A program made the translations under genes and the position numbers. 64,000 nucleotides of DNA from a virus, in the IMG/VR virus record IMGVR_UViG_3300002052_000002, positions 48,901-112,900 of that record; one strand, 5' to 3'. Positions 1 to 64,000 of the stretch are shown in pieces; the first letter of the stretch is position 1, and every line of letters begins with the position of its first letter. Under the pieces are notes generated by a model, which was not told where the DNA came from, did not search any database, and saw only the letters and a program-made list of their open reading frames with translations.

Positions 1-1182
1 GCTGCATCTAATTTCCAATTAACAGGGCAAGTAAATCAGGCTATCCAAGTTTATGCATCTGGTGGGGATGATTTTAGATCATACTTAAAATTATTCTGTC
101 GACATTGGGGATATTCGTTTGCTCAAGTTGAAATAGATGATATTGGTGTTTCAACTCTTACTTATCAGGCATATCGATTCCCATTGACTCATGTAGCAGA
201 TCCTAAAGTTACTCAACCAATGTCAGCGATGTCTGCATCTCCATATACCGATATTAGTGCTGCTTGGTATTCGGCCGCTCAGCAAAGAGATATTGGAGGA
301 ACAAATCGTGATTTCCACGTCATAATTGATGCTTCTGATGAAAACCTTGAAGATGCATATATGAGAATACAGTATTTATTGCTATCAGGTGGAAATATTA
401 ATACTGGCGGAACTTATGGAACAGTAGTTGGAGACACAGCAGATCACCTGTTACATTTTACTGGAGACACTCTATATACAGAATTCTATTCTATTGAACC
501 TACTGGTGGAACATATATAGATAATTTCCAAACTGATGACATCAATCGACTAATCTTTGTAGATGATACTGGAACAGAACGGCAATTCCCATATACTGCA
601 GTCCTTACGCTTCAGTTTGGAGCTAATGTCTACGGCGATTCTAATTCTAAATATTGGGTATATTTTACGGATATTCCAAGTGGTAATTATGGAGATTCGG
701 ATGCTTATTTAGTTAATACAGATAATTATGTTGCTACTGTTGCTAGAGCACGTAATTCTAATACCGCATACTTAACTGCAGCCAATGCTCATGGATTGTC
801 TGCTGAGGATGGTATCGAAGTAGTGGATGTTGGTGGAGCTGGATATAATGGTGTATGGATAGTTTTAGATACTCCAAGTAACACTGAACTATCTTATGCT
901 TGTACAGCTGGAGATGAAAGTTATACTGCTGATACTGATGGAACAATCTATGAGCAAATGGCTGGTAAAGTATGGGGACAATCCTCTGTTCAGAAATCAT
1001 TTGCCTATGATACTAATAGCCAGGGTGGAAGAACATCTGGTTCTAATGCAGACGTAACTGCGGTATCTATTGGCCTATCGTCTTCTCAGTTTGTTCTAGC
1101 AACTGGAACTATTCAGAGAAGTACTGCCAACTCGGTTTCATTGGTTTCGGCCTTGGAAAGAAACTACCAGAATCCTGCATAA
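1..1182 (+). CDS. Virion structural protein, 5' truncated by the window edge
   Basis: Frame 1 is open from base 1 and in frame with ORF 184..1182. Acidic, Thr/Ser/Gly-rich and beta-rich, with an AHGL...GYNG.W.V fibre-type insert. Confidence 0.55.
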   Translation, partial: AASNFQLTGQVNQAIQVYASGGDDFRSYLKLFCRHWGYSFAQVEIDDIGVSTLTYQAYRFPLTHVADPKVTQPMSAMSASPYTDISAAWYSAAQQRDIGGTNRDFHVIIDASDENLEDAYMRIQYLLLSGGNINTGGTYGTVVGDTADHLLHFTGDTLYTEFYSIEPTGGTYIDNFQTDDINRLIFVDDTGTERQFPYTAVLTLQFGANVYGDSNSKYWVYFTDIPSGNYGDSDAYLVNTDNYVATVARARNSNTAYLTAANAHGLSAEDGIEVVDVGGAGYNGVWIVLDTPSNTELSYACTAGDESYTADTDGTIYEQMAGKVWGQSSVQKSFAYDTNSQGGRTSGSNADVTAVSIGLSSSQFVLATGTIQRSTANSVSLVSALERNYQNPA

Positions 1183-1195
1183 CTAGGAGGATGGC

Positions 1196-1648
1196 ATGGC
1201 GTATACTTTCGATGGTACTAATAAAATTATCACGTACTCTATTGGAACAACTGCAATAGATGTGAAAGATATCTATTCCAGATGGAAGAATTGGGTCCAA
1301 GATGAAGGAAGTATGTATCTAAAAGCTATAGATATTGTTGGTGGGGATCCAATTGATGAAATTAATGGGATTTATATTTCTACGTATGTATTTCTTATAA
1401 ATGGTTGGAGGATTCGGCCAGCAGAGGAGAATCATAAGGTAAAAGTACATAGTGGGATCCTACTGACTGATGTTGGAGAAAGTCCCTTTATCTCAACTGT
1501 AGGAAGTTATAATGTACTTGTAGAGTATTCACAGCCAGTTACTTCACAGACTGTAATGCTAGAAACGGGAATTAGTGGATTAACACAGGAAGAAAGTGAA
1601 CAGTTATTTAAAGCATTAACTACTGCAAAATTCTTGGCTTTGAAATAG
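1196..1648 (+). CDS. Conserved phage hypothetical protein, probably structural
   Basis: RBS AGGAGG; N-terminus MAYTFDG...IYSRWKNW of a recurrent phage family. Confidence 0.5.
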   Translation: MAYTFDGTNKIITYSIGTTAIDVKDIYSRWKNWVQDEGSMYLKAIDIVGGDPIDEINGIYISTYVFLINGWRIRPAEENHKVKVHSGILLTDVGESPFISTVGSYNVLVEYSQPVTSQTVMLETGISGLTQEESEQLFKALTTAKFLALK

Positions 1649-1656
1649 GAGTACTG

Positions 1657-2016
1657 ATGAATTGGTTATATAATATATTATCTCCTAGAAATGAATTAGA
1701 ATCGATAGAAGCGATGCTGGTCCACAGATTACCAGAATTCTTATACACGTCAGTTCCTGATATAGCGTTTCCTGAGCCGACGACCAGTGAATTGTTAAAT
1801 AACTTGATTAGACATGATTTTATTATACATCCTTCGACAGGGAATGTTATGACCGCATGGGATGTTAATAAAGTAGTAAAAGATAATTTAAAAACTATCT
1901 CCCATAATATGGCTTTAGAGTCACAAGTTGTGGAGAAAATCAAACCTATTCTTACGCGAGGTCTTCTTCCGGAATACCAATCACCAGGATGGGCACGATT
2001 TCTAAGATATTTGTAG
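1657..2016 (+). CDS. Hypothetical protein
   Basis: AGGAG RBS; tightly packed in the operon. Confidence 0.5.
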   Translation: MNWLYNILSPRNELESIEAMLVHRLPEFLYTSVPDIAFPEPTTSELLNNLIRHDFIIHPSTGNVMTAWDVNKVVKDNLKTISHNMALESQVVEKIKPILTRGLLPEYQSPGWARFLRYL

Positions 2017-2027
2017 GAGGTTTAATA

Positions 2028-2237
2028 ATGCCGAAGAAGAGCGATAACGAAATGAATGGAGAACAATCATACATATCTAAGATTGAAAGTGCAGCTAGAA
2101 AAAAGATGTATGATTTTCTAGGGTGGAAGAAAGAACAAGGCCCAGAAGCTCCAAGGGCTTGGAGAGCAAGAAAAGAACAAGGTCCAGGATTCTGGGGAGC
2201 AGATATTGGAGTTTCAGAAGAGAAAAAGAAAAAGTAA
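2028..2237 (+). CDS. Small hypothetical protein with a duplicated KEQGP motif
   Basis: AGGAGG RBS precedes ATG 2028 (MPKKSD). Confidence 0.5.
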   Translation: MPKKSDNEMNGEQSYISKIESAARKKMYDFLGWKKEQGPEAPRAWRARKEQGPGFWGADIGVSEEKKKK

Positions 2238-2247
2238 GGGGTAAATT

Positions 2248-4050
2248 ATGCCTATAATTGCTGCGCATCAAGGAATGATGTCCGACGTCCCATTGAAAGA
2301 GGATCCAGCTACACATATTGCTAACCTGTATCTATCTGGAAAACAGTGGCGTCAGGCAACGGAAGATAGGTGGAAGAGATTCTATAAACTCTACCGAAGT
2401 TATAGAGACGCAAGTTCCCATCCGTTTAAAAGTAACATCTTTGTTCCTTATATATTTTCTATTGTGGAAAGTTTAGTTCCAAAGATGTTGGGTACGGTAT
2501 TTAATACTAGGCCGATCATATCAATCCAGCCTAGAAAGGGAAGAACAGTTGGCCTCTGTAAGTTATTGGAATCATTACTGGAATATCAACTAGACGAAGA
2601 GCAATTAGAGTTCTTCTCTAAGATTTTGGAGTTCTTCAAAGAGACTTGTATTTATGGAACTGCATTCATGAAAGTAATTCCAAGATTTAATGATGATGAG
2701 TTAGTTTCTTTCAACTATATAGATTTAGAACCAATTGACCTATTTAATATATTTCCTGATTACCGTGCCAAATCGATACGGCGGATGAAATATATAATTC
2801 AGCTATCCTATATGGACTTGGATGAACTACAACATATGGAGAAACAAGGGTTCTACAAGAATGTAAAGGAAGTAGGAAATATATTAGAGGCTAATATGAA
2901 TATTGATGAGGCTAAACGACAAAGGTTGGCTTCAGTCGGAATCTTAGATGAGTATGGATTCGATGCACAGCGTAAAACAGTTGAAGTTTTAGAATATTGG
3001 GACAGAGATAAGATTTATGTAATCGGCGGAAGAAAAGTAATTCTTAAGGAAGAGGATAACCCATTTAGCGGCTTGTTGCCCTATATAATGGCAAGATATG
3101 TACCAGTTCAACACGAACTATATGGAATTGGAATCCCAGAAGTCGCAGAATCTTTACAAGAAGAACTTAATACTGTACGTAATCAGAGAATGGACAATGT
3201 TAATTTAATCATTAATCGAATGTTTGTTGCTCATAAATACGCAGACATTGACTTTGACCAATTAGTATCATATCCAGGAAATGTAATCTTAACTAATAAC
3301 ATGGATGCCGTAAAGCCTTTAGATACAAGAGACATTACCAAATCGGCCTACATGGAAGAAGAAATTATTAAGAGAGACATAGATAACGCTACTGGAGAAT
3401 TTGCTTATTCGCGAGGAGAAGCACCAGAAAGACGAGAAACAGCAACAGGAATAGTTAGACTGCAGCAAGCCGCTAATATTAGATTTGACACAATAGTGAA
3501 ATCATTAGAGTTTACTGTACTACGACATATCGCTAAGATGTTCTTATGGTTAGATTACCACTTCTTGTCACCAGAAGCGATGGCTAAAATTGTTGGGCAA
3601 GAAGAATTCATGAAGTATAATGGAATAGAGTTTTATAATCAGGATATAGAAGATGTTTTAAAGCAGTATAACTTCCAGCCTATGGGCTCCGCTACTACGG
3701 CTGTAAAAGAAGTACGAATCCAGCAAATGATGCAAGCCTATAGATTGTTTAATATGGATCCAATGATCAATCAGTTAGCATTAAGGAGAATGGTCCTTAG
3801 TGCATTGGAAATCAAGAATGAAGACGAATTACTTCAGCCACCTCCCATGATGGGACCAGGAGCAGGAATGCCTGGAATGATGGGGCCTGGACAAGCTGGT
3901 CCTGGCGGGGTACAAGCTCCAGCTCCTCCTCAAGCTCCGCAACCTGGTCAGAAGGCTATCCCAGCAGAACGGCAAATGGCCGAAATGATGAGGGTAGCTG
4001 GTGGTGGCCTTATCAAAGGAGGCCCGACGTTTCCTCAAAACGTGGGCTAA
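2248..4050 (+). CDS. Portal protein (P22/SU10-like)
   Basis: 600 aa; S.IFVP..F..VE, YGIG.PE and QEELN..RNQR.DN motifs, ETAT; P/G/M-rich tail; lies before scaffold and capsid. Confidence 0.88.
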   Translation: MPIIAAHQGMMSDVPLKEDPATHIANLYLSGKQWRQATEDRWKRFYKLYRSYRDASSHPFKSNIFVPYIFSIVESLVPKMLGTVFNTRPIISIQPRKGRTVGLCKLLESLLEYQLDEEQLEFFSKILEFFKETCIYGTAFMKVIPRFNDDELVSFNYIDLEPIDLFNIFPDYRAKSIRRMKYIIQLSYMDLDELQHMEKQGFYKNVKEVGNILEANMNIDEAKRQRLASVGILDEYGFDAQRKTVEVLEYWDRDKIYVIGGRKVILKEEDNPFSGLLPYIMARYVPVQHELYGIGIPEVAESLQEELNTVRNQRMDNVNLIINRMFVAHKYADIDFDQLVSYPGNVILTNNMDAVKPLDTRDITKSAYMEEEIIKRDIDNATGEFAYSRGEAPERRETATGIVRLQQAANIRFDTIVKSLEFTVLRHIAKMFLWLDYHFLSPEAMAKIVGQEEFMKYNGIEFYNQDIEDVLKQYNFQPMGSATTAVKEVRIQQMMQAYRLFNMDPMINQLALRRMVLSALEIKNEDELLQPPPMMGPGAGMPGMMGPGQAGPGGVQAPAPPQAPQPGQKAIPAERQMAEMMRVAGGGLIKGGPTFPQNVG

Positions 4051-4064
4051 TATAGGAGACTAAT

Positions 4065-4382
4065 ATGCCAAAAAGCAGATTAGAAATGGTAATGGCTGAT
4101 GAAGCTACTAAAGTAGATGACTCAGCTAAACTACGGCAGCAAGCCGATGAATTTTATGCCTTGAAAGTCACGCTCGATAGTCGTGGCTGGAAAGAGATTA
4201 TTGGTAAGTATCTAGCAAACCGCCTAGATCTTAACAGATTTCTCCAAACTAAAACAACTCAAGAAAGGCACGAAATGTATGGTGCTCTTAACGAGGTGCA
4301 AGAATTTATAAGTTTCTTAGAACAGAAACTCAAAGATGGAGAAAAGGCAGTTATGGTACTTAACCGAAGGGAGGAAAAATGA
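4065..4382 (+). CDS. Small helical head-associated protein
   Basis: Typical position between portal and scaffold; S.GWK.I motif. Confidence 0.5.
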   Translation: MPKSRLEMVMADEATKVDDSAKLRQQADEFYALKVTLDSRGWKEIIGKYLANRLDLNRFLQTKTTQERHEMYGALNEVQEFISFLEQKLKDGEKAVMVLNRREEK

Positions 4383-5479
4383 GTAAAACAATGGACGACT
4401 TACAAAGTCAAGTTAACGACATGCAGATGGGTCTAACTTCGGACGACGATCTGCAAGCCCTGTTCGATGGTCTACCAGAAGTGGGAACGACTGAACCCGT
4501 ACAGGCTGCTTCGGCGGGAGATAATCCGCCAACACCTCCGGCCCCTGAGCCAACCCCTGCTCCTGCGCCAGCTCCGGCCCCACAGCCGACGCCTGCGCCG
4601 AAGCCAGAACCTACTCCGGCACCAACGCCGGATCCGACCCAGGGAAAACCGCCCGTTTCTGATGTGCCTGACAAATTCAGAGACGTGGATGTGCAAGCTT
4701 CATTGAATAAAGCCGTAAAATCGTATGAGGAATTAGAAGCTCGGCACGCAGCTCAAGAAAAAGAGCTAGCAAATTTGAGGAAACTAGTTGGTCAATTGAC
4801 TACTGGTACTACTCCTCAGCCGACTCCTAGCGTACCTACACAGGTTCCGGTAGCGACACCGACAGTAGTGGACGAGGAAATTCCCGATTCGGATTACTTC
4901 GAAAAACCCAATGAAGCTGTAGGCAAAAAGGTCCTTCAGGATCTTAATAAATATGCTCCTGAATTGATCGCTAAGAAGATCATGGAGTATCACGATTGGA
5001 ATACCCGCCAGATGATACTTCGAGATTTTCGAAGGGAACATCCAGATTTCGATAATTATGTTCAGGATATTCTACAAATCGCTCAGGCTCGGCCTGATAT
5101 AGATAGATTACCTCCTGATCAATCATTGCCTATGTTATATGATTTAGCTAAAGAAAGAGCTAGATTAAAACTTGAGACAATGAAGAGAGATCTAGGTATT
5201 CCTGAGATAACGCCTGCGCCTCAACCTGCACCAGCCCCCGCACCTTCAACAGAAGAGATAGCGAAGATGGTTCAGGCTAGGTTGATCGAAGAAATCAATC
5301 GACGAAGACGCGCTTCAGGCATCACTGGAGCAGAAGGAACGCCCCCTGTGAATCCACAGGATAGAGCAACTCCGGCTCCGAAACCACAAGAGAAAACCTA
5401 CGGTGAAGAGGTTTTCGATAGAATGATGGCTACTAAACCAAAGCATCCTGATGATATATTGGGAACTGCGAGGTTATAA
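4379..5479 (+). CDS. Capsid scaffolding protein
   Basis: Pro/Ala-rich linkers, VPDKF...KSY.ELE coiled coil, F...HPDF motif; directly upstream of the capsid gene. Confidence 0.8.
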   Translation: MSKTMDDLQSQVNDMQMGLTSDDDLQALFDGLPEVGTTEPVQAASAGDNPPTPPAPEPTPAPAPAPAPQPTPAPKPEPTPAPTPDPTQGKPPVSDVPDKFRDVDVQASLNKAVKSYEELEARHAAQEKELANLRKLVGQLTTGTTPQPTPSVPTQVPVATPTVVDEEIPDSDYFEKPNEAVGKKVLQDLNKYAPELIAKKIMEYHDWNTRQMILRDFRREHPDFDNYVQDILQIAQARPDIDRLPPDQSLPMLYDLAKERARLKLETMKRDLGIPEITPAPQPAPAPAPSTEEIAKMVQARLIEEINRRRRASGITGAEGTPPVNPQDRATPAPKPQEKTYGEEVFDRMMATKPKHPDDILGTARL

Positions 5480-5523
5480 GCTATCACTTGCACATTTTAT
5501 AAAGAGGAGGTGCTTCATAGACT

Positions 5524-6711
5524 ATGGCAGTGACCGTTATTTCTGGTGCAACCGGAAGTTTAGGAACTAATGCTATTTTAGCAGCTCAGAAAGTTGTTGA
5601 CATTAGCGATAAGATCTACTTACTGGAACCCAACGCGGCTCCTTTATATGTTCTTGTTTCTAAGTTAGGGAAAGACGTTACTATCAATCCAGCTTTTAGT
5701 TGGTTGGAAGACGAGCTTCAGCCCTCTTGGACAACTCTTGCAGTTTCAGCAGCAGCAGGCGATGGCACTCTGACGGCGTCTAACGGATACGTTAATAAAT
5801 TTGATCTGTTGAAAGTCCCTTCTACGGGCGAGGTTATGCTTGCTCATACAGTGTCTTCGACAGCAGTTCAGGTTTATCGTGCGTACGGTACGACAATCGC
5901 AGCGTGCGCTGATGCTGGTGTTGATATCCTAATTCTTGGTCCAGCTTTTGCAGAAGGTTCTCTTGGAACAGACCTTGCAACCGTAACAACCCAGACAAAT
6001 GAGGTATGGAATTATACTCAGTTGTTTAGAAAGTCCTGCGAAGTAACTCGTACATTGGCTAATACCGAGCTCTATGGTGGGCCCGAAAGGAACAACCAGA
6101 GGAGAAAGAAAGGTATCGAGCTTATGCGAGATTTCGAAAGGATGTTCTTGTTCGGCGAAGGACTCCAAGATACTGGTGCTGGTAAAGACACTAACCTAAC
6201 CCATGCGCGTAGGACAATGAGAGGAGTAGATTCTTTTATTGCTTCTAATGCGACTGCGGCAGGCGGAGTTCTTACCGAATCAGAATTTGAGGCTTTCTTG
6301 CGAACCGTATTTCGGTACGGCGGATCATCCAGGTATTTGTTCTGCGCTCCCCTGATCCTTTCAGTGATCAGCCAGTGGGCACAGGGTAAACTCCAGATGT
6401 TCCCTAAGGACAAGAGTTATGGTGTTGCTATTACTCAGTATCTGTCTCCTCAGGGCTCAGTGAATTTGATTCGTGAGTTCATGTTGGAGAATGCTGGTGG
6501 AGTTTCTAGTGTTTCCTACTATGGCGGATATGCCTTTGCACTCGCTCTAGAAGAGATCAGGTATCGTTACCTGCAGAACAGAGATGTTCAGCTTGAAACT
6601 GATATCCAGGCTCCTGGGGACGATTCGTTCAAAGATCAGTATATCTGCGAAGTTAGTATGGAATTTCGTCAGCAGAGAATGCACGGAAAACTTACTGGCG
6701 TGACTGGTTAA
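5524..6711 (+). CDS. Major capsid protein (SU10/DUF5309-like)
   Basis: 395 aa; WLEDEL, NYTQLFR, RD.E..FLFG, R.MRG, ends HGKLTGV; strong GAGGAGG RBS. Confidence 0.88.
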   Translation: MAVTVISGATGSLGTNAILAAQKVVDISDKIYLLEPNAAPLYVLVSKLGKDVTINPAFSWLEDELQPSWTTLAVSAAAGDGTLTASNGYVNKFDLLKVPSTGEVMLAHTVSSTAVQVYRAYGTTIAACADAGVDILILGPAFAEGSLGTDLATVTTQTNEVWNYTQLFRKSCEVTRTLANTELYGGPERNNQRRKKGIELMRDFERMFLFGEGLQDTGAGKDTNLTHARRTMRGVDSFIASNATAAGGVLTESEFEAFLRTVFRYGGSSRYLFCAPLILSVISQWAQGKLQMFPKDKSYGVAITQYLSPQGSVNLIREFMLENAGGVSSVSYYGGYAFALALEEIRYRYLQNRDVQLETDIQAPGDDSFKDQYICEVSMEFRQQRMHGKLTGVTG

Positions 6712-6745
6712 TTCTAGTTATTCCAAGTTTTCTTTAGCATAGATA

Positions 6746-6796
6746 CTATAGATTTATTGCTCCATTAGCGAAAGGGCGTCTAATGGATGAATATAG
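6746..6796 (+). promoter_or_regulatory. Intergenic stem-loop after the capsid gene
   Basis: TCCATTAG (6761-6768) pairs with CTAATGGA (6780-6787), with outer CTATA/TATAG; no U-tract. Confidence 0.45.
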
Positions 6797-6811
6797 ATGG
6801 AGGTGGAGCTG

Positions 6812-7228
6812 ATGTCAAAACCCACGGAAGTTCATGACCCTTTACTTATTTATATTGCTGCTGCATTAGACATTGCTGGTAGCATAAGAATTGAAGTACC
6901 TAGGAAAACTGGAGAAGACAAAGGAGCATCCCTTTTAGTATGGATTCAATCAAAGAAATTCAAATTGATGGAATTATTACAAAGGAGAGGAGCTTTTGTT
7001 ACTCCTGTATCTGATGGACAATTTAGAGGAAAATGGAAGGATAAGAAAGCAGCAAGACTGCTTAGGCAATTATTGCCTTATCTCCATTTAAGAAGAGAAC
7101 AAGCAAAGATTGGGGTAGAGTTCATGGATGAAAGAGAACTGAACCCGACCGAACATACCGATGCGATATACCGTCTCAGGCTTAAGCTACAAAAGAAAGC
7201 GGATGAAGAGGACGGAAAGGAGAGATAA
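6812..7228 (+). CDS. Degenerate LAGLIDADG homing-endonuclease-like protein
   Basis: YIAAALDIAGSIRI motif and LLPYL...EQA...EF tail; the catalytic acidic residue is replaced by Ala; RBS GGAGGTGG precedes ATG 6812. Confidence 0.65.
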   Translation: MSKPTEVHDPLLIYIAAALDIAGSIRIEVPRKTGEDKGASLLVWIQSKKFKLMELLQRRGAFVTPVSDGQFRGKWKDKKAARLLRQLLPYLHLRREQAKIGVEFMDERELNPTEHTDAIYRLRLKLQKKADEEDGKER

Positions 7229-7230
7229 AT

Positions 7231-7752
7231 ATGGCTATATTTGCAAGTAGAATGAGAAGTCTAGTAGTGATTTTAGTTCCAACTGAAACTGTCCTAGACG
7301 AGCTTAGACGACCCATGACTATTAAAGGTAAGAAAGCTACCTTTGCTAATGGTCGATATAAAACTGATGACCCGAAAGAAATTGAGATGTTAAGAAATCA
7401 TGCACAGTTTAATATTGAATTTTTTGAGGTCACAGATGAAGCAAAAAGGATTAAAGAATTCCATGAAACTAAAGTTATTCATGGTGCATTAGGTGCTGGC
7501 CCAAAAGTGGAGGGAGATATAGCTCCTCCAGCGATTCCGAGTTTAAAAGAAGAAATTTTGGCAGCAGTTGATGTTAAAATAACCAACGTAATGGGACAGA
7601 TTTTGTCAGCCATTGAAGGGATGCCAAAGCCCGCAGCTGATGAGCCTGTAAAACCCAAGAAAATATTTACGTGCCCTATCTGCAAAGAGCCTTTCCCAAG
7701 TGGTATTGCAGTTGGGAAGCACAAGAAAGAGGCACATCCTGAGGTGAGTTAA
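7231..7752 (+). CDS. Phage protein with a C-terminal C2H2 zinc finger
   Basis: F.NGRY.T.DP.EIE.L N-terminal domain; CPIC...HKKEAH. Confidence 0.6.
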   Translation: MAIFASRMRSLVVILVPTETVLDELRRPMTIKGKKATFANGRYKTDDPKEIEMLRNHAQFNIEFFEVTDEAKRIKEFHETKVIHGALGAGPKVEGDIAPPAIPSLKEEILAAVDVKITNVMGQILSAIEGMPKPAADEPVKPKKIFTCPICKEPFPSGIAVGKHKKEAHPEVS

Positions 7753-7755
7753 ACT

Positions 7756-8478
7756 TTGAATTTTAGTACTCTAAAAGAACGAGTTACGGAGTATCTTGAA
7801 GATCGTACAGATACTGATTTTCAGATTAAAGTTGGTAACTGGATTAATGATACTCGGAAGGACTTGGCCCTAGAGTATGAATTTGATTACCTGTATGTGG
7901 AGGCAACCTATTCCACGAGCGCGGGCTCGGCGGAGTACGCGTTGCCTTCTAGTTTTATAGGTCTAGAAGACGTATGGGTAGGGACCAAGAAATTAGAGAG
8001 ATTATATCTTCCTGAGAGAGATGTGCTTTCTCCAACTGATGTTGATAGCCCTTCTGGAGAGACTTTCTTACTACCAATAGAACAGGGATTAAGTGGAGAC
8101 AGCAACCAGTCGATTCCAGATTATTATATAATTAGAGGCTTTGCACTTGAGCTATGGCCCGTCCCTGATGCTGCATATACTCTGAAGATTAAGTATTATG
8201 CACAGCCTACAGATTTTACTTTAGATGCAGACTACGATCATATTTCAAATTTCCATTTTGATGCCGTGATTTGGGGAGCTGCATTGCGTGGAGCCATATA
8301 CTTAGATGATAATGATAAGATTCAAAAATACGAAGGGTATTATCAGAAGGCCATAGAGAAGATGATAATGAAAGAGAAAAAGAGAGTGGCTAAAGATCAG
8401 CGCCCAAGAATGAAGACTTTCAAAGATTTCTATCTGCCTACATTTAAACGTATGACGAAGATGATACCAATAGAATAA
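7756..8478 (+). CDS. Head-tail adaptor (tail tubular protein A-like)
   Basis: Y.LP..F, P.YY.....L.LWPVPD..Y.L...YY motifs; position. Confidence 0.75.
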   Translation: MNFSTLKERVTEYLEDRTDTDFQIKVGNWINDTRKDLALEYEFDYLYVEATYSTSAGSAEYALPSSFIGLEDVWVGTKKLERLYLPERDVLSPTDVDSPSGETFLLPIEQGLSGDSNQSIPDYYIIRGFALELWPVPDAAYTLKIKYYAQPTDFTLDADYDHISNFHFDAVIWGAALRGAIYLDDNDKIQKYEGYYQKAIEKMIMKEKKRVAKDQRPRMKTFKDFYLPTFKRMTKMIPIE

Positions 8479-8488
8479 GGGATCTGTA

Positions 8489-9613
8489 ATGGGATTTAAA
8501 GAAGATTTTGAAAACCTTAAACAGGAAATTTCAGGATTACAAGAAAAAGTAGAGAAATTTCGTAAGCTATCTTATACATATGCTAACATGGATAGCATAC
8601 AAGAATTATATAATAAGATATTAGTCGCTCCGATAATAACTGATTTCTCTTACGCTAAACATTCGTCTATTCATGGTAGTGGTGGGATTGACCCATTAGA
8701 TCATGGTACTTTAGATGGGTTAACTGATGATGATCATCCACAATACTCATTAGTGGATGCAACTAGAGCCTTCACTGGAGCCTTAACTGGTACTAGCGGT
8801 TATTTCGCTACATCAGTTAGTGCTGATGCTTTTGATGGCGGAGTAATGGCTACGCGTGTGAATAGTGGATCAGATACGGCGCGTAGACCTAGATTCAACT
8901 TTATAGAAGGGGATTATATCTCCATTGTAGCTACAGACAATCCTGCTGGTGATGAGACTAATATAACTATTGGAGCAGATGCTCAAGGTTTTGATCCCAC
9001 AAGCTATGCAGAATTTTATGATGATTTCATGTCCATTAATGGTGTTGCATCCCCAGTTATCTCTGATAAACCTTGGATTTTTATAGGAGTATATGGATGG
9101 TCTGAAGACAATAATGGGGTTATACTTATTCGATCAGATGCAACAAATAGAGGACATTTTAGTCAATCTGATGGTAGTGGTACTTTCGCAAAAACTTGGA
9201 TATATTCTCTTAATCCAACTTTTATTTCTCGCATTGCTCAACTTGGAGCTAGTGCGAGCACTCGAAGACTAGGACTCGTTGATGCTACTCTAAATACGGC
9301 GGCTGAACCAGATAATGGGATTTATTTCAGATTTACAGTAGATGGGAATTACATAGCTGTTTGCAGATCAGGTGGATCTGAAGATACTATTGATACAAAC
9401 GTAGCCGCTGCTGACGGAACTTTCAATATATTGAAATTCGTTGTATCTGGAGATGGAACATCGGTTGAATTTTTCGTAGATGGAGTTTCCAAAGGAAGCA
9501 TAACTAATTACATCCCAACAGTTATATTAGGAATTAGTTTTGGAAGTAATACCACAGGAACAGGTAGAGGAGTATATATAGATTTTGTTCATGTTAGACA
9601 GGATAGATCATGA
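8489..9613 (+). CDS. Tail fibre/spike-like protein with a lectin-like C-terminal domain
   Basis: Coiled-coil N-terminus, H..IH.SGG.D and DHG.L.GL.DDDHPQY fibre motifs, ConA-like VEFFVDG C-terminus. Confidence 0.6.
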   Translation: MGFKEDFENLKQEISGLQEKVEKFRKLSYTYANMDSIQELYNKILVAPIITDFSYAKHSSIHGSGGIDPLDHGTLDGLTDDDHPQYSLVDATRAFTGALTGTSGYFATSVSADAFDGGVMATRVNSGSDTARRPRFNFIEGDYISIVATDNPAGDETNITIGADAQGFDPTSYAEFYDDFMSINGVASPVISDKPWIFIGVYGWSEDNNGVILIRSDATNRGHFSQSDGSGTFAKTWIYSLNPTFISRIAQLGASASTRRLGLVDATLNTAAEPDNGIYFRFTVDGNYIAVCRSGGSEDTIDTNVAAADGTFNILKFVVSGDGTSVEFFVDGVSKGSITNYIPTVILGISFGSNTTGTGRGVYIDFVHVRQDRS

Positions 9614-9735
9614 CAATCATTCCAACAAAACTGTGTTTGCTACGACGAGGAGAAATATGCACTAATTGTGGTGCCTGCGAGTCGTGGTGGAATGATACAT
9701 GGTGTGATGTTTCGTATAAGGAGAAAAAGAAATAA
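9610..9735 (+). CDS. 41-aa Cys-rich peptide (CxxCxxC), absent from the ORF track
   Basis: MTIIPTKLCLLRRGEICTNCGACESWWNDTWCDVSYKEKKK; coupled by ATGA upstream and TAATG downstream. Confidence 0.6.
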   Translation: MTIIPTKLCLLRRGEICTNCGACESWWNDTWCDVSYKEKKK

Positions 9736-10451
9736 TGGCATGGTTAGCATACTGGCCAACAGAAAGCGTAGAAGTAAGTGGTAGTACAACCCAAATAAGA
9801 GCTAATTGGGCCGCGATGCAAGCATGGTGGGAAGTGGAACATGTTAGTATAGCCAGTGCTTCTTCAGGAGCAGGGCAACATTTAGCTGGGACTGTTGGAT
9901 TTGTAATTTGGGGAGACTTCTCTGCCCTTCCAAGTACCGCTGCAACGGGAGCCCTCGCTTATACTGATATTGGATTCTTTATATACACCCCCAACGATGC
10001 ATGGGACTCGATAACAGAGACTTATTGGTCCAGAATTAGACAAAGTAATTTAGATTATCTTAATACATCTTATAATGATTTAGTAATACCAGCAAGTACT
10101 TGGACTAAAATGGCGATGAGTGCAACTAGCTCTCATCTTATATATGATTCAATGTCCGAGTATTCAACAGCGGCCAATAGGTGGACAGCGAAAGAAGAAG
10201 GATTTTATATGGTTATAGGAAATATCGTATTTCCTGATGCGGAGACTAATTATCAAAAGGCCGCAGCTATTTCACAAAATGGTGCTGCAGTTGCGGTTGG
10301 AAGAAAATATGGATCTCCAGTAAAGTCGGTACTAGTAAAAGATGTCCTGTATATTGATACTGGAGATTATTTAGAATTATATGGATGGCATAATCATACA
10401 GCAGCAGTAACTGCTGATGCCGCTACATTAATGATACAAAGGGTGAGCTAA
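9735..10451 (+). CDS. Tail appendage protein 1, C1q/TNF-like domain
   Basis: YD..SEY.....RWTA..EGFY.V and LY..TGDYLELY C1q-like motifs. Confidence 0.6.
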   Translation: MAWLAYWPTESVEVSGSTTQIRANWAAMQAWWEVEHVSIASASSGAGQHLAGTVGFVIWGDFSALPSTAATGALAYTDIGFFIYTPNDAWDSITETYWSRIRQSNLDYLNTSYNDLVIPASTWTKMAMSATSSHLIYDSMSEYSTAANRWTAKEEGFYMVIGNIVFPDAETNYQKAAAISQNGAAVAVGRKYGSPVKSVLVKDVLYIDTGDYLELYGWHNHTAAVTADAATLMIQRVS

Positions 10452-12106
10452 TGGCGTACGCAGAATGGAATACCTCCGTTCCTACAACTGGGACTAAAAT
10501 AGTTAATATACCTAGTGTTCATTCGAAAAACTGGTACGCTTTCCAATATACTTTAGAAGAGGAACACTATGGATTTAGTAGTCCACTTTCTGGAAGACAT
10601 ATGCTTGGAAGGACTACTATGGTTAGTGCCGCTCCTTCGGCAACCATTTTAGGAATAGCTGCCCCATTTACAGGAGCAATGGGTTGGGATACTGATTCTG
10701 GACAGGGTTGGCTCTATGATGGGGATGCCTGGGTTGTCTGGTCAGAATTGCCAAATAGTAGAGTATTTGCATATATAGGAACAAATCAAACAATACCTGA
10801 AACTTTAGATAATTGTGATTCTATAACAGGCTGGCAAACCACTAATACATGCGCGTGCACTATCTCTTCAGATACTTCTCAAAAATGGGAGGGATCTGCA
10901 TCTATAAAAGTAATACTTGCACCAGCAGAAACAAGTGAGTTTATGGCCTTCGAAACATATACTACTTGTGCAGTAGCGGGTCAGGCATATCCAACATGGT
11001 TTGCTCAACAGTTTGAGACCCCTGAAGCTGCCGAAGTGAACTTTAATAAAGCTTCAATATATATAGCACGCAATACCTTTACGGAAATTCCTATGGCATT
11101 TTATTATATTTATACTGATAATGGCGCCACAGGTGGGGATGCCGGACCTGAAACCATGATAGCTTCCGGTACTAAAACTATGTCTTGGTCCTCCTCATAT
11201 ACATATGAATGGAAGGAATGCACTTTTACTACAGTTTCTACTGGATCAAGTGGTACTAAATATTGGTTAGTAATAAATGACCCGAATCTCGTACTGGAAG
11301 AGCATTATATAGCAATAGATGGAGATGAAGGATATACAGATGGTATATATAAGTTGGGGACTACATTTGCAAACATGGCCACTGCGGCAGCAGATATGGC
11401 GTTTAGAATAGAGGCCTCTACTGGTAGAGATGATTTTTATGTCTATAAAGATTTAGTTCCTTATAAAGATTTTACAGGACTAGGTAATTATAATTCCTAT
11501 GTAAAATCGGATACTAATACTGGTTCCTCAGTAATAGCACATGCTTTTGGGAAATACTCAATAGATGAAAATACTCGTAGCTTAACAATAACTCAAACTG
11601 CTAATTGGGAAGAATTTCGATCAACTATTGGAGAGATCCCTTATTACTCTATAGCTCATATAGGATATCATATTACTGCCACTAATTCTGGGAATATATG
11701 GTTCGACTTTATTACTGTTGGGGATTTCAGTGGTAGCAAAGCTACAGTTGAATTTGATACGGAGAGTTTAGATTCTTTGGGAGAATGGGACGCCTCAACA
11801 TATACTTTTACCGCATGTGCAGATGGATACTATGAGTTATTGTCCTCCTTAACCCTAAGTGGATATGGCGGAACTGAAGTATCAACTTACTTTGTGGTAT
11901 CTAATATTGGGAGCGAGCCAGTTACAGCTGGAAAAAGCGAAATGATAGCGTTATCTGATGATTCTTTTACAATAACATCGAACACTATAGCGAAAGTAGT
12001 AAGTGGTGGAACAGTTAATTTACAAATAGCTCAAGATTGTCCAATAATCTTTACGATACTTAGTGGAGAGGACAAATCATTTTTGAAAATTCATAAACTT
12101 TCTTAG
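10451..12106 (+). CDS. Tail appendage protein 2, C1q-like with inserted beta-sandwich domains
   Basis: Same N-module as 9735; FDTE..D.LGEWD...FTA..DGYY appears after an insert of about 310 aa. Confidence 0.6.
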   Translation: MAYAEWNTSVPTTGTKIVNIPSVHSKNWYAFQYTLEEEHYGFSSPLSGRHMLGRTTMVSAAPSATILGIAAPFTGAMGWDTDSGQGWLYDGDAWVVWSELPNSRVFAYIGTNQTIPETLDNCDSITGWQTTNTCACTISSDTSQKWEGSASIKVILAPAETSEFMAFETYTTCAVAGQAYPTWFAQQFETPEAAEVNFNKASIYIARNTFTEIPMAFYYIYTDNGATGGDAGPETMIASGTKTMSWSSSYTYEWKECTFTTVSTGSSGTKYWLVINDPNLVLEEHYIAIDGDEGYTDGIYKLGTTFANMATAAADMAFRIEASTGRDDFYVYKDLVPYKDFTGLGNYNSYVKSDTNTGSSVIAHAFGKYSIDENTRSLTITQTANWEEFRSTIGEIPYYSIAHIGYHITATNSGNIWFDFITVGDFSGSKATVEFDTESLDSLGEWDASTYTFTACADGYYELLSSLTLSGYGGTEVSTYFVVSNIGSEPVTAGKSEMIALSDDSFTITSNTIAKVVSGGTVNLQIAQDCPIIFTILSGEDKSFLKIHKLS

Positions 12107-12113
12107 GAGATAT

Positions 12114-13862
12114 ATGTCGACGTGGAGACCAACTAGACCAAATTCATCTGATGATATCGCTGATATCCCTAGTTTGACTCAGGATAATTTTAGTGCTATA
12201 GAGGCCGTATTAGGAGTAGAACATTATACTATTACCCATGCTCTTAGTGGTCTACATAAAGGTGGAATAGCAGGAGGAATGTTTGTAGGTACTACCGCTC
12301 AAATCGCGGCTTTATCAAATCCTCCTACTGGAGCGATGGCACAAGATACAGATCTTGGTGTTGTAGTAGAGTATAGAGGGGGTGCCCTTGGTTGGGATAA
12401 GATCGGGCAAAGTGAATGGTCTAGATCGGCTGCCTATCCAACTACCGCAGTCGCCGTTACCGCAGATGAGCCTCCTTATACTATAATATGGGATACAGAG
12501 ATATATAATACTCTTAGTGAAATGAATACAGCAGATGGAGTTTTTACAGCGAAAGCTAGTGCTGGGTCCTATACTATTGTTGTATCACTAGGATTGGTAG
12601 CCTCTGGTACTCAAGTGGTAGAGGGGTACGCACTTCCTGTAGGAGATTACGCGGTTACTTGGAGTAGGGTGACTACTGGAGCAACCTACAATTATGAAAC
12701 AGTAGATGATTACCCAGGAGCGGATGACGCAGATTATAATGCTGCATGGACAGAGGGACGAGAGGACGAATTCTATGTGGGAAGTTTAGAAGATTCTTGG
12801 ACTACTGGAGAAGATAGTTATTATAGCCTTAAATTAAATGCCGCTAATCATGCTGGTGCTCAGGGATTTATGCTTAGTGCTAATTCTGTAATTAATCATG
12901 TAGAGTTATCTTTAGATAAGCAGAGTCCTGGAGCTGCACAAAATACTAAGGTAGTCTGGGCAGAAATATGGTATGGAGATCCTAGTACTGACGTCCCATC
13001 GGGGGATTCAACTAATTATATTGCTAGAAGTAGCAGTGCTACATTTCAAACTATCCCTACTGCTGGTCCAACTTGGATTAACTTCTATTTTAATCCTCCT
13101 GTAATTCTATCTGCTGATACAGAATATCATATAGTAGCACAAGCAGATTATGGTAGTTCTCTTACTGAATATATAAGATGGGCGAAGGATACTAGTATAG
13201 CGGAATCTGGGAATGGCGGTGGATCAATAGCTAATGATAGTTGGGTATGGACATGTGAAGCAGATGATACGAATACATTATTTAAAATCTATACGCAACC
13301 TTATATACCTGCCGGGTCTACAGGGATTAAAGTTATGACTCATTATAGGGCACGTGCTCAAGGAACCACGGAAGCGACTATAGATTCCTTTATAGTTACA
13401 CCGAATGGCAAAAGTTATGGAATAACTGAGGAACTAACAACTGGACCATTTGTAGATTATGAATGGGAATGGGATTATGATCCGGAAACAAATGAATTAT
13501 GGACTCCCTCAGGAGCTATGCAAATATTAAGATATGGGTATGATTTATGTAATGAATCCCCAACAAGTGCTTCTTCCGCAAATATTTCCCAGATGTATTT
13601 AGAATGGACATGGAATCCTCCCAGACCAATAGTTACTATAGGACTATATAAAGATGATGTACTATTTGAAGCCTCGAAAACTCCCCTTTTTGAAGCTGGG
13701 GAAGCTTCTTACCAGACTGCACAGTTATTCTCTACAGCTAGATTAACGGCTGGACAGGATTTACGAGTAAAAGTGGATAAGACATTAGTGGATGATGAGA
13801 TAGTCGTAGATTCTAAATATACATGGATTTCAATTCATAGAGTTAGTGGAGCGGTATTATAA
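12114..13862 (+). CDS. Tail appendage protein 3, C1q-like with inserted domains
   Basis: Same N-module; WDTE.YN.LSE....GVFTA, then an insert, then RLTAGQ.L.V and WISIHRV. Confidence 0.6.
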   Translation: MSTWRPTRPNSSDDIADIPSLTQDNFSAIEAVLGVEHYTITHALSGLHKGGIAGGMFVGTTAQIAALSNPPTGAMAQDTDLGVVVEYRGGALGWDKIGQSEWSRSAAYPTTAVAVTADEPPYTIIWDTEIYNTLSEMNTADGVFTAKASAGSYTIVVSLGLVASGTQVVEGYALPVGDYAVTWSRVTTGATYNYETVDDYPGADDADYNAAWTEGREDEFYVGSLEDSWTTGEDSYYSLKLNAANHAGAQGFMLSANSVINHVELSLDKQSPGAAQNTKVVWAEIWYGDPSTDVPSGDSTNYIARSSSATFQTIPTAGPTWINFYFNPPVILSADTEYHIVAQADYGSSLTEYIRWAKDTSIAESGNGGGSIANDSWVWTCEADDTNTLFKIYTQPYIPAGSTGIKVMTHYRARAQGTTEATIDSFIVTPNGKSYGITEELTTGPFVDYEWEWDYDPETNELWTPSGAMQILRYGYDLCNESPTSASSANISQMYLEWTWNPPRPIVTIGLYKDDVLFEASKTPLFEAGEASYQTAQLFSTARLTAGQDLRVKVDKTLVDDEIVVDSKYTWISIHRVSGAVL

Positions 13863-15463
13863 TGCCTTATGAAAAGTACGTTATAGAGAAATTTCAAGTT
13901 GGACTGATAGATGAGAATGAATTATCTAAATTGAGTCATCCTCCTGGAGCATCTATAGATTGTCAAAATGTTATTTGGATGCCTAGTGGGGCGCTGACTA
14001 AGCGAAAAGGCCTTAGAAAGCTAAATGCTGTGGGCCCATTAGTAGACTCTGCTATAGTCCATATGCAGCAGATGAAGGACAAAAATGGGTCTGATTATGT
14101 TGTAGCCTTTTCCTGTGCTTCAGGGAGTACCTCCGCTAGTATTGGTAGATTTGATGATTCTAGTGGGATTGGAACGTTCCATCCTATATATGTGGATGGA
14201 TGGCTAGTAGGAGATGGGCATCCAGTTTCAACTACAACTTTCATGGGATCTGGAGCTTGGACTTCTTGGAGTAATGTAGGTCCAATATATGGATGGGATG
14301 CCGCTGCAGCAACCCCATCAGCAGCTGTCCCAATAACAGATACTCCTAGTGGAGCAAAAGTTGTAGTTGCTTTTGGTAATTTCTTATTTCTTTGTAATAT
14401 GTTGGGGGATACTGGTGCGGAAGCTGGCGTGCAGCAAAGATCCAGAATTAGATGGTCTGCTGCTAGAGATTGGACAGATTGGCCTGTCACATATTATATG
14501 GATTTGGACACGGATGATGGAGACGAGATAAAAGCAGCCACTATGTTCCGTAACTCCCTAATAATATTCAAGGAATTTAAGATGTACGCTATACGTTGGG
14601 TTGGTGGCACGGAGTTATTTAGGGCAGAGCGTATAGATGATAGTGTAGGGTGTGTCGGCCCAAATGCATGGGTAGAGTCTGGCGGAGATTTATACTTCCT
14701 AGGCTGCCAGGTGCCTTATAAGTACACAGGACAAGGAGTACCAGAAAGTATAGGCGACGCGGTACAGAGTACATTTGATGAGATGGATCTTACTATTAGT
14801 CAAATGAATGATGTAGATAGTGATGAAGAATTCTATGAAGTTATGTTTAACATGGCTACAAGTGATTCTGAAGCTGCCAGGAAAGATACACAACTTGTAT
14901 ATGATACACGATTTGGTAGTTGGACTAGATTTGATATGACAGCCTCTTGTATACGTGGGATAGATTATGGCACTAATGCTATGTATATTACTTTAACACA
15001 GCCATATTCCGCGTATGCTGGTACACAAATTAGAGATTGGGCAGGGGCTAAAGAAGGAATGTTGGCAGTAGGCTCATACTCTGGAGATATCAGAGAGTAT
15101 GGACTATCAAATAATGATGATGGAGTGGCCATCGAAGGATATTGGAAAAGTAGATGGATAGATTTTGGAGATCCTACAGTTAATAAACGTCTATATAGAG
15201 TGACATTCTTTGTAGAGAAAGAATTGGGAGATTATGATTTTACGTTTGAACTCTATACAGATTGGGATCAGGATAATCCAGTTCTTACAAAATTAGTATC
15301 TTTAACAGGTGCCACAGAGGAAACGGTATTGGAGCAGAAGATAGACTTTACAAAGCCTTGTAGATCTGCACAATTTAAATTTTATACAAATGAACTCATA
15401 AGCCCTTTTACTATTCATAAGGTCATAATTGAATACTTAGTAAGAGGCAGAACAAAAACATAA
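13862..15463 (+). CDS. Tail nozzle / DNA stabilisation protein (P22 gp10 / tubular B-like)
   Basis: G.L.KR.G, IRWSA...DW, LIIFK, VGC.GP, W.DFGDP...KR motifs. Confidence 0.75.
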   Translation: MPYEKYVIEKFQVGLIDENELSKLSHPPGASIDCQNVIWMPSGALTKRKGLRKLNAVGPLVDSAIVHMQQMKDKNGSDYVVAFSCASGSTSASIGRFDDSSGIGTFHPIYVDGWLVGDGHPVSTTTFMGSGAWTSWSNVGPIYGWDAAAATPSAAVPITDTPSGAKVVVAFGNFLFLCNMLGDTGAEAGVQQRSRIRWSAARDWTDWPVTYYMDLDTDDGDEIKAATMFRNSLIIFKEFKMYAIRWVGGTELFRAERIDDSVGCVGPNAWVESGGDLYFLGCQVPYKYTGQGVPESIGDAVQSTFDEMDLTISQMNDVDSDEEFYEVMFNMATSDSEAARKDTQLVYDTRFGSWTRFDMTASCIRGIDYGTNAMYITLTQPYSAYAGTQIRDWAGAKEGMLAVGSYSGDIREYGLSNNDDGVAIEGYWKSRWIDFGDPTVNKRLYRVTFFVEKELGDYDFTFELYTDWDQDNPVLTKLVSLTGATEETVLEQKIDFTKPCRSAQFKFYTNELISPFTIHKVIIEYLVRGRTKT

Positions 15464-15476
15464 GGGGTGTAATAAA

Positions 15477-16421
15477 ATGGGTAATGGATGGGAAGTAACA
15501 AGTTTTCCGGAGGATCCAGCAGGATATTTAAATATGCCAGCTTCTTATTATGGAACGCCTGTATCATATGATTATACAAATTCCTGGTATTCAGATCCGA
15601 ACCTATGGAAAATACTAGGAGGATTTGGAGCTACTCTTGGATCTTCTCTACTCGGTGGTGGGGGAGGCGGAGGTGCTGGTAAAGCAGGAACTACAGCCAC
15701 AGCTGGTAAAATTCCTAAGCCAATCAAACAAACAGCAAAAATGGTTCAGGAACAATGGCCACAAGCTGCTACAACTCCAGAACAAGAAGCATATTATTAT
15801 GGTTCAGTTGTGCCAGCTCTATTAAGTGGAGAGGTAGACCCATTCTCTGCTAACATCCTCAGACTTATAGCAGGTGGAGGCCCTGGAATGTATATGCCAG
15901 ACGTGGCCGCTATGAGGGCCCCTTATGAGACGATGCTTAGATTAGGTGGAGAACAAGCTGCACGTTTATATGACCAGCTCCTTGGAATAGGTGCAGGTGG
16001 TATTTCTGGCCTTGGTGCTGGACAGCCAGAGGCCGCTGCTGCTTATGGTAGAGAAATGGCGATGTTGCCTATCATGCAACAGATTGCACAGCAAGAACAG
16101 GCCATTGCCCAGATGCAGCAGCAAGCAATGGGCATGTATCCTCAATATGGAATGGAGGCATTAAGACTTCTGCCCGCAACTGAAGTTCAAAACCTACAAA
16201 ATATGGCTACTAGAATGGCCATGATGGGATTTCCTTATGAGGCTATACTTAGGAATATACAAGAATATGCAAAAACATTGACTGGTTTATACGCCCCATT
16301 TACAGGGCAATTACCACAAGTAACGACTATGGAACCTTCGCAGGGTAGTCTTTGGGCCCAAGTTCTAGGACAAGGACTCGGAGCTCTGGGTAGTTATTTA
16401 CTACAACCAACAAAAACATAA
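15477..16421 (+). CDS. Putative DNA-ejection (pilot) protein
   Basis: Gly/Gln/Ala/Met-rich; follows the nozzle gene. Confidence 0.55.
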   Translation: MGNGWEVTSFPEDPAGYLNMPASYYGTPVSYDYTNSWYSDPNLWKILGGFGATLGSSLLGGGGGGGAGKAGTTATAGKIPKPIKQTAKMVQEQWPQAATTPEQEAYYYGSVVPALLSGEVDPFSANILRLIAGGGPGMYMPDVAAMRAPYETMLRLGGEQAARLYDQLLGIGAGGISGLGAGQPEAAAAYGREMAMLPIMQQIAQQEQAIAQMQQQAMGMYPQYGMEALRLLPATEVQNLQNMATRMAMMGFPYEAILRNIQEYAKTLTGLYAPFTGQLPQVTTMEPSQGSLWAQVLGQGLGALGSYLLQPTKT

Positions 16422-16439
16422 TTAGGAGAGAGAAAATAT

Positions 16440-18380
16440 ATGGCAACATTATGGGGACATTTACCAGAAAGTCCGCCAGCAGAAATTATAGAACCAGCGC
16501 TTAGACAGATAGCCGCACAGGCTATAGCTGGAGCTGGTGGAGTTGCGCCTGATGTATTTACAGGCAGTCCAGCATGGGAGGCACAAAGACGAGTTCCTCA
16601 AACTTGGGGAGATCTACTTCGTTTATTGCTCGGTGGAGGAATGACAGGATATATTCCTCCTGAAAGGTTGGAACAGCTTAGGACCCCAACTGGACCTTCA
16701 ATGATAGGAAGAAGTCCTGAGGAACAGGCTGCGATTGCTGCAGCTAGTGTTCCGGCAGTCCCTTCTAGAGCCATGTTTGGAGTGGAAGAAGGAATGGCAG
16801 GATTACCAACGCCAACTCCTACTGTACCGACTCCTGTGACCCCTCCTACAGCAGCTCCTAAACCGAAGACAGGGGAACGACCATTATATGGCGTTGTTCC
16901 GCCTAAGGCGAAGGAAGGTGCAGCATACGAGGCACTTACCGGAGAGGCCGTGCCCCCTGCGGAACCAGAAGAAGAGGAAATGCCTTTTGCACTTCCTCCT
17001 TTTCCAGAAGGAGTGGACTTTGAAAGTGAAATGAGAAGGATAGCTGCGACAGCTCCTAGGACTCCAGAAGAGATCGCTGGACCTAGGCCAACTATTCCTA
17101 GAGCACCACTTCCTTTAGAATTACTTAGACAATTCTCTTATGGGATGCTCTACGGTGGAGCTAGAGGAGCAGAAGAGCACGAACGTAGAATACAAGCGGT
17201 ATTAGATAAACAATATGATGACAAATTACAGATGGCTGTTGCTGCTGCTAGTGAAGAGAGAAAGGCAGAGTATGCTATATTAAGTAATAAAGTAGAACAG
17301 CAAAAGATTGCTGAGGAAGGTTATGGCAAGTATTTAGAGCACATTGGAAGAGTTTATCCTGAGTCATTTACTACGCGTCCAGAAGTTTTAGGAGCAGCTA
17401 TGCGACTTTGGCACATGGATGAGAAGGCTATAAATGAATTTTTAGCTTCTCGTAAACGTCCTGATGGTACTTATGATCTGGGGAAATCAGAAGTAGATAG
17501 AAAAGTGCATGCGTATAAGACACAGGCTAGAGCAATGAAGATAATGTATCCCGCTCTTTCGGAAGAGGAAATTGCAGAGATCGTCGTAACTGGTGGATTT
17601 ATAGATCATACTAAACGATTTGAGAATAGAATGATGAGTGATCTAGCTGCTGCTCAACAGAAAGGGGACATGAAAGAATATAATAAACTATTGGATCAAT
17701 TTACTGCATATAAAAGTGCTATGCAGAAAAGTGCATTACGTGAATCCATGGACAAAATGACAGTTTTATACCAAATGAAAGATGTAATCGTGAAGAATCA
17801 AGGACAGGATTTCTTCAACTGGTTATCACAAAGTGCATATGCCAGCCTATTTGGAGCCAGAGTTCCTCATCCCTCTGAGATAGAGAAGGTTACAAAAGAA
17901 AAGGAAATGACTCCAACAGAGAAAGCTAAGATGCAAGAGATGAGATTGAAATATACAGGTCTTCCTGGAATTCTCGTTCTAATGTACCCAGAACAGGCCA
18001 CAAAGGAAGGCGGCATTCTATTTGAACAAGAGAATGCTAGAAAGGTAATTGACAAATATAATATGGTAAAAGCCGAAGTTCAGGATATGATTCAGAAAGG
18101 ACAAACTCCTGAGAAGGCCATGAAACATATTAATAAACAGGTGTCTAAAGAAGAACAAGCTCTATTATGGAAAATGGCAGATACGACTAGAATATACATG
18201 ACTTCCGTGGACCCGTTAACTGGGAAATTAAGAACAGATCCCACTGGGCGTCCACGATCAGAGATTCTTAGACACGTTATGATAACTCCTGATAACTTTT
18301 TACAAATTATAGAATTAATAGATATGGGGGAAACTAATATAAATATTATTAGATATTTCCGAACTCCTCCTACCAAATAA
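16440..18380 (+). CDS. Putative internal virion/ejection protein
   Basis: Pro-rich N-terminus, helical C-terminus; position. Confidence 0.55.
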   Translation: MATLWGHLPESPPAEIIEPALRQIAAQAIAGAGGVAPDVFTGSPAWEAQRRVPQTWGDLLRLLLGGGMTGYIPPERLEQLRTPTGPSMIGRSPEEQAAIAAASVPAVPSRAMFGVEEGMAGLPTPTPTVPTPVTPPTAAPKPKTGERPLYGVVPPKAKEGAAYEALTGEAVPPAEPEEEEMPFALPPFPEGVDFESEMRRIAATAPRTPEEIAGPRPTIPRAPLPLELLRQFSYGMLYGGARGAEEHERRIQAVLDKQYDDKLQMAVAAASEERKAEYAILSNKVEQQKIAEEGYGKYLEHIGRVYPESFTTRPEVLGAAMRLWHMDEKAINEFLASRKRPDGTYDLGKSEVDRKVHAYKTQARAMKIMYPALSEEEIAEIVVTGGFIDHTKRFENRMMSDLAAAQQKGDMKEYNKLLDQFTAYKSAMQKSALRESMDKMTVLYQMKDVIVKNQGQDFFNWLSQSAYASLFGARVPHPSEIEKVTKEKEMTPTEKAKMQEMRLKYTGLPGILVLMYPEQATKEGGILFEQENARKVIDKYNMVKAEVQDMIQKGQTPEKAMKHINKQVSKEEQALLWKMADTTRIYMTSVDPLTGKLRTDPTGRPRSEILRHVMITPDNFLQIIELIDMGETNINIIRYFRTPPTK

Positions 18381-18393
18381 TAAGGGGTAATTT

Positions 18394-21300
18394 ATGCCTT
18401 TAGAGGAACAAGTACAACAGTTAATAGATTTAATTAAAGAAAAAGAAGAACCTACTGTAGCTCCCACACCCACTCCAAAGCCAACGGCTCCGGAAGAGCC
18501 CGCAGCGCCAACAGGAGAAGGAGTCGCCGATGTGTTGGCAATGCAGAGGGAACAGACAGCTCCCTTTATGATAACACAAAGAGATATAGGGGCTTTAGGG
18601 CATCTATTAACTGGTTTTAAACTAGGATTGTATGGTGAATTAGACTTTTTAGATAAAGCATCTGAATGGGTATCTAATCTTACAGGATTAGAGAAAGGCG
18701 GGGTCTTTGGTGAATTAAGAGACAAAGTTGCGCCGGAAGATTACGAATTATCTGACACTGGTCTAACCGCTACCATCCTAAGAGCTGTAGGCATGCTTCC
18801 TGTCCAATTGGGAGCAGCTATGATGGCTGGAGGAATTGGTGGTGGTATCCTTAAAATAGCTAGATTACCACAAGCAGTAATCCTTGGTCGTGGCGGTATA
18901 TCATTAGCCAGAGGTGCAGCAATGCCACTGAAGGGTGCTAGAATGTTTGGCCTAGGAATGCCTACTGGATTTGGTTTAATGGGAGCAGCAAGAGCAGGAG
19001 TCCAACCAGAACCTTCTGCTGCAGAAATGATTAAACATGGTTTGACAGGCGCTGGAATGGGCTTTGGACTAGAGGCTTTGGCTCCTATGAGAGCTATAGC
19101 TCGTATCCCAGGTACAGCTGGTATATTTGGTGGATTAACCGCACTAGAGGGTGCACCTGCTGAGGAGACGATTGCTCAGACTTTAGTTGGAGGTCTTTTG
19201 GGACTTCTTGGTAGACGTCCTAAATATCCTGAAGCTCCACTTCCTACTGCTGAAGTGCCTGCTGCTGCTGGAGTACCTCCAAGAGCACCAGAACAGATGG
19301 GCCTTCCGTTAAGAGTACGTAGACCTATGGCTCCTATAGAAGAAGGAGTAGAGCAACTTCCTCTTCCATTAAGAGTTACTGAACCAATGGAAAGAGAAGC
19401 TCCTCCTAAAGTAGCCGCTCCAGTAGTGGAGAAACCTACTACGGTGGAGGCACAACCAAAGCCTGATTCATTATATATTTCTAGAAATGAGATTATAGAT
19501 GGTTTAGTTGTTAAGAAAGATTTTAGACGAGGAGTACTTGAGCAGCTTTCTGATCCAGTTCTTGCGTGGTTGAATACCTCAAAAACCATAAAGGGATCAC
19601 AAGTAACATTTGATCCTACGACTAAAGCGGTAATAAAGAAGGTTGGTCGCAAGAGAGTCGTAGGTAAAATGACCGATAAAGAACTTGTGGACGAGTCAAA
19701 TACTACGATGTCCATGACTCGCTATAATCAAGTCATGACTGAACTGAAATCCAGACAACTTAGAGACATCGCTCTTGGTAAGGAACGGGTCGATTTAGCG
19801 GAAGAAGTTTCGGTCAGGGAACCAGTACGCAAACCAACAGTAGCTGAAGGAATGGAAGGGGCTACTCCTGTGGAGCGTATTCCTTATAGGAATGCATTAG
19901 TACAGGCTGCATATGGAGAAATTACTGAAGGTTTTCCAGAGAAGCGCTTAACTATAGATGAATTCTTAGAGACTGCTAAAGGTGTATATAAATTAACTCC
20001 AGAAGAACGTATAGAATTAACCAGACTTCTTAATGGAGAAGGATGGAGAATTATTGGCGAAGGGGAAACCCTAGATAAATTGGTTGGACGTAGAATAGAA
20101 GAACAGATGAAGGAACCTCCTAGAGTACCTGAGGAACTGACAGCCGAAGAAATTAAAGCTATAGCTAAACAAGATTGGGAAAAGACACATGATGAATATT
20201 TGAAAAAGGCAAGAGAAGATAAACTTATTCCCAGTGAAGAAGAATATAATAAACTTTCCCTATCTGAGAAAGAAGAAATCACTGATTTTTTGGATGATGT
20301 GTATGAGCTTTATGGTGAGATAGAAGCTTTAAAGGCCCAGAAAAAGTTCGATAAAAAGACAGCGAATACTTATTCAAGGAAAGTAGGGATTGTAAAAGGC
20401 AATATAAATAGGATCTTCAGTGCGGCCATGCGTGAGAGAGCAGGACGAGTAAAGGTCCCTGAAGAGATGGTGAGGAAATATGGGCTTCCTGAAGAGAAGC
20501 CTGAAAAAGTCGAAGTACCGAAGAAAGTTCCTGAAAAGGTGAGAGAGATCACAGGAGCAAAGGCACTTTATATAGATAAAGCTGTTGAGTTATGGGGAGA
20601 GAAAGCCAGGATGAATTTGGCCAGCCTCTCCGTCACAGACTTGATGAGAATTGTAGAAGGCAAGCTTACTCCAGAAGAGTATTCAATTACTCCTAGTGGA
20701 AGATTAGTAAAGATTCCTTCAAAAGTAGCAAAACCTGTTGAAATTAAAGGACTTAAAGTAAGATTCAAAGAACATCCAGAAGATCCAAATATCATGACAG
20801 CTATCGCTGGTGTGCCAGGAGCTGAGGCTATAGGTTTATGGTCAATTCGATTGCCTGTAGAAAGAAAACCTGGGGAGAAAGTTGGATGGTATAGCATAGA
20901 AGCGGATGTTACCCCTGAATTTACACGAAAGGGAATAGGCACTGCTATGTTTGATGCTATTGAAAAACAATATGGTGAACATTTAGGTAGAGTAGGAGAA
21001 CTTACTGGAGCTGGAGCCAAATTTGTTGAGGGCCTAAAAAGAAAAGGAAGAAAATATAAGGATATTGATGTTGAAGAGGTAGGAATAGAACCAGAAGCTC
21101 CTCCTAAAGTAGAAGCTCCAATCAAAGCTCCAAAATTGAGTAAAAAGGAAGAAGCTGGGATTAAACTTGAGCTTACTACTATTCGAGAGAAGTATACTGG
21201 TAGACCAGATTTAGAGAAAATTGTTGCTTCATACGAAAAGCATAGACGAAGTGGCTTGAATATTAAAGCTGCTGTAGAGGCCATGCGGCAGGAAATAGGT

Positions 21301-24300
21301 CTTCCTGAGAAAAAGGAAGCCGTTACTAAACCAGAAGCTTTAACAGAAGGAGAAAAGATTATCACTGGCCTCAGAGAAGAATTAAAGGCTGAAGGCAAGA
21401 AGACTCCTGAAGAAGTTCTTCGAGAAAAAGCCAAAGAACCTACAGAGGCTGAGACTTGGGCTGTGCCTGAAGAGCCAAAGAAAGCTCCAGAAGGCGACAT
21501 TGCGATGGAAGTCACGATGATTAGAACACGGTATAAAGATCGTGCCAATGTAGATAAGATGGCTGAATTATATGAACGATACAGGAAAGAGGGTCTTGAT
21601 GTGCAGGAAGCAGCACAACGTGCTGGCAAGGAAGTTGGATGGGAGGTTAAAGCTCCTGCTCCAAAAGCTGCACCTACTAGAGGAAAGCCCTCTGCTGAGA
21701 AGGCTACGGCTAAATTAGAAAAAGAAATAGATAAGGAACTTAGAGACCTATATAGTTTAGCACTTAATAGAGCCTTAGGGGAAGGATTATCTGAAACTGA
21801 AGCTATTACAAAAGCAGACGCTGCTCTTTCTAAACCAGAGGTTAAAACCTATGTAGAAAATCGTAGGAAAGGAATGAGTAGGGACGAAGCAACTCAGAAA
21901 GTTAGGGATAAGACTACTACTAGAGTTATTCTTCGAAAATCAGATGGAACAGAGCATGTAGTTACTAAGAAAGTTGCTAAGGATGTTGCAGATGCTGCGG
22001 TCGAACAAGTAGATAAGACTGTTGAAACTGCTGTCAAAATGGGAGCAGATCCTGAAATTGCTAAACAGGTTGCAGATTATAGACCCGAAGTAAAATCAGA
22101 TACTTTGATACGGCCAGAAGGGATGGAGCATTATCCAAATCCCAACGAGATCTTTATAAGCGCAATACTATCTCCGACGAAACTGGCGGAGGGATTGCCA
22201 AAGATAAAGAATGAAGTTAAACTCCTTACAGATCAATTAAATCGTATGCTTTCGTCAGCAGAGGGTATAAGAAAGGAGCTTGACAAGCCTGGCTTAAATT
22301 TGGACAAGAGAATGGATTTAGAAGCCAAGATTAGGGCTCAAGCCAATCTTAAGAACCAAATAGTTAGAGAACTAAGTGAGTATACTGCGGCTGCCAGATA
22401 TCTAGAAGAGAATATGAAAGCGGCCCCACAAGCACTTAAAGTTGAAAAACGCTTCCAAGATGCTCAAGGTGGAGTTACAATTATCTCTGAAAAGATTCCT
22501 GGTGGAGACAAGTTCTACATGTTGCAGGATGAGATGGGGCATGCTCCTCATATAGATTCTAGAGTTAAATATGCTGGAGCTGCTGAACTTGCGGAATCAA
22601 AAGATGAAGTTAAAGTTAAGATCTTAAATATAGATAAGAATATTGATCCTAGATTCGGTCGTATGCTTCTAGATTCAATACAAGAGAAGTATATGATGGG
22701 AGAGAAAGGAAAGAAAGTAACACGAGAGCCAGGAGCAGGAGGCTCTATATGGGATGCCGCAGGGGATAAAGATGCGGATAGAATTGTAGAAGAAGTCGGA
22801 TATGATAAAACGAGTAAAGAAGCTGTTGGTAAAGAAGGAGCGTATCAAGAGCAGGGATTACTAGAGAAGTTTTGGTATTCTTGGAGAGGCTATCCAGGAG
22901 AGCGAGAACAATTTAGAACAGCCATGAGAGCTGCTCATGATATTCGTGGTAATATAGATCCTTGGTTGACTGGTGTGGAATCTCGACGAGTTCCTACTAA
23001 AGAAGATATGGTTTCTGTGCTTGATTTAGGATCAGATCCTGTATCAAGTAAAAATCCTATAATTGCATGGGCTGCTGGATTAGCCAAACAGCAAGAAGAA
23101 AGAATGAGCATATATATTAAGAGAGCCACAAAATATTTAGATGAGCATATGGGGTGGTTAAGACAGGATAAAGCAAAGAATAAAGAATTCGTATACCATA
23201 TGCATGGCATAAGGAAGTCTAATGATCCTCGTATATTAGAGACTGAGAAAGCCGTTAGAAGGGTTGAAGATGATGTTGCCCAGATGTTCGATTTGGAGAA
23301 ACGAGGTCTATATAGGAAAGGGCACTTTGGTTTGATTATAGATCGACAAAAAGCTTGGGATTACTTTAGTCAGCCACTAGCTCTGGCAAGCGAATTTAGA
23401 GAATTACCAGTAAAGATTCAAGCAATGTTGACGGAGAATAATTGGGTAAGAGCTAAGTACTTAGTTGACAAGTTTAAAGTTTGGGATAAGATTCCTAGGG
23501 AAGAGAAGGCATGGATTGAAGATCATATTTTTCCTTGGGGAGGCATATTCACTGATTGGATGAAATCTCCTGGATTCTTACAGAGGATGTTGCCTAAGGA
23601 ATATCATGTGAAATACTTCCAGGAAAGAAAATCTAATATGGAATTCTTGGCAAAAGAAGACGCCTGGAATACTATGCAGATATATCTACATAGTGCTGTT
23701 AGAGGCGGGATGTGGAATGATTATTTGCAGACAGTACGTCCAGTAATAAATCAATTGAATTTTGCCAATAAACCAGGGAGCGTTAGACATTACTTAGAAA
23801 CCTATGTTAAGAACCTAGTGTATCCTGATACTGGATATCTGGATACTAAGTGGAATTCTTTAGTGATGGAAGTCGGTAGAATTCTTGGACGGGATTTTGG
23901 TGGAGCGGCTTACTTTATGCCAAGAAAACTAGCTGCCATGTATGGCAGAGCATTATATAGAGGAGCTTTAGGACCAGATACTGCAGTACGAAATTTAACA
24001 CAAACTCTACATACTTGGGCAAACTCTGGGGAGCTCTCTACTTTAACTGGTTTGAGAGACTACCTGCATGGTATCACTACTCAGAAACTAGAGAAGGTTG
24101 GAGTGAAAGTAAAAGTTCCTAAGAAATTCAAAGATTTCAAAGAATATTATGACATAGTTGACGAGTTTTTAGGGCATGATTTTGAGAAATTGTATAAGAA
24201 TGATAAGACCACTATGGATAATATAAGGAAGGCATCTACTTGGATTACAAGGATGGCCCTATTCCCTATGCATCTTACTGAAAATATTAATAAAGGTATT

Positions 24301-25392
24301 GCATACATGGCAGGATTGCATGAAGGAATAGAAAAAGGATTAGATTATAGAACTTCACACTTAATAGGAGTAAGTAAAGCTTCTAAATTCCAAAACTTCG
24401 ATTTAAGAATGACAGAAGCACAATGGTATGCGGTAAATAAGATGACGGAGTCACAATATGGGTACACTACAGTCCATACATCTCCTTATCTATATGGTAC
24501 TGGAAAGAAGTTCTTTACTCCATTTTGGTCATTCCCTTTGAAAACTTTCCAATTCTTAGGAAATGGCATTAAAGAAAGTTTTATATCTGAAGATGCAGCC
24601 AGGTTAACTAGATTCTTAGCCCTAACAGGATTCTTCGCATCTGCTCCAGTTATACTAGCTGAGATGCTAGGAGTTGATACATTCGCTCTTTGGGGCAAAG
24701 GAGCACTCCCCTTTAATATCTACCCAGCCTGGATGAAGGGAATGGGAGATATCTATACTGCCCTTGGTGGGAATGATCCAAGTTACTTAGACCAAGAGCG
24801 GGCACAAAGAGCTGGTATGAGTTTTGTTGGATTATTGGCTGTTCCACAATGGAGAGCAGGGAAAAAGCTTATAAAGAATATCGAAGATCTACAAAAAGGA
24901 TATGAGACTTGGGGTCCTGGAGAGCATCCATTTAACTCGATTAATATAGCTTCAGTAATTCTAAAGATGTGTGGATTCCCTCCGATAGAGTCTAAAGAAG
25001 CTAGAGACCTATTGAAGGAACTTCGTAGAGAAGAAATGAGTGTCTACAAGAAGCATGATTATGTAAAGAAAATTGCAGATATATATGAGAAAGGTGGCAT
25101 GAAAGCCATTGACAGTGTTAGAAAGATAATTGGTAAGGCTAGAGAGGAGGGTATAAATATTAGGCCACAGGATATATCTAGTTATCGTAGATTAAGAGAA
25201 CTAGACATCTACACTATGAAGCTACTCCGTGGTAAGAAAGAGCTTAGAAGAGGAATCTGGGGAGAAAGGCTACGAGAGGCTAGAGAAGAATATCTTGGAA
25301 AGAAGAAGTATGGTACACGACCTATCTGGTCATTACCAAGACAAATAGAACCTAGGGAAGAGGAGAGCTTCCAGGGTATAGGAGAAGAATAA
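18394..25392 (+). CDS. Large ejection/polyvalent protein with an internal GNAT acetyltransferase domain
   Basis: 2332 aa; Gly-rich hydrophobic N-region; V.PEFTRKGIGTAM GNAT motif A at about 20900; internal helical repeats; helical C-terminal region. Confidence 0.7.
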   Translation: MPLEEQVQQLIDLIKEKEEPTVAPTPTPKPTAPEEPAAPTGEGVADVLAMQREQTAPFMITQRDIGALGHLLTGFKLGLYGELDFLDKASEWVSNLTGLEKGGVFGELRDKVAPEDYELSDTGLTATILRAVGMLPVQLGAAMMAGGIGGGILKIARLPQAVILGRGGISLARGAAMPLKGARMFGLGMPTGFGLMGAARAGVQPEPSAAEMIKHGLTGAGMGFGLEALAPMRAIARIPGTAGIFGGLTALEGAPAEETIAQTLVGGLLGLLGRRPKYPEAPLPTAEVPAAAGVPPRAPEQMGLPLRVRRPMAPIEEGVEQLPLPLRVTEPMEREAPPKVAAPVVEKPTTVEAQPKPDSLYISRNEIIDGLVVKKDFRRGVLEQLSDPVLAWLNTSKTIKGSQVTFDPTTKAVIKKVGRKRVVGKMTDKELVDESNTTMSMTRYNQVMTELKSRQLRDIALGKERVDLAEEVSVREPVRKPTVAEGMEGATPVERIPYRNALVQAAYGEITEGFPEKRLTIDEFLETAKGVYKLTPEERIELTRLLNGEGWRIIGEGETLDKLVGRRIEEQMKEPPRVPEELTAEEIKAIAKQDWEKTHDEYLKKAREDKLIPSEEEYNKLSLSEKEEITDFLDDVYELYGEIEALKAQKKFDKKTANTYSRKVGIVKGNINRIFSAAMRERAGRVKVPEEMVRKYGLPEEKPEKVEVPKKVPEKVREITGAKALYIDKAVELWGEKARMNLASLSVTDLMRIVEGKLTPEEYSITPSGRLVKIPSKVAKPVEIKGLKVRFKEHPEDPNIMTAIAGVPGAEAIGLWSIRLPVERKPGEKVGWYSIEADVTPEFTRKGIGTAMFDAIEKQYGEHLGRVGELTGAGAKFVEGLKRKGRKYKDIDVEEVGIEPEAPPKVEAPIKAPKLSKKEEAGIKLELTTIREKYTGRPDLEKIVASYEKHRRSGLNIKAAVEAMRQEIGLPEKKEAVTKPEALTEGEKIITGLREELKAEGKKTPEEVLREKAKEPTEAETWAVPEEPKKAPEGDIAMEVTMIRTRYKDRANVDKMAELYERYRKEGLDVQEAAQRAGKEVGWEVKAPAPKAAPTRGKPSAEKATAKLEKEIDKELRDLYSLALNRALGEGLSETEAITKADAALSKPEVKTYVENRRKGMSRDEATQKVRDKTTTRVILRKSDGTEHVVTKKVAKDVADAAVEQVDKTVETAVKMGADPEIAKQVADYRPEVKSDTLIRPEGMEHYPNPNEIFISAILSPTKLAEGLPKIKNEVKLLTDQLNRMLSSAEGIRKELDKPGLNLDKRMDLEAKIRAQANLKNQIVRELSEYTAAARYLEENMKAAPQALKVEKRFQDAQGGVTIISEKIPGGDKFYMLQDEMGHAPHIDSRVKYAGAAELAESKDEVKVKILNIDKNIDPRFGRMLLDSIQEKYMMGEKGKKVTREPGAGGSIWDAAGDKDADRIVEEVGYDKTSKEAVGKEGAYQEQGLLEKFWYSWRGYPGEREQFRTAMRAAHDIRGNIDPWLTGVESRRVPTKEDMVSVLDLGSDPVSSKNPIIAWAAGLAKQQEERMSIYIKRATKYLDEHMGWLRQDKAKNKEFVYHMHGIRKSNDPRILETEKAVRRVEDDVAQMFDLEKRGLYRKGHFGLIIDRQKAWDYFSQPLALASEFRELPVKIQAMLTENNWVRAKYLVDKFKVWDKIPREEKAWIEDHIFPWGGIFTDWMKSPGFLQRMLPKEYHVKYFQERKSNMEFLAKEDAWNTMQIYLHSAVRGGMWNDYLQTVRPVINQLNFANKPGSVRHYLETYVKNLVYPDTGYLDTKWNSLVMEVGRILGRDFGGAAYFMPRKLAAMYGRALYRGALGPDTAVRNLTQTLHTWANSGELSTLTGLRDYLHGITTQKLEKVGVKVKVPKKFKDFKEYYDIVDEFLGHDFEKLYKNDKTTMDNIRKASTWITRMALFPMHLTENINKGIAYMAGLHEGIEKGLDYRTSHLIGVSKASKFQNFDLRMTEAQWYAVNKMTESQYGYTTVHTSPYLYGTGKKFFTPFWSFPLKTFQFLGNGIKESFISEDAARLTRFLALTGFFASAPVILAEMLGVDTFALWGKGALPFNIYPAWMKGMGDIYTALGGNDPSYLDQERAQRAGMSFVGLLAVPQWRAGKKLIKNIEDLQKGYETWGPGEHPFNSINIASVILKMCGFPPIESKEARDLLKELRREEMSVYKKHDYVKKIADIYEKGGMKAIDSVRKIIGKAREEGINIRPQDISSYRRLRELDIYTMKLLRGKKELRRGIWGERLREAREEYLGKKKYGTRPIWSLPRQIEPREEESFQGIGEE

Positions 25393-26423
25393 TGAATATA
25401 TTTATGATAAGTAACTTTGGAGAAAGCGTAGCTTTGGCACAGGCTTTGGAAAAAGAGAAACATGAACTCTCCTTCTTTATTAAGAAACGTCCATATAAGA
25501 AAATAGGAGATGGACTAGTAAACAAAGTGTCGGATCCTGGTTCTTTATTTACTAAATCGGATTTGATAATTGTGGATGACATTGGATCAGGAGCTTTTGT
25601 AGATAAGGCCAAAAAGATGGGACACTCAGTCATTGGACCAGGAACGGCTATAGAGAATCTGGCAACTGATTTTAGTCTTATGATAGATGTTCTCTCCGCT
25701 CTTAAAGTCAAAATAGCTACTGATAAAACTGAAGGTCAAATGGCTGTTGTTGGGGCATGGTTTGATGGAGAGAAATTTATTAAGCCTATACTAGTTGGAA
25801 CTAAATATGTGAGATTTGCGGCTGGAGATCTAGGTCCCGTAACACGAGGTACTGGAATCTGTGCTATGTCTTCCATTAGATCTAAGTTATTTCATGAGAC
25901 ATTATCTAATTTACAAGCATTCTTGGCATCGGTAAACTTTGTAGGATTTATCAGTCTAGATTGCTTAATAAATAATGATACTGTACATGTGAAATCTATA
26001 CATCCTTCTTTAGGATTTCCAAATGGAATAATTATGAGTGAGATGTTTTTAAACTCAGCGGGAGATTTCTTGAAGAAATTATACAATAAAGAAGTATCTA
26101 ATGCCCCTGTAAGGATAGACCGTATTCATGTGGGAATTCCTATATTCGTGCCAAATTGGCCTATATTACTTTCAGATTCTTTAGTAGAAATAAATACTCC
26201 AGCTTTTATCCCAATAGGAGTATCTAAAGAAGAAGATTATATACAGATGAGGATAGATGGCCTAGCTGGAATGGCAGTAGGGCATGGTTCCTCTGTCGTG
26301 GAAGCACGAAATATAGCCTATAAGGCAGCAAATAAAATTAAACATCCTAATGTATTATATAGGAATGATATTGAATTAGATAATCAATTCAATAGATTAA
26401 GAGAAAAGGGTTGGTGGAAGTAA
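25392..26423 (+). CDS. PurD-like (GAR synthetase-like) ATP-grasp protein, degenerate
   Basis: VGAWFDG, GDLGP.T.G.G and G.G.SV.EAR..AY....YRNDI motifs; lid domain and catalytic residues appear missing. Confidence 0.65.
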   Translation: MNIFMISNFGESVALAQALEKEKHELSFFIKKRPYKKIGDGLVNKVSDPGSLFTKSDLIIVDDIGSGAFVDKAKKMGHSVIGPGTAIENLATDFSLMIDVLSALKVKIATDKTEGQMAVVGAWFDGEKFIKPILVGTKYVRFAAGDLGPVTRGTGICAMSSIRSKLFHETLSNLQAFLASVNFVGFISLDCLINNDTVHVKSIHPSLGFPNGIIMSEMFLNSAGDFLKKLYNKEVSNAPVRIDRIHVGIPIFVPNWPILLSDSLVEINTPAFIPIGVSKEEDYIQMRIDGLAGMAVGHGSSVVEARNIAYKAANKIKHPNVLYRNDIELDNQFNRLREKGWWK

Positions 26424-27748
26424 TGCCCTTAGCGGATGACCTGTCTAAGGTTAAATATGGCCCATCTAGTAGTCCATATGGTGGATCACCGTACGCAGGA
26501 GCAGCAGGCTCACTCGCAGGTGGAGCTGCTAGTACTTTACTAGGTAGCCTATTAGATTATTCAAATCCTTATCAAAGATCTCTTGGCAAACTTGGTGGAC
26601 AGCTAGCTGGAGGCCTCACTAGTGCGATGCTACAACCAGGGCCTTTTGATTTAGGACAATGGGCAACTTATGGAGGATTACCTGCATTAGGTGGGACTGT
26701 AGGAGGACTTCTAGGAGGAATGGTCGATGAACAATGGGGAGCTCCTGTTGGTTCATATCTTGGAAGTTTAGGGGTGAACGCATTACTAGGAGCGCCAGCG
26801 TTAGCATCTGGTTTAATGGGACTTCCTAATTTAGCATTGGGTATCGGTACTCAATTCATAGACGATCCACAACTTAGACAAGCTCTTAATGTAGGACTTT
26901 CACCAATGTTAAGTACTGTAACTCCTTGGATTGGAGAAGCTCTTGGTTTAATATCCGCACCCCTTGCAACTAGTATGATGTGGGCAGGCCCAATTGGTGC
27001 GGCGCTTGGGATGGGATTGGCCGCATGGCAAGGACATAAAGAACATAAAGCAAAACAGCATATGAGTGAGAAACAACATTATGCTTATTATACTGGATTA
27101 AAAGAGGCGGAACCAGCATTATCTCAAATAACAGAAGATATATTTGATATAGGGCGACAAAGAATACTTGAAATAGAAGCTAGGGGAGAAAACCCAGCGG
27201 ATTATGGATTAGATAGATTTGGATTTACACAAGACGAATGGAACTATGTATCAGGTCAAATGAGACAGGGAGCAGCTAGTACGCAACTTGGTCAAACGGA
27301 CATAAGAGTACCAGGAACAGGATTTGAGAGAGGAACTTTTGTACCGGCAACCCCAGCAGAGGCAGCATTTACTCCGTCATGGGCCATAAGATCGTCTTAC
27401 GCACATCATCCGGCACCAATGAGGGATGTACAGCAGTATGAACAATGGTTATACAATATGGCTGGTGGGATGGCCCCATTCTTAGAGCCAGGACAAAGAT
27501 CTGGAAGTCCAAAAGATATAGATAATTATATTGCCTATCTAAATTATGAAACTGCTAAAATGTTAGGAGAGGAATATGATCCAACATTATATTCAGGATC
27601 GTATGAACCAGTTTCAAAGACAATAACAAGATATCAGAAAGAGAGAGCTGCAGCAGAGCGATACGAAGCCTATCAACAGAAATTAGAAGAAGAACAACGG
27701 GCACAGGCAGCATTAATGGAACAATATGGAGATATGGGAGGCTATTAA
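26423..27748 (+). CDS. Gly-rich putative ejection / membrane-inserting virion protein
   Basis: Glycine-zipper hydrophobic N-half; TAATG coupling. Confidence 0.5.
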   Translation: MPLADDLSKVKYGPSSSPYGGSPYAGAAGSLAGGAASTLLGSLLDYSNPYQRSLGKLGGQLAGGLTSAMLQPGPFDLGQWATYGGLPALGGTVGGLLGGMVDEQWGAPVGSYLGSLGVNALLGAPALASGLMGLPNLALGIGTQFIDDPQLRQALNVGLSPMLSTVTPWIGEALGLISAPLATSMMWAGPIGAALGMGLAAWQGHKEHKAKQHMSEKQHYAYYTGLKEAEPALSQITEDIFDIGRQRILEIEARGENPADYGLDRFGFTQDEWNYVSGQMRQGAASTQLGQTDIRVPGTGFERGTFVPATPAEAAFTPSWAIRSSYAHHPAPMRDVQQYEQWLYNMAGGMAPFLEPGQRSGSPKDIDNYIAYLNYETAKMLGEEYDPTLYSGSYEPVSKTITRYQKERAAAERYEAYQQKLEEEQRAQAALMEQYGDMGGY

Positions 27749-28662
27749 TGCCATATCCTGATATAACAACAACAGAATTAATAAAGGCAGGAGCTACTCC
27801 AGAAGAAGCTCAAATGATAGCAGAATGGGAAGAAAATGCTAGAACACAAGCATTATCCTGGATTGCACAGGAATACCCTTGGATGTACAGTCAGGTAAAG
27901 AATATGAATATTGGTGTTCCAACTCCCTCTAGATTGAAAACCTTCTTTGGAGAACCAAAAGCCCCTGTTGAAGGAATGACTAAAACGTATCCTATAAATA
28001 TAGGATGGGGGGATGTATTAGCAGATAGACTTCCTTCAAGAATGTACGGAGTTGGAGTTCAAGAAACTCCAAATGTATTATTTAGTTTGGCCGCGACAGA
28101 TCTTCCAGGTGTAATTGGACATGAATTATTCCATAAAGTACAAAAATACCCCGAAGCTTCTGATATTATAAAAGAATATATGAAAACATTTTGGGGATCA
28201 CAACGAGGAGCAACATATTGGGAAGGATATTCTCCAGAAATAGATCCTTATGGTGCAGTTGCAGAGATAATGGCTAGACAAATTTTCAATCCAGGCATGC
28301 AATGGAATTTTGAAAGGATGCGGGGACCTCTATTACAATTTACTCCAAAAGAAGAAAGTCTTATTCAAGATATGAGAAGATGGTTGAGAACGGGCTCGAC
28401 AGGATTTCAAGTAAATCCAGAATATCACGGAGTAGAAGTCCCAGGCCCTGGCGGAACTGTATCTAGTGAGAGAACTATTACTATAGAGATGGATGGTATG
28501 TACTATAATATACCTACATTAGTTGGGGGAGAACAATTAACTACAGATGAGGCTGTAAGACAATTTAAAGAGGGCAAGATCCCTGCCGTTGGAGTAGCTG
28601 ATACTAGAGAAGCAGCGGTAAAGGGAGCCCAAGAACGCAGCGGGATGCTAGGAGGACAGTAA
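27748..28662 (+). CDS. Zincin metallopeptidase-domain protein
   Basis: GHELFH with downstream E (AEIMAR); separate C-terminal SERTIT...NIPTL domain. Confidence 0.55.
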   Translation: MPYPDITTTELIKAGATPEEAQMIAEWEENARTQALSWIAQEYPWMYSQVKNMNIGVPTPSRLKTFFGEPKAPVEGMTKTYPINIGWGDVLADRLPSRMYGVGVQETPNVLFSLAATDLPGVIGHELFHKVQKYPEASDIIKEYMKTFWGSQRGATYWEGYSPEIDPYGAVAEIMARQIFNPGMQWNFERMRGPLLQFTPKEESLIQDMRRWLRTGSTGFQVNPEYHGVEVPGPGGTVSSERTITIEMDGMYYNIPTLVGGEQLTTDEAVRQFKEGKIPAVGVADTREAAVKGAQERSGMLGGQ

Positions 28663-28663
28663 G

Positions 28664-28933
28664 ATGTTAGATGCACAATTGATAGATTTCATGACTGAAA
28701 CAGCGAAATCTTTAGGTGAGATAAAAGCTACTCAAAGAGCGATGAAAGAGGATATCACAGAGATGAAGGAACAATGTAAAGAAATTCCTACTATGAAGCA
28801 GAGTCTCACTAATCATTTGTCTACTCATGATAAATTAAAAAACCGCCTCCTATATCCTATTTTTGTAGGAATATGTATTACTATAGCTGGTATAGCTGGT
28901 GGAATCTCTAAATATGTACTTCATTTATTTTAA
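28664..28933 (+). CDS. Coiled-coil protein with a C-terminal TM helix (XhlA/holin-like)
   Basis: Heptad N-terminus, hydrophobic C-terminus. Confidence 0.5.
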   Translation: MLDAQLIDFMTETAKSLGEIKATQRAMKEDITEMKEQCKEIPTMKQSLTNHLSTHDKLKNRLLYPIFVGICITIAGIAGGISKYVLHLF

Positions 28934-28942
28934 GGTGATACA

Positions 28943-30367
28943 ATGGTAGAACGCTATATAGATCCTGAAAGACTAAGAGAAATGGAAGAAGCTAAGCAGT
29001 TCCCTACTGGTCCATTAGAACTAGGAGGAGTAACAGAACAGCCATTCACTTGGCACGATCTCCTAACTCTATTTGAACCTAGGGCTACTGAGGCTGGAAG
29101 AGAAGATATCGAAAAACGATTAAAAGAAGGTACTAAAGAATTTAAGGAATATGTTAAAGAACCAGCAGGAGAAGAAGGCGAAGCAATGAAATGGCTAGGC
29201 CACATGACTTCTCCTGGAGGATTCCTCTCCATACCAGGAGTAGCAGACATCGGCAGTGCCATTTGGGATATAATTGATCTTCCAGGGCTAGATATTAAAG
29301 ATATTCCTAGATTAGCAGGCAAAGCTCTTGGGCCAGAAGCCTTAACGGCCTGGTTGAAATTCATGGTTAGACCAGAAGCTAGACATCTATGGGGGCCTAG
29401 GGCCATAAAATATTGGGACGAGCTTGTACAAGAAGCCAAACATCTATCTCCTCGTACTGCTAGATATACTGAAAGAGCTGGAGAAGGTAGATTTGGAGTA
29501 CCACTGTGGGGAGGCAGAAGAGCTACCACAGGAGAAATAGCAGAGCAAGGTGGTAGGGAACTTGGACTATCAGCACAGATATTCTATAAGCCAGAATTTG
29601 ATTATAGAGATTGGTGGGCGTGGTCAAAAGGATATAAGACTGGTAAGACTAGACTTGCCAATTTAGCAACTGTTATACATGAGGAAGTTCATGCTGCATT
29701 TCGCAAAGGAGATCCAGCATTAGACGCATTAGCGCAGCAAGTGCATAGAATAATTGGAGAAAAGGATCTTAAGAGAGCATTTAGTCATGTACCAAAATAT
29801 ACTAAAGATACTTCCCAAGAACTCGCTGAAGAAGTGGTAGCTAGAGCATATGCAAGTGCTTTAACTGGTTCTAGGTCAACTGTACATATAAGTAGAATAA
29901 TGGATGATCCTACTTTTACTGCAGCTTTACAATATGCTGCAAAGAATCCAGATGCTGGTGTATGGGAACTTCAAAGGAAATTTCCAAAATTGTTTCCTGC
30001 GGATTATAAATATATGCCAACTAAAACAGCAAGAAGAACTATAGTAGATCAAAGAACTGAATTATCTAAAGCCTATACAGAAGAAGAAATAAGAAGGATG
30101 CGTAGAGAAGAAGTTCGGAAAACGACGGCGAAGCCTGCTGGGGGAGCCAAGAAGATAACTAGTCAAGAGAAAGGCACACGAGTCATGGAAGCCCCCACTG
30201 AACTTACTCCCGCCCAAAGAGAGACTGGAACATGGATTAGAGTGGGCGATAAGTATGTGAATTTTATGGACGATCCACGAATGTGGCCAGCTAGTGTTGA
30301 GCCAGACGCTAGAGATACCCTTCTGAGATTGAGGGCTCAGGAGCTTTATAGGCGAAAGACTAAATAA
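28943..30367 (+). CDS. Zincin metallopeptidase-domain protein
   Basis: TVIHEEVHA plus AEEVVA third-ligand motif. Confidence 0.55.
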   Translation: MVERYIDPERLREMEEAKQFPTGPLELGGVTEQPFTWHDLLTLFEPRATEAGREDIEKRLKEGTKEFKEYVKEPAGEEGEAMKWLGHMTSPGGFLSIPGVADIGSAIWDIIDLPGLDIKDIPRLAGKALGPEALTAWLKFMVRPEARHLWGPRAIKYWDELVQEAKHLSPRTARYTERAGEGRFGVPLWGGRRATTGEIAEQGGRELGLSAQIFYKPEFDYRDWWAWSKGYKTGKTRLANLATVIHEEVHAAFRKGDPALDALAQQVHRIIGEKDLKRAFSHVPKYTKDTSQELAEEVVARAYASALTGSRSTVHISRIMDDPTFTAALQYAAKNPDAGVWELQRKFPKLFPADYKYMPTKTARRTIVDQRTELSKAYTEEEIRRMRREEVRKTTAKPAGGAKKITSQEKGTRVMEAPTELTPAQRETGTWIRVGDKYVNFMDDPRMWPASVEPDARDTLLRLRAQELYRRKTK

Positions 30368-30380
30368 ATAGGCAACTTAC

Positions 30381-30420
30381 CGGAAATTACGACACTTTTT
30401 AGGAGGTGGCCATATATATA
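30381..30420 (+). promoter_or_regulatory. Promoter-like motif, copy 1 (CGGAAATTAC-N22-TATATATA)
   Basis: Intergenic; same blocks and spacing as the copy at 50814-50853 on the - strand. Confidence 0.65.
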
Positions 30421-30435
30421 GTATATGGAGACATA

Positions 30436-30831
30436 GTGAAAAAACTTCTATGTGTAGTAATCACAATTTCCCTCCTTTTAATTCCCACCTATATTCCAGC
30501 TAAAGAAATTTCCTATATAGATCAGCAAGTTAGACAATTTAAATCAATTCTTGCTGGAAAACCTGAATGGGAAGTTACATTAGATGGACATAAGTATATG
30601 ATTGAGTACAAAGAAAAGTCTAAAGTCCTAACGTTTTCAGAGAGTTGCGAAGGTCTCTGGCTTAAAGTATATTATTTTGAGAAAACAGGACAGTTTAGTT
30701 GGGAGGGCTACGTAGAAGATCGAATGCTCCCCTTTCAATCAATATCAAAGCAGAGAGGCTCTGCTTTGATGGATATGTTTTTAGATAGATTAGAAGAAAA
30801 AGGCTTAGCAGCTCCATTAATGGAGATCTAA
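30436..30831 (+). CDS. Secreted hypothetical protein (moron-like)
   Basis: GGAG RBS with GTG start at 30436; MKKLLCVVITISLLL signal peptide. Confidence 0.55.
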   Translation: MKKLLCVVITISLLLIPTYIPAKEISYIDQQVRQFKSILAGKPEWEVTLDGHKYMIEYKEKSKVLTFSESCEGLWLKVYYFEKTGQFSWEGYVEDRMLPFQSISKQRGSALMDMFLDRLEEKGLAAPLMEI

Positions 30832-30849
30832 GAAGGAGGTGTATTGACG

Positions 30850-31221
30850 ATGGCAGGAACCGTAACATTGGAAATGACGGCAGGCGGACGAAGGCCCATG
30901 AGGTTGATTGGAGATAAAGATCTAGTCGTAGTTGTGGGAAGATTTACTTTCGACAGTGAGTACGTTACTGGTGGGGAGGATCTTACTGCAGCAGATTTAG
31001 ATTTACAAGAGATTATAACTCTTATCCCTTCTCCACTTTTCTCGGGTGGATCTACTAACAGAGGAGGCGGAATCCCTGTAGTGTATGATCATGATAACTC
31101 TAAGATTATTGCTATAGGACCAAGCGCAGTCCCTGGTGGATCTGATCTCTCTTTTGAGGTTCAGAATGGCACCGACCTCTCTGCTTTTTCATGCCGCTTC
31201 ATCGCAATAGGATATCAATAA
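30850..31221 (+). CDS. Small virion structural / decoration-like protein
   Basis: FD..Y.TGGE.L and EV.NGTDLS.....AIG motifs of a recurrent phage structural family; AGGAGGTG RBS. Confidence 0.5.
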   Translation: MAGTVTLEMTAGGRRPMRLIGDKDLVVVVGRFTFDSEYVTGGEDLTAADLDLQEIITLIPSPLFSGGSTNRGGGIPVVYDHDNSKIIAIGPSAVPGGSDLSFEVQNGTDLSAFSCRFIAIGYQ

Positions 31222-31245
31222 TCCTACCGTTTGACAATCCCAAAA

Positions 31246-31279
31246 TAGGCAGGGGCCAGACCCCTGGCCCCAAAGCCTA
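31246..31279 (+). promoter_or_regulatory. GC-rich hairpin at the head of the glycosylation cluster
   Basis: GGGGCCAG/CTGGCCCC 8-bp stem, loop ACCC, outer TAGGC/GCCTA; no U-tract; abuts the AAGGAG RBS. Confidence 0.55.
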
Positions 31280-31294
31280 GCAAAGGAGACTTAC

Positions 31295-32389
31295 ATGTTA
31301 GAAACACAAATCGAAGCTATTCATTATAAGAATAGATTGGAAGATATTGACTTTACAAAGAAACTTAAAGTAGCAATCGTGGCTGGAGATCGTTCTGGCC
31401 CATTTTACCACGACTATGGAGTCCCCATCCCTTTCTTTCAAAGCGTGACAGGATTAGAATTTACATGCTTTGATGCTTTAAACCCCCTCGTACAGAAAGG
31501 CCATGATATTATCCAGTTCCAAAGACAGTACTCTCCTGAATCCTGTATGATACTTAGAAAACTGCGGGAAGAAGGGGTAGTTACTATGGCTTTGGTGGAT
31601 GATAATGTCTGGGAACTTCCAGATACTAATCCTGCTAAAGCGACCTATCAAGGAGATATACTGGAGCGTTATCAATTAATCTTATCCGAGACGCATTCCA
31701 TATGTACATCTACGCCCTACCTAAAACAGCTTATCAAACCATTTAATCCGAATGTCTACATATGGAGAAATCTTGTAGACCCCTCCATCGCACAATTCCG
31801 CTATTTCGACAGAGATAATCCAGAAGAAATAAGGATTGGCTGGACTCTCACTATCCATCACGCTGGGGATGCTGGAATTGCTATGCCTGCTCTAGTGGAC
31901 ATTTGCAGAAAGTATCCTCAAGTAAAGCTTATATTCATGGGATGGATGCCGCCTTACATAGTGCAGAATGTACCAAAAGAAAGATATGAGTATTATGACT
32001 TTGTGCCAGTAGATGCCTTTTATGCTTGCTTTGGTTCATTGGATTTTGATATAGGCATTGCTCCATTAGAGGATAACGGATTCAATTGGGGCAAAACAGC
32101 TAGGAAGATGCAGGAATACGCTATTTTGAAGATTCCTGCTATTGTATCCCCTGTTAGGCCATATGACGAATGGAGTGATGGAGATACTTGCTTGAAACCA
32201 AAAGATAATACACATGCGAATTGGGTTAAGGCATTAAGTAGAATGATTGAGGAAAAAGAACTTAGAGAGAAATTAGTAGAGAATGCATACATCCAAGTAA
32301 TGGAAAATCATGATATAAATAAATACATTTTTGAGAGGGCAATCCCCTACTATGAAACATATGAGAAAGTTCAAAAAGGAGAATTATAA
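31295..32389 (+). CDS. Glycosyltransferase, GT-B (GT4-like)
   Basis: VDDNVW, CTSTPYL, IRIGW, DIGIAPL.DN.FN..K..K..EY. Confidence 0.85.
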   Translation: MLETQIEAIHYKNRLEDIDFTKKLKVAIVAGDRSGPFYHDYGVPIPFFQSVTGLEFTCFDALNPLVQKGHDIIQFQRQYSPESCMILRKLREEGVVTMALVDDNVWELPDTNPAKATYQGDILERYQLILSETHSICTSTPYLKQLIKPFNPNVYIWRNLVDPSIAQFRYFDRDNPEEIRIGWTLTIHHAGDAGIAMPALVDICRKYPQVKLIFMGWMPPYIVQNVPKERYEYYDFVPVDAFYACFGSLDFDIGIAPLEDNGFNWGKTARKMQEYAILKIPAIVSPVRPYDEWSDGDTCLKPKDNTHANWVKALSRMIEEKELREKLVENAYIQVMENHDINKYIFERAIPYYETYEKVQKGEL

Positions 32390-34536
32390 TGGGAGATGCA
32401 AAACGTAGAGAACAAGCAGGACAGATGCCTTGGCAGCGCCCTCAAGAAGGCCCTCGCCATCTGCCGCCAAATATAACTCCAGGGCAAATAGTACCTTCTG
32501 GGCATAAAGTAATAGCATTTTTAGCCCCAGCTTTAGATTGTTGTACGGAGAAAATTATAGGAGAAATGGCTCCTTACTGGCAGAAAGATAAATATTTTAC
32601 TGTAGTGGTAAATGAAAAGAAGTGCAAAGAAGTGTTAAAATTTATGCCGCATATAGTGGTACTATTTCGCGTGGCCACGAAACAGATCCAAATTCCAGAG
32701 GTTCAAGAAATTGGTGGGTTTGTAAAACACATGCAAGGATTAGGGGTTAAAGTATTTTATTATATAGATGACTTACTCATTAATGCAAATAAGGGAGCCC
32801 CCATGTTCCTAGCATCTTTATGTGACGAAATAATCGTAGCCACAGATCGGCTCAAACAAATATTTAGAACTAATATAGGGCTCAAGCCTATTAATATAAT
32901 TAAAACACATATAGATTTACCAGCTATAGATTCTTTTCCAAGATCTCCATTAGTTCCATTTAGTGGATATAATATTTTAATGTCAAGCTCTGGTAGAATT
33001 GGAACGCTTATGATGATGCGTATTATGGATTATATGAACCAACACCCAGAGAAATATAAAGATGTGAATATGTTATTCATAGCTGGTGGGGTATCACAAA
33101 TTCGAAGTGTTGTGAATAAATTTAGGAATATCAAAAAGCATTATTTCGAATTTATGCCGTCACGAGATTTCTATAGTGTATGTAAAAGTGTGGACTTAAT
33201 TCTATCTCCAGGAGAAATAGGAGACCTAGATTATATGATTCCAAGAGAGCAGCAACAGGCGTGGTTGGATTCAAAAAGCTGTTTGAAATATACACTAGCA
33301 GGAGCCGCCGGAATTCCTTGTATTGCAAGTAGAAAACAAGCAGAATACGCATCTGCTATTAAGCACGGAGAGACAGGGTTCTTAGCCGATTCTCTAGAAG
33401 AATGGATGAGATATATTGATTTATGTCATGAAGATAAAGAAGCGGCTACGAAGATCGGAGAAGCTGCTAGGAAGGATATGGAGGATAATTGGAATATTAC
33501 GAAAAGAGCTAATGATTTCTTAGATGTCCTTACTGGAAGACAAAGGCCTGGAATTAATACTAATAAGATATGGCTTCCATTGTATGGAGGCGGAGGACCA
33601 GGAACTTTCTCCAGTGTAATGCATAAGTACGTCCCACAAATAGATTCTAAATGGGAAACTGTAGAATTTCTTTCCGATCCAGTACAGGCTGCAATTGTTG
33701 TTGCATATATAGGTGCACCTGCGGCCATAAAGAAGAAGGAAGAAAATTCATCTATAAAATTAATATCTAGAGTAGATGGACTGCCTTATAATCTGGATAC
33801 TGGAGAATTGCAGATGGAACACTTGAATATTATGCAAGAAGTAATGCACAAAGCAGATATAATAGTATATCAAAGCGAATTTTGCAAAAGAGCATGGGCT
33901 CCTTATACTAAAGGGATTGCGACTCCGTCTACTATAATTCCTAATGGAGTAGATAGAGAGATATTTTCTCCAGAAGGAGAAAAGTTCCCTATGGATAAAA
34001 CAAAGTTCAATATACTACACGTGAACTATTCCACCTTTCAGCATAAGAGAAAGGATCTGTTAGAGGATATTATTAAATATGCCGGAGAGAATTTGCCCAA
34101 TGTCCACTTTACTTTAGTGGGACAGTATATAGATACTACGATCATCAAAGACATGCAGAAATGGGCAGCTTATGATAATGTCACCTATATTGGAACAATC
34201 ACTGGACAGTATGAAGCAGCACGTAGAAAGTTAGCTAGTCTATACCGTGCAGCTGACGCCCTACTTTTTACCTCCAAGATGGAGGGAAGTCCAAATACCG
34301 CATTAGAAGCTTTTGGATGTGGACTACCAATCATATATAACACAGAGGCTGATATAATCCCAGAGTTACAGGGAGAGACTGGATTTGGATTTCACGATGC
34401 AGAATCTTTTGAGCAGATTGTTAGAAATTGGGATACTAAATTGATTGAATTTATTAAGAAAGAGAAATTACCTAAACTGGCAGTGAAATACTCTGCGGAG
34501 AATATGGTGAAAGCTTATCTGGAGATCCTTAAATGA
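32389..34536 (+). CDS. Tandem double GT-B glycosyltransferase
   Basis: Module 1: YYIDD, KS.LKY..AG..GIP. Module 2: GGPG.F, IIPNGVD, EGSPN..LEA..CGLP. Confidence 0.85.
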   Translation: MGDAKRREQAGQMPWQRPQEGPRHLPPNITPGQIVPSGHKVIAFLAPALDCCTEKIIGEMAPYWQKDKYFTVVVNEKKCKEVLKFMPHIVVLFRVATKQIQIPEVQEIGGFVKHMQGLGVKVFYYIDDLLINANKGAPMFLASLCDEIIVATDRLKQIFRTNIGLKPINIIKTHIDLPAIDSFPRSPLVPFSGYNILMSSSGRIGTLMMMRIMDYMNQHPEKYKDVNMLFIAGGVSQIRSVVNKFRNIKKHYFEFMPSRDFYSVCKSVDLILSPGEIGDLDYMIPREQQQAWLDSKSCLKYTLAGAAGIPCIASRKQAEYASAIKHGETGFLADSLEEWMRYIDLCHEDKEAATKIGEAARKDMEDNWNITKRANDFLDVLTGRQRPGINTNKIWLPLYGGGGPGTFSSVMHKYVPQIDSKWETVEFLSDPVQAAIVVAYIGAPAAIKKKEENSSIKLISRVDGLPYNLDTGELQMEHLNIMQEVMHKADIIVYQSEFCKRAWAPYTKGIATPSTIIPNGVDREIFSPEGEKFPMDKTKFNILHVNYSTFQHKRKDLLEDIIKYAGENLPNVHFTLVGQYIDTTIIKDMQKWAAYDNVTYIGTITGQYEAARRKLASLYRAADALLFTSKMEGSPNTALEAFGCGLPIIYNTEADIIPELQGETGFGFHDAESFEQIVRNWDTKLIEFIKKEKLPKLAVKYSAENMVKAYLEILK

Positions 34537-35069
34537 AGATAGATCTAGGCGGCGGGCTGCGCTCTAGAAGAGGTTATGTTAATTTTGATATTATAGAGGC
34601 ACCCACCGTAGATGTAAGATGTGATCTTAGAAATGGAATTCCATGTAAAGATGAATCTGTGGAAGGTATAATTACACTGGAATTTCTAGAACATCTTACT
34701 AAATCAGAAGCAGAATTGTTATTGAAAGAATGCTATAGAGTACTTAAGAAGGGAGGAGAACTAATAATAAGTTGTCCAGATTTCTTAGGCACCATAAGAG
34801 CTTTTAGTATCGCATATGACAACCGCCAAATCCGATATCTTTATACACAGATATATGGAGGGCAAACTACTCCATATGATTTTCATAAAAGTGGTTGGAT
34901 ATTACCAGAATTAGCCATACTCCTTTCCAACATTGGATTTACAGATATAGAAGATTGTAAACTAGAATTTCTCAGACAATGCAAAAGAGATCCTGAATTT
35001 CCAGGAGGACGCCCATTTACTGCTGAAGAATTTGCTGATATCAAGCTTAATATAAAGGCTATAAAATGA
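34533..35069 (+). CDS. Class I SAM-dependent methyltransferase
   Basis: IDLGGG, FLEHL, YRVLKKGG.L.ISCPD. Confidence 0.85.
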   Translation: MKIDLGGGLRSRRGYVNFDIIEAPTVDVRCDLRNGIPCKDESVEGIITLEFLEHLTKSEAELLLKECYRVLKKGGELIISCPDFLGTIRAFSIAYDNRQIRYLYTQIYGGQTTPYDFHKSGWILPELAILLSNIGFTDIEDCKLEFLRQCKRDPEFPGGRPFTAEEFADIKLNIKAIK

Positions 35070-35905
35070 AACCATTAATCATTATTCAGATACTTGGACG
35101 CGGAGAAACCGCTAGTAAATGCTTTAATCTATTAAATCGAAATACGAAGCGGGAAGAATATGAATTATGTATTGTAGATCAGGATGCTACTGAAAAGGCG
35201 AAGAAAGCAATACAGGAAGTTAGTCCAGATTATAAAATAACTAGGGAATTTAATTCTGGGATTGTATTTGGTATTAATGAGGCCGCTGCTAAGTTTAGAA
35301 AACCTGGACAATCTATCATTAAGATAGATGACGACGTACATATTCTATCTGATACTTGGTTAGAATTATTTAATAAAGTATTAGCTACACCTAAAATAGG
35401 ATCTTGTCTGGGGAGACGTCCTACATTCTTTATAGATGCTCCAGAAAGATTCCCATTATATATAAAGATGCCCAAATATGAAATAGATGGAATATGGGTC
35501 GAAGAACCCATAAATGGATTAGTCGGTTGCTGGTGGGCTATAGGAGGTGATGTCCTGGATAAGTTAGGATATTTAAATGAGGCAACACAGAATGATGATA
35601 TGGATTATTTTATTAGGATGAAGGCATTGGGCTGGAAATCGGTATATATTCCAGATGCTATTTGTTACCAGCCATTTGATGAGCCAATAGATCATCCTAC
35701 TTATGGAATCGTTAGAAAGCTTGTTAGCCAACAATCTACACTCGCCCAAAATTACTATTCAATTTATAACTCTGGACAATTATTATATCTTCCTAGTATA
35801 TTCGATAACAATGGAGATAATCTATTTTATCTTAAAGAAGCTCAAAAGATGTATAAGGAGTATGAAAATGAGACTAAGCGATGCCGTACAAAAGGCATTG
35901 AATGA
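35066..35905 (+). CDS. Glycosyltransferase family 2 (GT-A)
   Basis: IVDQ, N.G...GIN, KIDDD (DxD), LGYLNE...DD.DY..R. Confidence 0.8.
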   Translation: MKPLIIIQILGRGETASKCFNLLNRNTKREEYELCIVDQDATEKAKKAIQEVSPDYKITREFNSGIVFGINEAAAKFRKPGQSIIKIDDDVHILSDTWLELFNKVLATPKIGSCLGRRPTFFIDAPERFPLYIKMPKYEIDGIWVEEPINGLVGCWWAIGGDVLDKLGYLNEATQNDDMDYFIRMKALGWKSVYIPDAICYQPFDEPIDHPTYGIVRKLVSQQSTLAQNYYSIYNSGQLLYLPSIFDNNGDNLFYLKEAQKMYKEYENETKRCRTKGIE

Positions 35906-36401
35906 AAATAGAAAAATAAATATTGATATTGGCTGTGGCCCAAAACCTGTACAAGGGTTTTTTGGGATTGACATGCAGGAGGATCTACATCCAGATATAG
36001 TTTGTAACCTTGAGAAAGAGAAGCTTCCTCTACCAGATAATTCTGTTGGAGCAGTTTATTCCTGCTATTTTCTGGAACATATAAATAATGTGTTGGATAT
36101 TATGGATGAGATTTGGAGAGTCACAGTTCCAGGAGCGTTAACAATTATTATAGTTCCACATTGGGCATGGGACGGACAGCATAAGGATCCCACACACAAA
36201 ACGACATTTAGTGAAGACAGTTATAAATATTGGGATTCTAGAGATGTGTCAGTTCCACACTATGGGCATGTGTCTAAATTTGATTTAGTCGATTTGAAGT
36301 TTAGGTTTGCTCCTTGGGCAACGGATGAGCATAAGGCTACATCTAAAATGTATAGAAATGTAATAGAAAATATGACTTTTATATTAAGGACAGTAAAATG
36401 A
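35868..36401 (+). CDS. Class I SAM-dependent methyltransferase
   Basis: IDIGCG, LPDNSV, FLEH, EIWRV..PG, DPTH; AAGGAG RBS favours start 35868. Confidence 0.85.
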   Translation: MRLSDAVQKALNENRKINIDIGCGPKPVQGFFGIDMQEDLHPDIVCNLEKEKLPLPDNSVGAVYSCYFLEHINNVLDIMDEIWRVTVPGALTIIIVPHWAWDGQHKDPTHKTTFSEDSYKYWDSRDVSVPHYGHVSKFDLVDLKFRFAPWATDEHKATSKMYRNVIENMTFILRTVK

Positions 36402-38671
36402 AAATATTATGGTTCCCAATTGGGGATATCAATACGGCTAGTACTAGAATTATGTGTTATCTACCATCCGCTTGGTTAAACAAGAATGGAATACAATCAG
36501 ATGTATTCTCTGGAATAGAAGATGCCAAAGAATATGATATATTGATTTTCCAGAAAGTATATGATAACTCATTCCAGGATTTAGCAAAAGAGATGAAAAG
36601 TTTAGGAAAGAAGATCATATATATTATTGATGATTTATACGAAGAAGGCTTTCCGATGGCCAAGATGGCCGATATCGTAGTTTGTGGATCTGATTATATA
36701 AAAGAGTGGATTCGCCCATTTACTAAGGCTGAACTCCATGTAATGGATGATGCATATGAAACTCCTAAAGATCTGTGTAAGAAGTCATACGATCCGAAAG
36801 ATAGATTAAAGGTGACTTGGTTCGGAACGTTGTTACACTTTCCACAGGCGGAAGAGATGCGTCCAATCATCGAACAATTAGGATTCAAATATGAGACCAT
36901 TACAGCACATGCGCAAGCGACAAAGCGATGGAGTTTGGACACTATTTGGGATGACCTATTAAATACTGATGTTATAATCATTCCATTCTTAGGTGAGCTG
37001 CCTCCATATGAATTAGCTAAAGGGAATAATCGACTCACCCAATCAATGGTTTTAGGCCTACCAGTGGTAACTTCCCCTATTCCGGCGTATCTGCCAATTA
37101 TTAAACAGGGGAAAAACGGATTTATTTGTTATAATAATACTAAAGAAGATTTTGTCAACTATTTGACATTATTGAAAGATCACACCTTACGTTCAAAAAT
37201 AGGAGCACGAGCTAGGTTAGACGTAATAGAAGAATATTCCATTGATTCCATTGGGAAAAGATGGTTAAAGATTCTGAACAATGTAAAGCATATACCAACT
37301 AAGAAGAGTAAAGGTTCAGTACTTTTGTATTACCCTGAAGTATCATATATAAAAACTCCAGGGCTACACAGAGCACCATATTCTACACTAAGTATAGCAC
37401 AGCCATTAATAGATGAGGGGTATGAAGTAGATCTATTTGATGCAAGAGTGGACGATGTGCGCCTGTTAAATAATTATCTATCGAAAAAGCCCATCTTTAT
37501 AGGAGTTAGCAGTCTAATTGGACAACAGCTAAGAGATGCTGGAAATTTTGCTAGGTACATAAAATCATTGAACTTACCTACTCCAATAGTTTGGGGAGGC
37601 TGGGCAGCGTCCTTGATTCCAGAGGATTTGATAAAAGAGTCATTTGTAGATATTGTGGCTAAAGGGCAGTTTGAGCATCGGATAAATAACCTAATAGAGG
37701 ATATCCAATCTGGAGAAAAGTCTTGTCCTGGCGCACTGTGGAAGGCTGCAGATGGTAATTTGACGGATACTGGAGCCCCCTCTTTACCAGACAAGCTTAG
37801 CAAGGCTCCCGTAGAATTGCTAGATTTAGATAAGTATGGCCCTTATTGGGGGTTTTTGACTAGCCTAGGTTGCTATATGCGATGTAAATTCTGTAGTGGG
37901 GCATCTATCTGGAACAGGAAATACAGATGTAAGGACATAGATGATGTCATCCAAGAGTTAATATACGTCATTAAGACTAAAAAGCATGTGATACATTTAA
38001 ATCTAGATGATGATGAATTCTTTTGGAATAAGAAGAGGGTCATAGAATTCTGTGAGAAATGGATAAATACTAAATTAAATCGTTTTCCTATATCTACGTT
38101 AGTTCACGTCCGAGCCGCTTTGACATATCCTAATGATTTGTACCATTTAATGCATAGAGCCGGAATTAGAGAGGTACTAATAGGGGCGGAAAGCGGAAGC
38201 CAGACAATCCTAGATAGGCTAGATAAACGACAAACTAAAGATCATGTTTTACAGTTCGTTGAAAAGATCACTCAATTTGGGATGATTCCTGATTTATCTA
38301 CTATGACTGGATTTCCTGATTCTGATGAGATAGGAGATTTTAAAGAAACTATCTTAATGTTGCAAGAAGCTTATCGGATTAATCCACATATGAAGTTCAA
38401 GTTGTTTTGGGTAAGGCCCTATCCAGGTGCCGGATTATTTGAAGACTTTAAGGCACAGGGTTATAGGATGCCACAAACATTTAAGGAATGGACTGAGTAT
38501 ACCTTACGCTACACCCCATCTTGGGTGAGTAGAGAATTATCGGATATGGTAAATTTCTTTTTAGCTAAATACTTACCAGAACATGGATGGGTATTTACAT
38601 GGGATAACTTTATTAATGAGTTTTGGAGATGTAGGGAACTAGATCAAATACCAATACAGAGAGGAATGTAA
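36398..38671 (+). CDS. GT-B glycosyltransferase fused to a B12-binding radical SAM enzyme
   Basis: N-half ASTR.., IIDD, KG.NR....M.LGLPV; C-half IGVS, VWGG..AS, GCYMRCKFC (CxxxCxxC), IGAESG, PYPG. Confidence 0.85.
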   Translation: MKILWFPIGDINTASTRIMCYLPSAWLNKNGIQSDVFSGIEDAKEYDILIFQKVYDNSFQDLAKEMKSLGKKIIYIIDDLYEEGFPMAKMADIVVCGSDYIKEWIRPFTKAELHVMDDAYETPKDLCKKSYDPKDRLKVTWFGTLLHFPQAEEMRPIIEQLGFKYETITAHAQATKRWSLDTIWDDLLNTDVIIIPFLGELPPYELAKGNNRLTQSMVLGLPVVTSPIPAYLPIIKQGKNGFICYNNTKEDFVNYLTLLKDHTLRSKIGARARLDVIEEYSIDSIGKRWLKILNNVKHIPTKKSKGSVLLYYPEVSYIKTPGLHRAPYSTLSIAQPLIDEGYEVDLFDARVDDVRLLNNYLSKKPIFIGVSSLIGQQLRDAGNFARYIKSLNLPTPIVWGGWAASLIPEDLIKESFVDIVAKGQFEHRINNLIEDIQSGEKSCPGALWKAADGNLTDTGAPSLPDKLSKAPVELLDLDKYGPYWGFLTSLGCYMRCKFCSGASIWNRKYRCKDIDDVIQELIYVIKTKKHVIHLNLDDDEFFWNKKRVIEFCEKWINTKLNRFPISTLVHVRAALTYPNDLYHLMHRAGIREVLIGAESGSQTILDRLDKRQTKDHVLQFVEKITQFGMIPDLSTMTGFPDSDEIGDFKETILMLQEAYRINPHMKFKLFWVRPYPGAGLFEDFKAQGYRMPQTFKEWTEYTLRYTPSWVSRELSDMVNFFLAKYLPEHGWVFTWDNFINEFWRCRELDQIPIQRGM

Positions 38672-38684
38672 GGAGGTGTTTTAA

Positions 38685-39203
38685 ATGGTAGTAAAAACTA
38701 ATAGATTAAATATGCGCCCCCTCAAAGATGAGGACGTAGAACTGATCCGGCAATGGAGAAATAATCATAGAGATTCTTTCTTTGATGCATCTGAGATTAC
38801 TAAAGAGATGCAAAGAGCATGGTATCAAAGATATAAAGAAACCGATGGGAAAGATCAGATGTTTATTATGTGCCTGAAAGATGGTACTGCTATCGGACAG
38901 GTCGCTATCTACAATATCAATGTAGCGGATAGAAATGCTGATTTTGGAAGATTCCTTTTACTTGAAGAATATAGAGGGCATGGTTATGCTGAAGAATGTG
39001 TGAAAGGAATGATGGAATATTGTTTTGAAACCCTTCGGCTTTATAAGGTTAAGATCCAGGTACACTTGGATAATATAGACGCTATTGCTATATATGCAAG
39101 ATCTGGATTCAAAACTACTACAAGACCAATCCTTTATATGGAGAGGGTCAATCCTAATTATGATTGGAAGAAGCCTATAACAATCGCAGGAGAGAAAGAA
39201 TGA
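38685..39203 (+). CDS. GNAT N-acetyltransferase (RimJ/PseH-like)
   Basis: LNMRPL...D...I.QWRN, YRGHGYA, N..AI..Y.RSGF. Confidence 0.85.
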   Translation: MVVKTNRLNMRPLKDEDVELIRQWRNNHRDSFFDASEITKEMQRAWYQRYKETDGKDQMFIMCLKDGTAIGQVAIYNINVADRNADFGRFLLLEEYRGHGYAEECVKGMMEYCFETLRLYKVKIQVHLDNIDAIAIYARSGFKTTTRPILYMERVNPNYDWKKPITIAGEKE

Positions 39204-40315
39204 GACAAGTTACTTTATTCAAAAGCCTTATTTGTCCAGAAGCACATGAACGAGTTAAGAAAGTATTAGAAAGTGGGTGGATAGGACAAGGGCCTGTTGT
39301 TAAGGAATTTGAGGAGGCTTTCGCAGGATATATTGGGACCAAATACGCAGTAGCCACAAATTCTGGCACGGAAGCTCTGAGAATAGCTGTACTTTCTATG
39401 GGCCTGAAGCCTGGAACTAAGGTATTAACCACTCCGAATACCTTCGTATCTACTAACCATGTCTTGTTGCAGAGTGGCCTAGAGCCTATATTCTGTGATA
39501 TAGATCCTAGTAATGGTAATATTGATGTGGAATCTGTATACTATATGCTTAGAAATACTCCTGATATAAAAGGAATTATGATAGTCCATTATTCAGGAAT
39601 ACCAGTGGATCTAGAACAAGTCTATGACTTAGCAAAAGAGTATGGAGCAAAGGTAATTGAAGATTGTGCACATGCCGCTGGTGCCGAATACCATAAAAGG
39701 AAGATAGGTACGAATGCCACGTTTGCCTGTTTCTCTTTCGCGGCTGTAAAGAACTTGACAACTGGTGATGGTGGCATGTTTCTAACTAATGATGAGAAAA
39801 TCTATGAGAAGGCAAGGATGATTAGTTGGATGGGAATTGATAAATCCACCGCTTCTAGAACTACAGATAAGGTCTATCAATGGGGATATAATGTTCCGTA
39901 TTTAGGGACGAAATCCAATATGACTGATATTACTGCCGCAATTGGGGTAGAGCAGTTGAAGCATTTAGATGAATGGAATAATCATCGGACAAAGATCAGA
40001 AACTGGTACGTAGAACATTCTCCAAAGGGATTACGGTTCTCACCAGAATACCAGGATCGTAAATCTGCTAATCATTTCGTATTTTTACGGACTCTATATA
40101 AGACTAATCTGGTTAAATATTTGAGAGATAATGGAGTCCAGACAGGATTCCATTATAGGTCTAATCTGGATTATCCTATGTATGAGAAATGCAAACACGA
40201 TACTCAAACTGGCATGGCAGAATGGACTAGTACTGCGATTAGTATGCCTACACATCTTTATATGACAGAAGAAGATGTTGTATATATAACAGATAAAATA
40301 AAGGAGTTTATGTAA
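39200..40315 (+). CDS. DegT/DnrJ/EryC1/StrS PLP-dependent sugar aminotransferase
   Basis: SGWIGQGP, NSGT.AL, IEDCAHA, FSF.AVKNLTTGDGG. Confidence 0.92.
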   Translation: MRQVTLFKSLICPEAHERVKKVLESGWIGQGPVVKEFEEAFAGYIGTKYAVATNSGTEALRIAVLSMGLKPGTKVLTTPNTFVSTNHVLLQSGLEPIFCDIDPSNGNIDVESVYYMLRNTPDIKGIMIVHYSGIPVDLEQVYDLAKEYGAKVIEDCAHAAGAEYHKRKIGTNATFACFSFAAVKNLTTGDGGMFLTNDEKIYEKARMISWMGIDKSTASRTTDKVYQWGYNVPYLGTKSNMTDITAAIGVEQLKHLDEWNNHRTKIRNWYVEHSPKGLRFSPEYQDRKSANHFVFLRTLYKTNLVKYLRDNGVQTGFHYRSNLDYPMYEKCKHDTQTGMAEWTSTAISMPTHLYMTEEDVVYITDKIKEFM

Positions 40316-40677
40316 TGGAATGGGACTTTTTTCCAGAAGAGGAATTAAAATGTAAATGTGGTTGTGGCGAGTGTGATATGGATGAGGACTTCATGAAAAG
40401 ACTCATCGAGGCCAGAAAAATAGCGGATATCCCTTTCGTCATTACGTCTGGATATAGGTGCGCCCACCATGATTCTATGGTAAGCGGAGCGGGTAATCAC
40501 TCGCAGGGCAAGGCCGTAGACATAAAGTGTATACGTAATTATAACGATAAAAGATTCAAGATTATTGATGCGTTGTTGAAGGCGGGGTTTGTACGAATAG
40601 GAATCGCCCAAGATTTTATTCATGTCGACTCTTGTACAGATAAAACGCAGAAATTGATGTGGCTATATTCAGAATAG
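40315..40677 (+). CDS. Endolysin, peptidase M15A
   Basis: ELKCKCGCG, ITSGYRC, H..GKAVDI, FIHVD. Confidence 0.88.
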   Translation: MEWDFFPEEELKCKCGCGECDMDEDFMKRLIEARKIADIPFVITSGYRCAHHDSMVSGAGNHSQGKAVDIKCIRNYNDKRFKIIDALLKAGFVRIGIAQDFIHVDSCTDKTQKLMWLYSE

Positions 40678-40688
40678 GAGGTGAGATT

Positions 40689-41099
40689 ATGAGTATTTTA
40701 TCAGCTATACCAATTATTGGAGATCTATTTAGAAGTGTTGAGAATGTAATATCTCAAGTTGTAGTGGATAAGGATAAAGCCAATGAACTGACTGTAAAGC
40801 TAGTCGAGATATTCAAAGATACTATGGAGAAATACTATGACTTCATAATAAAGACAGAGGGTGCGTTATCTGATTTAGCACAGTTTGGTATATTTGGCAA
40901 GCTTCTTGCCTTCTTAAGGGTAGGGTGGAGGCCTATATTACAGTGGGGTCTCGTGATTGATATTATCAATCAAAGATTATCGATTGGTACTCCTTTCTTA
41001 GAAATGAAAGAGGAAATTATGTTTGTGACTGGATTAGCGGTATTGAGAGGAGTAGAAAAGGGCTTACCTTTTGTACGGAGAAATGGAAATGGCAAATAG
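40689..41099 (+). CDS. Holin (3TM/GTA-type family)
   Basis: DKDKA, GWRP...W, G...LRGVEK; adjacent to the endolysin. Confidence 0.7.
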   Translation: MSILSAIPIIGDLFRSVENVISQVVVDKDKANELTVKLVEIFKDTMEKYYDFIIKTEGALSDLAQFGIFGKLLAFLRVGWRPILQWGLVIDIINQRLSIGTPFLEMKEEIMFVTGLAVLRGVEKGLPFVRRNGNGK

Positions 41100-41418
41100 A
41101 TGGAAAGTACCTAAAAAAGTAAATATTCTAGGATTGGATTATAGGATTAAAGAGCTTAAAAAACCAATTCCTATAGGTAAACATTTTGAAAAGAGTGCTT
41201 ATATAGATTATAATAAATTGGAAATAGCTATTTCTAAGAAACAAAGATTGCAAGAAATGCAATTAGATATGTTACATGAAATAGTTCATGGAATTCTTTG
41301 GTCTATTGAGGCTACTTTAAATATAAAAGAGAGACTTCATCGAAATGAAGAACTTGTAGATTTATTGTCTAAGGCTTTATTCGCTTCTTTAAAAGAAGCA
41401 AAAATTATACAATCTTAG
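41089..41418 (+). CDS. Small HExxH phage protein
   Basis: V.ILG..Y.I, LHEIVHGI, EE.VD. Confidence 0.6.
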   Translation: MANRWKVPKKVNILGLDYRIKELKKPIPIGKHFEKSAYIDYNKLEIAISKKQRLQEMQLDMLHEIVHGILWSIEATLNIKERLHRNEELVDLLSKALFASLKEAKIIQS

Positions 41419-43234
41419 AGATACCATCCTGTCCTCTATTAACTGTAATTTGTCGTCCAAAAGATCCAGCTATTTCTTCTTTATGGCTTATGACAAAGAC
41501 ATGGAACACGTCTTGTATAATCATATAAAGAAGCCTAATTACGTCTTCTTGACCTTTAAGATCTAAAGATAAATCAAGTACTTCGTCTAATAATAGAAAG
41601 TCGAAGGATGTCTTACTATAATCTCTGCATAGCAGAAATATACTTAATAATGTAGCAAGATTGAGGCGTTGCCGCTGACCATCACTTAGGCCAGCATACG
41701 GTATACGCCTTTCATCTTTTCTAACCACAATATCAATCTCTTCCTTTAAGGCCTTGGATTTCAATTCTCTCTGAGGCCTTATTTCTATTTGGAATCTTTC
41801 AGAAGAGATCGCCCCTAAGAAACGATTTACAAGAAGCTCAAGCCTTCCGAATGCTCTTTCTATAATATAAGAGGAGACTCCTTCTCTAGATAGAACCCAT
41901 TTTAAGAAGCCATGAATATCTATCTTTTGAGAGACATCCTCTAATGATTTTGTTAGGCCTTCCACTTCTCCTTCACTTCTCTTAATGGAATCCTGTAGAT
42001 TCTTAAGGAGAGGGAGGAAAGGATTAGGACGCTCTCGTAATTCTTTTAAGTCAGTCTGTAGTTTCTTTGTCCATTCTTCATCGGCTTGTTTTTGACTATT
42101 ATGAGAGGCCATCTGTAGTTCGGTCTGGTGTATTACATGCTCTAGTCTATCTACATCTTGTTTTATAGAATTGAGTTCTGTTAGCTTCTTTTCAAAAGAC
42201 ATTAATTTTGCATAGTTAATATGCAAACACTTCGCATTCTCTGCGAGAGCTTCTTGTAATTCTTTCTTATGATTATCAGCAGCAATTGCTGTTATTAAAG
42301 ATCCACAATGTCTACAAGTAAAACCTTCTTTCTTATAAAGAAGTTCTTCTAATGCTTCTTGGTCATCCGCCATTTCAGCGGAACTAACAGCGTTTTCGTC
42401 CTGGAGAGTCCTAATAAGATTATGAATACGATCCTCTTCCTTCTCTGCTGCACTTGCTCTATCAATGGTGTCTTTTAATTCAATTCGTAACTTTTTAAAA
42501 TCTTCGGAATAATCTGTATATTTTCTATCCTTTATAATACCTAATTGATACTGAAGATCTTTTTCATTCCGCTCCATATCTTGACGATAGCTATTGGACT
42601 TTTCTTGAACCATTTCAAATTTATGTTGACAATCCTCTAGAACTCTCTTCTCAAGATCTATTCTAGCATTGCAAGTATCATAATCTTTCTGGAGTTTATC
42701 ATATGCCATCTTTACTCGTTCGGCGACGACATCTAACTCTTCTAATCCTAATATCATTTTGAAGAGTTGCTTTTTGTCAGCATCCCCCATGCTGGCTAGG
42801 AATTCTCCTGAATATTGGGTGAAGAGGTTGACTCTGGTGAAGAGGGAATAACTGGTTCTGAAAGTGGAGTTGATAATTTCTTGGATATCTCGCTTATGGC
42901 CTTTGATAGCGTTTCCTCCACTTGTGAAAGCAACTTCACCGTCTCGTCGAGTGATCTCATACATAGTCCCACTTGAACTACTAAATCTACCTTTAACTTG
43001 TACAGGTTCTTTAGAGTCCCATCTACGTACTCCCTCATGTGTGAGACCTGTTGGAGTTTTTCCGAAAAGACAGTAACACACTCCCGCAAAGATGCTTGAC
43101 TTTCCGCATCCATTAGAGCCTCCTCCTATCTCATTATATCCTTTAATTAGATATAGTCCTGGCTTACTAAAATCGATTTCAGCATGCTTGAAAGACATAA
43201 AGTTATCTAATGTCAGATATTCTAATTTAAACAT
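41405..43234 (-). CDS. SbcC/Rad50/gp46-like ATPase
   Basis: NFMSF, Walker A GSNGCGKS, CRHC zinc hook, LSDGQ signature, LLLDE, VISH. Confidence 0.92.
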   Translation of the reverse strand: MFKLEYLTLDNFMSFKHAEIDFSKPGLYLIKGYNEIGGGSNGCGKSSIFAGVCYCLFGKTPTGLTHEGVRRWDSKEPVQVKGRFSSSSGTMYEITRRDGEVAFTSGGNAIKGHKRDIQEIINSTFRTSYSLFTRVNLFTQYSGEFLASMGDADKKQLFKMILGLEELDVVAERVKMAYDKLQKDYDTCNARIDLEKRVLEDCQHKFEMVQEKSNSYRQDMERNEKDLQYQLGIIKDRKYTDYSEDFKKLRIELKDTIDRASAAEKEEDRIHNLIRTLQDENAVSSAEMADDQEALEELLYKKEGFTCRHCGSLITAIAADNHKKELQEALAENAKCLHINYAKLMSFEKKLTELNSIKQDVDRLEHVIHQTELQMASHNSQKQADEEWTKKLQTDLKELRERPNPFLPLLKNLQDSIKRSEGEVEGLTKSLEDVSQKIDIHGFLKWVLSREGVSSYIIERAFGRLELLVNRFLGAISSERFQIEIRPQRELKSKALKEEIDIVVRKDERRIPYAGLSDGQRQRLNLATLLSIFLLCRDYSKTSFDFLLLDEVLDLSLDLKGQEDVIRLLYMIIQDVFHVFVISHKEEIAGSFGRQITVNRGQDGISKIV

Positions 43235-44159
43235 TCTTTAACCATTCCTTGTAAGCATTATTCCAATAATTCTTAAAAGAGTGAGTTTTACCGCTTACCC
43301 AATAAGTATAATCTGGATTACTATTCCAATATGGATAATGCCATTTATATTCGGTCATCATTTCCAATGCTAAAGCAGTAGCTATCCACGGATCATTCTC
43401 TAGTTCGTGTAATTTAAATTCTAAATCTGCTCCCTTTATATTGAACCTACCAGCAATAGTAGATGGTAAAAATTGGAAGCAACTTACTTCCCTCTTCTTG
43501 CCTCTTTTATTTACAAAATGAGATTCCTGCCAAGCCAATCCAACTAATTTATATAGAGTTTCCTCATTTGGAGCAAGTTTTAACATCGCTTCTGCGTACT
43601 GCCAGATCTCATACTTTCGTGTGTCTCCATATAGTACATCCATAATCTTCCGCTGGTACTGCATTTCAGTAAATCCTAGATGACTCATCTTAGCATGCCG
43701 TTGGAATATATCAGTTTCTATCTCCGACTTATTCGTATATTTAATACCAGCCTTTTTGAACATGAATTTAGTTAGTATCTCTAATTTCACTTCATTAGGC
43801 ATTGGAGGCGGAGGTGGCAAAGGTTTAATCTCACCTTTCTGAATGATGAGCTTCTGACCTGGAAATATAATATTTGGATCGGCTATTATATTTCTATTAA
43901 GATTATATATGTCAGGCCATTTGTCGTGCTTCCCATAAAGATTATAGGCTATCCCACTAAGTGTATCATTTGGTTGTACAATATAGATCTTAGCGGGCTG
44001 CTGCTGTACCGCCTTCTGCTGCGTATACCCTTGTCCTTGGTTCTTGTGCCCTTCCTGGCCGCACTTCCCAATGAGGCTCAGGGAATACATTGTCAGGAGC
44101 AGGAGCGAGGCCGCCACCACGTACCGCCCTATATTCCCTTTCTTGTTCCATATCTTCAT
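43227..44159 (-). CDS. Membrane-anchored LysM plus lytic transglycosylase-like protein
   Basis: N-terminal TM; LysM YIVQPNDTLSGIA...PGQKL; SLT-like AWQESHF...FQFLPST; AGGAGG RBS. Confidence 0.72.
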   Translation of the reverse strand: MKIWNKKGNIGRYVVAASLLLLTMYSLSLIGKCGQEGHKNQGQGYTQQKAVQQQPAKIYIVQPNDTLSGIAYNLYGKHDKWPDIYNLNRNIIADPNIIFPGQKLIIQKGEIKPLPPPPPMPNEVKLEILTKFMFKKAGIKYTNKSEIETDIFQRHAKMSHLGFTEMQYQRKIMDVLYGDTRKYEIWQYAEAMLKLAPNEETLYKLVGLAWQESHFVNKRGKKREVSCFQFLPSTIAGRFNIKGADLEFKLHELENDPWIATALALEMMTEYKWHYPYWNSNPDYTYWVSGKTHSFKNYWNNAYKEWLKNV

Positions 44160-44289
44160 TAAGTCCTCCTTCAAGATTTATTATAATCCTTCCATAGGCT
44201 AAAGAATCCATCAGAATTTGTACTTTATCAATATTCCAATCATCATCGACTCTGGCATTGACAAATTCTTTTAAATGACGTCCTTTCAT
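43990..44289 (-). CDS. Hypothetical protein overlapping the LysM gene
   Basis: ATGA-coupled to the nuclease gene; 170-nt overlap with the next gene. Confidence 0.4.
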   Translation of the reverse strand: MKGRHLKEFVNARVDDDWNIDKVQILMDSLAYGRIIINLEGGLNEDMEQEREYRAVRGGGLAPAPDNVFPEPHWEVRPGRAQEPRTRVYAAEGGTAAAR

Positions 44290-45266
44290 TGTCTAACCTC
44301 CCTTAGAACTTTGATTGCCTTTTGCTTATCAATAGCGGTCGTAGTCCCCTCGATAAATCTTTCTACTGTATCCCACAAATCCTCGTTCTCTTTCTCTTCT
44401 AATCTAGCCTCACGAGTAGGGGCAAATTCGTAGGAGACTTGAACCCTATGATTCAAAGCTGGCACTTTCACTTCTGGTGAAGTAACTTTCAATCTATAAT
44501 AATCAGTATTCTTCTCAAAGAATTCTAATAGTGTTTCCAATTCTTCTTGAGTAGATACTGTTGCTTCTTTGAATTTTGGTGATTGTATTTGTATAAATCT
44601 GGATTTACCATCTTCGAAAATTGTGACTCCCCTATCCAATATATCCTCTCCAAATTGATTAGCCATCACAGATCCTATATACATTGCTTCTGTAGCTCCA
44701 TATATTTTTACCAATTGTCTAGTATGGAAGTGCCCTAGATAAATATACTTATAGCCGAAAAGACTTTCTGGGGGAGTTCCATCTACATGAGTCCTAGTAA
44801 AATCCGCATTTACATACGCACCATTTAATCCGATATGGCCTAGCAGGATATCATTCTTCACTTTTGGAATCGGACAATCCCAGGGCACCATATCAATCCC
44901 ATTATCTAATTGTGTAGTATTTTCATATAGATATACATTCTTAATATCATCAAAGTTAGCCAGTATAGTTAACTTTCTAAACTGGTCATGATTACCAACT
45001 AACATATGTACTGGACATGCTTCTGCTAAATTATTAACTACCAAGTATGCCGCGTTATAAATTATCTTAGGAATACTTTCAGTTAGCCCATGCAATAAAT
45101 CCCCTAGAAAATATATAGCTTCTACTTTTTCCTTCCTAGCAACTTCAGCTACTTTATTTATTACCATGAGTTGTTCTAGAAGTCTAGTATTCATTCCATT
45201 CTCATTAACAGTAGAGAACTGGGTATATGTGGATAAATGGAGATCTGTAAATAATAGTATTTTCAT
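44286..45266 (-). CDS. SbcD/Mre11/gp47-like nuclease
   Basis: TDLH, LGDL, GNHD, GHFH metallophosphoesterase motifs; near the SbcC gene. Confidence 0.88.
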   Translation of the reverse strand: MKILLFTDLHLSTYTQFSTVNENGMNTRLLEQLMVINKVAEVARKEKVEAIYFLGDLLHGLTESIPKIIYNAAYLVVNNLAEACPVHMLVGNHDQFRKLTILANFDDIKNVYLYENTTQLDNGIDMVPWDCPIPKVKNDILLGHIGLNGAYVNADFTRTHVDGTPPESLFGYKYIYLGHFHTRQLVKIYGATEAMYIGSVMANQFGEDILDRGVTIFEDGKSRFIQIQSPKFKEATVSTQEELETLLEFFEKNTDYYRLKVTSPEVKVPALNHRVQVSYEFAPTREARLEEKENEDLWDTVERFIEGTTTAIDKQKAIKVLREVRQ

Positions 45267-45442
45267 GTCGTCTCTGGTACAAACTCTGCTAAAATATCAT
45301 TTGGATTATCTACCGGAATTACTTCCCCAGGCAAAACCTCTATAATTTTAAATAGAAATTCTCCTTCATGTTCTCTTTCATGATCCCTAACTAGTATTTT
45401 TCTGGAAATTCCAGATGGATAATCATGTTTGAGGATTTTCAT
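45263..45442 (-). CDS. Micro-protein starting MKILKHD
   Basis: GGTGG RBS before ATG 45442; fills the gap to the nuclease gene. Confidence 0.55.
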   Translation of the reverse strand: MKILKHDYPSGISRKILVRDHEREHEGEFLFKIIEVLPGEVIPVDNPNDILAEFVPETT

Positions 45443-45623
45443 GATATGTTGCCACCAATCTATATGGCCTCCAATTTGTTCCGTCTGTAGGATATATGGT
45501 CCATCCACCATTATTAATGCCACCATAATAATAAGTCACGGTACCTGTTGAATTGTTTATCATTTCCAGGATATTTACTTTCTTATTTTCTTCTTCCTCA
45601 TGTTTATGTTTCAATATTTTCAT
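45423..45623 (-). CDS. Micro-protein starting MKILKHKHEEEE
   Basis: ATG lies 4 nt after the recA stop. Confidence 0.55.
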   Translation of the reverse strand: MKILKHKHEEEENKKVNILEMINNSTGTVTYYYGGINNGGWTIYPTDGTNWRPYRLVATYHENPQT

Positions 45624-45627
45624 ATTT

Positions 45628-46635
45628 TCACATATAGAAATATGGTTTGGAAAACCTCTCATCCTCCAGGATTTCTGGATGTTCTGCTAGAATCTTATAA
45701 AAATCTTTAGCGTAAAAAGAGATATCCCCATATTTATTCCAGGCTCCAGACGTAGTTATGATTCCCAAATCGATAGCTATATCTAATAATCCACTATAGG
45801 GATCTAGGCCACGTGACCAAGTCAATTCCATTTCACACTCTCCAAATGGAGGAGCACAGGAATTCTTAGCTACTCGTACTCTAAGGGTAACTCCTATTGG
45901 CCTGTTCTTTTTCTCCAATAGGATAGGAGTAGTTTTCAACAACTCTAGCCTCACTGTGGAATGGAACTTAGAGCCTCGTCCTCCTGGAGTATCTGGCTTA
46001 AATCCACCTGGGCTATCAATAATATGGTTTGCCAACATCATTATTGATTGTGTATCAGCAACAAGTCCAGGTAGAATACGCATAGCCTGTTTAATCTTCT
46101 GAGCCCTACGTCCTTGATCCGCTTTCATGTCTCCCTCTTCTACATCGCCAATTTCTTTAATGGTAGAAGCGGCGGCGATGCTATCAAGAGCAATTAAAAG
46201 TTTTCTTTTCTTCCCAATGTCATTTAGAAGTTCATAGGAAGCAACAGTAAAATCCTCTACTGTGGGGGGATGGAATAGAATTAGATTATCATTGTTCACT
46301 CCATGTATGGCTCCGAAAGTCTTATCGTATCTCCGCTCTACATCTGCTAGAGCGAAGATTCCACCCATCTTCTGCATTTCAGCTCCAGCCTTGAGAATTA
46401 GTAAGGTTTTTCCAGTAGATGGATCCCCAAATAATTCGCAGATTTGTCCGCTAGGATAACCACCTGTACCATCTACTCTCATGCTCATAACATAATCCAA
46501 AGCTAAATTACCACTATGCAGAAACCATTGGTTTGGAGGGGCCAGTATCCCCATAGTTTCTCGAAAATTCTGTACTATCGCCTCTACAGATTCTTCTGTA
46601 ATTGGTTCACTCGTCGTTTTCTTCTGGCGCGCCAT
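45628..46635 (-). CDS. recA: RecA/UvsX-like recombinase
   Basis: SGN.ALD, ELFGDPSTGKT, LDSIAA, TPGG...KFHSTVRL, KN..APPF. Confidence 0.9.
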   Translation of the reverse strand: MARQKKTTSEPITEESVEAIVQNFRETMGILAPPNQWFLHSGNLALDYVMSMRVDGTGGYPSGQICELFGDPSTGKTLLILKAGAEMQKMGGIFALADVERRYDKTFGAIHGVNNDNLILFHPPTVEDFTVASYELLNDIGKKRKLLIALDSIAAASTIKEIGDVEEGDMKADQGRRAQKIKQAMRILPGLVADTQSIMMLANHIIDSPGGFKPDTPGGRGSKFHSTVRLELLKTTPILLEKKNRPIGVTLRVRVAKNSCAPPFGECEMELTWSRGLDPYSGLLDIAIDLGIITTSGAWNKYGDISFYAKDFYKILAEHPEILEDERFSKPYFYM

Positions 46636-47005
46636 ATACTATCAATCTCCTTTTAGCGTCAAAAAGTATATCCTTCATGATTCTATTCACTATCATGTTC
46701 GGATTATTTGTCTCTACAGCTCTAAGACTGCAATATTTTACCCATCTATTTTCACAATCTTGTGCTGAAGCAACTATGATTTCTGCCGCACATTTACCTC
46801 TATGTTTACAATTTATGCAAATACAAGCATGACTTGCCTCTTGTTGCGACGGACAAGGAAAAAGGCAAGCTGGTTGGCTTGCCTTAGTTTTGTCTAATAA
46901 ATCTAGTGCTTCATGCAAAGCTTTCAATCTAACTTCTTCCCTATCTTTCTTTCTCTTCCAAAAAGCAAGTAAAGAAAATAGTTTTGAAAGGCTCATAATT
47001 ACCAT
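46607..47005 (-). CDS. Cys-rich hypothetical protein
   Basis: CxCxxCxxxxxC motif; operon packing. Confidence 0.45.
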   Translation of the reverse strand: MVIMSLSKLFSLLAFWKRKKDREEVRLKALHEALDLLDKTKASQPACLFPCPSQQEASHACICINCKHRGKCAAEIIVASAQDCENRWVKYCSLRAVETNNPNMIVNRIMKDILFDAKRRLIVYGAPEENDE

Positions 47006-47541
47006 CCTCGCGGATCAGCTCTATAATTGGCCGCATGGTCAATGTCTATCATCTGTTTCAGAATCATACCAGCAATTTCCTCTGCATCACACCTGTTATA
47101 AATATACATTCCCATCAGAGGAAACATTCCAAAAAACGGGATAGCCAGAAAGACCTGATAATACCCAATCTCTCTTTCAAAGTTATAACCAAATTCTATC
47201 ATAACTCCGCCCATGCCGTCTGAACTGAAAAATCCATTACTAACAATCATAACTTGATCCTGCGGCATATAGATAGAACTTAGATATTTAGTCTTGTCAG
47301 AAGTTATAGCTGAGTAGGTGTAGAAATTATATTCTGATAAATAATTACTTTTAGGGTAAGATAAGACGGCATTAAGATTTCCTTCTTTCTCACAATAGTA
47401 TCCCTCCTCAACCATCCATTGTGGCACTGGACTTCCATACTTATCCTTGACTGTTGGATGGAATCCCCCAGCCAATACTGGAGCGGCGAGAAGCCCAAGT
47501 GTTAATACTGCAATTGCTAAAATCTTCAACAACTTCTTCAT
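46999..47541 (-). CDS. Secreted hypothetical protein
   Basis: Signal peptide MKKLLKILAIAVLTLGLLAAPVLA. Confidence 0.55.
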   Translation of the reverse strand: MKKLLKILAIAVLTLGLLAAPVLAGGFHPTVKDKYGSPVPQWMVEEGYYCEKEGNLNAVLSYPKSNYLSEYNFYTYSAITSDKTKYLSSIYMPQDQVMIVSNGFFSSDGMGGVMIEFGYNFEREIGYYQVFLAIPFFGMFPLMGMYIYNRCDAEEIAGMILKQMIDIDHAANYRADPRGW

Positions 47542-47870
47542 ATTAAGTTCTCCTTTTCTAATAGATTTGACAAAAATTCAAACTGTTTTGGTCTATTTTT
47601 CTTAAGCCATAAGGTAAATACAAACCCATTATAATGAGCTTTACGCTTATGGCACTTGAAGGGACAAAGAGAAATCCCATTGTTTACTTCAAACATGAAT
47701 TGTGGATAGATATCCTTTGGAAGGATATGGTGTGCATTGAGTCGTGGATTTGCCTCTCCACAGAATGCACATACCCATTCATCTCGTTCTCTAACTGCCA
47801 AAGACCATGCTTTTAGAAGCTTATTCCTTCGGCTTTTTTCTGGATTTCGTTTGCGCCTCTTTCGTTTCAT
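47538..47870 (-). CDS. HNH endonuclease
   Basis: VRERD..CAFCG, AHHI, NGISLC..CH. Confidence 0.85.
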   Translation of the reverse strand: MKRKRRKRNPEKSRRNKLLKAWSLAVRERDEWVCAFCGEANPRLNAHHILPKDIYPQFMFEVNNGISLCPFKCHKRKAHYNGFVFTLWLKKNRPKQFEFLSNLLEKENLI

Positions 47871-48156
47871 ACGATTTCATTTTCTTTAGAATACTTATTC
47901 CATAAATAGAGGATACTGGACATGATAATACATTTCCAACCATATTACCAATGTCACTCTTTTCTTGAGCAAAGAAGAAATGTCCTCTATGTACTTTTAA
48001 TGCATATCCTGCTGATCTTTGACTATTAGCAAAATCGACATCCACATCATATTTTATATCATTTTCATGAATCCAGCCATTAAATTGTCTACAAGAATCT
48101 GTCCACAATACTTCAATAAGATCATGATGATTAATCGTCTTGTCCAATATCTTCAT
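47821..48156 (-). CDS. Hypothetical phage protein (V.W.DS...GW type), starting MKILDK
   Basis: AGGAG RBS before ATG 48156. Confidence 0.5.
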   Translation of the reverse strand: MKILDKTINHHDLIEVLWTDSCRQFNGWIHENDIKYDVDVDFANSQRSAGYALKVHRGHFFFAQEKSDIGNMVGNVLSCPVSSIYGISILKKMKSYETKEAQTKSRKKPKE

Positions 48157-48313
48157 CAGACTTCTCCTTCTTTCGTTTCTGATATTCTCGATACGCCTTT
48201 CTATTTTCTTTGACAAGATCTTTTTCAGCTTTTTCAAGATCTTTGAGTCGTCTTTTCCATTTCTTTACTGCATCATCAGAGTAAAAAGAATGACCCTTAT
48301 CCAAATCTTTCAT
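48131..48313 (-). CDS. Small basic coiled-coil protein
   Basis: ATGA coupling to the exonuclease gene. Confidence 0.45.
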   Translation of the reverse strand: MKDLDKGHSFYSDDAVKKWKRRLKDLEKAEKDLVKENRKAYREYQKRKKEKSDEDIGQDD

Positions 48314-48975
48314 ATAGAATTATCAGTTTTTCTAGTAAAACCCATAAGAGCATTGTATACTCTTTCTAGTTCTATAACATCTCTTCGACAATGATCACTC
48401 AAATATTCTAATGATTCTTTATCGCCCATAAGAGCTTTTATCCAATACTTAGGTTCAATCCTAGTTTTTTCTGTAGCACCAAACAATGTCCTACATACAT
48501 TATCTAATCTTTTAGAACTCATACATAGACGACCACGAGCGGCAAAATAAACATCATTATGAAGTAATTCTCCGAATCCTGGAAATGGAACTCCCAATGA
48601 TATAGCTCGTGTTCTTAGAAATGGAATATCAAATCGACTTCCGTAATAAGTAATAACTCTATCAAAATTCTTTAAATCTTTTACACACTGTTCAATCACT
48701 CGCTTATCTAAGCAAGTACGGAGATCACGTGGAGTAATTGTGCGTTCATAAATTTTATCTTCATCTTTTATTTTAATGCAATATGTCAAAACGATGCCAA
48801 AATCAGCATCCAAATTTGAACATTCAATATCTAGAAAGCCAATTCTTTCAGTATCTGGATGTTCCCTAAGCCAACACTGATAATGACTTAATCCAGTTTC
48901 TCCATGTTTACATCTCCAATTATTCATCTTAATAAGCTCTGATTTCTTAATCCTAGCTATATTTGGTCTAGCCAT
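48310..48975 (-). CDS. DEDD / RNase H-like 3'-5' exonuclease
   Basis: FLDIE, TYYG.RFDIPFL, HC..DV. Confidence 0.8.
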   Translation of the reverse strand: MARPNIARIKKSELIKMNNWRCKHGETGLSHYQCWLREHPDTERIGFLDIECSNLDADFGIVLTYCIKIKDEDKIYERTITPRDLRTCLDKRVIEQCVKDLKNFDRVITYYGSRFDIPFLRTRAISLGVPFPGFGELLHNDVYFAARGRLCMSSKRLDNVCRTLFGATEKTRIEPKYWIKALMGDKESLEYLSDHCRRDVIELERVYNALMGFTRKTDNSI

Positions 48976-48988
48976 TAGACATTCCTCC

Positions 48989-49990
48989 TTATTTGCTTAG
49001 CCTTCTTGCAGCGGCTCGTTTCTCTTTATCTGCCTTAGCGCCAGACATCATTCTACATGGGCCTGCCCATCCATCTTCAATACATTGTCCAGTACATCGT
49101 TCTGCTTGCGATCCATAACTACCAAAACAATCTGGATATGCACTAGTACCAGTAAAATCTCCAGTACCAAACTTATCTACTTTCTTTGGTTCTTTCTTAG
49201 GAGCAGGTGGAACTTCCTCTTCATATTCTTCTGGAATTAAATTAGACCACGCAGTTATAGTATCCATGTCACCATCAGAAGCAGTGGGATGCATAACTGG
49301 TGATTCTTTAACTGTAGCAAATGGATTCATATCGCCAGCTTGGATAGCATTAAATTCCTCTTCTGTCACGCCATAGTGGTAGTTAACAGGAAAGAAAAAC
49401 ATATTTGATTTTGGTCCCAGCCACGAAGGCAAGACTCTAACTTCTGTTCTTCCTGCTTCTAATTTTGCCTGTGCCGAAACCTTAACTTCTCCGCTTTTCA
49501 TTAAAGCGAGGATATTATCCAGTGGTACTAAATGTTTAAGTACACCAAGATCAGGGAGAGTAGAAGCTGACATAGAAGGCTCCACATCATAATCAGCCCT
49601 ATCTCGTGAAGCACCAGGAGTCTTCTTTACAAAAAGATTTCGTCCTTTCATTGGATCCATAAAGACTTTTAATTCCGCCTGTCCTGTAGGATCCATATGA
49701 AATCCAGCTAGTTTTTTGAAGATCTTATCTCCATATTCAAATACTACAACTTGTGACGGATTGATGGCAGGGAATATAATATTTGAATAGTATTTGTGTT
49801 TCTGGTTAAGGTTCTGAGCTTTCTCATAAAGCTTTGTCCCTTTCAATGAACGGTCTTTCAAAATCTCGAAAGCAAGTTCGCATAGCTTACAAGGCTTATC
49901 AAAAGTAGTAGGGCATATAACTGGAGGGATTCCTCCGCCTTGCTTCAATACTCTTTTATAAGTATCCATTAATTTCTTATCGTAATCCAT
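48989..49990 (-). CDS. gp32-like single-stranded DNA-binding protein, apparently circularly permuted
   Basis: CP...CxxCE, YYSNI, FEYG, DP..GRN; VRVLP...HYG lies downstream; acidic region. Confidence 0.7.
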   Translation of the reverse strand: MDYDKKLMDTYKRVLKQGGGIPPVICPTTFDKPCKLCELAFEILKDRSLKGTKLYEKAQNLNQKHKYYSNIIFPAINPSQVVVFEYGDKIFKKLAGFHMDPTGQAELKVFMDPMKGRNLFVKKTPGASRDRADYDVEPSMSASTLPDLGVLKHLVPLDNILALMKSGEVKVSAQAKLEAGRTEVRVLPSWLGPKSNMFFFPVNYHYGVTEEEFNAIQAGDMNPFATVKESPVMHPTASDGDMDTITAWSNLIPEEYEEEVPPAPKKEPKKVDKFGTGDFTGTSAYPDCFGSYGSQAERCTGQCIEDGWAGPCRMMSGAKADKEKRAAARRLSK

Positions 49991-49991
49991 A

Positions 49992-50528
49992 TTATTCCTC
50001 CTTTTCGGCCTCTTGCTCTTCAGCAGGTGCCTCTACTTCACGCTTAGTTCTTCGTTTTCTTGTCTTTTCTCTTTCTTTAATTTCGTCTTTGAACGCTTTT
50101 ACTGTAGTGAATTCGTTTACTTGTACATCGCTCTGATTTCGGTATAGTTCCAATAGTACGTTGAATTTTTCTTTGAATGCGTCTTTAGCCACATTAAGCA
50201 TATCTTCCATGTACTCAGCCTTAATAAGCTCTTTCTGAGCCTCGTGATATGCTGGATGCTCCGCAAGATAATCATTAATCATCTTCTCAGTTACTCGTAA
50301 TCCAGGATTCTCTGCGGCCATTTCCATTCGGAATCCCTTAGTTAGCTCCGCCTCAATCTGGCGAGTGGCTAATTTTTGCATCCTTCTTTTTCTAGCGGAT
50401 AAAGCCCAAGCCATACTCCAATAAAAGAATAAAGACGGTTGCCTAAGCAATTCGTCTTCTAGCTTGGTTTCATCAATTTGCAGGGCATCGCTAATCTGCC
50501 CCTCTGACGTTCTCTTTTCGTCGGTCAT
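49992..50528 (-). CDS. UvsY-like recombination mediator
   Basis: LQIDE..L..EL..QP..F..W; K/RVTE..I; adjacent to the SSB. Confidence 0.6.
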   Translation of the reverse strand: MTDEKRTSEGQISDALQIDETKLEDELLRQPSLFFYWSMAWALSARKRRMQKLATRQIEAELTKGFRMEMAAENPGLRVTEKMINDYLAEHPAYHEAQKELIKAEYMEDMLNVAKDAFKEKFNVLLELYRNQSDVQVNEFTTVKAFKDEIKEREKTRKRRTKREVEAPAEEQEAEKEE

Positions 50529-50546
50529 AGCTTCCTCGACCTCCTT

Positions 50547-50795
50547 TTAATCTATTCGTTTGGGTGCTCCGTTATACTCCATACAAGCTACCGCTAAGGC
50601 GGCAATTTTACGGACAGAATCCAGAGCTTCTACGTCGTATCCAATTCGTCCTTTGGCTTCCTCAACATATCTCTCCATGAAGATTAGCCAATCTCCAATC
50701 GACCACTCGGAATCATTAAATTGTGATCCCCATTTCTTATCTTGGTAGTCTCTTTCACCATCAATAGCTTCGTAAACTTCTAATCTATTTATCAT
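50547..50795 (-). CDS. MazG-like all-alpha NTP pyrophosphatase-like protein
   Basis: ER.YQD.KWG, W......VEEA, KIAALAVACME. Confidence 0.55.
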   Translation of the reverse strand: MINRLEVYEAIDGERDYQDKKWGSQFNDSEWSIGDWLIFMERYVEEAKGRIGYDVEALDSVRKIAALAVACMEYNGAPKRID

Positions 50796-50813
50796 CCTTT
50801 TATCCTCCTATTA

Positions 50814-50853
50814 TATATATAACATTACGAGCTGAAAAATGCTGTAATTTCCG
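50814..50853 (-). promoter_or_regulatory. Promoter-like motif, copy 2 (CGGAAATTAC-N22-TATATATA)
   Basis: Intergenic, followed by an AGGAGG RBS; matches 30381-30420. Confidence 0.65.
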
Positions 50854-50859
50854 ACATGA

Positions 50860-51021
50860 TTATTGTTTTTCTTCTTGTGATTCCCATTTACTATTATTAG
50901 TTACAGTGTTGACAATAAGTACATCCTCTCGTGGCATATAACAACTTATATCCTCTGTAGGAGTCCTGAATATTCCCCATGTCCACGCTATGCACTTGAC
51001 TTTCTTTATAGGTTCCTGCAT
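50860..51021 (-). CDS. 53-aa hypothetical protein (MQEPIKKVKC...), absent from the ORF track
   Basis: AAGGAG RBS; fills the gap. Confidence 0.45.
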   Translation of the reverse strand: MQEPIKKVKCIAWTWGIFRTPTEDISCYMPREDVLIVNTVTNNSKWESQEEKQ

Positions 51022-51030
51022 ACTAACTCC

Positions 51031-51396
51031 TTATGTGAAATACATTGTCTTTTTGTCACTTTCATCTTTAGGAATCCACTCATCCGCAGTAGCCCCAGGC
51101 ATCCCTGGTACTGGTACATCTTTTCTTCTCACATAATCCTTTAATTCTGAAGACATATGTGGTTTATCTGCCAATGCTCCAGGCCTACAATCTCTTAGCT
51201 CTTCTAACGGAGGTGTAGGATCTGGAAGAGATTTAAGAATATCATCAGAGTTCATGCGGAAATTCGAGACAGATATGATCTTCTGGATCTCTGTAGATTC
51301 ACACACCTTACATTCAGTACATTCCTCATCGGACCTAATCTTTAGAAACTCGAACTTACTCCCACAAGTTTTGCATTCGTATTCATAAATAGGCAT
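51031..51396 (-). CDS. FmdB-family zinc-ribbon protein
   Basis: MPIYEYECxxCG..FE...CxxC. Confidence 0.8.
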   Translation of the reverse strand: MPIYEYECKTCGSKFEFLKIRSDEECTECKVCESTEIQKIISVSNFRMNSDDILKSLPDPTPPLEELRDCRPGALADKPHMSSELKDYVRRKDVPVPGMPGATADEWIPKDESDKKTMYFT

Positions 51397-51406
51397 GATA
51401 TTCTCC

Positions 51407-51781
51407 TTACTTATAGTCGATTACATGATTTTTAAGTATATCTCCATTGAGAAATACAATTTCTATTTCTATTACCACATCTTTTATTGTGGAATTACGA
51501 ATATATATTTTCTCAATCGGAGATGGTATTGGATAGGACACTGCCCACACAGAGCCAAATATATCTATCCATCTAAATTGTAAATTGTATGGATAATGCG
51601 CTGAAGGAAAGATGTGTTTAATATCTCCCCTTTCTACTGTAGTTCTATGATAGTCATTCATATAAACTTTTACTTGGTATAGGGACGTATTATCTATACT
51701 CATTGATGTATAAGAGCCATTGCATCCATTAAGAAATAGACTGCCCACAAATATGGTTAAAGCTATTAGAAATTTCTTCAT
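51407..51781 (-). CDS. Putative lipoprotein
   Basis: MKKFLIALTIFVGSLFLNGC lipobox. Confidence 0.6.
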   Translation of the reverse strand: MKKFLIALTIFVGSLFLNGCNGSYTSMSIDNTSLYQVKVYMNDYHRTTVERGDIKHIFPSAHYPYNLQFRWIDIFGSVWAVSYPIPSPIEKIYIRNSTIKDVVIEIEIVFLNGDILKNHVIDYK

Positions 51782-51782
51782 A

Positions 51783-51920
51783 TTAATCACCAAATCCTTT
51801 TCCATCGTCCTGTCGAAACATGCAACCAAAACAAGCTGGCTTATCGTTAATAGTTCCGACGATATAGGAATCCTCATCTCCACAACATTCACACTTGCCC
51901 ATATAAGTTTTCTTTTCCAT
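51783..51920 (-). CDS. 45-aa zinc-finger peptide, absent from the ORF track
   Basis: GGAGGAGG RBS; MEKKTYMGKCECCG...CFGC. Confidence 0.55.
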   Translation of the reverse strand: MEKKTYMGKCECCGDEDSYIVGTINDKPACFGCMFRQDDGKGFGD

Positions 51921-51932
51921 AAATCCTCCTCC

Positions 51933-52520
51933 TTAATGAAAATGTCCTACTACATGAGCTTTTGGATTGTTCATGCATACCGTACATTTCTCACCACATC
52001 CTTGATCGCCCGCACTGGATGGACATAAATATTCATCATGAAATGGAAACTCATCCCCTGTTATAGCACGATTGGTAGCCCTATTCCAATCAATTCTGTA
52101 GTCCCATTTACTGCCGAAGCTCTGGAGAATATTGAAATTATCGGGCTTCTTACTCCAAAGATCCAAATGAAATGATTTAGTAAATGCAAAGAACTTCTTC
52201 TTAGGAAGTTTCCTAGCTATCTCATACCACTTATTCAGGTACCTCTGGTTGTAGAAGTCTCCACTCTCATGGACTCTGATATATGGCTCCTTTCTTTTAG
52301 AGAGGTAGTCTACAACCCTGTCTACAAAGTCAGCTTGTTTGGTCAGCTCAAGATTCTTTTCTCTGAATGGCACGGTCTGTTTGTACATGCGTTCTATCTT
52401 AATTTCATAACACCACTTCCTGCATGCTCCTGCACCTGGACAAGTAGTTAATCTAGGTAAGTTCCATATGAGAATTTTAGGGGATAGCTTTCTATTCCCT
52501 TTTGAAAATCTGTCATTCAT
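51933..52520 (-). CDS. GP88-family (radical-SAM-like) phage protein
   Basis: GN.KL, LP...TCPG..C...CY, RVHESGDFY, AFTKS. Confidence 0.75.
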   Translation of the reverse strand: MNDRFSKGNRKLSPKILIWNLPRLTTCPGAGACRKWCYEIKIERMYKQTVPFREKNLELTKQADFVDRVVDYLSKRKEPYIRVHESGDFYNQRYLNKWYEIARKLPKKKFFAFTKSFHLDLWSKKPDNFNILQSFGSKWDYRIDWNRATNRAITGDEFPFHDEYLCPSSAGDQGCGEKCTVCMNNPKAHVVGHFH

Positions 52521-52523
52521 TTC

Positions 52524-52856
52524 TTATCTCCTATCATCATACTCTTTATACCTCTCATAGTTTAATGCATAATGTAATAATGCTAGGGCATTCCAAGCGA
52601 CATGTGCTAGATGATGGCATCCAAAATCTTCTTCGTTGATATCTCTTTTGTGCCACCACCATTTCATCAGATGGGACATTAGTGCACGGAAAACCCTATG
52701 GAATTTGATTCCCTTTGCCCAATTCCAATCATCATATTTTTGTGCACCGCTTGTATAGACTTTAACAGTCTCCTCTAAAGCATCGAATGGGATAAGATCC
52801 CACCGTAGTTTGCCCTCATCATATTTCGTTCCTTCTTTCAATTTCTCATCTGTCAT
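52524..52856 (-). CDS. dATP/dGTP diphosphohydrolase-domain protein (DUF5664-like)
   Basis: G.KYD.GKLRWDLIP, GA.KY..WNW.KG, HLAH.AWN. Confidence 0.82.
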   Translation of the reverse strand: MTDEKLKEGTKYDEGKLRWDLIPFDALEETVKVYTSGAQKYDDWNWAKGIKFHRVFRALMSHLMKWWWHKRDINEEDFGCHHLAHVAWNALALLHYALNYERYKEYDDRR

Positions 52857-52865
52857 ACTGCCTCC

Positions 52866-53120
52866 TTACCATAATGGATATCCGTTTTTCCATACCCATA
52901 TATAAAATCCATAAATATTAACTAGTGAAAATACTACCCATATAGTAATCTGCCCATACATTCTTTTATCCTTATTAAAGAGAATCAAAGCTGTCCAACA
53001 AGCATTCCCAAATGTCCAGATAAAAAAGCATGATGCGAGATTGTATATATTTAATATGCATCCAACAGTAGAGATAGCGGATATCAACCAAGGTGCATAT
53101 TTAATTAAAAAGTTCTTCAT
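52866..53120 (-). CDS. Half-size PnuC-like membrane protein
   Basis: 3 TM helices; F.IW..GN..W and NIYGFY.W motifs. Confidence 0.55.
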   Translation of the reverse strand: MKNFLIKYAPWLISAISTVGCILNIYNLASCFFIWTFGNACWTALILFNKDKRMYGQITIWVVFSLVNIYGFYIWVWKNGYPLW

Positions 53121-53272
53121 TTCTTTCTCCTTTTATCTCTCCAATCAAATTGGCTTTTCATCTTACTCGTCATCACTACCCATACAGCTATAATAGCAAT
53201 CCCCATAAATATTAATGAACCCAACGGTACTCCAACAATTTCTTGTCGAAGCCATAAAAGAATGTTTAACAT
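53117..53272 (-). CDS. Small membrane protein
   Basis: TAATG-coupled start MLNILLW; one TM helix. Confidence 0.45.
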   Translation of the reverse strand: MLNILLWLRQEIVGVPLGSLIFMGIAIIAVWVVMTSKMKSQFDWRDKRRKK

Positions 53273-53649
53273 TATTTTATATCTCCATTCTCTTTTCGTT
53301 TCTTTAATTCGTATGGCATAACGTAAAGATTGAAGAAGACTTGCCAAGCCAACTTATAGGCCATACGATCCTGCTCTTTCATATGATATAGTACTTTTGG
53401 CTGGCGCGGTCCAAATTGGCAAAGATACCTATTCTCTACAACTGGTTCGGTATCTCTCTCCATTGTAGTGTATATTTCATGAGCTGTCGTCCATCTTGGA
53501 TTTTCCTTCCAGATGTCTACCATTTGTTTATAGTAAAAGTAGCATCTATCTCCTGGTTGAATTCCATTAAAAGTAGATAGCATAGTATCTAATACCTGTA
53601 ATCCTAACTTATCAATTGCTTTGCGTCTGTCTTCTTTTATGAATGGCAT
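53272..53649 (-). CDS. Conserved phage hypothetical protein
   Basis: MPFIK..RR, PGD..Y, PYE..K..ENGD. Confidence 0.55.
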   Translation of the reverse strand: MPFIKEDRRKAIDKLGLQVLDTMLSTFNGIQPGDRCYFYYKQMVDIWKENPRWTTAHEIYTTMERDTEPVVENRYLCQFGPRQPKVLYHMKEQDRMAYKLAWQVFFNLYVMPYELKKRKENGDIK

Positions 53650-53816
53650 TTTCTCTCCTCCTCATATGCAAGACAACATTCTTTTGAACAGAAATAGGTA
53701 TTCCCCTTTTTATAAATAAGGGCCTCTGTCACATCGTAATTTACTCCGCAATGATTGCATACACATTTTATAGGTACATGAAATTCCGACCATTCAATGG
53801 CTTTAACTTCTAACAT
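53637..53816 (-). CDS. TRASH-like metal-binding small protein
   Basis: CNHCG...YFCSKEC; AAGGAG RBS. Confidence 0.5.
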   Translation of the reverse strand: MLEVKAIEWSEFHVPIKCVCNHCGVNYDVTEALIYKKGNTYFCSKECCLAYEEERKCHS

Positions 53817-54247
53817 TTTATTACTCCTTTCAAGAATTCTGTAAACTCGTCCCATGATCCAAACATCATACCACCAGATGCTTCTACAATAAATCTTATC
53901 CAAGGATGCATCTGACAATCGGAAGAAACTATATATACTGGTTTATGTGCTTGCATGGCACAGAACCAAATTTCACAGATAGTTCCTATTTGATGAGTCT
54001 GTTTAGTAACCAATGCGACAACTCCATCTGCGTACATAATTTGACCGATATCTTTACCAACTATAGTGGCAGGATCAATATCAGCAGAGTTCCTAGTCTT
54101 TTCTCCTCTATCTATAGCTTCGATATCATCTCTTCCTGTATCATAGAATGGATTGATGAGTTCTACTCCAGTAGTCTCTTCTATAGATTTTTCGATACTA
54201 CGAATCTCATGTCGCATTTCCAATGGATGTGCTAAATATAACTTCAT
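53810..54247 (-). CDS. Nucleoside 2-deoxyribosyltransferase-like protein
   Basis: LYLAHP, INPF, D...I..ADGVVA, GTICE, KPV. Confidence 0.7.
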   Translation of the reverse strand: MKLYLAHPLEMRHEIRSIEKSIEETTGVELINPFYDTGRDDIEAIDRGEKTRNSADIDPATIVGKDIGQIMYADGVVALVTKQTHQIGTICEIWFCAMQAHKPVYIVSSDCQMHPWIRFIVEASGGMMFGSWDEFTEFLKGVIKC

Positions 54248-54256
54248 TTTGCCTCC

Positions 54257-54637
54257 TTATAGGCTAGTGTCTAAATACCTCATTAGCTTTGTAAAGCTTT
54301 TTCCTTTCATATCATCAGGGAAACTTTCTTTATTTACAAAGATGAATCTTTTCTCGTTAGGCCGTAACTGTTGTAACATAAAGAACATGCCTAAATCAAA
54401 TATGCTTCCTAATGAAGTTCGACTAAACCAGATATGAATTTCATCGGCACTTCTCATAGCTCTAGCATTTGATGCGCAGATGCCAATGCCTATTGGATCA
54501 GTTTGATCTGTATCTCTAATAGGCCAATAGACTACGTTTCCTTCTTTCTCCATTTTAGTGACATACTCTTTTACATTATCCATGTCTTCCTCCGTTATGT
54601 CTCTAACAGGTGAGATTAAAAATATATTCATTTCCAT
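54257..54637 (-). CDS. Nucleoside 2-deoxyribosyltransferase-like protein, second copy
   Basis: IFLISPVR, VYWP.RDT.Q, ADE..IW...S.GS.FDLGM. Confidence 0.6.
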   Translation of the reverse strand: MEMNIFLISPVRDITEEDMDNVKEYVTKMEKEGNVVYWPIRDTDQTDPIGIGICASNARAMRSADEIHIWFSRTSLGSIFDLGMFFMLQQLRPNEKRFIFVNKESFPDDMKGKSFTKLMRYLDTSL

Positions 54638-57048
54638 TCCTCCATATTTCCTAGACTTGTGCCGTATTTGGCATCAACTAGAATAGGTATTGAAACTTTG
54701 AGAAATTTCTGAAAATAAGAAGTCATAATCTTTATTATTATTGGAACAATCCATATCTCAGTCTGGTGAACTGATAGAATGACGGAGTCGTGAATCTCCA
54801 ATAACAATTTAGATCTGAGTTTAAACTTTTCAAGAAACTCTTTAATCCCAATGAGAGATACCAATAGGAAATCTGAAGCTAGACTTTGTATTGGAGCATT
54901 AATCGCTTCACGAATCATCGCCTGAACTGTTTCACTGTTGGGATCAGTATACTTCCATACAGGCAATCTCCTATATCTACCAAGTGGAGAACGAACCCAT
55001 CCTTGTGTAAGAATTAGATTCTTCGTATTCTCCATATATTCCGCCAACTTAGGATAAGTCTCAAAGAATTTAGCTAAATATTCATCGGCCTCCTCCTCAG
55101 TACAATTTATCTTCTTCATCAGGCCCCATTTGGTCTGCCCATAAATCGTACCGAAATTAACTGTCTTACCTATAATTCGTCTTTGATCATCTGTAACTTG
55201 ATCTTCTAGAATTCCTAGAATACCAGCAGTAGTTTTACGATGAACATCCCCTTTCAATGCCTCTTTAAGAATCTCATCTTCAGCTATCTCCGCCGCAAGT
55301 CGAAGCTCTATCTGATTAAAATCAAATTCGACGAGGAAATGTTCTGGGTCTGCGATAACTGCATTACGTATCTTAATTAAATCTTTCTTACCCTTTGGCA
55401 GATTCTGAAGATTCGGCTTACGGCTTGAGGTTCTCCCTGTTGCTGTCTCCGTCAACCAATATGTAGTATGAATTCTACCATCATCAGCCACAGCCTCAGT
55501 GAATTCTTTCAATGTTTTAGAGCGCATGGTCTGCCATTGAGAATATTTGATAAGTAGTTCACAAAGAGGACTCTTATCTTTTAATTTATCTAAAACATCT
55601 AAATCAGTAGATGGTTCTCTAGAAGTAGGAGTCCGTTTTAGGATTGGCAGACTTTCATATTTAAATAGAACTTCACGAAGTTGGACATGGGAATTAGGAT
55701 TGAATTCTATATCATTATCAGTCTCATATTGCCTAACTGAAGGATAACTTCGGATTTCTTCTTCAAGTTCTTCTAGTATCCCAATTGTCTCATCCGTTCC
55801 ATCTATTTTGTCGATGGCTTCCTGTACTAAATCCTGGTCTATAAGGATTCCCCTTTCTTCCATTTCGGACAAGACTATAGATACAGGGAGTAGAACTCCA
55901 GAAAAGAGAGCATATAGCTGCTGATCAGCAGCAAGTTTTTGATACTGTGCTTTATAAATTCTATACGTAATATCAGAATCTACCGCATTGTACTCATATA
56001 ATTCATCCCCTTCTACTTTATCTACTTTATCTTTAAGTTGTGTTTCGTACCCTCCACACTTTGTATATTTCCATGCTAAATCTTTCAACCCATTAGATTC
56101 GTTCTCATTTAGTAAAAACTGAGCGATTTTAGTATCCCAATAAAGTCCAATGGTTTGTATACCTAATATATGCCTAACCCATAGGATATCGAACTTAGCA
56201 TTCTGAGCTATCTTTTTGATATCAGGGGCTTCGAATATGATACGCAGGTCATCTAGAATTCCATTCCATTCGTCTTCTTTCCAAGGATTGAATTCTCCAT
56301 AATCTGTTGGAAGCACAGCAGCTTTTTTGTGTGCCCATGAGAATCCTATACATTTTACTTGTGAATCATATTGGAATGGCGATAATCCTGTAGTCTCTAC
56401 ATCGAAAGCGAATTCTTTAGTATTTATTATATTAGCAAGAATATTAGTCCAAGTATCTATATCTCTTATAACCGTGTACTCACCAAGGTCAGATGGGTCT
56501 GTAAGATTACCAGTGAGAGCATTTGGAATTCTTGCCATGTGTTCAAAGAAAGTTCCTTGCTCGTCTTGGTGACGTAAGATATAGGCTGGATGGAGGATGG
56601 GTAGAACTAGTCTCCCATCTATTTCCATAGTCTTGCCAGAATACTTTACTATCCCACTCTTTATGCCTGTTACGGCATGGAGTGGAACATTGCCCAATAA
56701 TACTATCAGTTTAAGATTGGGCATATTAGTTATTTCTTCTTCTAAGAATGGACGGCATGTTTTGATCTCTTTTGTAGTAGGAGTCCGATTCTTAGGAGGA
56801 CGACATTTTACTGCGTTAGTAATTGCATAATTCTCAATATGAGTATTATAAATAGCTTCTCTTAATAAAATACCAGCGTCCCCAATAAAAGGACGTCCTT
56901 CGTCGTCTTCATCAACTCCAGGGGCTTCTCCTACAAAAAGGATCTCTGCATTTAAATCACCCTCCATCCCCATATGTGCGGTTTTGCATCCCTTACATAA
57001 GATGCAATCTACTCCGCACTCCAATTGTTTTGTCAGTTTAGGTGTCAT
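54628..57048 (-). CDS. Family A DNA polymerase with an N-terminal family-4 uracil-DNA glycosylase domain and 3'-5' exonuclease
   Basis: UDG: VGEAPG, GRPF.G.AG, KCRPP.NR.P, HPAY.LR. Exo: DVETTG, NAKFD, Y...D. Pol: DFNQIELR, R...K.VNFG.IYG, IHDS. Confidence 0.93.
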   Translation of the reverse strand: MTPKLTKQLECGVDCILCKGCKTAHMGMEGDLNAEILFVGEAPGVDEDDEGRPFIGDAGILLREAIYNTHIENYAITNAVKCRPPKNRTPTTKEIKTCRPFLEEEITNMPNLKLIVLLGNVPLHAVTGIKSGIVKYSGKTMEIDGRLVLPILHPAYILRHQDEQGTFFEHMARIPNALTGNLTDPSDLGEYTVIRDIDTWTNILANIINTKEFAFDVETTGLSPFQYDSQVKCIGFSWAHKKAAVLPTDYGEFNPWKEDEWNGILDDLRIIFEAPDIKKIAQNAKFDILWVRHILGIQTIGLYWDTKIAQFLLNENESNGLKDLAWKYTKCGGYETQLKDKVDKVEGDELYEYNAVDSDITYRIYKAQYQKLAADQQLYALFSGVLLPVSIVLSEMEERGILIDQDLVQEAIDKIDGTDETIGILEELEEEIRSYPSVRQYETDNDIEFNPNSHVQLREVLFKYESLPILKRTPTSREPSTDLDVLDKLKDKSPLCELLIKYSQWQTMRSKTLKEFTEAVADDGRIHTTYWLTETATGRTSSRKPNLQNLPKGKKDLIKIRNAVIADPEHFLVEFDFNQIELRLAAEIAEDEILKEALKGDVHRKTTAGILGILEDQVTDDQRRIIGKTVNFGTIYGQTKWGLMKKINCTEEEADEYLAKFFETYPKLAEYMENTKNLILTQGWVRSPLGRYRRLPVWKYTDPNSETVQAMIREAINAPIQSLASDFLLVSLIGIKEFLEKFKLRSKLLLEIHDSVILSVHQTEIWIVPIIIKIMTSYFQKFLKVSIPILVDAKYGTSLGNMEEWK

Positions 57049-57058
57049 AATGAGATCC

Positions 57059-57508
57059 TTATTTCTTTAAAATTCTACGTCTTATCTCCCTCCATTTATT
57101 GGAATCGAGTCCTAATAAATCTTTGATATTTGCTATAGATTCTCCTTTCTTCAGCATCTGAATAATATGAGCATCAGAGCCGAACTTGGTTTTAGCCGTA
57201 GTTTCTAATTCCAAGTCATCAAGAACAATCTCTTCCATCTCATAGGCTGCTATATCCTCTGGAAGTTCTTCGATAGAAGTCTCTTTGCGCCTAATAAGTC
57301 TAAGCTTCCTCTCCATATTAGAATAGAACCAGTTTATAGATTTCAAAACTTGAAGCAATTCTGCATCTGGGAAATCTATTTTAAATTCAAAAACATGGAG
57401 ATAGCCATCATTCACTAAATCATTATACGGAATACTATAACGTCGATTTAATAATTTCGCTCTAGAATTAATGGCCTTTTCTATTTCTTTATGCATTATT
57501 TGTTTCAT
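57059..57508 (-). CDS. Divergent sigma70/ECF-like sigma factor
   Basis: 149 aa; region 2-like YNDLVNDGYL; region 4 HTH-like GESIANIKDLLGL....EIRRRILKK. Confidence 0.55.
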   Translation of the reverse strand: MKQIMHKEIEKAINSRAKLLNRRYSIPYNDLVNDGYLHVFEFKIDFPDAELLQVLKSINWFYSNMERKLRLIRRKETSIEELPEDIAAYEMEEIVLDDLELETTAKTKFGSDAHIIQMLKKGESIANIKDLLGLDSNKWREIRRRILKK

Positions 57509-57704
57509 CTAAATACCTTTTTATAACATCTCTAACCATTTCACGTTCAAATTCCGCCCAAAATCCTCTACGGACCTCTGTCCCAAATTGTCGTCGTACC
57601 AGTTCCGTAGCAGTTATACGTCCTGTCGTAGTACCCCAATCAGCACCTAGTTTAGTAGATTCAATATCAATGAAGTTATCTTCATCTTGTTTCAGTATTT
57701 TCAT
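57489..57704 (-). CDS. Micro-protein starting MKILKQD
   Basis: GGTGGAG RBS. Confidence 0.55.
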   Translation of the reverse strand: MKILKQDEDNFIDIESTKLGADWGTTTGRITATELVRRQFGTEVRRGFWAEFEREMVRDVIKRYLDETNNA

Positions 57705-57867
57705 CTCTCCACCAATTATGTCTCCGTTGCATTTCTAGACGCCATCGCTGTTCTAATATTCTTTCTAATGTATCTTGTCCTGCTATCTTTTCATATATAA
57801 GATCTGCAAAATCTTTTTGTGGACTAAGCTCTGGTTTTTCTTCCTCTTTGTGTTTTAGAATTTTCAT
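57682..57867 (-). CDS. Micro-protein starting MKILKHKEEE
   Basis: TAATG-coupled to the primase-helicase stop. Confidence 0.55.
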   Translation of the reverse strand: MKILKHKEEEKPELSPQKDFADLIYEKIAGQDTLERILEQRWRLEMQRRHNWWRDENTETR

Positions 57868-59591
57868 TAATCTTCCTCGAATCTGCACTGTGCATCTTTG
57901 GCTACTAAGAAACAATCTCCACCTTTATCCCATCTAGCCTTGTCAATTCTGACAAGAGTTCGTGGCATAAAGATTCCTTCAGTTGTCCTATTATCCTTTT
58001 CCACATCTTTCACTTTCTCTCTATGGAGAAGGATAATGAAATCTGAATCACCTTCTATATCTGCACTCCAAGCCAAGTCTTCAGAGTCAATGACGGCATT
58101 CTTTCCCATCTTCCTAGGACGAGCAATGGCTAGAATTGTTATTGCCAGTTCTTCTGCTAATAGCTTAAGATTATTAATCATTAATGAAACTTCTCTAGTT
58201 GGGTCATCTCCTCTTGATAAAAAGTGTATATTATCAAATACGATAAAACGTAGGCCATAGCGTTTAGCACACATTCGGATTGTGTCTTCCACTATTTGCC
58301 AATTCAGTTTGCGATACTTGTAAGCAAAATATAGTGGATAATCCTTTATTCGCTGATAAGCGGCGGCTAAGTCCTTCATATTGTTGACTAGCTTCGAGTC
58401 TTTATTTAAAATGTGACCTATTAATCTAGGGACTAAACGCTCTGGCCTCATTTCTAATTCAAATATTAAAGATGGATACCCCTTACTAGCATAATAATAT
58501 AGGAAGTTTAAAGCCATCATGGTCTTCCCAACTCCTGGTTTCGCCCCTAATACTACTAAATCTCCTGGTGCAAACTTACCAGTAAGTCTTTCTATTCTCT
58601 TCCACGGAAGAGTTAATCCACTTTCTTCTTCATCATCCAAATATAAACTCTTCATTAAGTCGCCCATTATAGCCGCAATGGATTTGACATCCTCCACATC
58701 GAATGGACGAGCTTGCTTCTTAAAAGCCAGAAAATCATTTAATGTGCCTCCTTTCATGAAGAATTCATTCAAGTCTTTAACAGTCGGAGGAAGGTCTATA
58801 TTGAAGCACCGTTCGAGTCCCAAACGGTCAGCAAATTTGTAGGCTCCTTTAGTTCCAGCAATGTCCCTATCATATACGAAATATACTCGTGGTATTCTAT
58901 CGAGTTTATCAATCCAAGTTGTTTCAACGCCTCCAGCCCCGACAGTTGCTCCAACCACGTTTTTGTATCCCATAGACCATAGAGATATTGCATCCGACTC
59001 TCCCTCTGTAATAACAATTTCATCCAACTTCTCCTTTAAGATGTCCTCATTAAAGAGTAGGGATTTACCACCTTTTATTCTTCTAAAAGATTTATCGGCA
59101 GGGGGTATGGAACGAAACTTAATATTATGCAATTTCCCTTCCCTAAAATAAGGGAAGCCTACCCACTTTATTCCATTATCCTCCCATAGCCCTAGCACAA
59201 AATTAGATATAGCTTCTCTACTAAACTTCCGCCCAAAGAGATATTTAAGAGCATCGACATTATTAAGTAAATATCTATGCGCCTCTATTGATTGAGGAAA
59301 ATATTCTTTATGAATAACCAGTTCGCCATCCTCTTCCTCTTTATACAATTCCCTAACTGAGGTTAGAGGAAGAATATCTCCTAAATATTTCTTCAGTGTA
59401 TACATAGAGCCTGATTGGCTACAAGCTCCATGATGACAGATATACTGTCCAGTTTTCGAATTGATATAGAAGTGGTAGTCAGTATTACGACAGAATGGGC
59501 AGACCTCTATATTCAGCTCTGGCCCATTATCACTGTCTACTACTCTATACTTCCATTGTTTCTTCTCTACATATTCTTGAACGTCATCCAT
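57867..59591 (-). CDS. Primase-helicase (T7 gp4/Twinkle-like: Zn finger, TOPRIM, DnaB/SF4)
   Basis: CPFC...CH..C, ITEGE.DA, YDRD.AG, Walker A GAKPGVGKT, IVFDN, KAR. Confidence 0.92.
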   Translation of the reverse strand: MDDVQEYVEKKQWKYRVVDSDNGPELNIEVCPFCRNTDYHFYINSKTGQYICHHGACSQSGSMYTLKKYLGDILPLTSVRELYKEEEDGELVIHKEYFPQSIEAHRYLLNNVDALKYLFGRKFSREAISNFVLGLWEDNGIKWVGFPYFREGKLHNIKFRSIPPADKSFRRIKGGKSLLFNEDILKEKLDEIVITEGESDAISLWSMGYKNVVGATVGAGGVETTWIDKLDRIPRVYFVYDRDIAGTKGAYKFADRLGLERCFNIDLPPTVKDLNEFFMKGGTLNDFLAFKKQARPFDVEDVKSIAAIMGDLMKSLYLDDEEESGLTLPWKRIERLTGKFAPGDLVVLGAKPGVGKTMMALNFLYYYASKGYPSLIFELEMRPERLVPRLIGHILNKDSKLVNNMKDLAAAYQRIKDYPLYFAYKYRKLNWQIVEDTIRMCAKRYGLRFIVFDNIHFLSRGDDPTREVSLMINNLKLLAEELAITILAIARPRKMGKNAVIDSEDLAWSADIEGDSDFIILLHREKVKDVEKDNRTTEGIFMPRTLVRIDKARWDKGGDCFLVAKDAQCRFEED

Positions 59592-59595
59592 TTAA

Positions 59596-59898
59596 TCACT
59601 CATCCTCTAATTTTACGAAGTATTCAAATAAACTATCCTTTCCCCAAGACCAACAATCTACGCCATATTTATCAAATGGGCCTGAAATATGGCATCGTCC
59701 TGGACAATCTAGTGGCCCACCTTGACTACATGATTTTCTGGAGCGAGCAGTTTTACCACTACAATCTGCTATATATAAGATTTCATATATTTCTCCAGGC
59801 TCCCCTGGATAGGTTGCCATGTACCTGTTTCGTTCATGGTTATCAATCCTATATGCTCTTCTAATAACATATTCTTTGACCTGTTGTAAGATTTTCAT
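59596..59898 (-). CDS. Cys-rich hypothetical protein starting MKILQQ
   Basis: GGAG RBS before ATG 59898. Confidence 0.5.
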   Translation of the reverse strand: MKILQQVKEYVIRRAYRIDNHERNRYMATYPGEPGEIYEILYIADCSGKTARSRKSCSQGGPLDCPGRCHISGPFDKYGVDCWSWGKDSLFEYFVKLEDE

Positions 59899-60253
59899 AC
59901 TCTTCTCCAGAAAATATTGGTGTACAAACTCCTGTATGTGTATACCGTCCAAAGAACACTCGTGAACAAGGCATATCGCAATCTTTAGTCAGCGTGTGCA
60001 TTTTACTATGAGAACATTTAATAAGTTGGGCATACGCGTCAAAGAAAGTAATTAAGTATATAGCAGCAGGGACTATTATTACACCAGATATAATTGAAAG
60101 TATCCATAAAATTAAACGCATTTCCCACTCATCCCTACTCCAAGCGTAAAATTCTCTCCAAAATTCATGACGATGTTGAAGTAGTCCATAAAATAAACAT
60201 CCCCATCTTCCATTGCAACATCCTACTTGTTTTAAATGCTCTATTGTTTTCAT
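59861..60253 (-). CDS. Membrane hypothetical protein
   Basis: One TM helix; start lies within the direct repeat. Confidence 0.5.
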   Translation of the reverse strand: MKTIEHLKQVGCCNGRWGCLFYGLLQHRHEFWREFYAWSRDEWEMRLILWILSIISGVIIVPAAIYLITFFDAYAQLIKCSHSKMHTLTKDCDMPCSRVFFGRYTHTGVCTPIFSGEEYENLTTGQRICY

Positions 60254-60264
60254 CAGAACGGTAC
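60240..60264. repeat. 25-bp direct repeat, copy 1
   Basis: TCTATTGTTTTCATCAGAACGGTAC, identical at 60619-60643. Confidence 0.9.
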
Positions 60265-60282
60265 CCTTGTTCTCCTTTTGAC

Positions 60283-60486
60283 TTAGTCTATCCCTATAAT
60301 GTCTGTTAGCTTAAAAACGTCTAACCATTGTTTATCACAATCAAGACAAGTCACCTTAGAGGTAATTTCAGACAAATCTATATATGATAATTGAGTGCCA
60401 GGTTCGGAAATGCGCGCGCTGTTACAATATGGACATTGATAACCTTTATTCTTTAAATACGTTTGTTTTTGCTTTTTTGTTAACAT
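60283..60486 (-). CDS. Zinc-ribbon small protein
   Basis: CPYC...CLDC...W; GAGAGG RBS. Confidence 0.65.
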   Translation of the reverse strand: MLTKKQKQTYLKNKGYQCPYCNSARISEPGTQLSYIDLSEITSKVTCLDCDKQWLDVFKLTDIIGID

Positions 60487-60530
60487 TTTATCATCCTCTC
60501 TCTTTTAAACCACGGCTCATACTCTGCTCC

Positions 60531-60587
60531 ATACACGGACAGTCAGGGCGTCACTTAGTCAGCCTCCCTTGAACTCCGTGCGTGTAT
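60531..60587. other. Long imperfect palindrome / structured non-coding element
   Basis: ATACAC-GGA...TCC-(GTGC)-GTGTAT outer arms, GTCAGGG/CCCTTGAAC inner arms; GC-rich relative to the flanks. Confidence 0.6.
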
Positions 60588-60618
60588 CGCCTTCTCACAG
60601 TTTAGGCTTACTGGGTGT

Positions 60619-60643
60619 TCTATTGTTTTCATCAGAACGGTAC
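60619..60643. repeat. 25-bp direct repeat, copy 2
   Basis: Identical to 60240-60264. Confidence 0.9.
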
Positions 60644-61210
60644 TCTCTCTTCTTTTAGGTTTTCTCTTACTTCTAATAATGATTTGGTTGGTTCTTTTCT
60701 TTTGTATTCTAATTTAGCTATCATATATTCTACAGCTTCCCATGCTTCTTGCACCTTATTTATAGGCCACGCTTTGAGGGTATTCTTACTCGGAGCCATT
60801 TTAGAAACGTCAATGGCAAACGTAGCAAGGATGTCATCAGCTGTGCCCATAAGGACATTCCGCAAGGGATATACTTTTCCAGTCGAGTTAACAATGAAGC
60901 TATCGCCATCCAAAGTAAAAGCATTTCCTGCATATTTATTGTGTCTCCTTTGCCATCCTTTAAATCGTTCTATGGCCTTAACGCTTACTAATGATTCTGG
61001 CTTTGGGTACGCACTTGTTCTCATGAATCTGTATGCCTCGAATTGTACTCGAATATAGTCAGCGTAGTCTCCACCTAACTTATCCACTAATTGTCTGGCT
61101 CTGTCTAACGCCTCATATCTAGCACTTCCCTTTCTTGGGGATGGCACTGGCTTCTTAACTACTGCCCGCAAAGCAGCCATATAAAGTTCAATAAACAATC
61201 GAGTATTCAT
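60632..61210 (-). CDS. Hypothetical protein
   Basis: 192-aa ORF on the coding strand; YI..QF...YP.P motif. Confidence 0.55.
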   Translation of the reverse strand: MNTRLFIELYMAALRAVVKKPVPSPRKGSARYEALDRARQLVDKLGGDYADYIRVQFEAYRFMRTSAYPKPESLVSVKAIERFKGWQRRHNKYAGNAFTLDGDSFIVNSTGKVYPLRNVLMGTADDILATFAIDVSKMAPSKNTLKAWPINKVQEAWEAVEYMIAKLEYKRKEPTKSLLEVRENLKEERVPF

Positions 61211-61249
61211 TTATTAGTATACTCCCTCACTTTTAGTCCTCCTCACTTC

Positions 61250-61372
61250 TTATATTCCACCGCATTTTTTACGGAATGGGCATTTCTTCTTCCAACATTC
61301 ATACCGATGAATCTTCTTTTTTAAAAGCTCACACCAGCCCCATGCATATTCATCTGAAAAGAAATCGCTCAT
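61250..61372 (-). CDS. 40-aa Cys-containing peptide, absent from the ORF track
   Basis: MSDFFSDEYAWGWCELLKKKIHRYECWKKKCPFRKKCGGI; GAGGAG upstream. Confidence 0.4.
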   Translation of the reverse strand: MSDFFSDEYAWGWCELLKKKIHRYECWKKKCPFRKKCGGI

Positions 61373-61451
61373 TTCTCATACTCCTCTTTTATCCCCTCCG
61401 AATTAAATCCAGTGCTAAAATTACTAGCAACAGACACACCAGCGTTTGGTT

Positions 61452-61688
61452 TCATGTAAATGTCCTCCCATATAATAGACATCTTACAGGGATAAGCCTA
61501 TCCCTTTGTTTCTTAAAGACCCATGTACTATAACAACGGTCTCCTGTCGAACGGTCGTAGGAATTCTTTCCCTTCACATCGTACATTATACCACCAGTAT
61601 AGAACCCTTCTTTCTTCTGAACCCTTTCCAGCCATAAGATAATTGCTGGTTGCTTATTAATAATCACTGGTATTCTGCATTTAAACAT
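61452..61688 (-). CDS. Hypothetical protein
   Basis: Overlap-coupled in the operon. Confidence 0.45.
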   Translation of the reverse strand: MFKCRIPVIINKQPAIILWLERVQKKEGFYTGGIMYDVKGKNSYDRSTGDRCYSTWVFKKQRDRLIPVRCLLYGRTFT

Positions 61689-62202
61689 TTCTCATTCCTT
61701 TCGCAAGTTCTATAAGTTCAGTTGCACTGACTGGGAAATACTCCCAATTCTCTACACTGACATTTATAATATTCTTAAATGTCTTGAAGAGATGGTGTGT
61801 ATGCCCGCAAATCCATATCTTATCAGACATAGTTATTGAGGCAACAGGGTCATGGCATAAATAGAAATCATATTCAGGTAAATATAAAGAAGAATGTACA
61901 GACCTAAAACCACAATCTTCTATATAGTCTCGCCAACTCAACTTGTCGTGGTTGCCAAAAATAAGAATCTTATTGCCAGGAAGCTGTTCTGTAATCGTAG
62001 CTAAGAAGTTCTTATTTGCTGGCCCAACTAATGCCATATCCCCAACAAAATAAATAGTGTCATCAGGGGTCACTACTTTCCTATAGTTAGATATTAAAGT
62101 GTGCTTCATGCGGTCGGTGTTCTTGAAAGGGCGGTGGCAATATTCTATAATATTCGCATGCCCTAAATGCCAATCCGCTGTAAAATAATCCAATATTCTC
62201 AC
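61681..62202 (-). CDS. Calcineurin-like metallophosphoesterase
   Basis: FTADWHLGH.NII, VGD, GNHD, CH.P, GHTH. Confidence 0.88.
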   Translation of the reverse strand: MRILDYFTADWHLGHANIIEYCHRPFKNTDRMKHTLISNYRKVVTPDDTIYFVGDMALVGPANKNFLATITEQLPGNKILIFGNHDKLSWRDYIEDCGFRSVHSSLYLPEYDFYLCHDPVASITMSDKIWICGHTHHLFKTFKNIINVSVENWEYFPVSATELIELAKGMRNV

Positions 62203-62206
62203 CTCC

Positions 62207-62464
62207 TTATGATAGAACTCTTTCGATAGGTTCGTATCCTCTCTCTAATCTTTCCTGTTCCTTTTGTAGCATTATCTTCTTACGGTGTCTTAGATACCAA
62301 GATTGAAGAACCATAATACTGATAAAGAAAACCATGAATAGAAGTATTACGAAACAAAACATTCCCACTTCTTGGTCTACTCTTTTACTCATATCAATTC
62401 CAAAGAATGACCAAAATTGAGTGCTCCACTTAGCTAATGTTTCTATTGCTTTATCTTCCCACAT
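62207..62464 (-). CDS. Small membrane protein
   Basis: One TM helix. Confidence 0.5.
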   Translation of the reverse strand: MWEDKAIETLAKWSTQFWSFFGIDMSKRVDQEVGMFCFVILLFMVFFISIMVLQSWYLRHRKKIMLQKEQERLERGYEPIERVLS

Positions 62465-62465
62465 C

Positions 62466-63188
62466 TTAATCTTCTCTCGGTGGTCTAAAATGATTTTGAA
62501 TATGAACAGCTTCCCATTCTAGGTGGTCATATGCATATTTTGCCATATTATCCCAATCTTCAGGATTGGCATTGTAATACCATTGTACCCAATGGACTAA
62601 TTCGTGTGCAAGATTATGAACTTTAGCATCCTTAGTTATAAGAATTGCATTATTCCTATAATCAAAGATATTCGATCTTAGATTTCCTAGTTCATACCCC
62701 CATACAGAATCATTGTATTCATTTGTAACTTCTTCCGCACACAATATTGTTGGTATTGGGATATTAGGATTGAAGTCCCTCTTTAATAGAAAGAGAACTT
62801 CCCTTGCTACTACTTCTTGAACTATCTTACTGAAGGGGTCTCTCCAAAAAAGAGTATCTCGACCCTGCATTACGACCGCTTGGTTGAGTCCCCACTTCAT
62901 GCCCTCTTTAAGAGAAGCGTCCATCCATTCCACTAATTCAGGGTCTCTTCCATCTGTGTAACCATACCAAGGCCAATTAGCTATTGTATCGTTAAACTCA
63001 AATACCATATCAGGATTGTCATAATAAAGTCCTACGTTGAATCCTATCAGAGTAGCATGATGAATCTTTACTGACCGCTCAAATGGGATGTAGCTTTCTC
63101 GTTTAGCTATAAAGCGTCCTAGCATCCCTCCAATAATCAAAGACCCGATGACTGTGCTAATAACCGCAAAGTTTGTTAATTTTCCCAT
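62466..63188 (-). CDS. Membrane-anchored HExxH metallopeptidase-like protein
   Basis: N-terminal TM; LAHELVHWVQ and E.EA. Confidence 0.6.
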   Translation of the reverse strand: MGKLTNFAVISTVIGSLIIGGMLGRFIAKRESYIPFERSVKIHHATLIGFNVGLYYDNPDMVFEFNDTIANWPWYGYTDGRDPELVEWMDASLKEGMKWGLNQAVVMQGRDTLFWRDPFSKIVQEVVAREVLFLLKRDFNPNIPIPTILCAEEVTNEYNDSVWGYELGNLRSNIFDYRNNAILITKDAKVHNLAHELVHWVQWYYNANPEDWDNMAKYAYDHLEWEAVHIQNHFRPPRED

Positions 63189-63189
63189 C

Positions 63190-63365
63190 TTAACCTCCTA
63201 CTGTTTTACTTGCTTCTGTTGCCCGCTCAGTCTCCACTCTGGTCAATAGCTCATATATCAGCTTATATTCAGTTCTCCAACGTCGTCCATAAAGTTTCCA
63301 ACACTCAAGACAATCTACTCGTGGTTCTAAATACCCTTTATATCTTTGATGTTCTTTACATGCCA
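63190..63365 (-). CDS. Small Cys/His protein
   Basis: MACKEH..Y...P..DC..CW; start position approximate. Confidence 0.4.
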
Positions 63366-63572
63366 TCACCAACCTCCTGCTATATAATGTACTGCTAATG
63401 AGTAAATCATCATTGCGGCTATAAGTGATAATGCAAATAGGAAATTCTGTAGATGAGAAGCGGCTCTCCTAACCTCTATATAATTGCAGTCATCACATCG
63501 CCACAACTTTAGTCCATCTAATCCATCGACTTTATTCATGAATTCTTTACATGTCGGACATACTTTATTCAT
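63366..63572 (-). CDS. Zn-ribbon plus TM small protein
   Basis: CPTC...CDDC, hydrophobic C-terminus; AAGGAG RBS. Confidence 0.5.
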   Translation of the reverse strand: MNKVCPTCKEFMNKVDGLDGLKLWRCDDCNYIEVRRAASHLQNFLFALSLIAAMMIYSLAVHYIAGGW

Positions 63573-63681
63573 ACAATCTCCTTAACTGCTCCTGAATGTA
63601 TTTAGTATGCTCCCTATCGTGTTTCTTCCTACTCTTTGCTTTCTTCCTTATCTTATATATTTTCCTTACCCTGACTCTCAT
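63565..63681 (-). CDS. 38-aa basic peptide, absent from the ORF track
   Basis: MRVRVRKIYKIRKKAKSRKKH...; fills the gap. Confidence 0.35.
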   Translation of the reverse strand: MRVRVRKIYKIRKKAKSRKKHDREHTKYIQEQLRRLYE

Positions 63682-63892
63682 AATTTCTTTTTCCTATTCT
63701 CTCTTTGAATAATTTATGTTGGTGTCTTAGCATTTTTACAAGCCAACCTTCTGAAATACTGACTTGTCTATAAAACAGCAACGAGAACAAGTTTATAATG
63801 CCTTCGATAATTTGAAGAAACGTCCTCACATAATACATCCAGAGAGGAGTCCCTTTAGCTGTTCTGCATATCCAAATGTATTTCCTTACCAT
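63653..63892 (-). CDS. Hypothetical protein
   Basis: AGGAGG RBS. Confidence 0.45.
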   Translation of the reverse strand: MVRKYIWICRTAKGTPLWMYYVRTFLQIIEGIINLFSLLFYRQVSISEGWLVKMLRHQHKLFKERIGKRNYESQGKENI

Positions 63893-64000
63893 TTAGGACG
63901 ACCTCCTTTACTATGACTCTATTTCGTTGACTACTGCTTTAGCTAGATGCAAGACGACTACTCCACATAGGAGCGCCAGAGCCACTGGAACAAAAAGCAT

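Follow-up and report, generated by a model that had tools for sequence, protein, structure and literature searches.

Two pairs of very small genes in an uncultured 113 kb phage (G000) begin alike and have nothing else in common, and the question raised by this locus is what such a shared start is for. The window analysed here is a stretch of 64 000 nucleotides of this genome. On its minus strand, the gene of a RecA/UvsX-like recombinase (45628..46635), which serves as context, is followed by A1 (45423..45623, 66 aa, starting MKILKHKHEEEE) and A2 (45263..45442, 59 aa, starting MKILKHD). Likewise, the gene of a Toprim–DnaB primase-helicase (57867..59591), on which the search for relatives and the phylogenetic tree are based, is followed by B1 (57682..57867, 61 aa, starting MKILKHKEEEK) and B2 (57489..57704, 71 aa, starting MKILKQD). 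The recombinase and the primase-helicase are themselves untagged, while all four small proteins are tagged ORFans. The ATG of A1 (45623) lies 4 nt downstream of the stop codon of the recA-like gene and that of B1 (57867) overlaps the primase-helicase stop in the string TAATG; the ATGs of A2 (45442) and B2 (57704) lie within the preceding small gene, with overlaps of 20 and 23 nt, respectively. The Ile-Leu codons of the four starts are ATA TTG, ATC CTC, ATT CTA and ATA CTG. Positions and codons are thus as given in the original prediction. The start of B2 is unambiguous, being the first start codon in its open reading frame. For A1, A2 and B1, candidate starts also exist upstream in the same frame, and for A2 the gene caller chose one of these; in the three genes the MKIL start is favoured solely by analogy with the family.

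Past residue 7 the bodies of the four proteins are unrelated, as had been claimed: local alignments scored against shuffles give z values between −0.9 and +0.8, and BLASTP finds nothing. The two pairs are therefore not a duplicated two-gene cassette. A1 belongs to no Pfam or PHROG family and has no homologue in any locus examined. The picture of one tag on variable small proteins holds in that the bodies are both unrelated and without annotation. Descent of the tagged set as a paralogous family of whole proteins can likewise be rejected, since resemblance stops after the first residues (z < 1 for the four micro-proteins). Among the tagged genes of G000 the only paralogues are the g6817/g7137 pair; small paralogue groups do exist among the tagged genes of some relatives.

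The four genes belong to a much larger set. With gene starts in all genomes taken from our own crude caller, 17–18 of the approximately 200 genes of G000 start with MKIL, 16 of these in the minus-strand replication module, and the tagged genes, about a tenth of all genes, encode small proteins without assigned function among the DNA-replication genes. Both of the weaker echoes that had been pointed out are members: a 111 aa ORFan starting MKILDK (47821..48156, minus strand) and a 100 aa protein starting MKILQQ (59596..59898, minus strand). Residues K-I-L at positions 2–4 occur in 17 genes, whereas 200 permutations of the columns average 3.7 such genes and never exceed 7. Applied to 466 genes from relatives and 1321 from background phages (1787 in total), the same caller returns no MKIL start. 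The motif is thus well above background, as the original prediction supposed, and a general AT-rich start bias is rejected. Column permutation gives an excess for other motifs in two of the three comparison genomes (G001, G002 and G003): E.S.N in 13 genes of G001 (null ≤6) and L..L.N in 13 genes of G002 (null ≤5). A tag excess is absent from G003, from three complete outgroup genomes, from 14 partial relatives and from phiEco32. In G000, G001 and G002 the motif occurs 12, 22 and 12 times at N-termini and 0, 1 and 0 times internally within about 32–35 thousand residues per genome. Tagged genes make up 7–15% of all genes. No tag is carried by the conserved enzymes of the core, by the virion genes with high expression (capsid, portal) or by the approximately 75 ORFans of the 14.6–36 kb early arm. 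Scanning IMG/VR for DNA that encodes MKILK[NH]K returned one match per locus only.

The position of both pairs directly after a RecA-fold ATPase, which had drawn attention to them, is real here but does not reflect a special link: G000 has 12 more tagged genes at other places, and in the relatives recA never precedes tagged genes and the helicase does so only sometimes. The order of a K-EEE type followed by a D type is not supported as a feature either. Where a gene overlaps its upstream neighbour, the codons CAT GAT and GAT GAA provide the TGA stop of that neighbour, which accounts for the D type.

The tag is conserved at the peptide level by selection. Synonymous codon use in the tag codons of G000 matches that of the genome (p = 0.83, 0.55, 0.07 and 0.83), and serine in the tag of G001 is encoded 13 times by AGT/AGC and ten times by TCN. 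With synonymous sites at genome-wide usage and the amino acids invariant, purifying selection on the peptide is required, which upholds the earlier view of protein-level selection as opposed to recently duplicated DNA. The codon statistics also lead to the rejection of a repeated DNA or RNA element at the starts. An RNA-level translational operator or coupling element (a RegA-type site or a conserved initiation region) is not supported either, as the nucleotides of the start region are not conserved, wobble positions follow genome usage and both serine codon families are used. Of the translational-coupling module at cassette-exchange points that had been proposed, the exchange points stand, in that one tagged family sits in different slots of two genomes; the module at the RNA level does not.

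Megablast and single-protein scans of phages and IMG/VR found no close relative. The nearest cultured phages are Tunturiibacter phages, with a helicase identity of 27–29%, and the tag-bearing clade itself (support 99/97 in the helicase tree) consists of uncultured phages of about 100–113 kb with a Kuravirus-like layout, whose contigs come from groundwater and sediment samples. About 50 core proteins are conserved in the clade; they include two without assigned function (178 and 192 aa), a gp32-like SSB, the helicase, the portal and the 366 aa protein encoded at the position of the scaffold. In this well supported clade the relatives carry dialects of their own, each on ORFans peculiar to the genome, namely MKTFxH, M[EQD]xSxN (with serine from both codon families), MPLEILxNK, M[KR]PVKN and MRKLKH. 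The dialects correspond to subclades of the helicase tree: KIL (100/99), K[TF]FxH (100/99) and LEILxN (98/94), with KPVKN monophyletic. Few or no tags are present in G003 and in a subclade of L111, L113 and L116 that is nested among tagged genomes, from which it follows that the tag system is dispensable.

Orthologues carry the dialect of the genome in which they reside. The corresponding starts are MKIILNK, METSKNK and MSLDFIKNK in one case, MSLEMLEN and MLIELIKN in another, while the MKILQQ protein has an orthologue in L002 that starts with MKTFTHV, the dialect of L002. The same tag is also found with swapped bodies, as had been anticipated. In L107, the closest relative examined (helicase 71% identical; two relatives with 69% and 63% helicase identity lie outside the sample), the slot after the helicase keeps MKIL on a different gene, which is homologous to a tagged G000 gene located elsewhere; the more distant relatives use their other tags on their own ORFans. 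The motif is therefore selected as a peptide, restricted to the N-terminus, uniform within a genome, different between subclades and exchanged for the local dialect in orthologues. A zinc-ribbon family illustrates how it is attached: in a profile search 44 of the 55 members have M-x(2–4)-hydrophobic-x-N/H, compared with 7% of control genes, and the first CxxC lies 2–71 residues into the protein, a variable distance that makes the tag an appendage on a variable linker. This family was found by a full HMM scan; a word-indexed search gave no homologues of it or of the MKILQQ family, and in an IMG/VR pattern search for zinc-ribbon loci the pattern was too degenerate or matched G002 only.

We consider the tag to be a short N-terminal docking motif on fast-turnover accessory proteins, recognized by a putative co-evolving partner (with a probability of about 0.55). 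The MKILK starts would be copies of an N-terminal linear motif of 6–8 residues, followed by a linker of variable length and described in general form by M-[K/R/E/Q]-x-hydrophobic-x-[N/H/Q]-(K). Phages of this clade would attach it to numerous small accessory proteins of rapid turnover, whose genes are interspersed with those for replication and nucleotide metabolism. One common partner would grip the extended N-terminus and handle all of the tagged proteins alike, with residues 2, 4 and 6 probably read as one face of a strand. As each related phage has its own version, the tag resembles an address label. Dialects run parallel to the phage tree and can even be opposite in charge (K…K versus E…E), so the partner is more likely to be phage-encoded and co-evolving than to be a conserved host machine.

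Replication-hub docking motifs (clamp-binding QLxLF-type motifs, PIP boxes and the clients of SSB tails) resemble this arrangement, since there too one short peptide, often terminal and on a flexible linker, brings many unrelated clients to one hub. The present motif differs from them in its sequence, its extreme N-terminal position and its dialect behaviour, and no clamp gene is seen in these phages, which have a T7-like polymerase–helicase set. Two kinds of candidate for the reader were considered and rejected. An amidoligase/ATP-grasp/GATase cluster, as reader or as RiPP-like leader enzymes, does lie among the tagged genes, but phiEco32 has the cluster without the tag, and G003 has three PF14395 genes with almost no tags. 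Two GNATs were found, and they are not conserved in the relatives. In presence/absence profiling for a reader, the outgroups have only 4–5 replication genes in common with the clade.

As to the outcome of docking, recruitment into a phage complex of the replication (middle) phase is a tentative candidate; timed degradation seems unlikely and loading into the virion more unlikely still. Equally tentative as recruitment is the broader possibility of a heritable address code, in which a phage-encoded receptor would read the 6–8-residue N-terminal strand and route about a tenth of the proteome, namely the fast-evolving accessory genes, to one fate. Tag and receptor would co-evolve to give a dialect per subclade, and genes with a foreign dialect would need re-tagging, so that related phages would be functionally hindered in exchanging genes. 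Were the tag an address, it would open a way into the dark matter of phage genomes: dozens of ORFans per genome without assigned function would become clients of one pathway, with a single reader giving them a common context, and the tag could explain how newly captured genes plug into the phage programme. The dialect pattern would then be a natural experiment in the co-evolution of a short motif and its receptor, and a portable tag of 6–8 residues, used together with the receptor that fits it, would serve as a compact tool for sorting or recruitment.

Among the other explanations, optimization of the translation start fares best, although we judge it unlikely. On this view the peptide would arise as a side effect of a 5′ coding sequence that suits initiation, or the nascent peptide itself would help ribosomes to start, or to pass the first codons, on small, weakly initiated genes that are translationally coupled. 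The tags are indeed short and A-rich, as efficient starts are (A fraction of 0.52 versus 0.43 in codons 2–8, p = 4 × 10⁻⁵), codon 2 of the G001 tags over-uses GAA, and an overlap of 8 nt or more with the preceding gene is seen for 44% of the tagged genes in G000, compared with 13% of the untagged genes. Tagged genes in G000 also have weaker Shine–Dalgarno pairing (−5.9 versus −8.7 kcal/mol, p = 0.002), which makes some role in translation conceivable, but no such difference exists in G001 or G002. Wobble positions are otherwise free, serine draws on two codon families and the codons found at the conserved hydrophobic position, those of Leu, Val, Phe and Pro, are not A-rich. Related phages have quite different peptides, none of the 1787 genes of other phages starts with MKIL, and neither the most highly expressed genes (capsid and portal) nor the early-arm ORFans carry the tag. 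If the tag were a translation device after all, the identity of the nascent peptide and not the mRNA sequence would be tunable lineage by lineage.

Next in standing, and improbable as a full account, is a footprint of cassette exchange, in which a start segment already in place (Shine–Dalgarno sequence, ATG and first codons) acquires new genes behind it or travels with them, and recombination rather than peptide function accounts for the shared start. The slots between core genes do vary among close relatives, with homology ending at the helicase stop codon, and the occurrence of a tagged family in different slots of two genomes fits exchange. The reading frame of the upstream gene often extends into the tag, where AAT AAA or CAT GAT provides its out-of-frame stop, as expected for junctions at the ATG. 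However, there is no conserved DNA repeat at the starts, the randomized synonymous sites around invariant amino acids still call for purifying selection, and orthologues bear different dialects. Cassette exchange can be the mechanism by which the tag spreads, beside its function, rather than an alternative to it.

Behind it, and quite improbable, comes a capsid-targeting sequence of the T4 type that would send the small proteins into the prohead, ready to be injected, and would be removed by the head protease. The T4 capsid-targeting sequence (CTS; in IPI, IPII, IPIII and Alt) ends in an (L/I)-x-E site for the gp21 protease, and papers on it were all that a literature search for a described equivalent returned. 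The general design is the same as in the T4 internal proteins: a short shared N-terminal leader, in T4 an address read by phage machinery, on unrelated, small, hypervariable phage proteins (bodies of 40–180 aa in hypervariable loci). I-L-E or I-S-E is present in some tags, and in a fold comparison one tagged family comes closest to the anti-CRISPR AcrVIA2, a weak match (E = 7 × 10⁻³). The invariant residue is nevertheless N/H and not the Glu of the (L/I)-x-E rule; it is preceded by K, E, D, Q, S, T or P, with Glu in a minority of tags. The T4 sequence serves late head-associated proteins, whereas here the tag is on 7–15% of genes in a replication setting and not in the late module. PHROG and Pfam searches found no prohead protease family in 18 head-region proteins, a set that leaves out a 527 aa gene across the window edge. 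The head module runs portal, a 105 aa gene, a 366 aa unannotated gene at the position of the scaffold and major capsid protein, the same order as in phiEco32. There is little support for an RNA-level coupling module, for start-codon bias alone or for a capsid-targeting or cleavage signal as in T4.

N-terminal ClpX signals fall into classes that include Met-basic-hydrophobic-hydrophobic and polar-T/hydrophobic-hydrophobic-basic-hydrophobic, and the signal of lambda O, which contains K-I-L-N, is an example of one machine recognizing a few basic-hydrophobic residues on a protein from a phage replication module. An N-terminal degron of this kind (a ClpXP-type signal or an N-degron after trimming), by which accessory proteins are handed to a host or phage protease so that they act briefly, is the least probable explanation: a tag on an unstructured linker of variable length has the geometry that unfoldases need and the G000 dialect resembles the first of these classes (the KPVKN and RKLKH dialects also fit in part), but the acidic dialects of G001 and G002 (M-E-x-S-x-N and P-L-E-I-L-E-N) fall outside them, Pfam scans gave no protease or adaptor gene, ClpX signals are host-defined and loosely conserved whereas this tag is uniform in each genome on dozens of ORFans and varies, with charge reversal, between related phages, and dialects that track phage phylogeny would need a host switch at each node.

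Two further MKIL starts in the window are not counted as tagged. The SbcD-like nuclease (44286..45266, minus strand) starts with MKILLF, in which ILLF is the first strand of the family, and its untagged orthologues start with MILLF or MFLLF. The conserved 757 aa late-region protein (36398..38671, plus strand) starts with MKILWF, which is likewise an ordinary first β-strand that also occurs in untagged orthologues.

The four MKILK starts singled out in the original prediction are found at exactly the positions and with exactly the codons that it gave. All four micro-proteins are encoded on the minus strand: A1 (start 45623, 66 aa) and A2 (start 45442, 59 aa) follow a gene for a RecA/UvsX-like recombinase, and B1 (start 57867, 61 aa) and B2 (start 57704, 71 aa) follow that for a Toprim-DnaB primase-helicase. 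The Ile-Leu codons of the four tags are ATA TTG, ATC CTC, ATT CTA and ATA CTG. None of the four proteins matches a Pfam or PHROG family and, when they are compared among themselves, no similarity is seen past residue 7. Genes were called with a simple caller written for this analysis, and the starts of A1, A2 and B1 are putative, as they were assigned by analogy with the tag family.

The tag is not confined to these pairs. The window makes up the right-hand 64 kb of one 112.9 kb virus contig (G000). When the complete contig is read in six frames, M-K-I-L is encoded at 20 places, 17–18 of which are credible gene starts: they have a Shine–Dalgarno-like sequence, and the open frame upstream is short or absent. 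Sixteen of these lie in the replication and nucleotide-metabolism module, which occupies the minus strand from about 41,400 (window) across the contig ends to about 14,300 (genome). In one run, at genome 3,818–7,137, seven of eight consecutive genes are tagged, and g6817/g7137 is the only paralogous pair among the tagged genes. No family was found for the ten tagged proteins outside the window. None of the virion genes is tagged, nor are any of the ∼75 small ORFans in the adjoining early arm (genome 14.6–36 kb). An SbcD-like nuclease (MKILLF) and a 757-aa late-region protein (MKILWF) were rejected as tagged because their orthologues share a hydrophobic first strand. When residues were shuffled within each N-terminal column, which keeps the position-wise enrichment in K, I and L, the null mean for the best residue triple was 3.7 and the maximum 7, compared with 17 in G000.

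Conservation acts on the peptide. Twelve N-termini in G000 carry the pattern KIL[KEDQSH][HNQ], which is not seen once in the other 35,269 residues. Codon choice for Lys, Ile and Leu inside the tags matches that of the remaining genome (p = 0.83, 0.55, 0.07 and 0.83). The conserved Ser in the tag of a relative, G001, has an AGY codon in 13 cases and a TCN codon in ten, for which selection on the amino acid is the sole explanation. In G000, an overlap of at least 8 nt with the upstream gene is found for 44% of tagged and 13% of untagged genes. In the pair order noted originally, a K-EEE type followed by a D type, the D type is accounted for by this overlap, as the tag codons (AAT AAA, CAT AAA, CAT GAT) supply the stop of the upstream gene. 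Upstream genes end inside the next tag at window 45423–45445 and 57682–57707 (minus strand) and at 3799–3818 and 7118–7137 of L103, a part of G000 outside the window. Several unrelated upstream proteins thus have similar C-termini (xENTE or xENPQT type), read out of frame; these arise from the overlap and do not form a second tag.

Helicase homologues gave 80 IMG/VR and 80 metagenome loci, and six complete or near-complete relatives were taken whole. MKIL starts are found in none of 466 genes of relatives and none of 1321 unrelated phage genes. Several relatives instead carry another shared start, or dialect, on their own ORFans within the replication module: MKTFxH in L002 (4 of 23 genes), M[EQD]xSxN in G001 (23 of 169), M[PS]LEILxNK in G002 (13 of 187), MLIE[LF]IxNK in G003 (two genes only), M[KR]P[VI][KE]N in L128, L135, L160, L169 and L176, M[RK]K[LI][KQ]H in L109, MKFFKH in L114 and MK[LV][LF][KR][NH] in L001. 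The permutation test gives a significant result in G001 (13 versus at most 6) and G002 (13 versus at most 5) and is flat for G003, three complete outgroup genomes and phiEco32. When the conserved polar residue is used to anchor the alignment, every dialect follows [K/E]-x-hydrophobic-x-[N/H]-(K), with two additional residues in front in G002 and G003. The conserved positions alternate (2, 4 and 6), a spacing that would fit one side of an extended strand.

In three families found in more than one genome the bodies align and the first residues match the dialect of each genome. The first starts MKIILNK in G000, METSKNK in G001 and MSLDFIKNK in G002, the second MKILQQ in G000 (window 59898) and MKTFTHV in L002, and the third MSLEMLEN in G002 and MLIELIKN in G003. 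The first family is a double CxxC zinc ribbon (L103:13819–14259, minus strand) that is widespread in metagenomes, with ∼55 homologues from a profile search (P0122–P0180); 44 of these start M-x(2–4)-hydrophobic-x-N/H, compared with 7% of control genes. The first CxxC lies anywhere from two to 71 residues from the start, which makes the motif an appendage joined by a linker of variable length. For the G000 member AlphaFold gives a confident model (pLDDT 84) in which residues 1–17 are coil; its best fold match, to the anti-CRISPR AcrVIA2, is weak (E = 7e-3).

In a tree of the C-terminal 179 helicase residues the tag-bearing genomes all fall in one clade (support 99/97), with the untagged outgroups outside. 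The dialects match subclades (G000 with L107, 100/99; L002 with L114, 100/99; G002 with G003, 98/94; the four KPVKN contigs monophyletic), which indicates an inherited, gradually diverging system that was not recently copied in. The tag is absent from the 12–22 kb examined in a nested subclade (L111, L113, L116 and neighbours), suggesting loss. In L107, the closest relative compared (helicase 71% identical), nucleotide homology to G000 ends at the helicase stop codon. Before the next conserved gene G000 has B1 and B2, and L107 has a 100-aa ORF and a 91-aa ORF starting MKILQNK. The 91-aa protein shows no relationship to B1 or B2, so the same tag on a swapped body, which the original prediction proposed looking for in relatives, does occur. 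It is homologous (E = 3e-9) to the tagged G000 gene g13618 (MKILKQK), ∼20 kb away in circular order; the dialect is thus stable at this distance while tagged genes are gained, lost and moved between slots.

The tag would most likely act as a short linear motif for addressing or docking that a single putative partner recognises. Peptide-level selection, the strict N-terminal position, the variable linker, the restriction to accessory ORFans of one module and the genome-wide uniformity with clade-specific dialects jointly point to this. Some weight must be given to start-site optimisation, as the tags are A-rich and tagged genes in G000 have weaker Shine–Dalgarno pairing, but this does not account for the hydrophobic position being conserved, the switching between Ser codon families, the differing dialects or the lack of the tag in the most highly expressed genes. 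A degron is possible, with no specific support. The closest described system is the T4-type capsid-targeting signal; against it, the conserved tag residue is N/H and not the cleavage-site Glu of T4, tagged genes lie outside the late module and, among 18 head-region proteins scanned with PHROGs and Pfam, no prohead protease was found in the module of portal, 366-aa scaffold-position gene and capsid, which resembles those of phiEco32 and SU10. An RNA-level translational-coupling module, also proposed originally, is excluded by the codon data.

Tagged ORFans are interleaved with a cluster at L103:7282–13319 and 15602–16873 that encodes a class II glutamine amidotransferase, two phiEco32-type COOH–NH2 ligases (PF14395) and a RimK-like ATP-grasp protein. 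The same kind of cluster (gp80–86) lies beside the primase-helicase of phiEco32. The substrate of the G000 cluster may be a protein, a DNA base or a metabolite. The cluster was rejected as the tag reader because its presence in genomes is uncorrelated with tags.

The plus strand of the window carries virion, glycan-synthesis and lysis genes. The adaptor (7756–8475, plus strand) matches the SU10 adaptor family. This match and the order of the head genes (portal, 105 aa, 366 aa, capsid) place the virion module near the Kuravirus (phiEco32/SU10) type, although the genome is ∼35 kb larger. The nearest cultured phages, those of Tunturiibacter, share 27–29% helicase identity and none belongs to the clade. 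Two GNAT acetyltransferases and an AstE/AspA-like zinc carboxypeptidase in the early/left arms (L104:10741–11199, minus; 16881–17315 and 19254–19979, plus) are not conserved in relatives. A GP88-family protein, a protein with a MazZ-like dATP/dGTP diphosphohydrolase N-domain, a DUF6899 protein and a nucleoside 2-deoxyribosyltransferase cluster at window 51933–54247 (minus), hinting at altered nucleotide pools or modified DNA. The 806-aa family A DNA polymerase (54628–57048, minus) has ∼185 N-terminal residues that are absent from the 609-aa G003 orthologue, with a motif that by eye resembles family 4 uracil-DNA glycosylase. Core replication genes are much longer than those of G000 in G002 (L091–L096; helicase 902 aa, polymerase 1138 aa), as is RecA in G003 (L097–L102; 725–771 aa); the extra length probably represents inteins, and one helicase homologue contains a Hint-associated domain.
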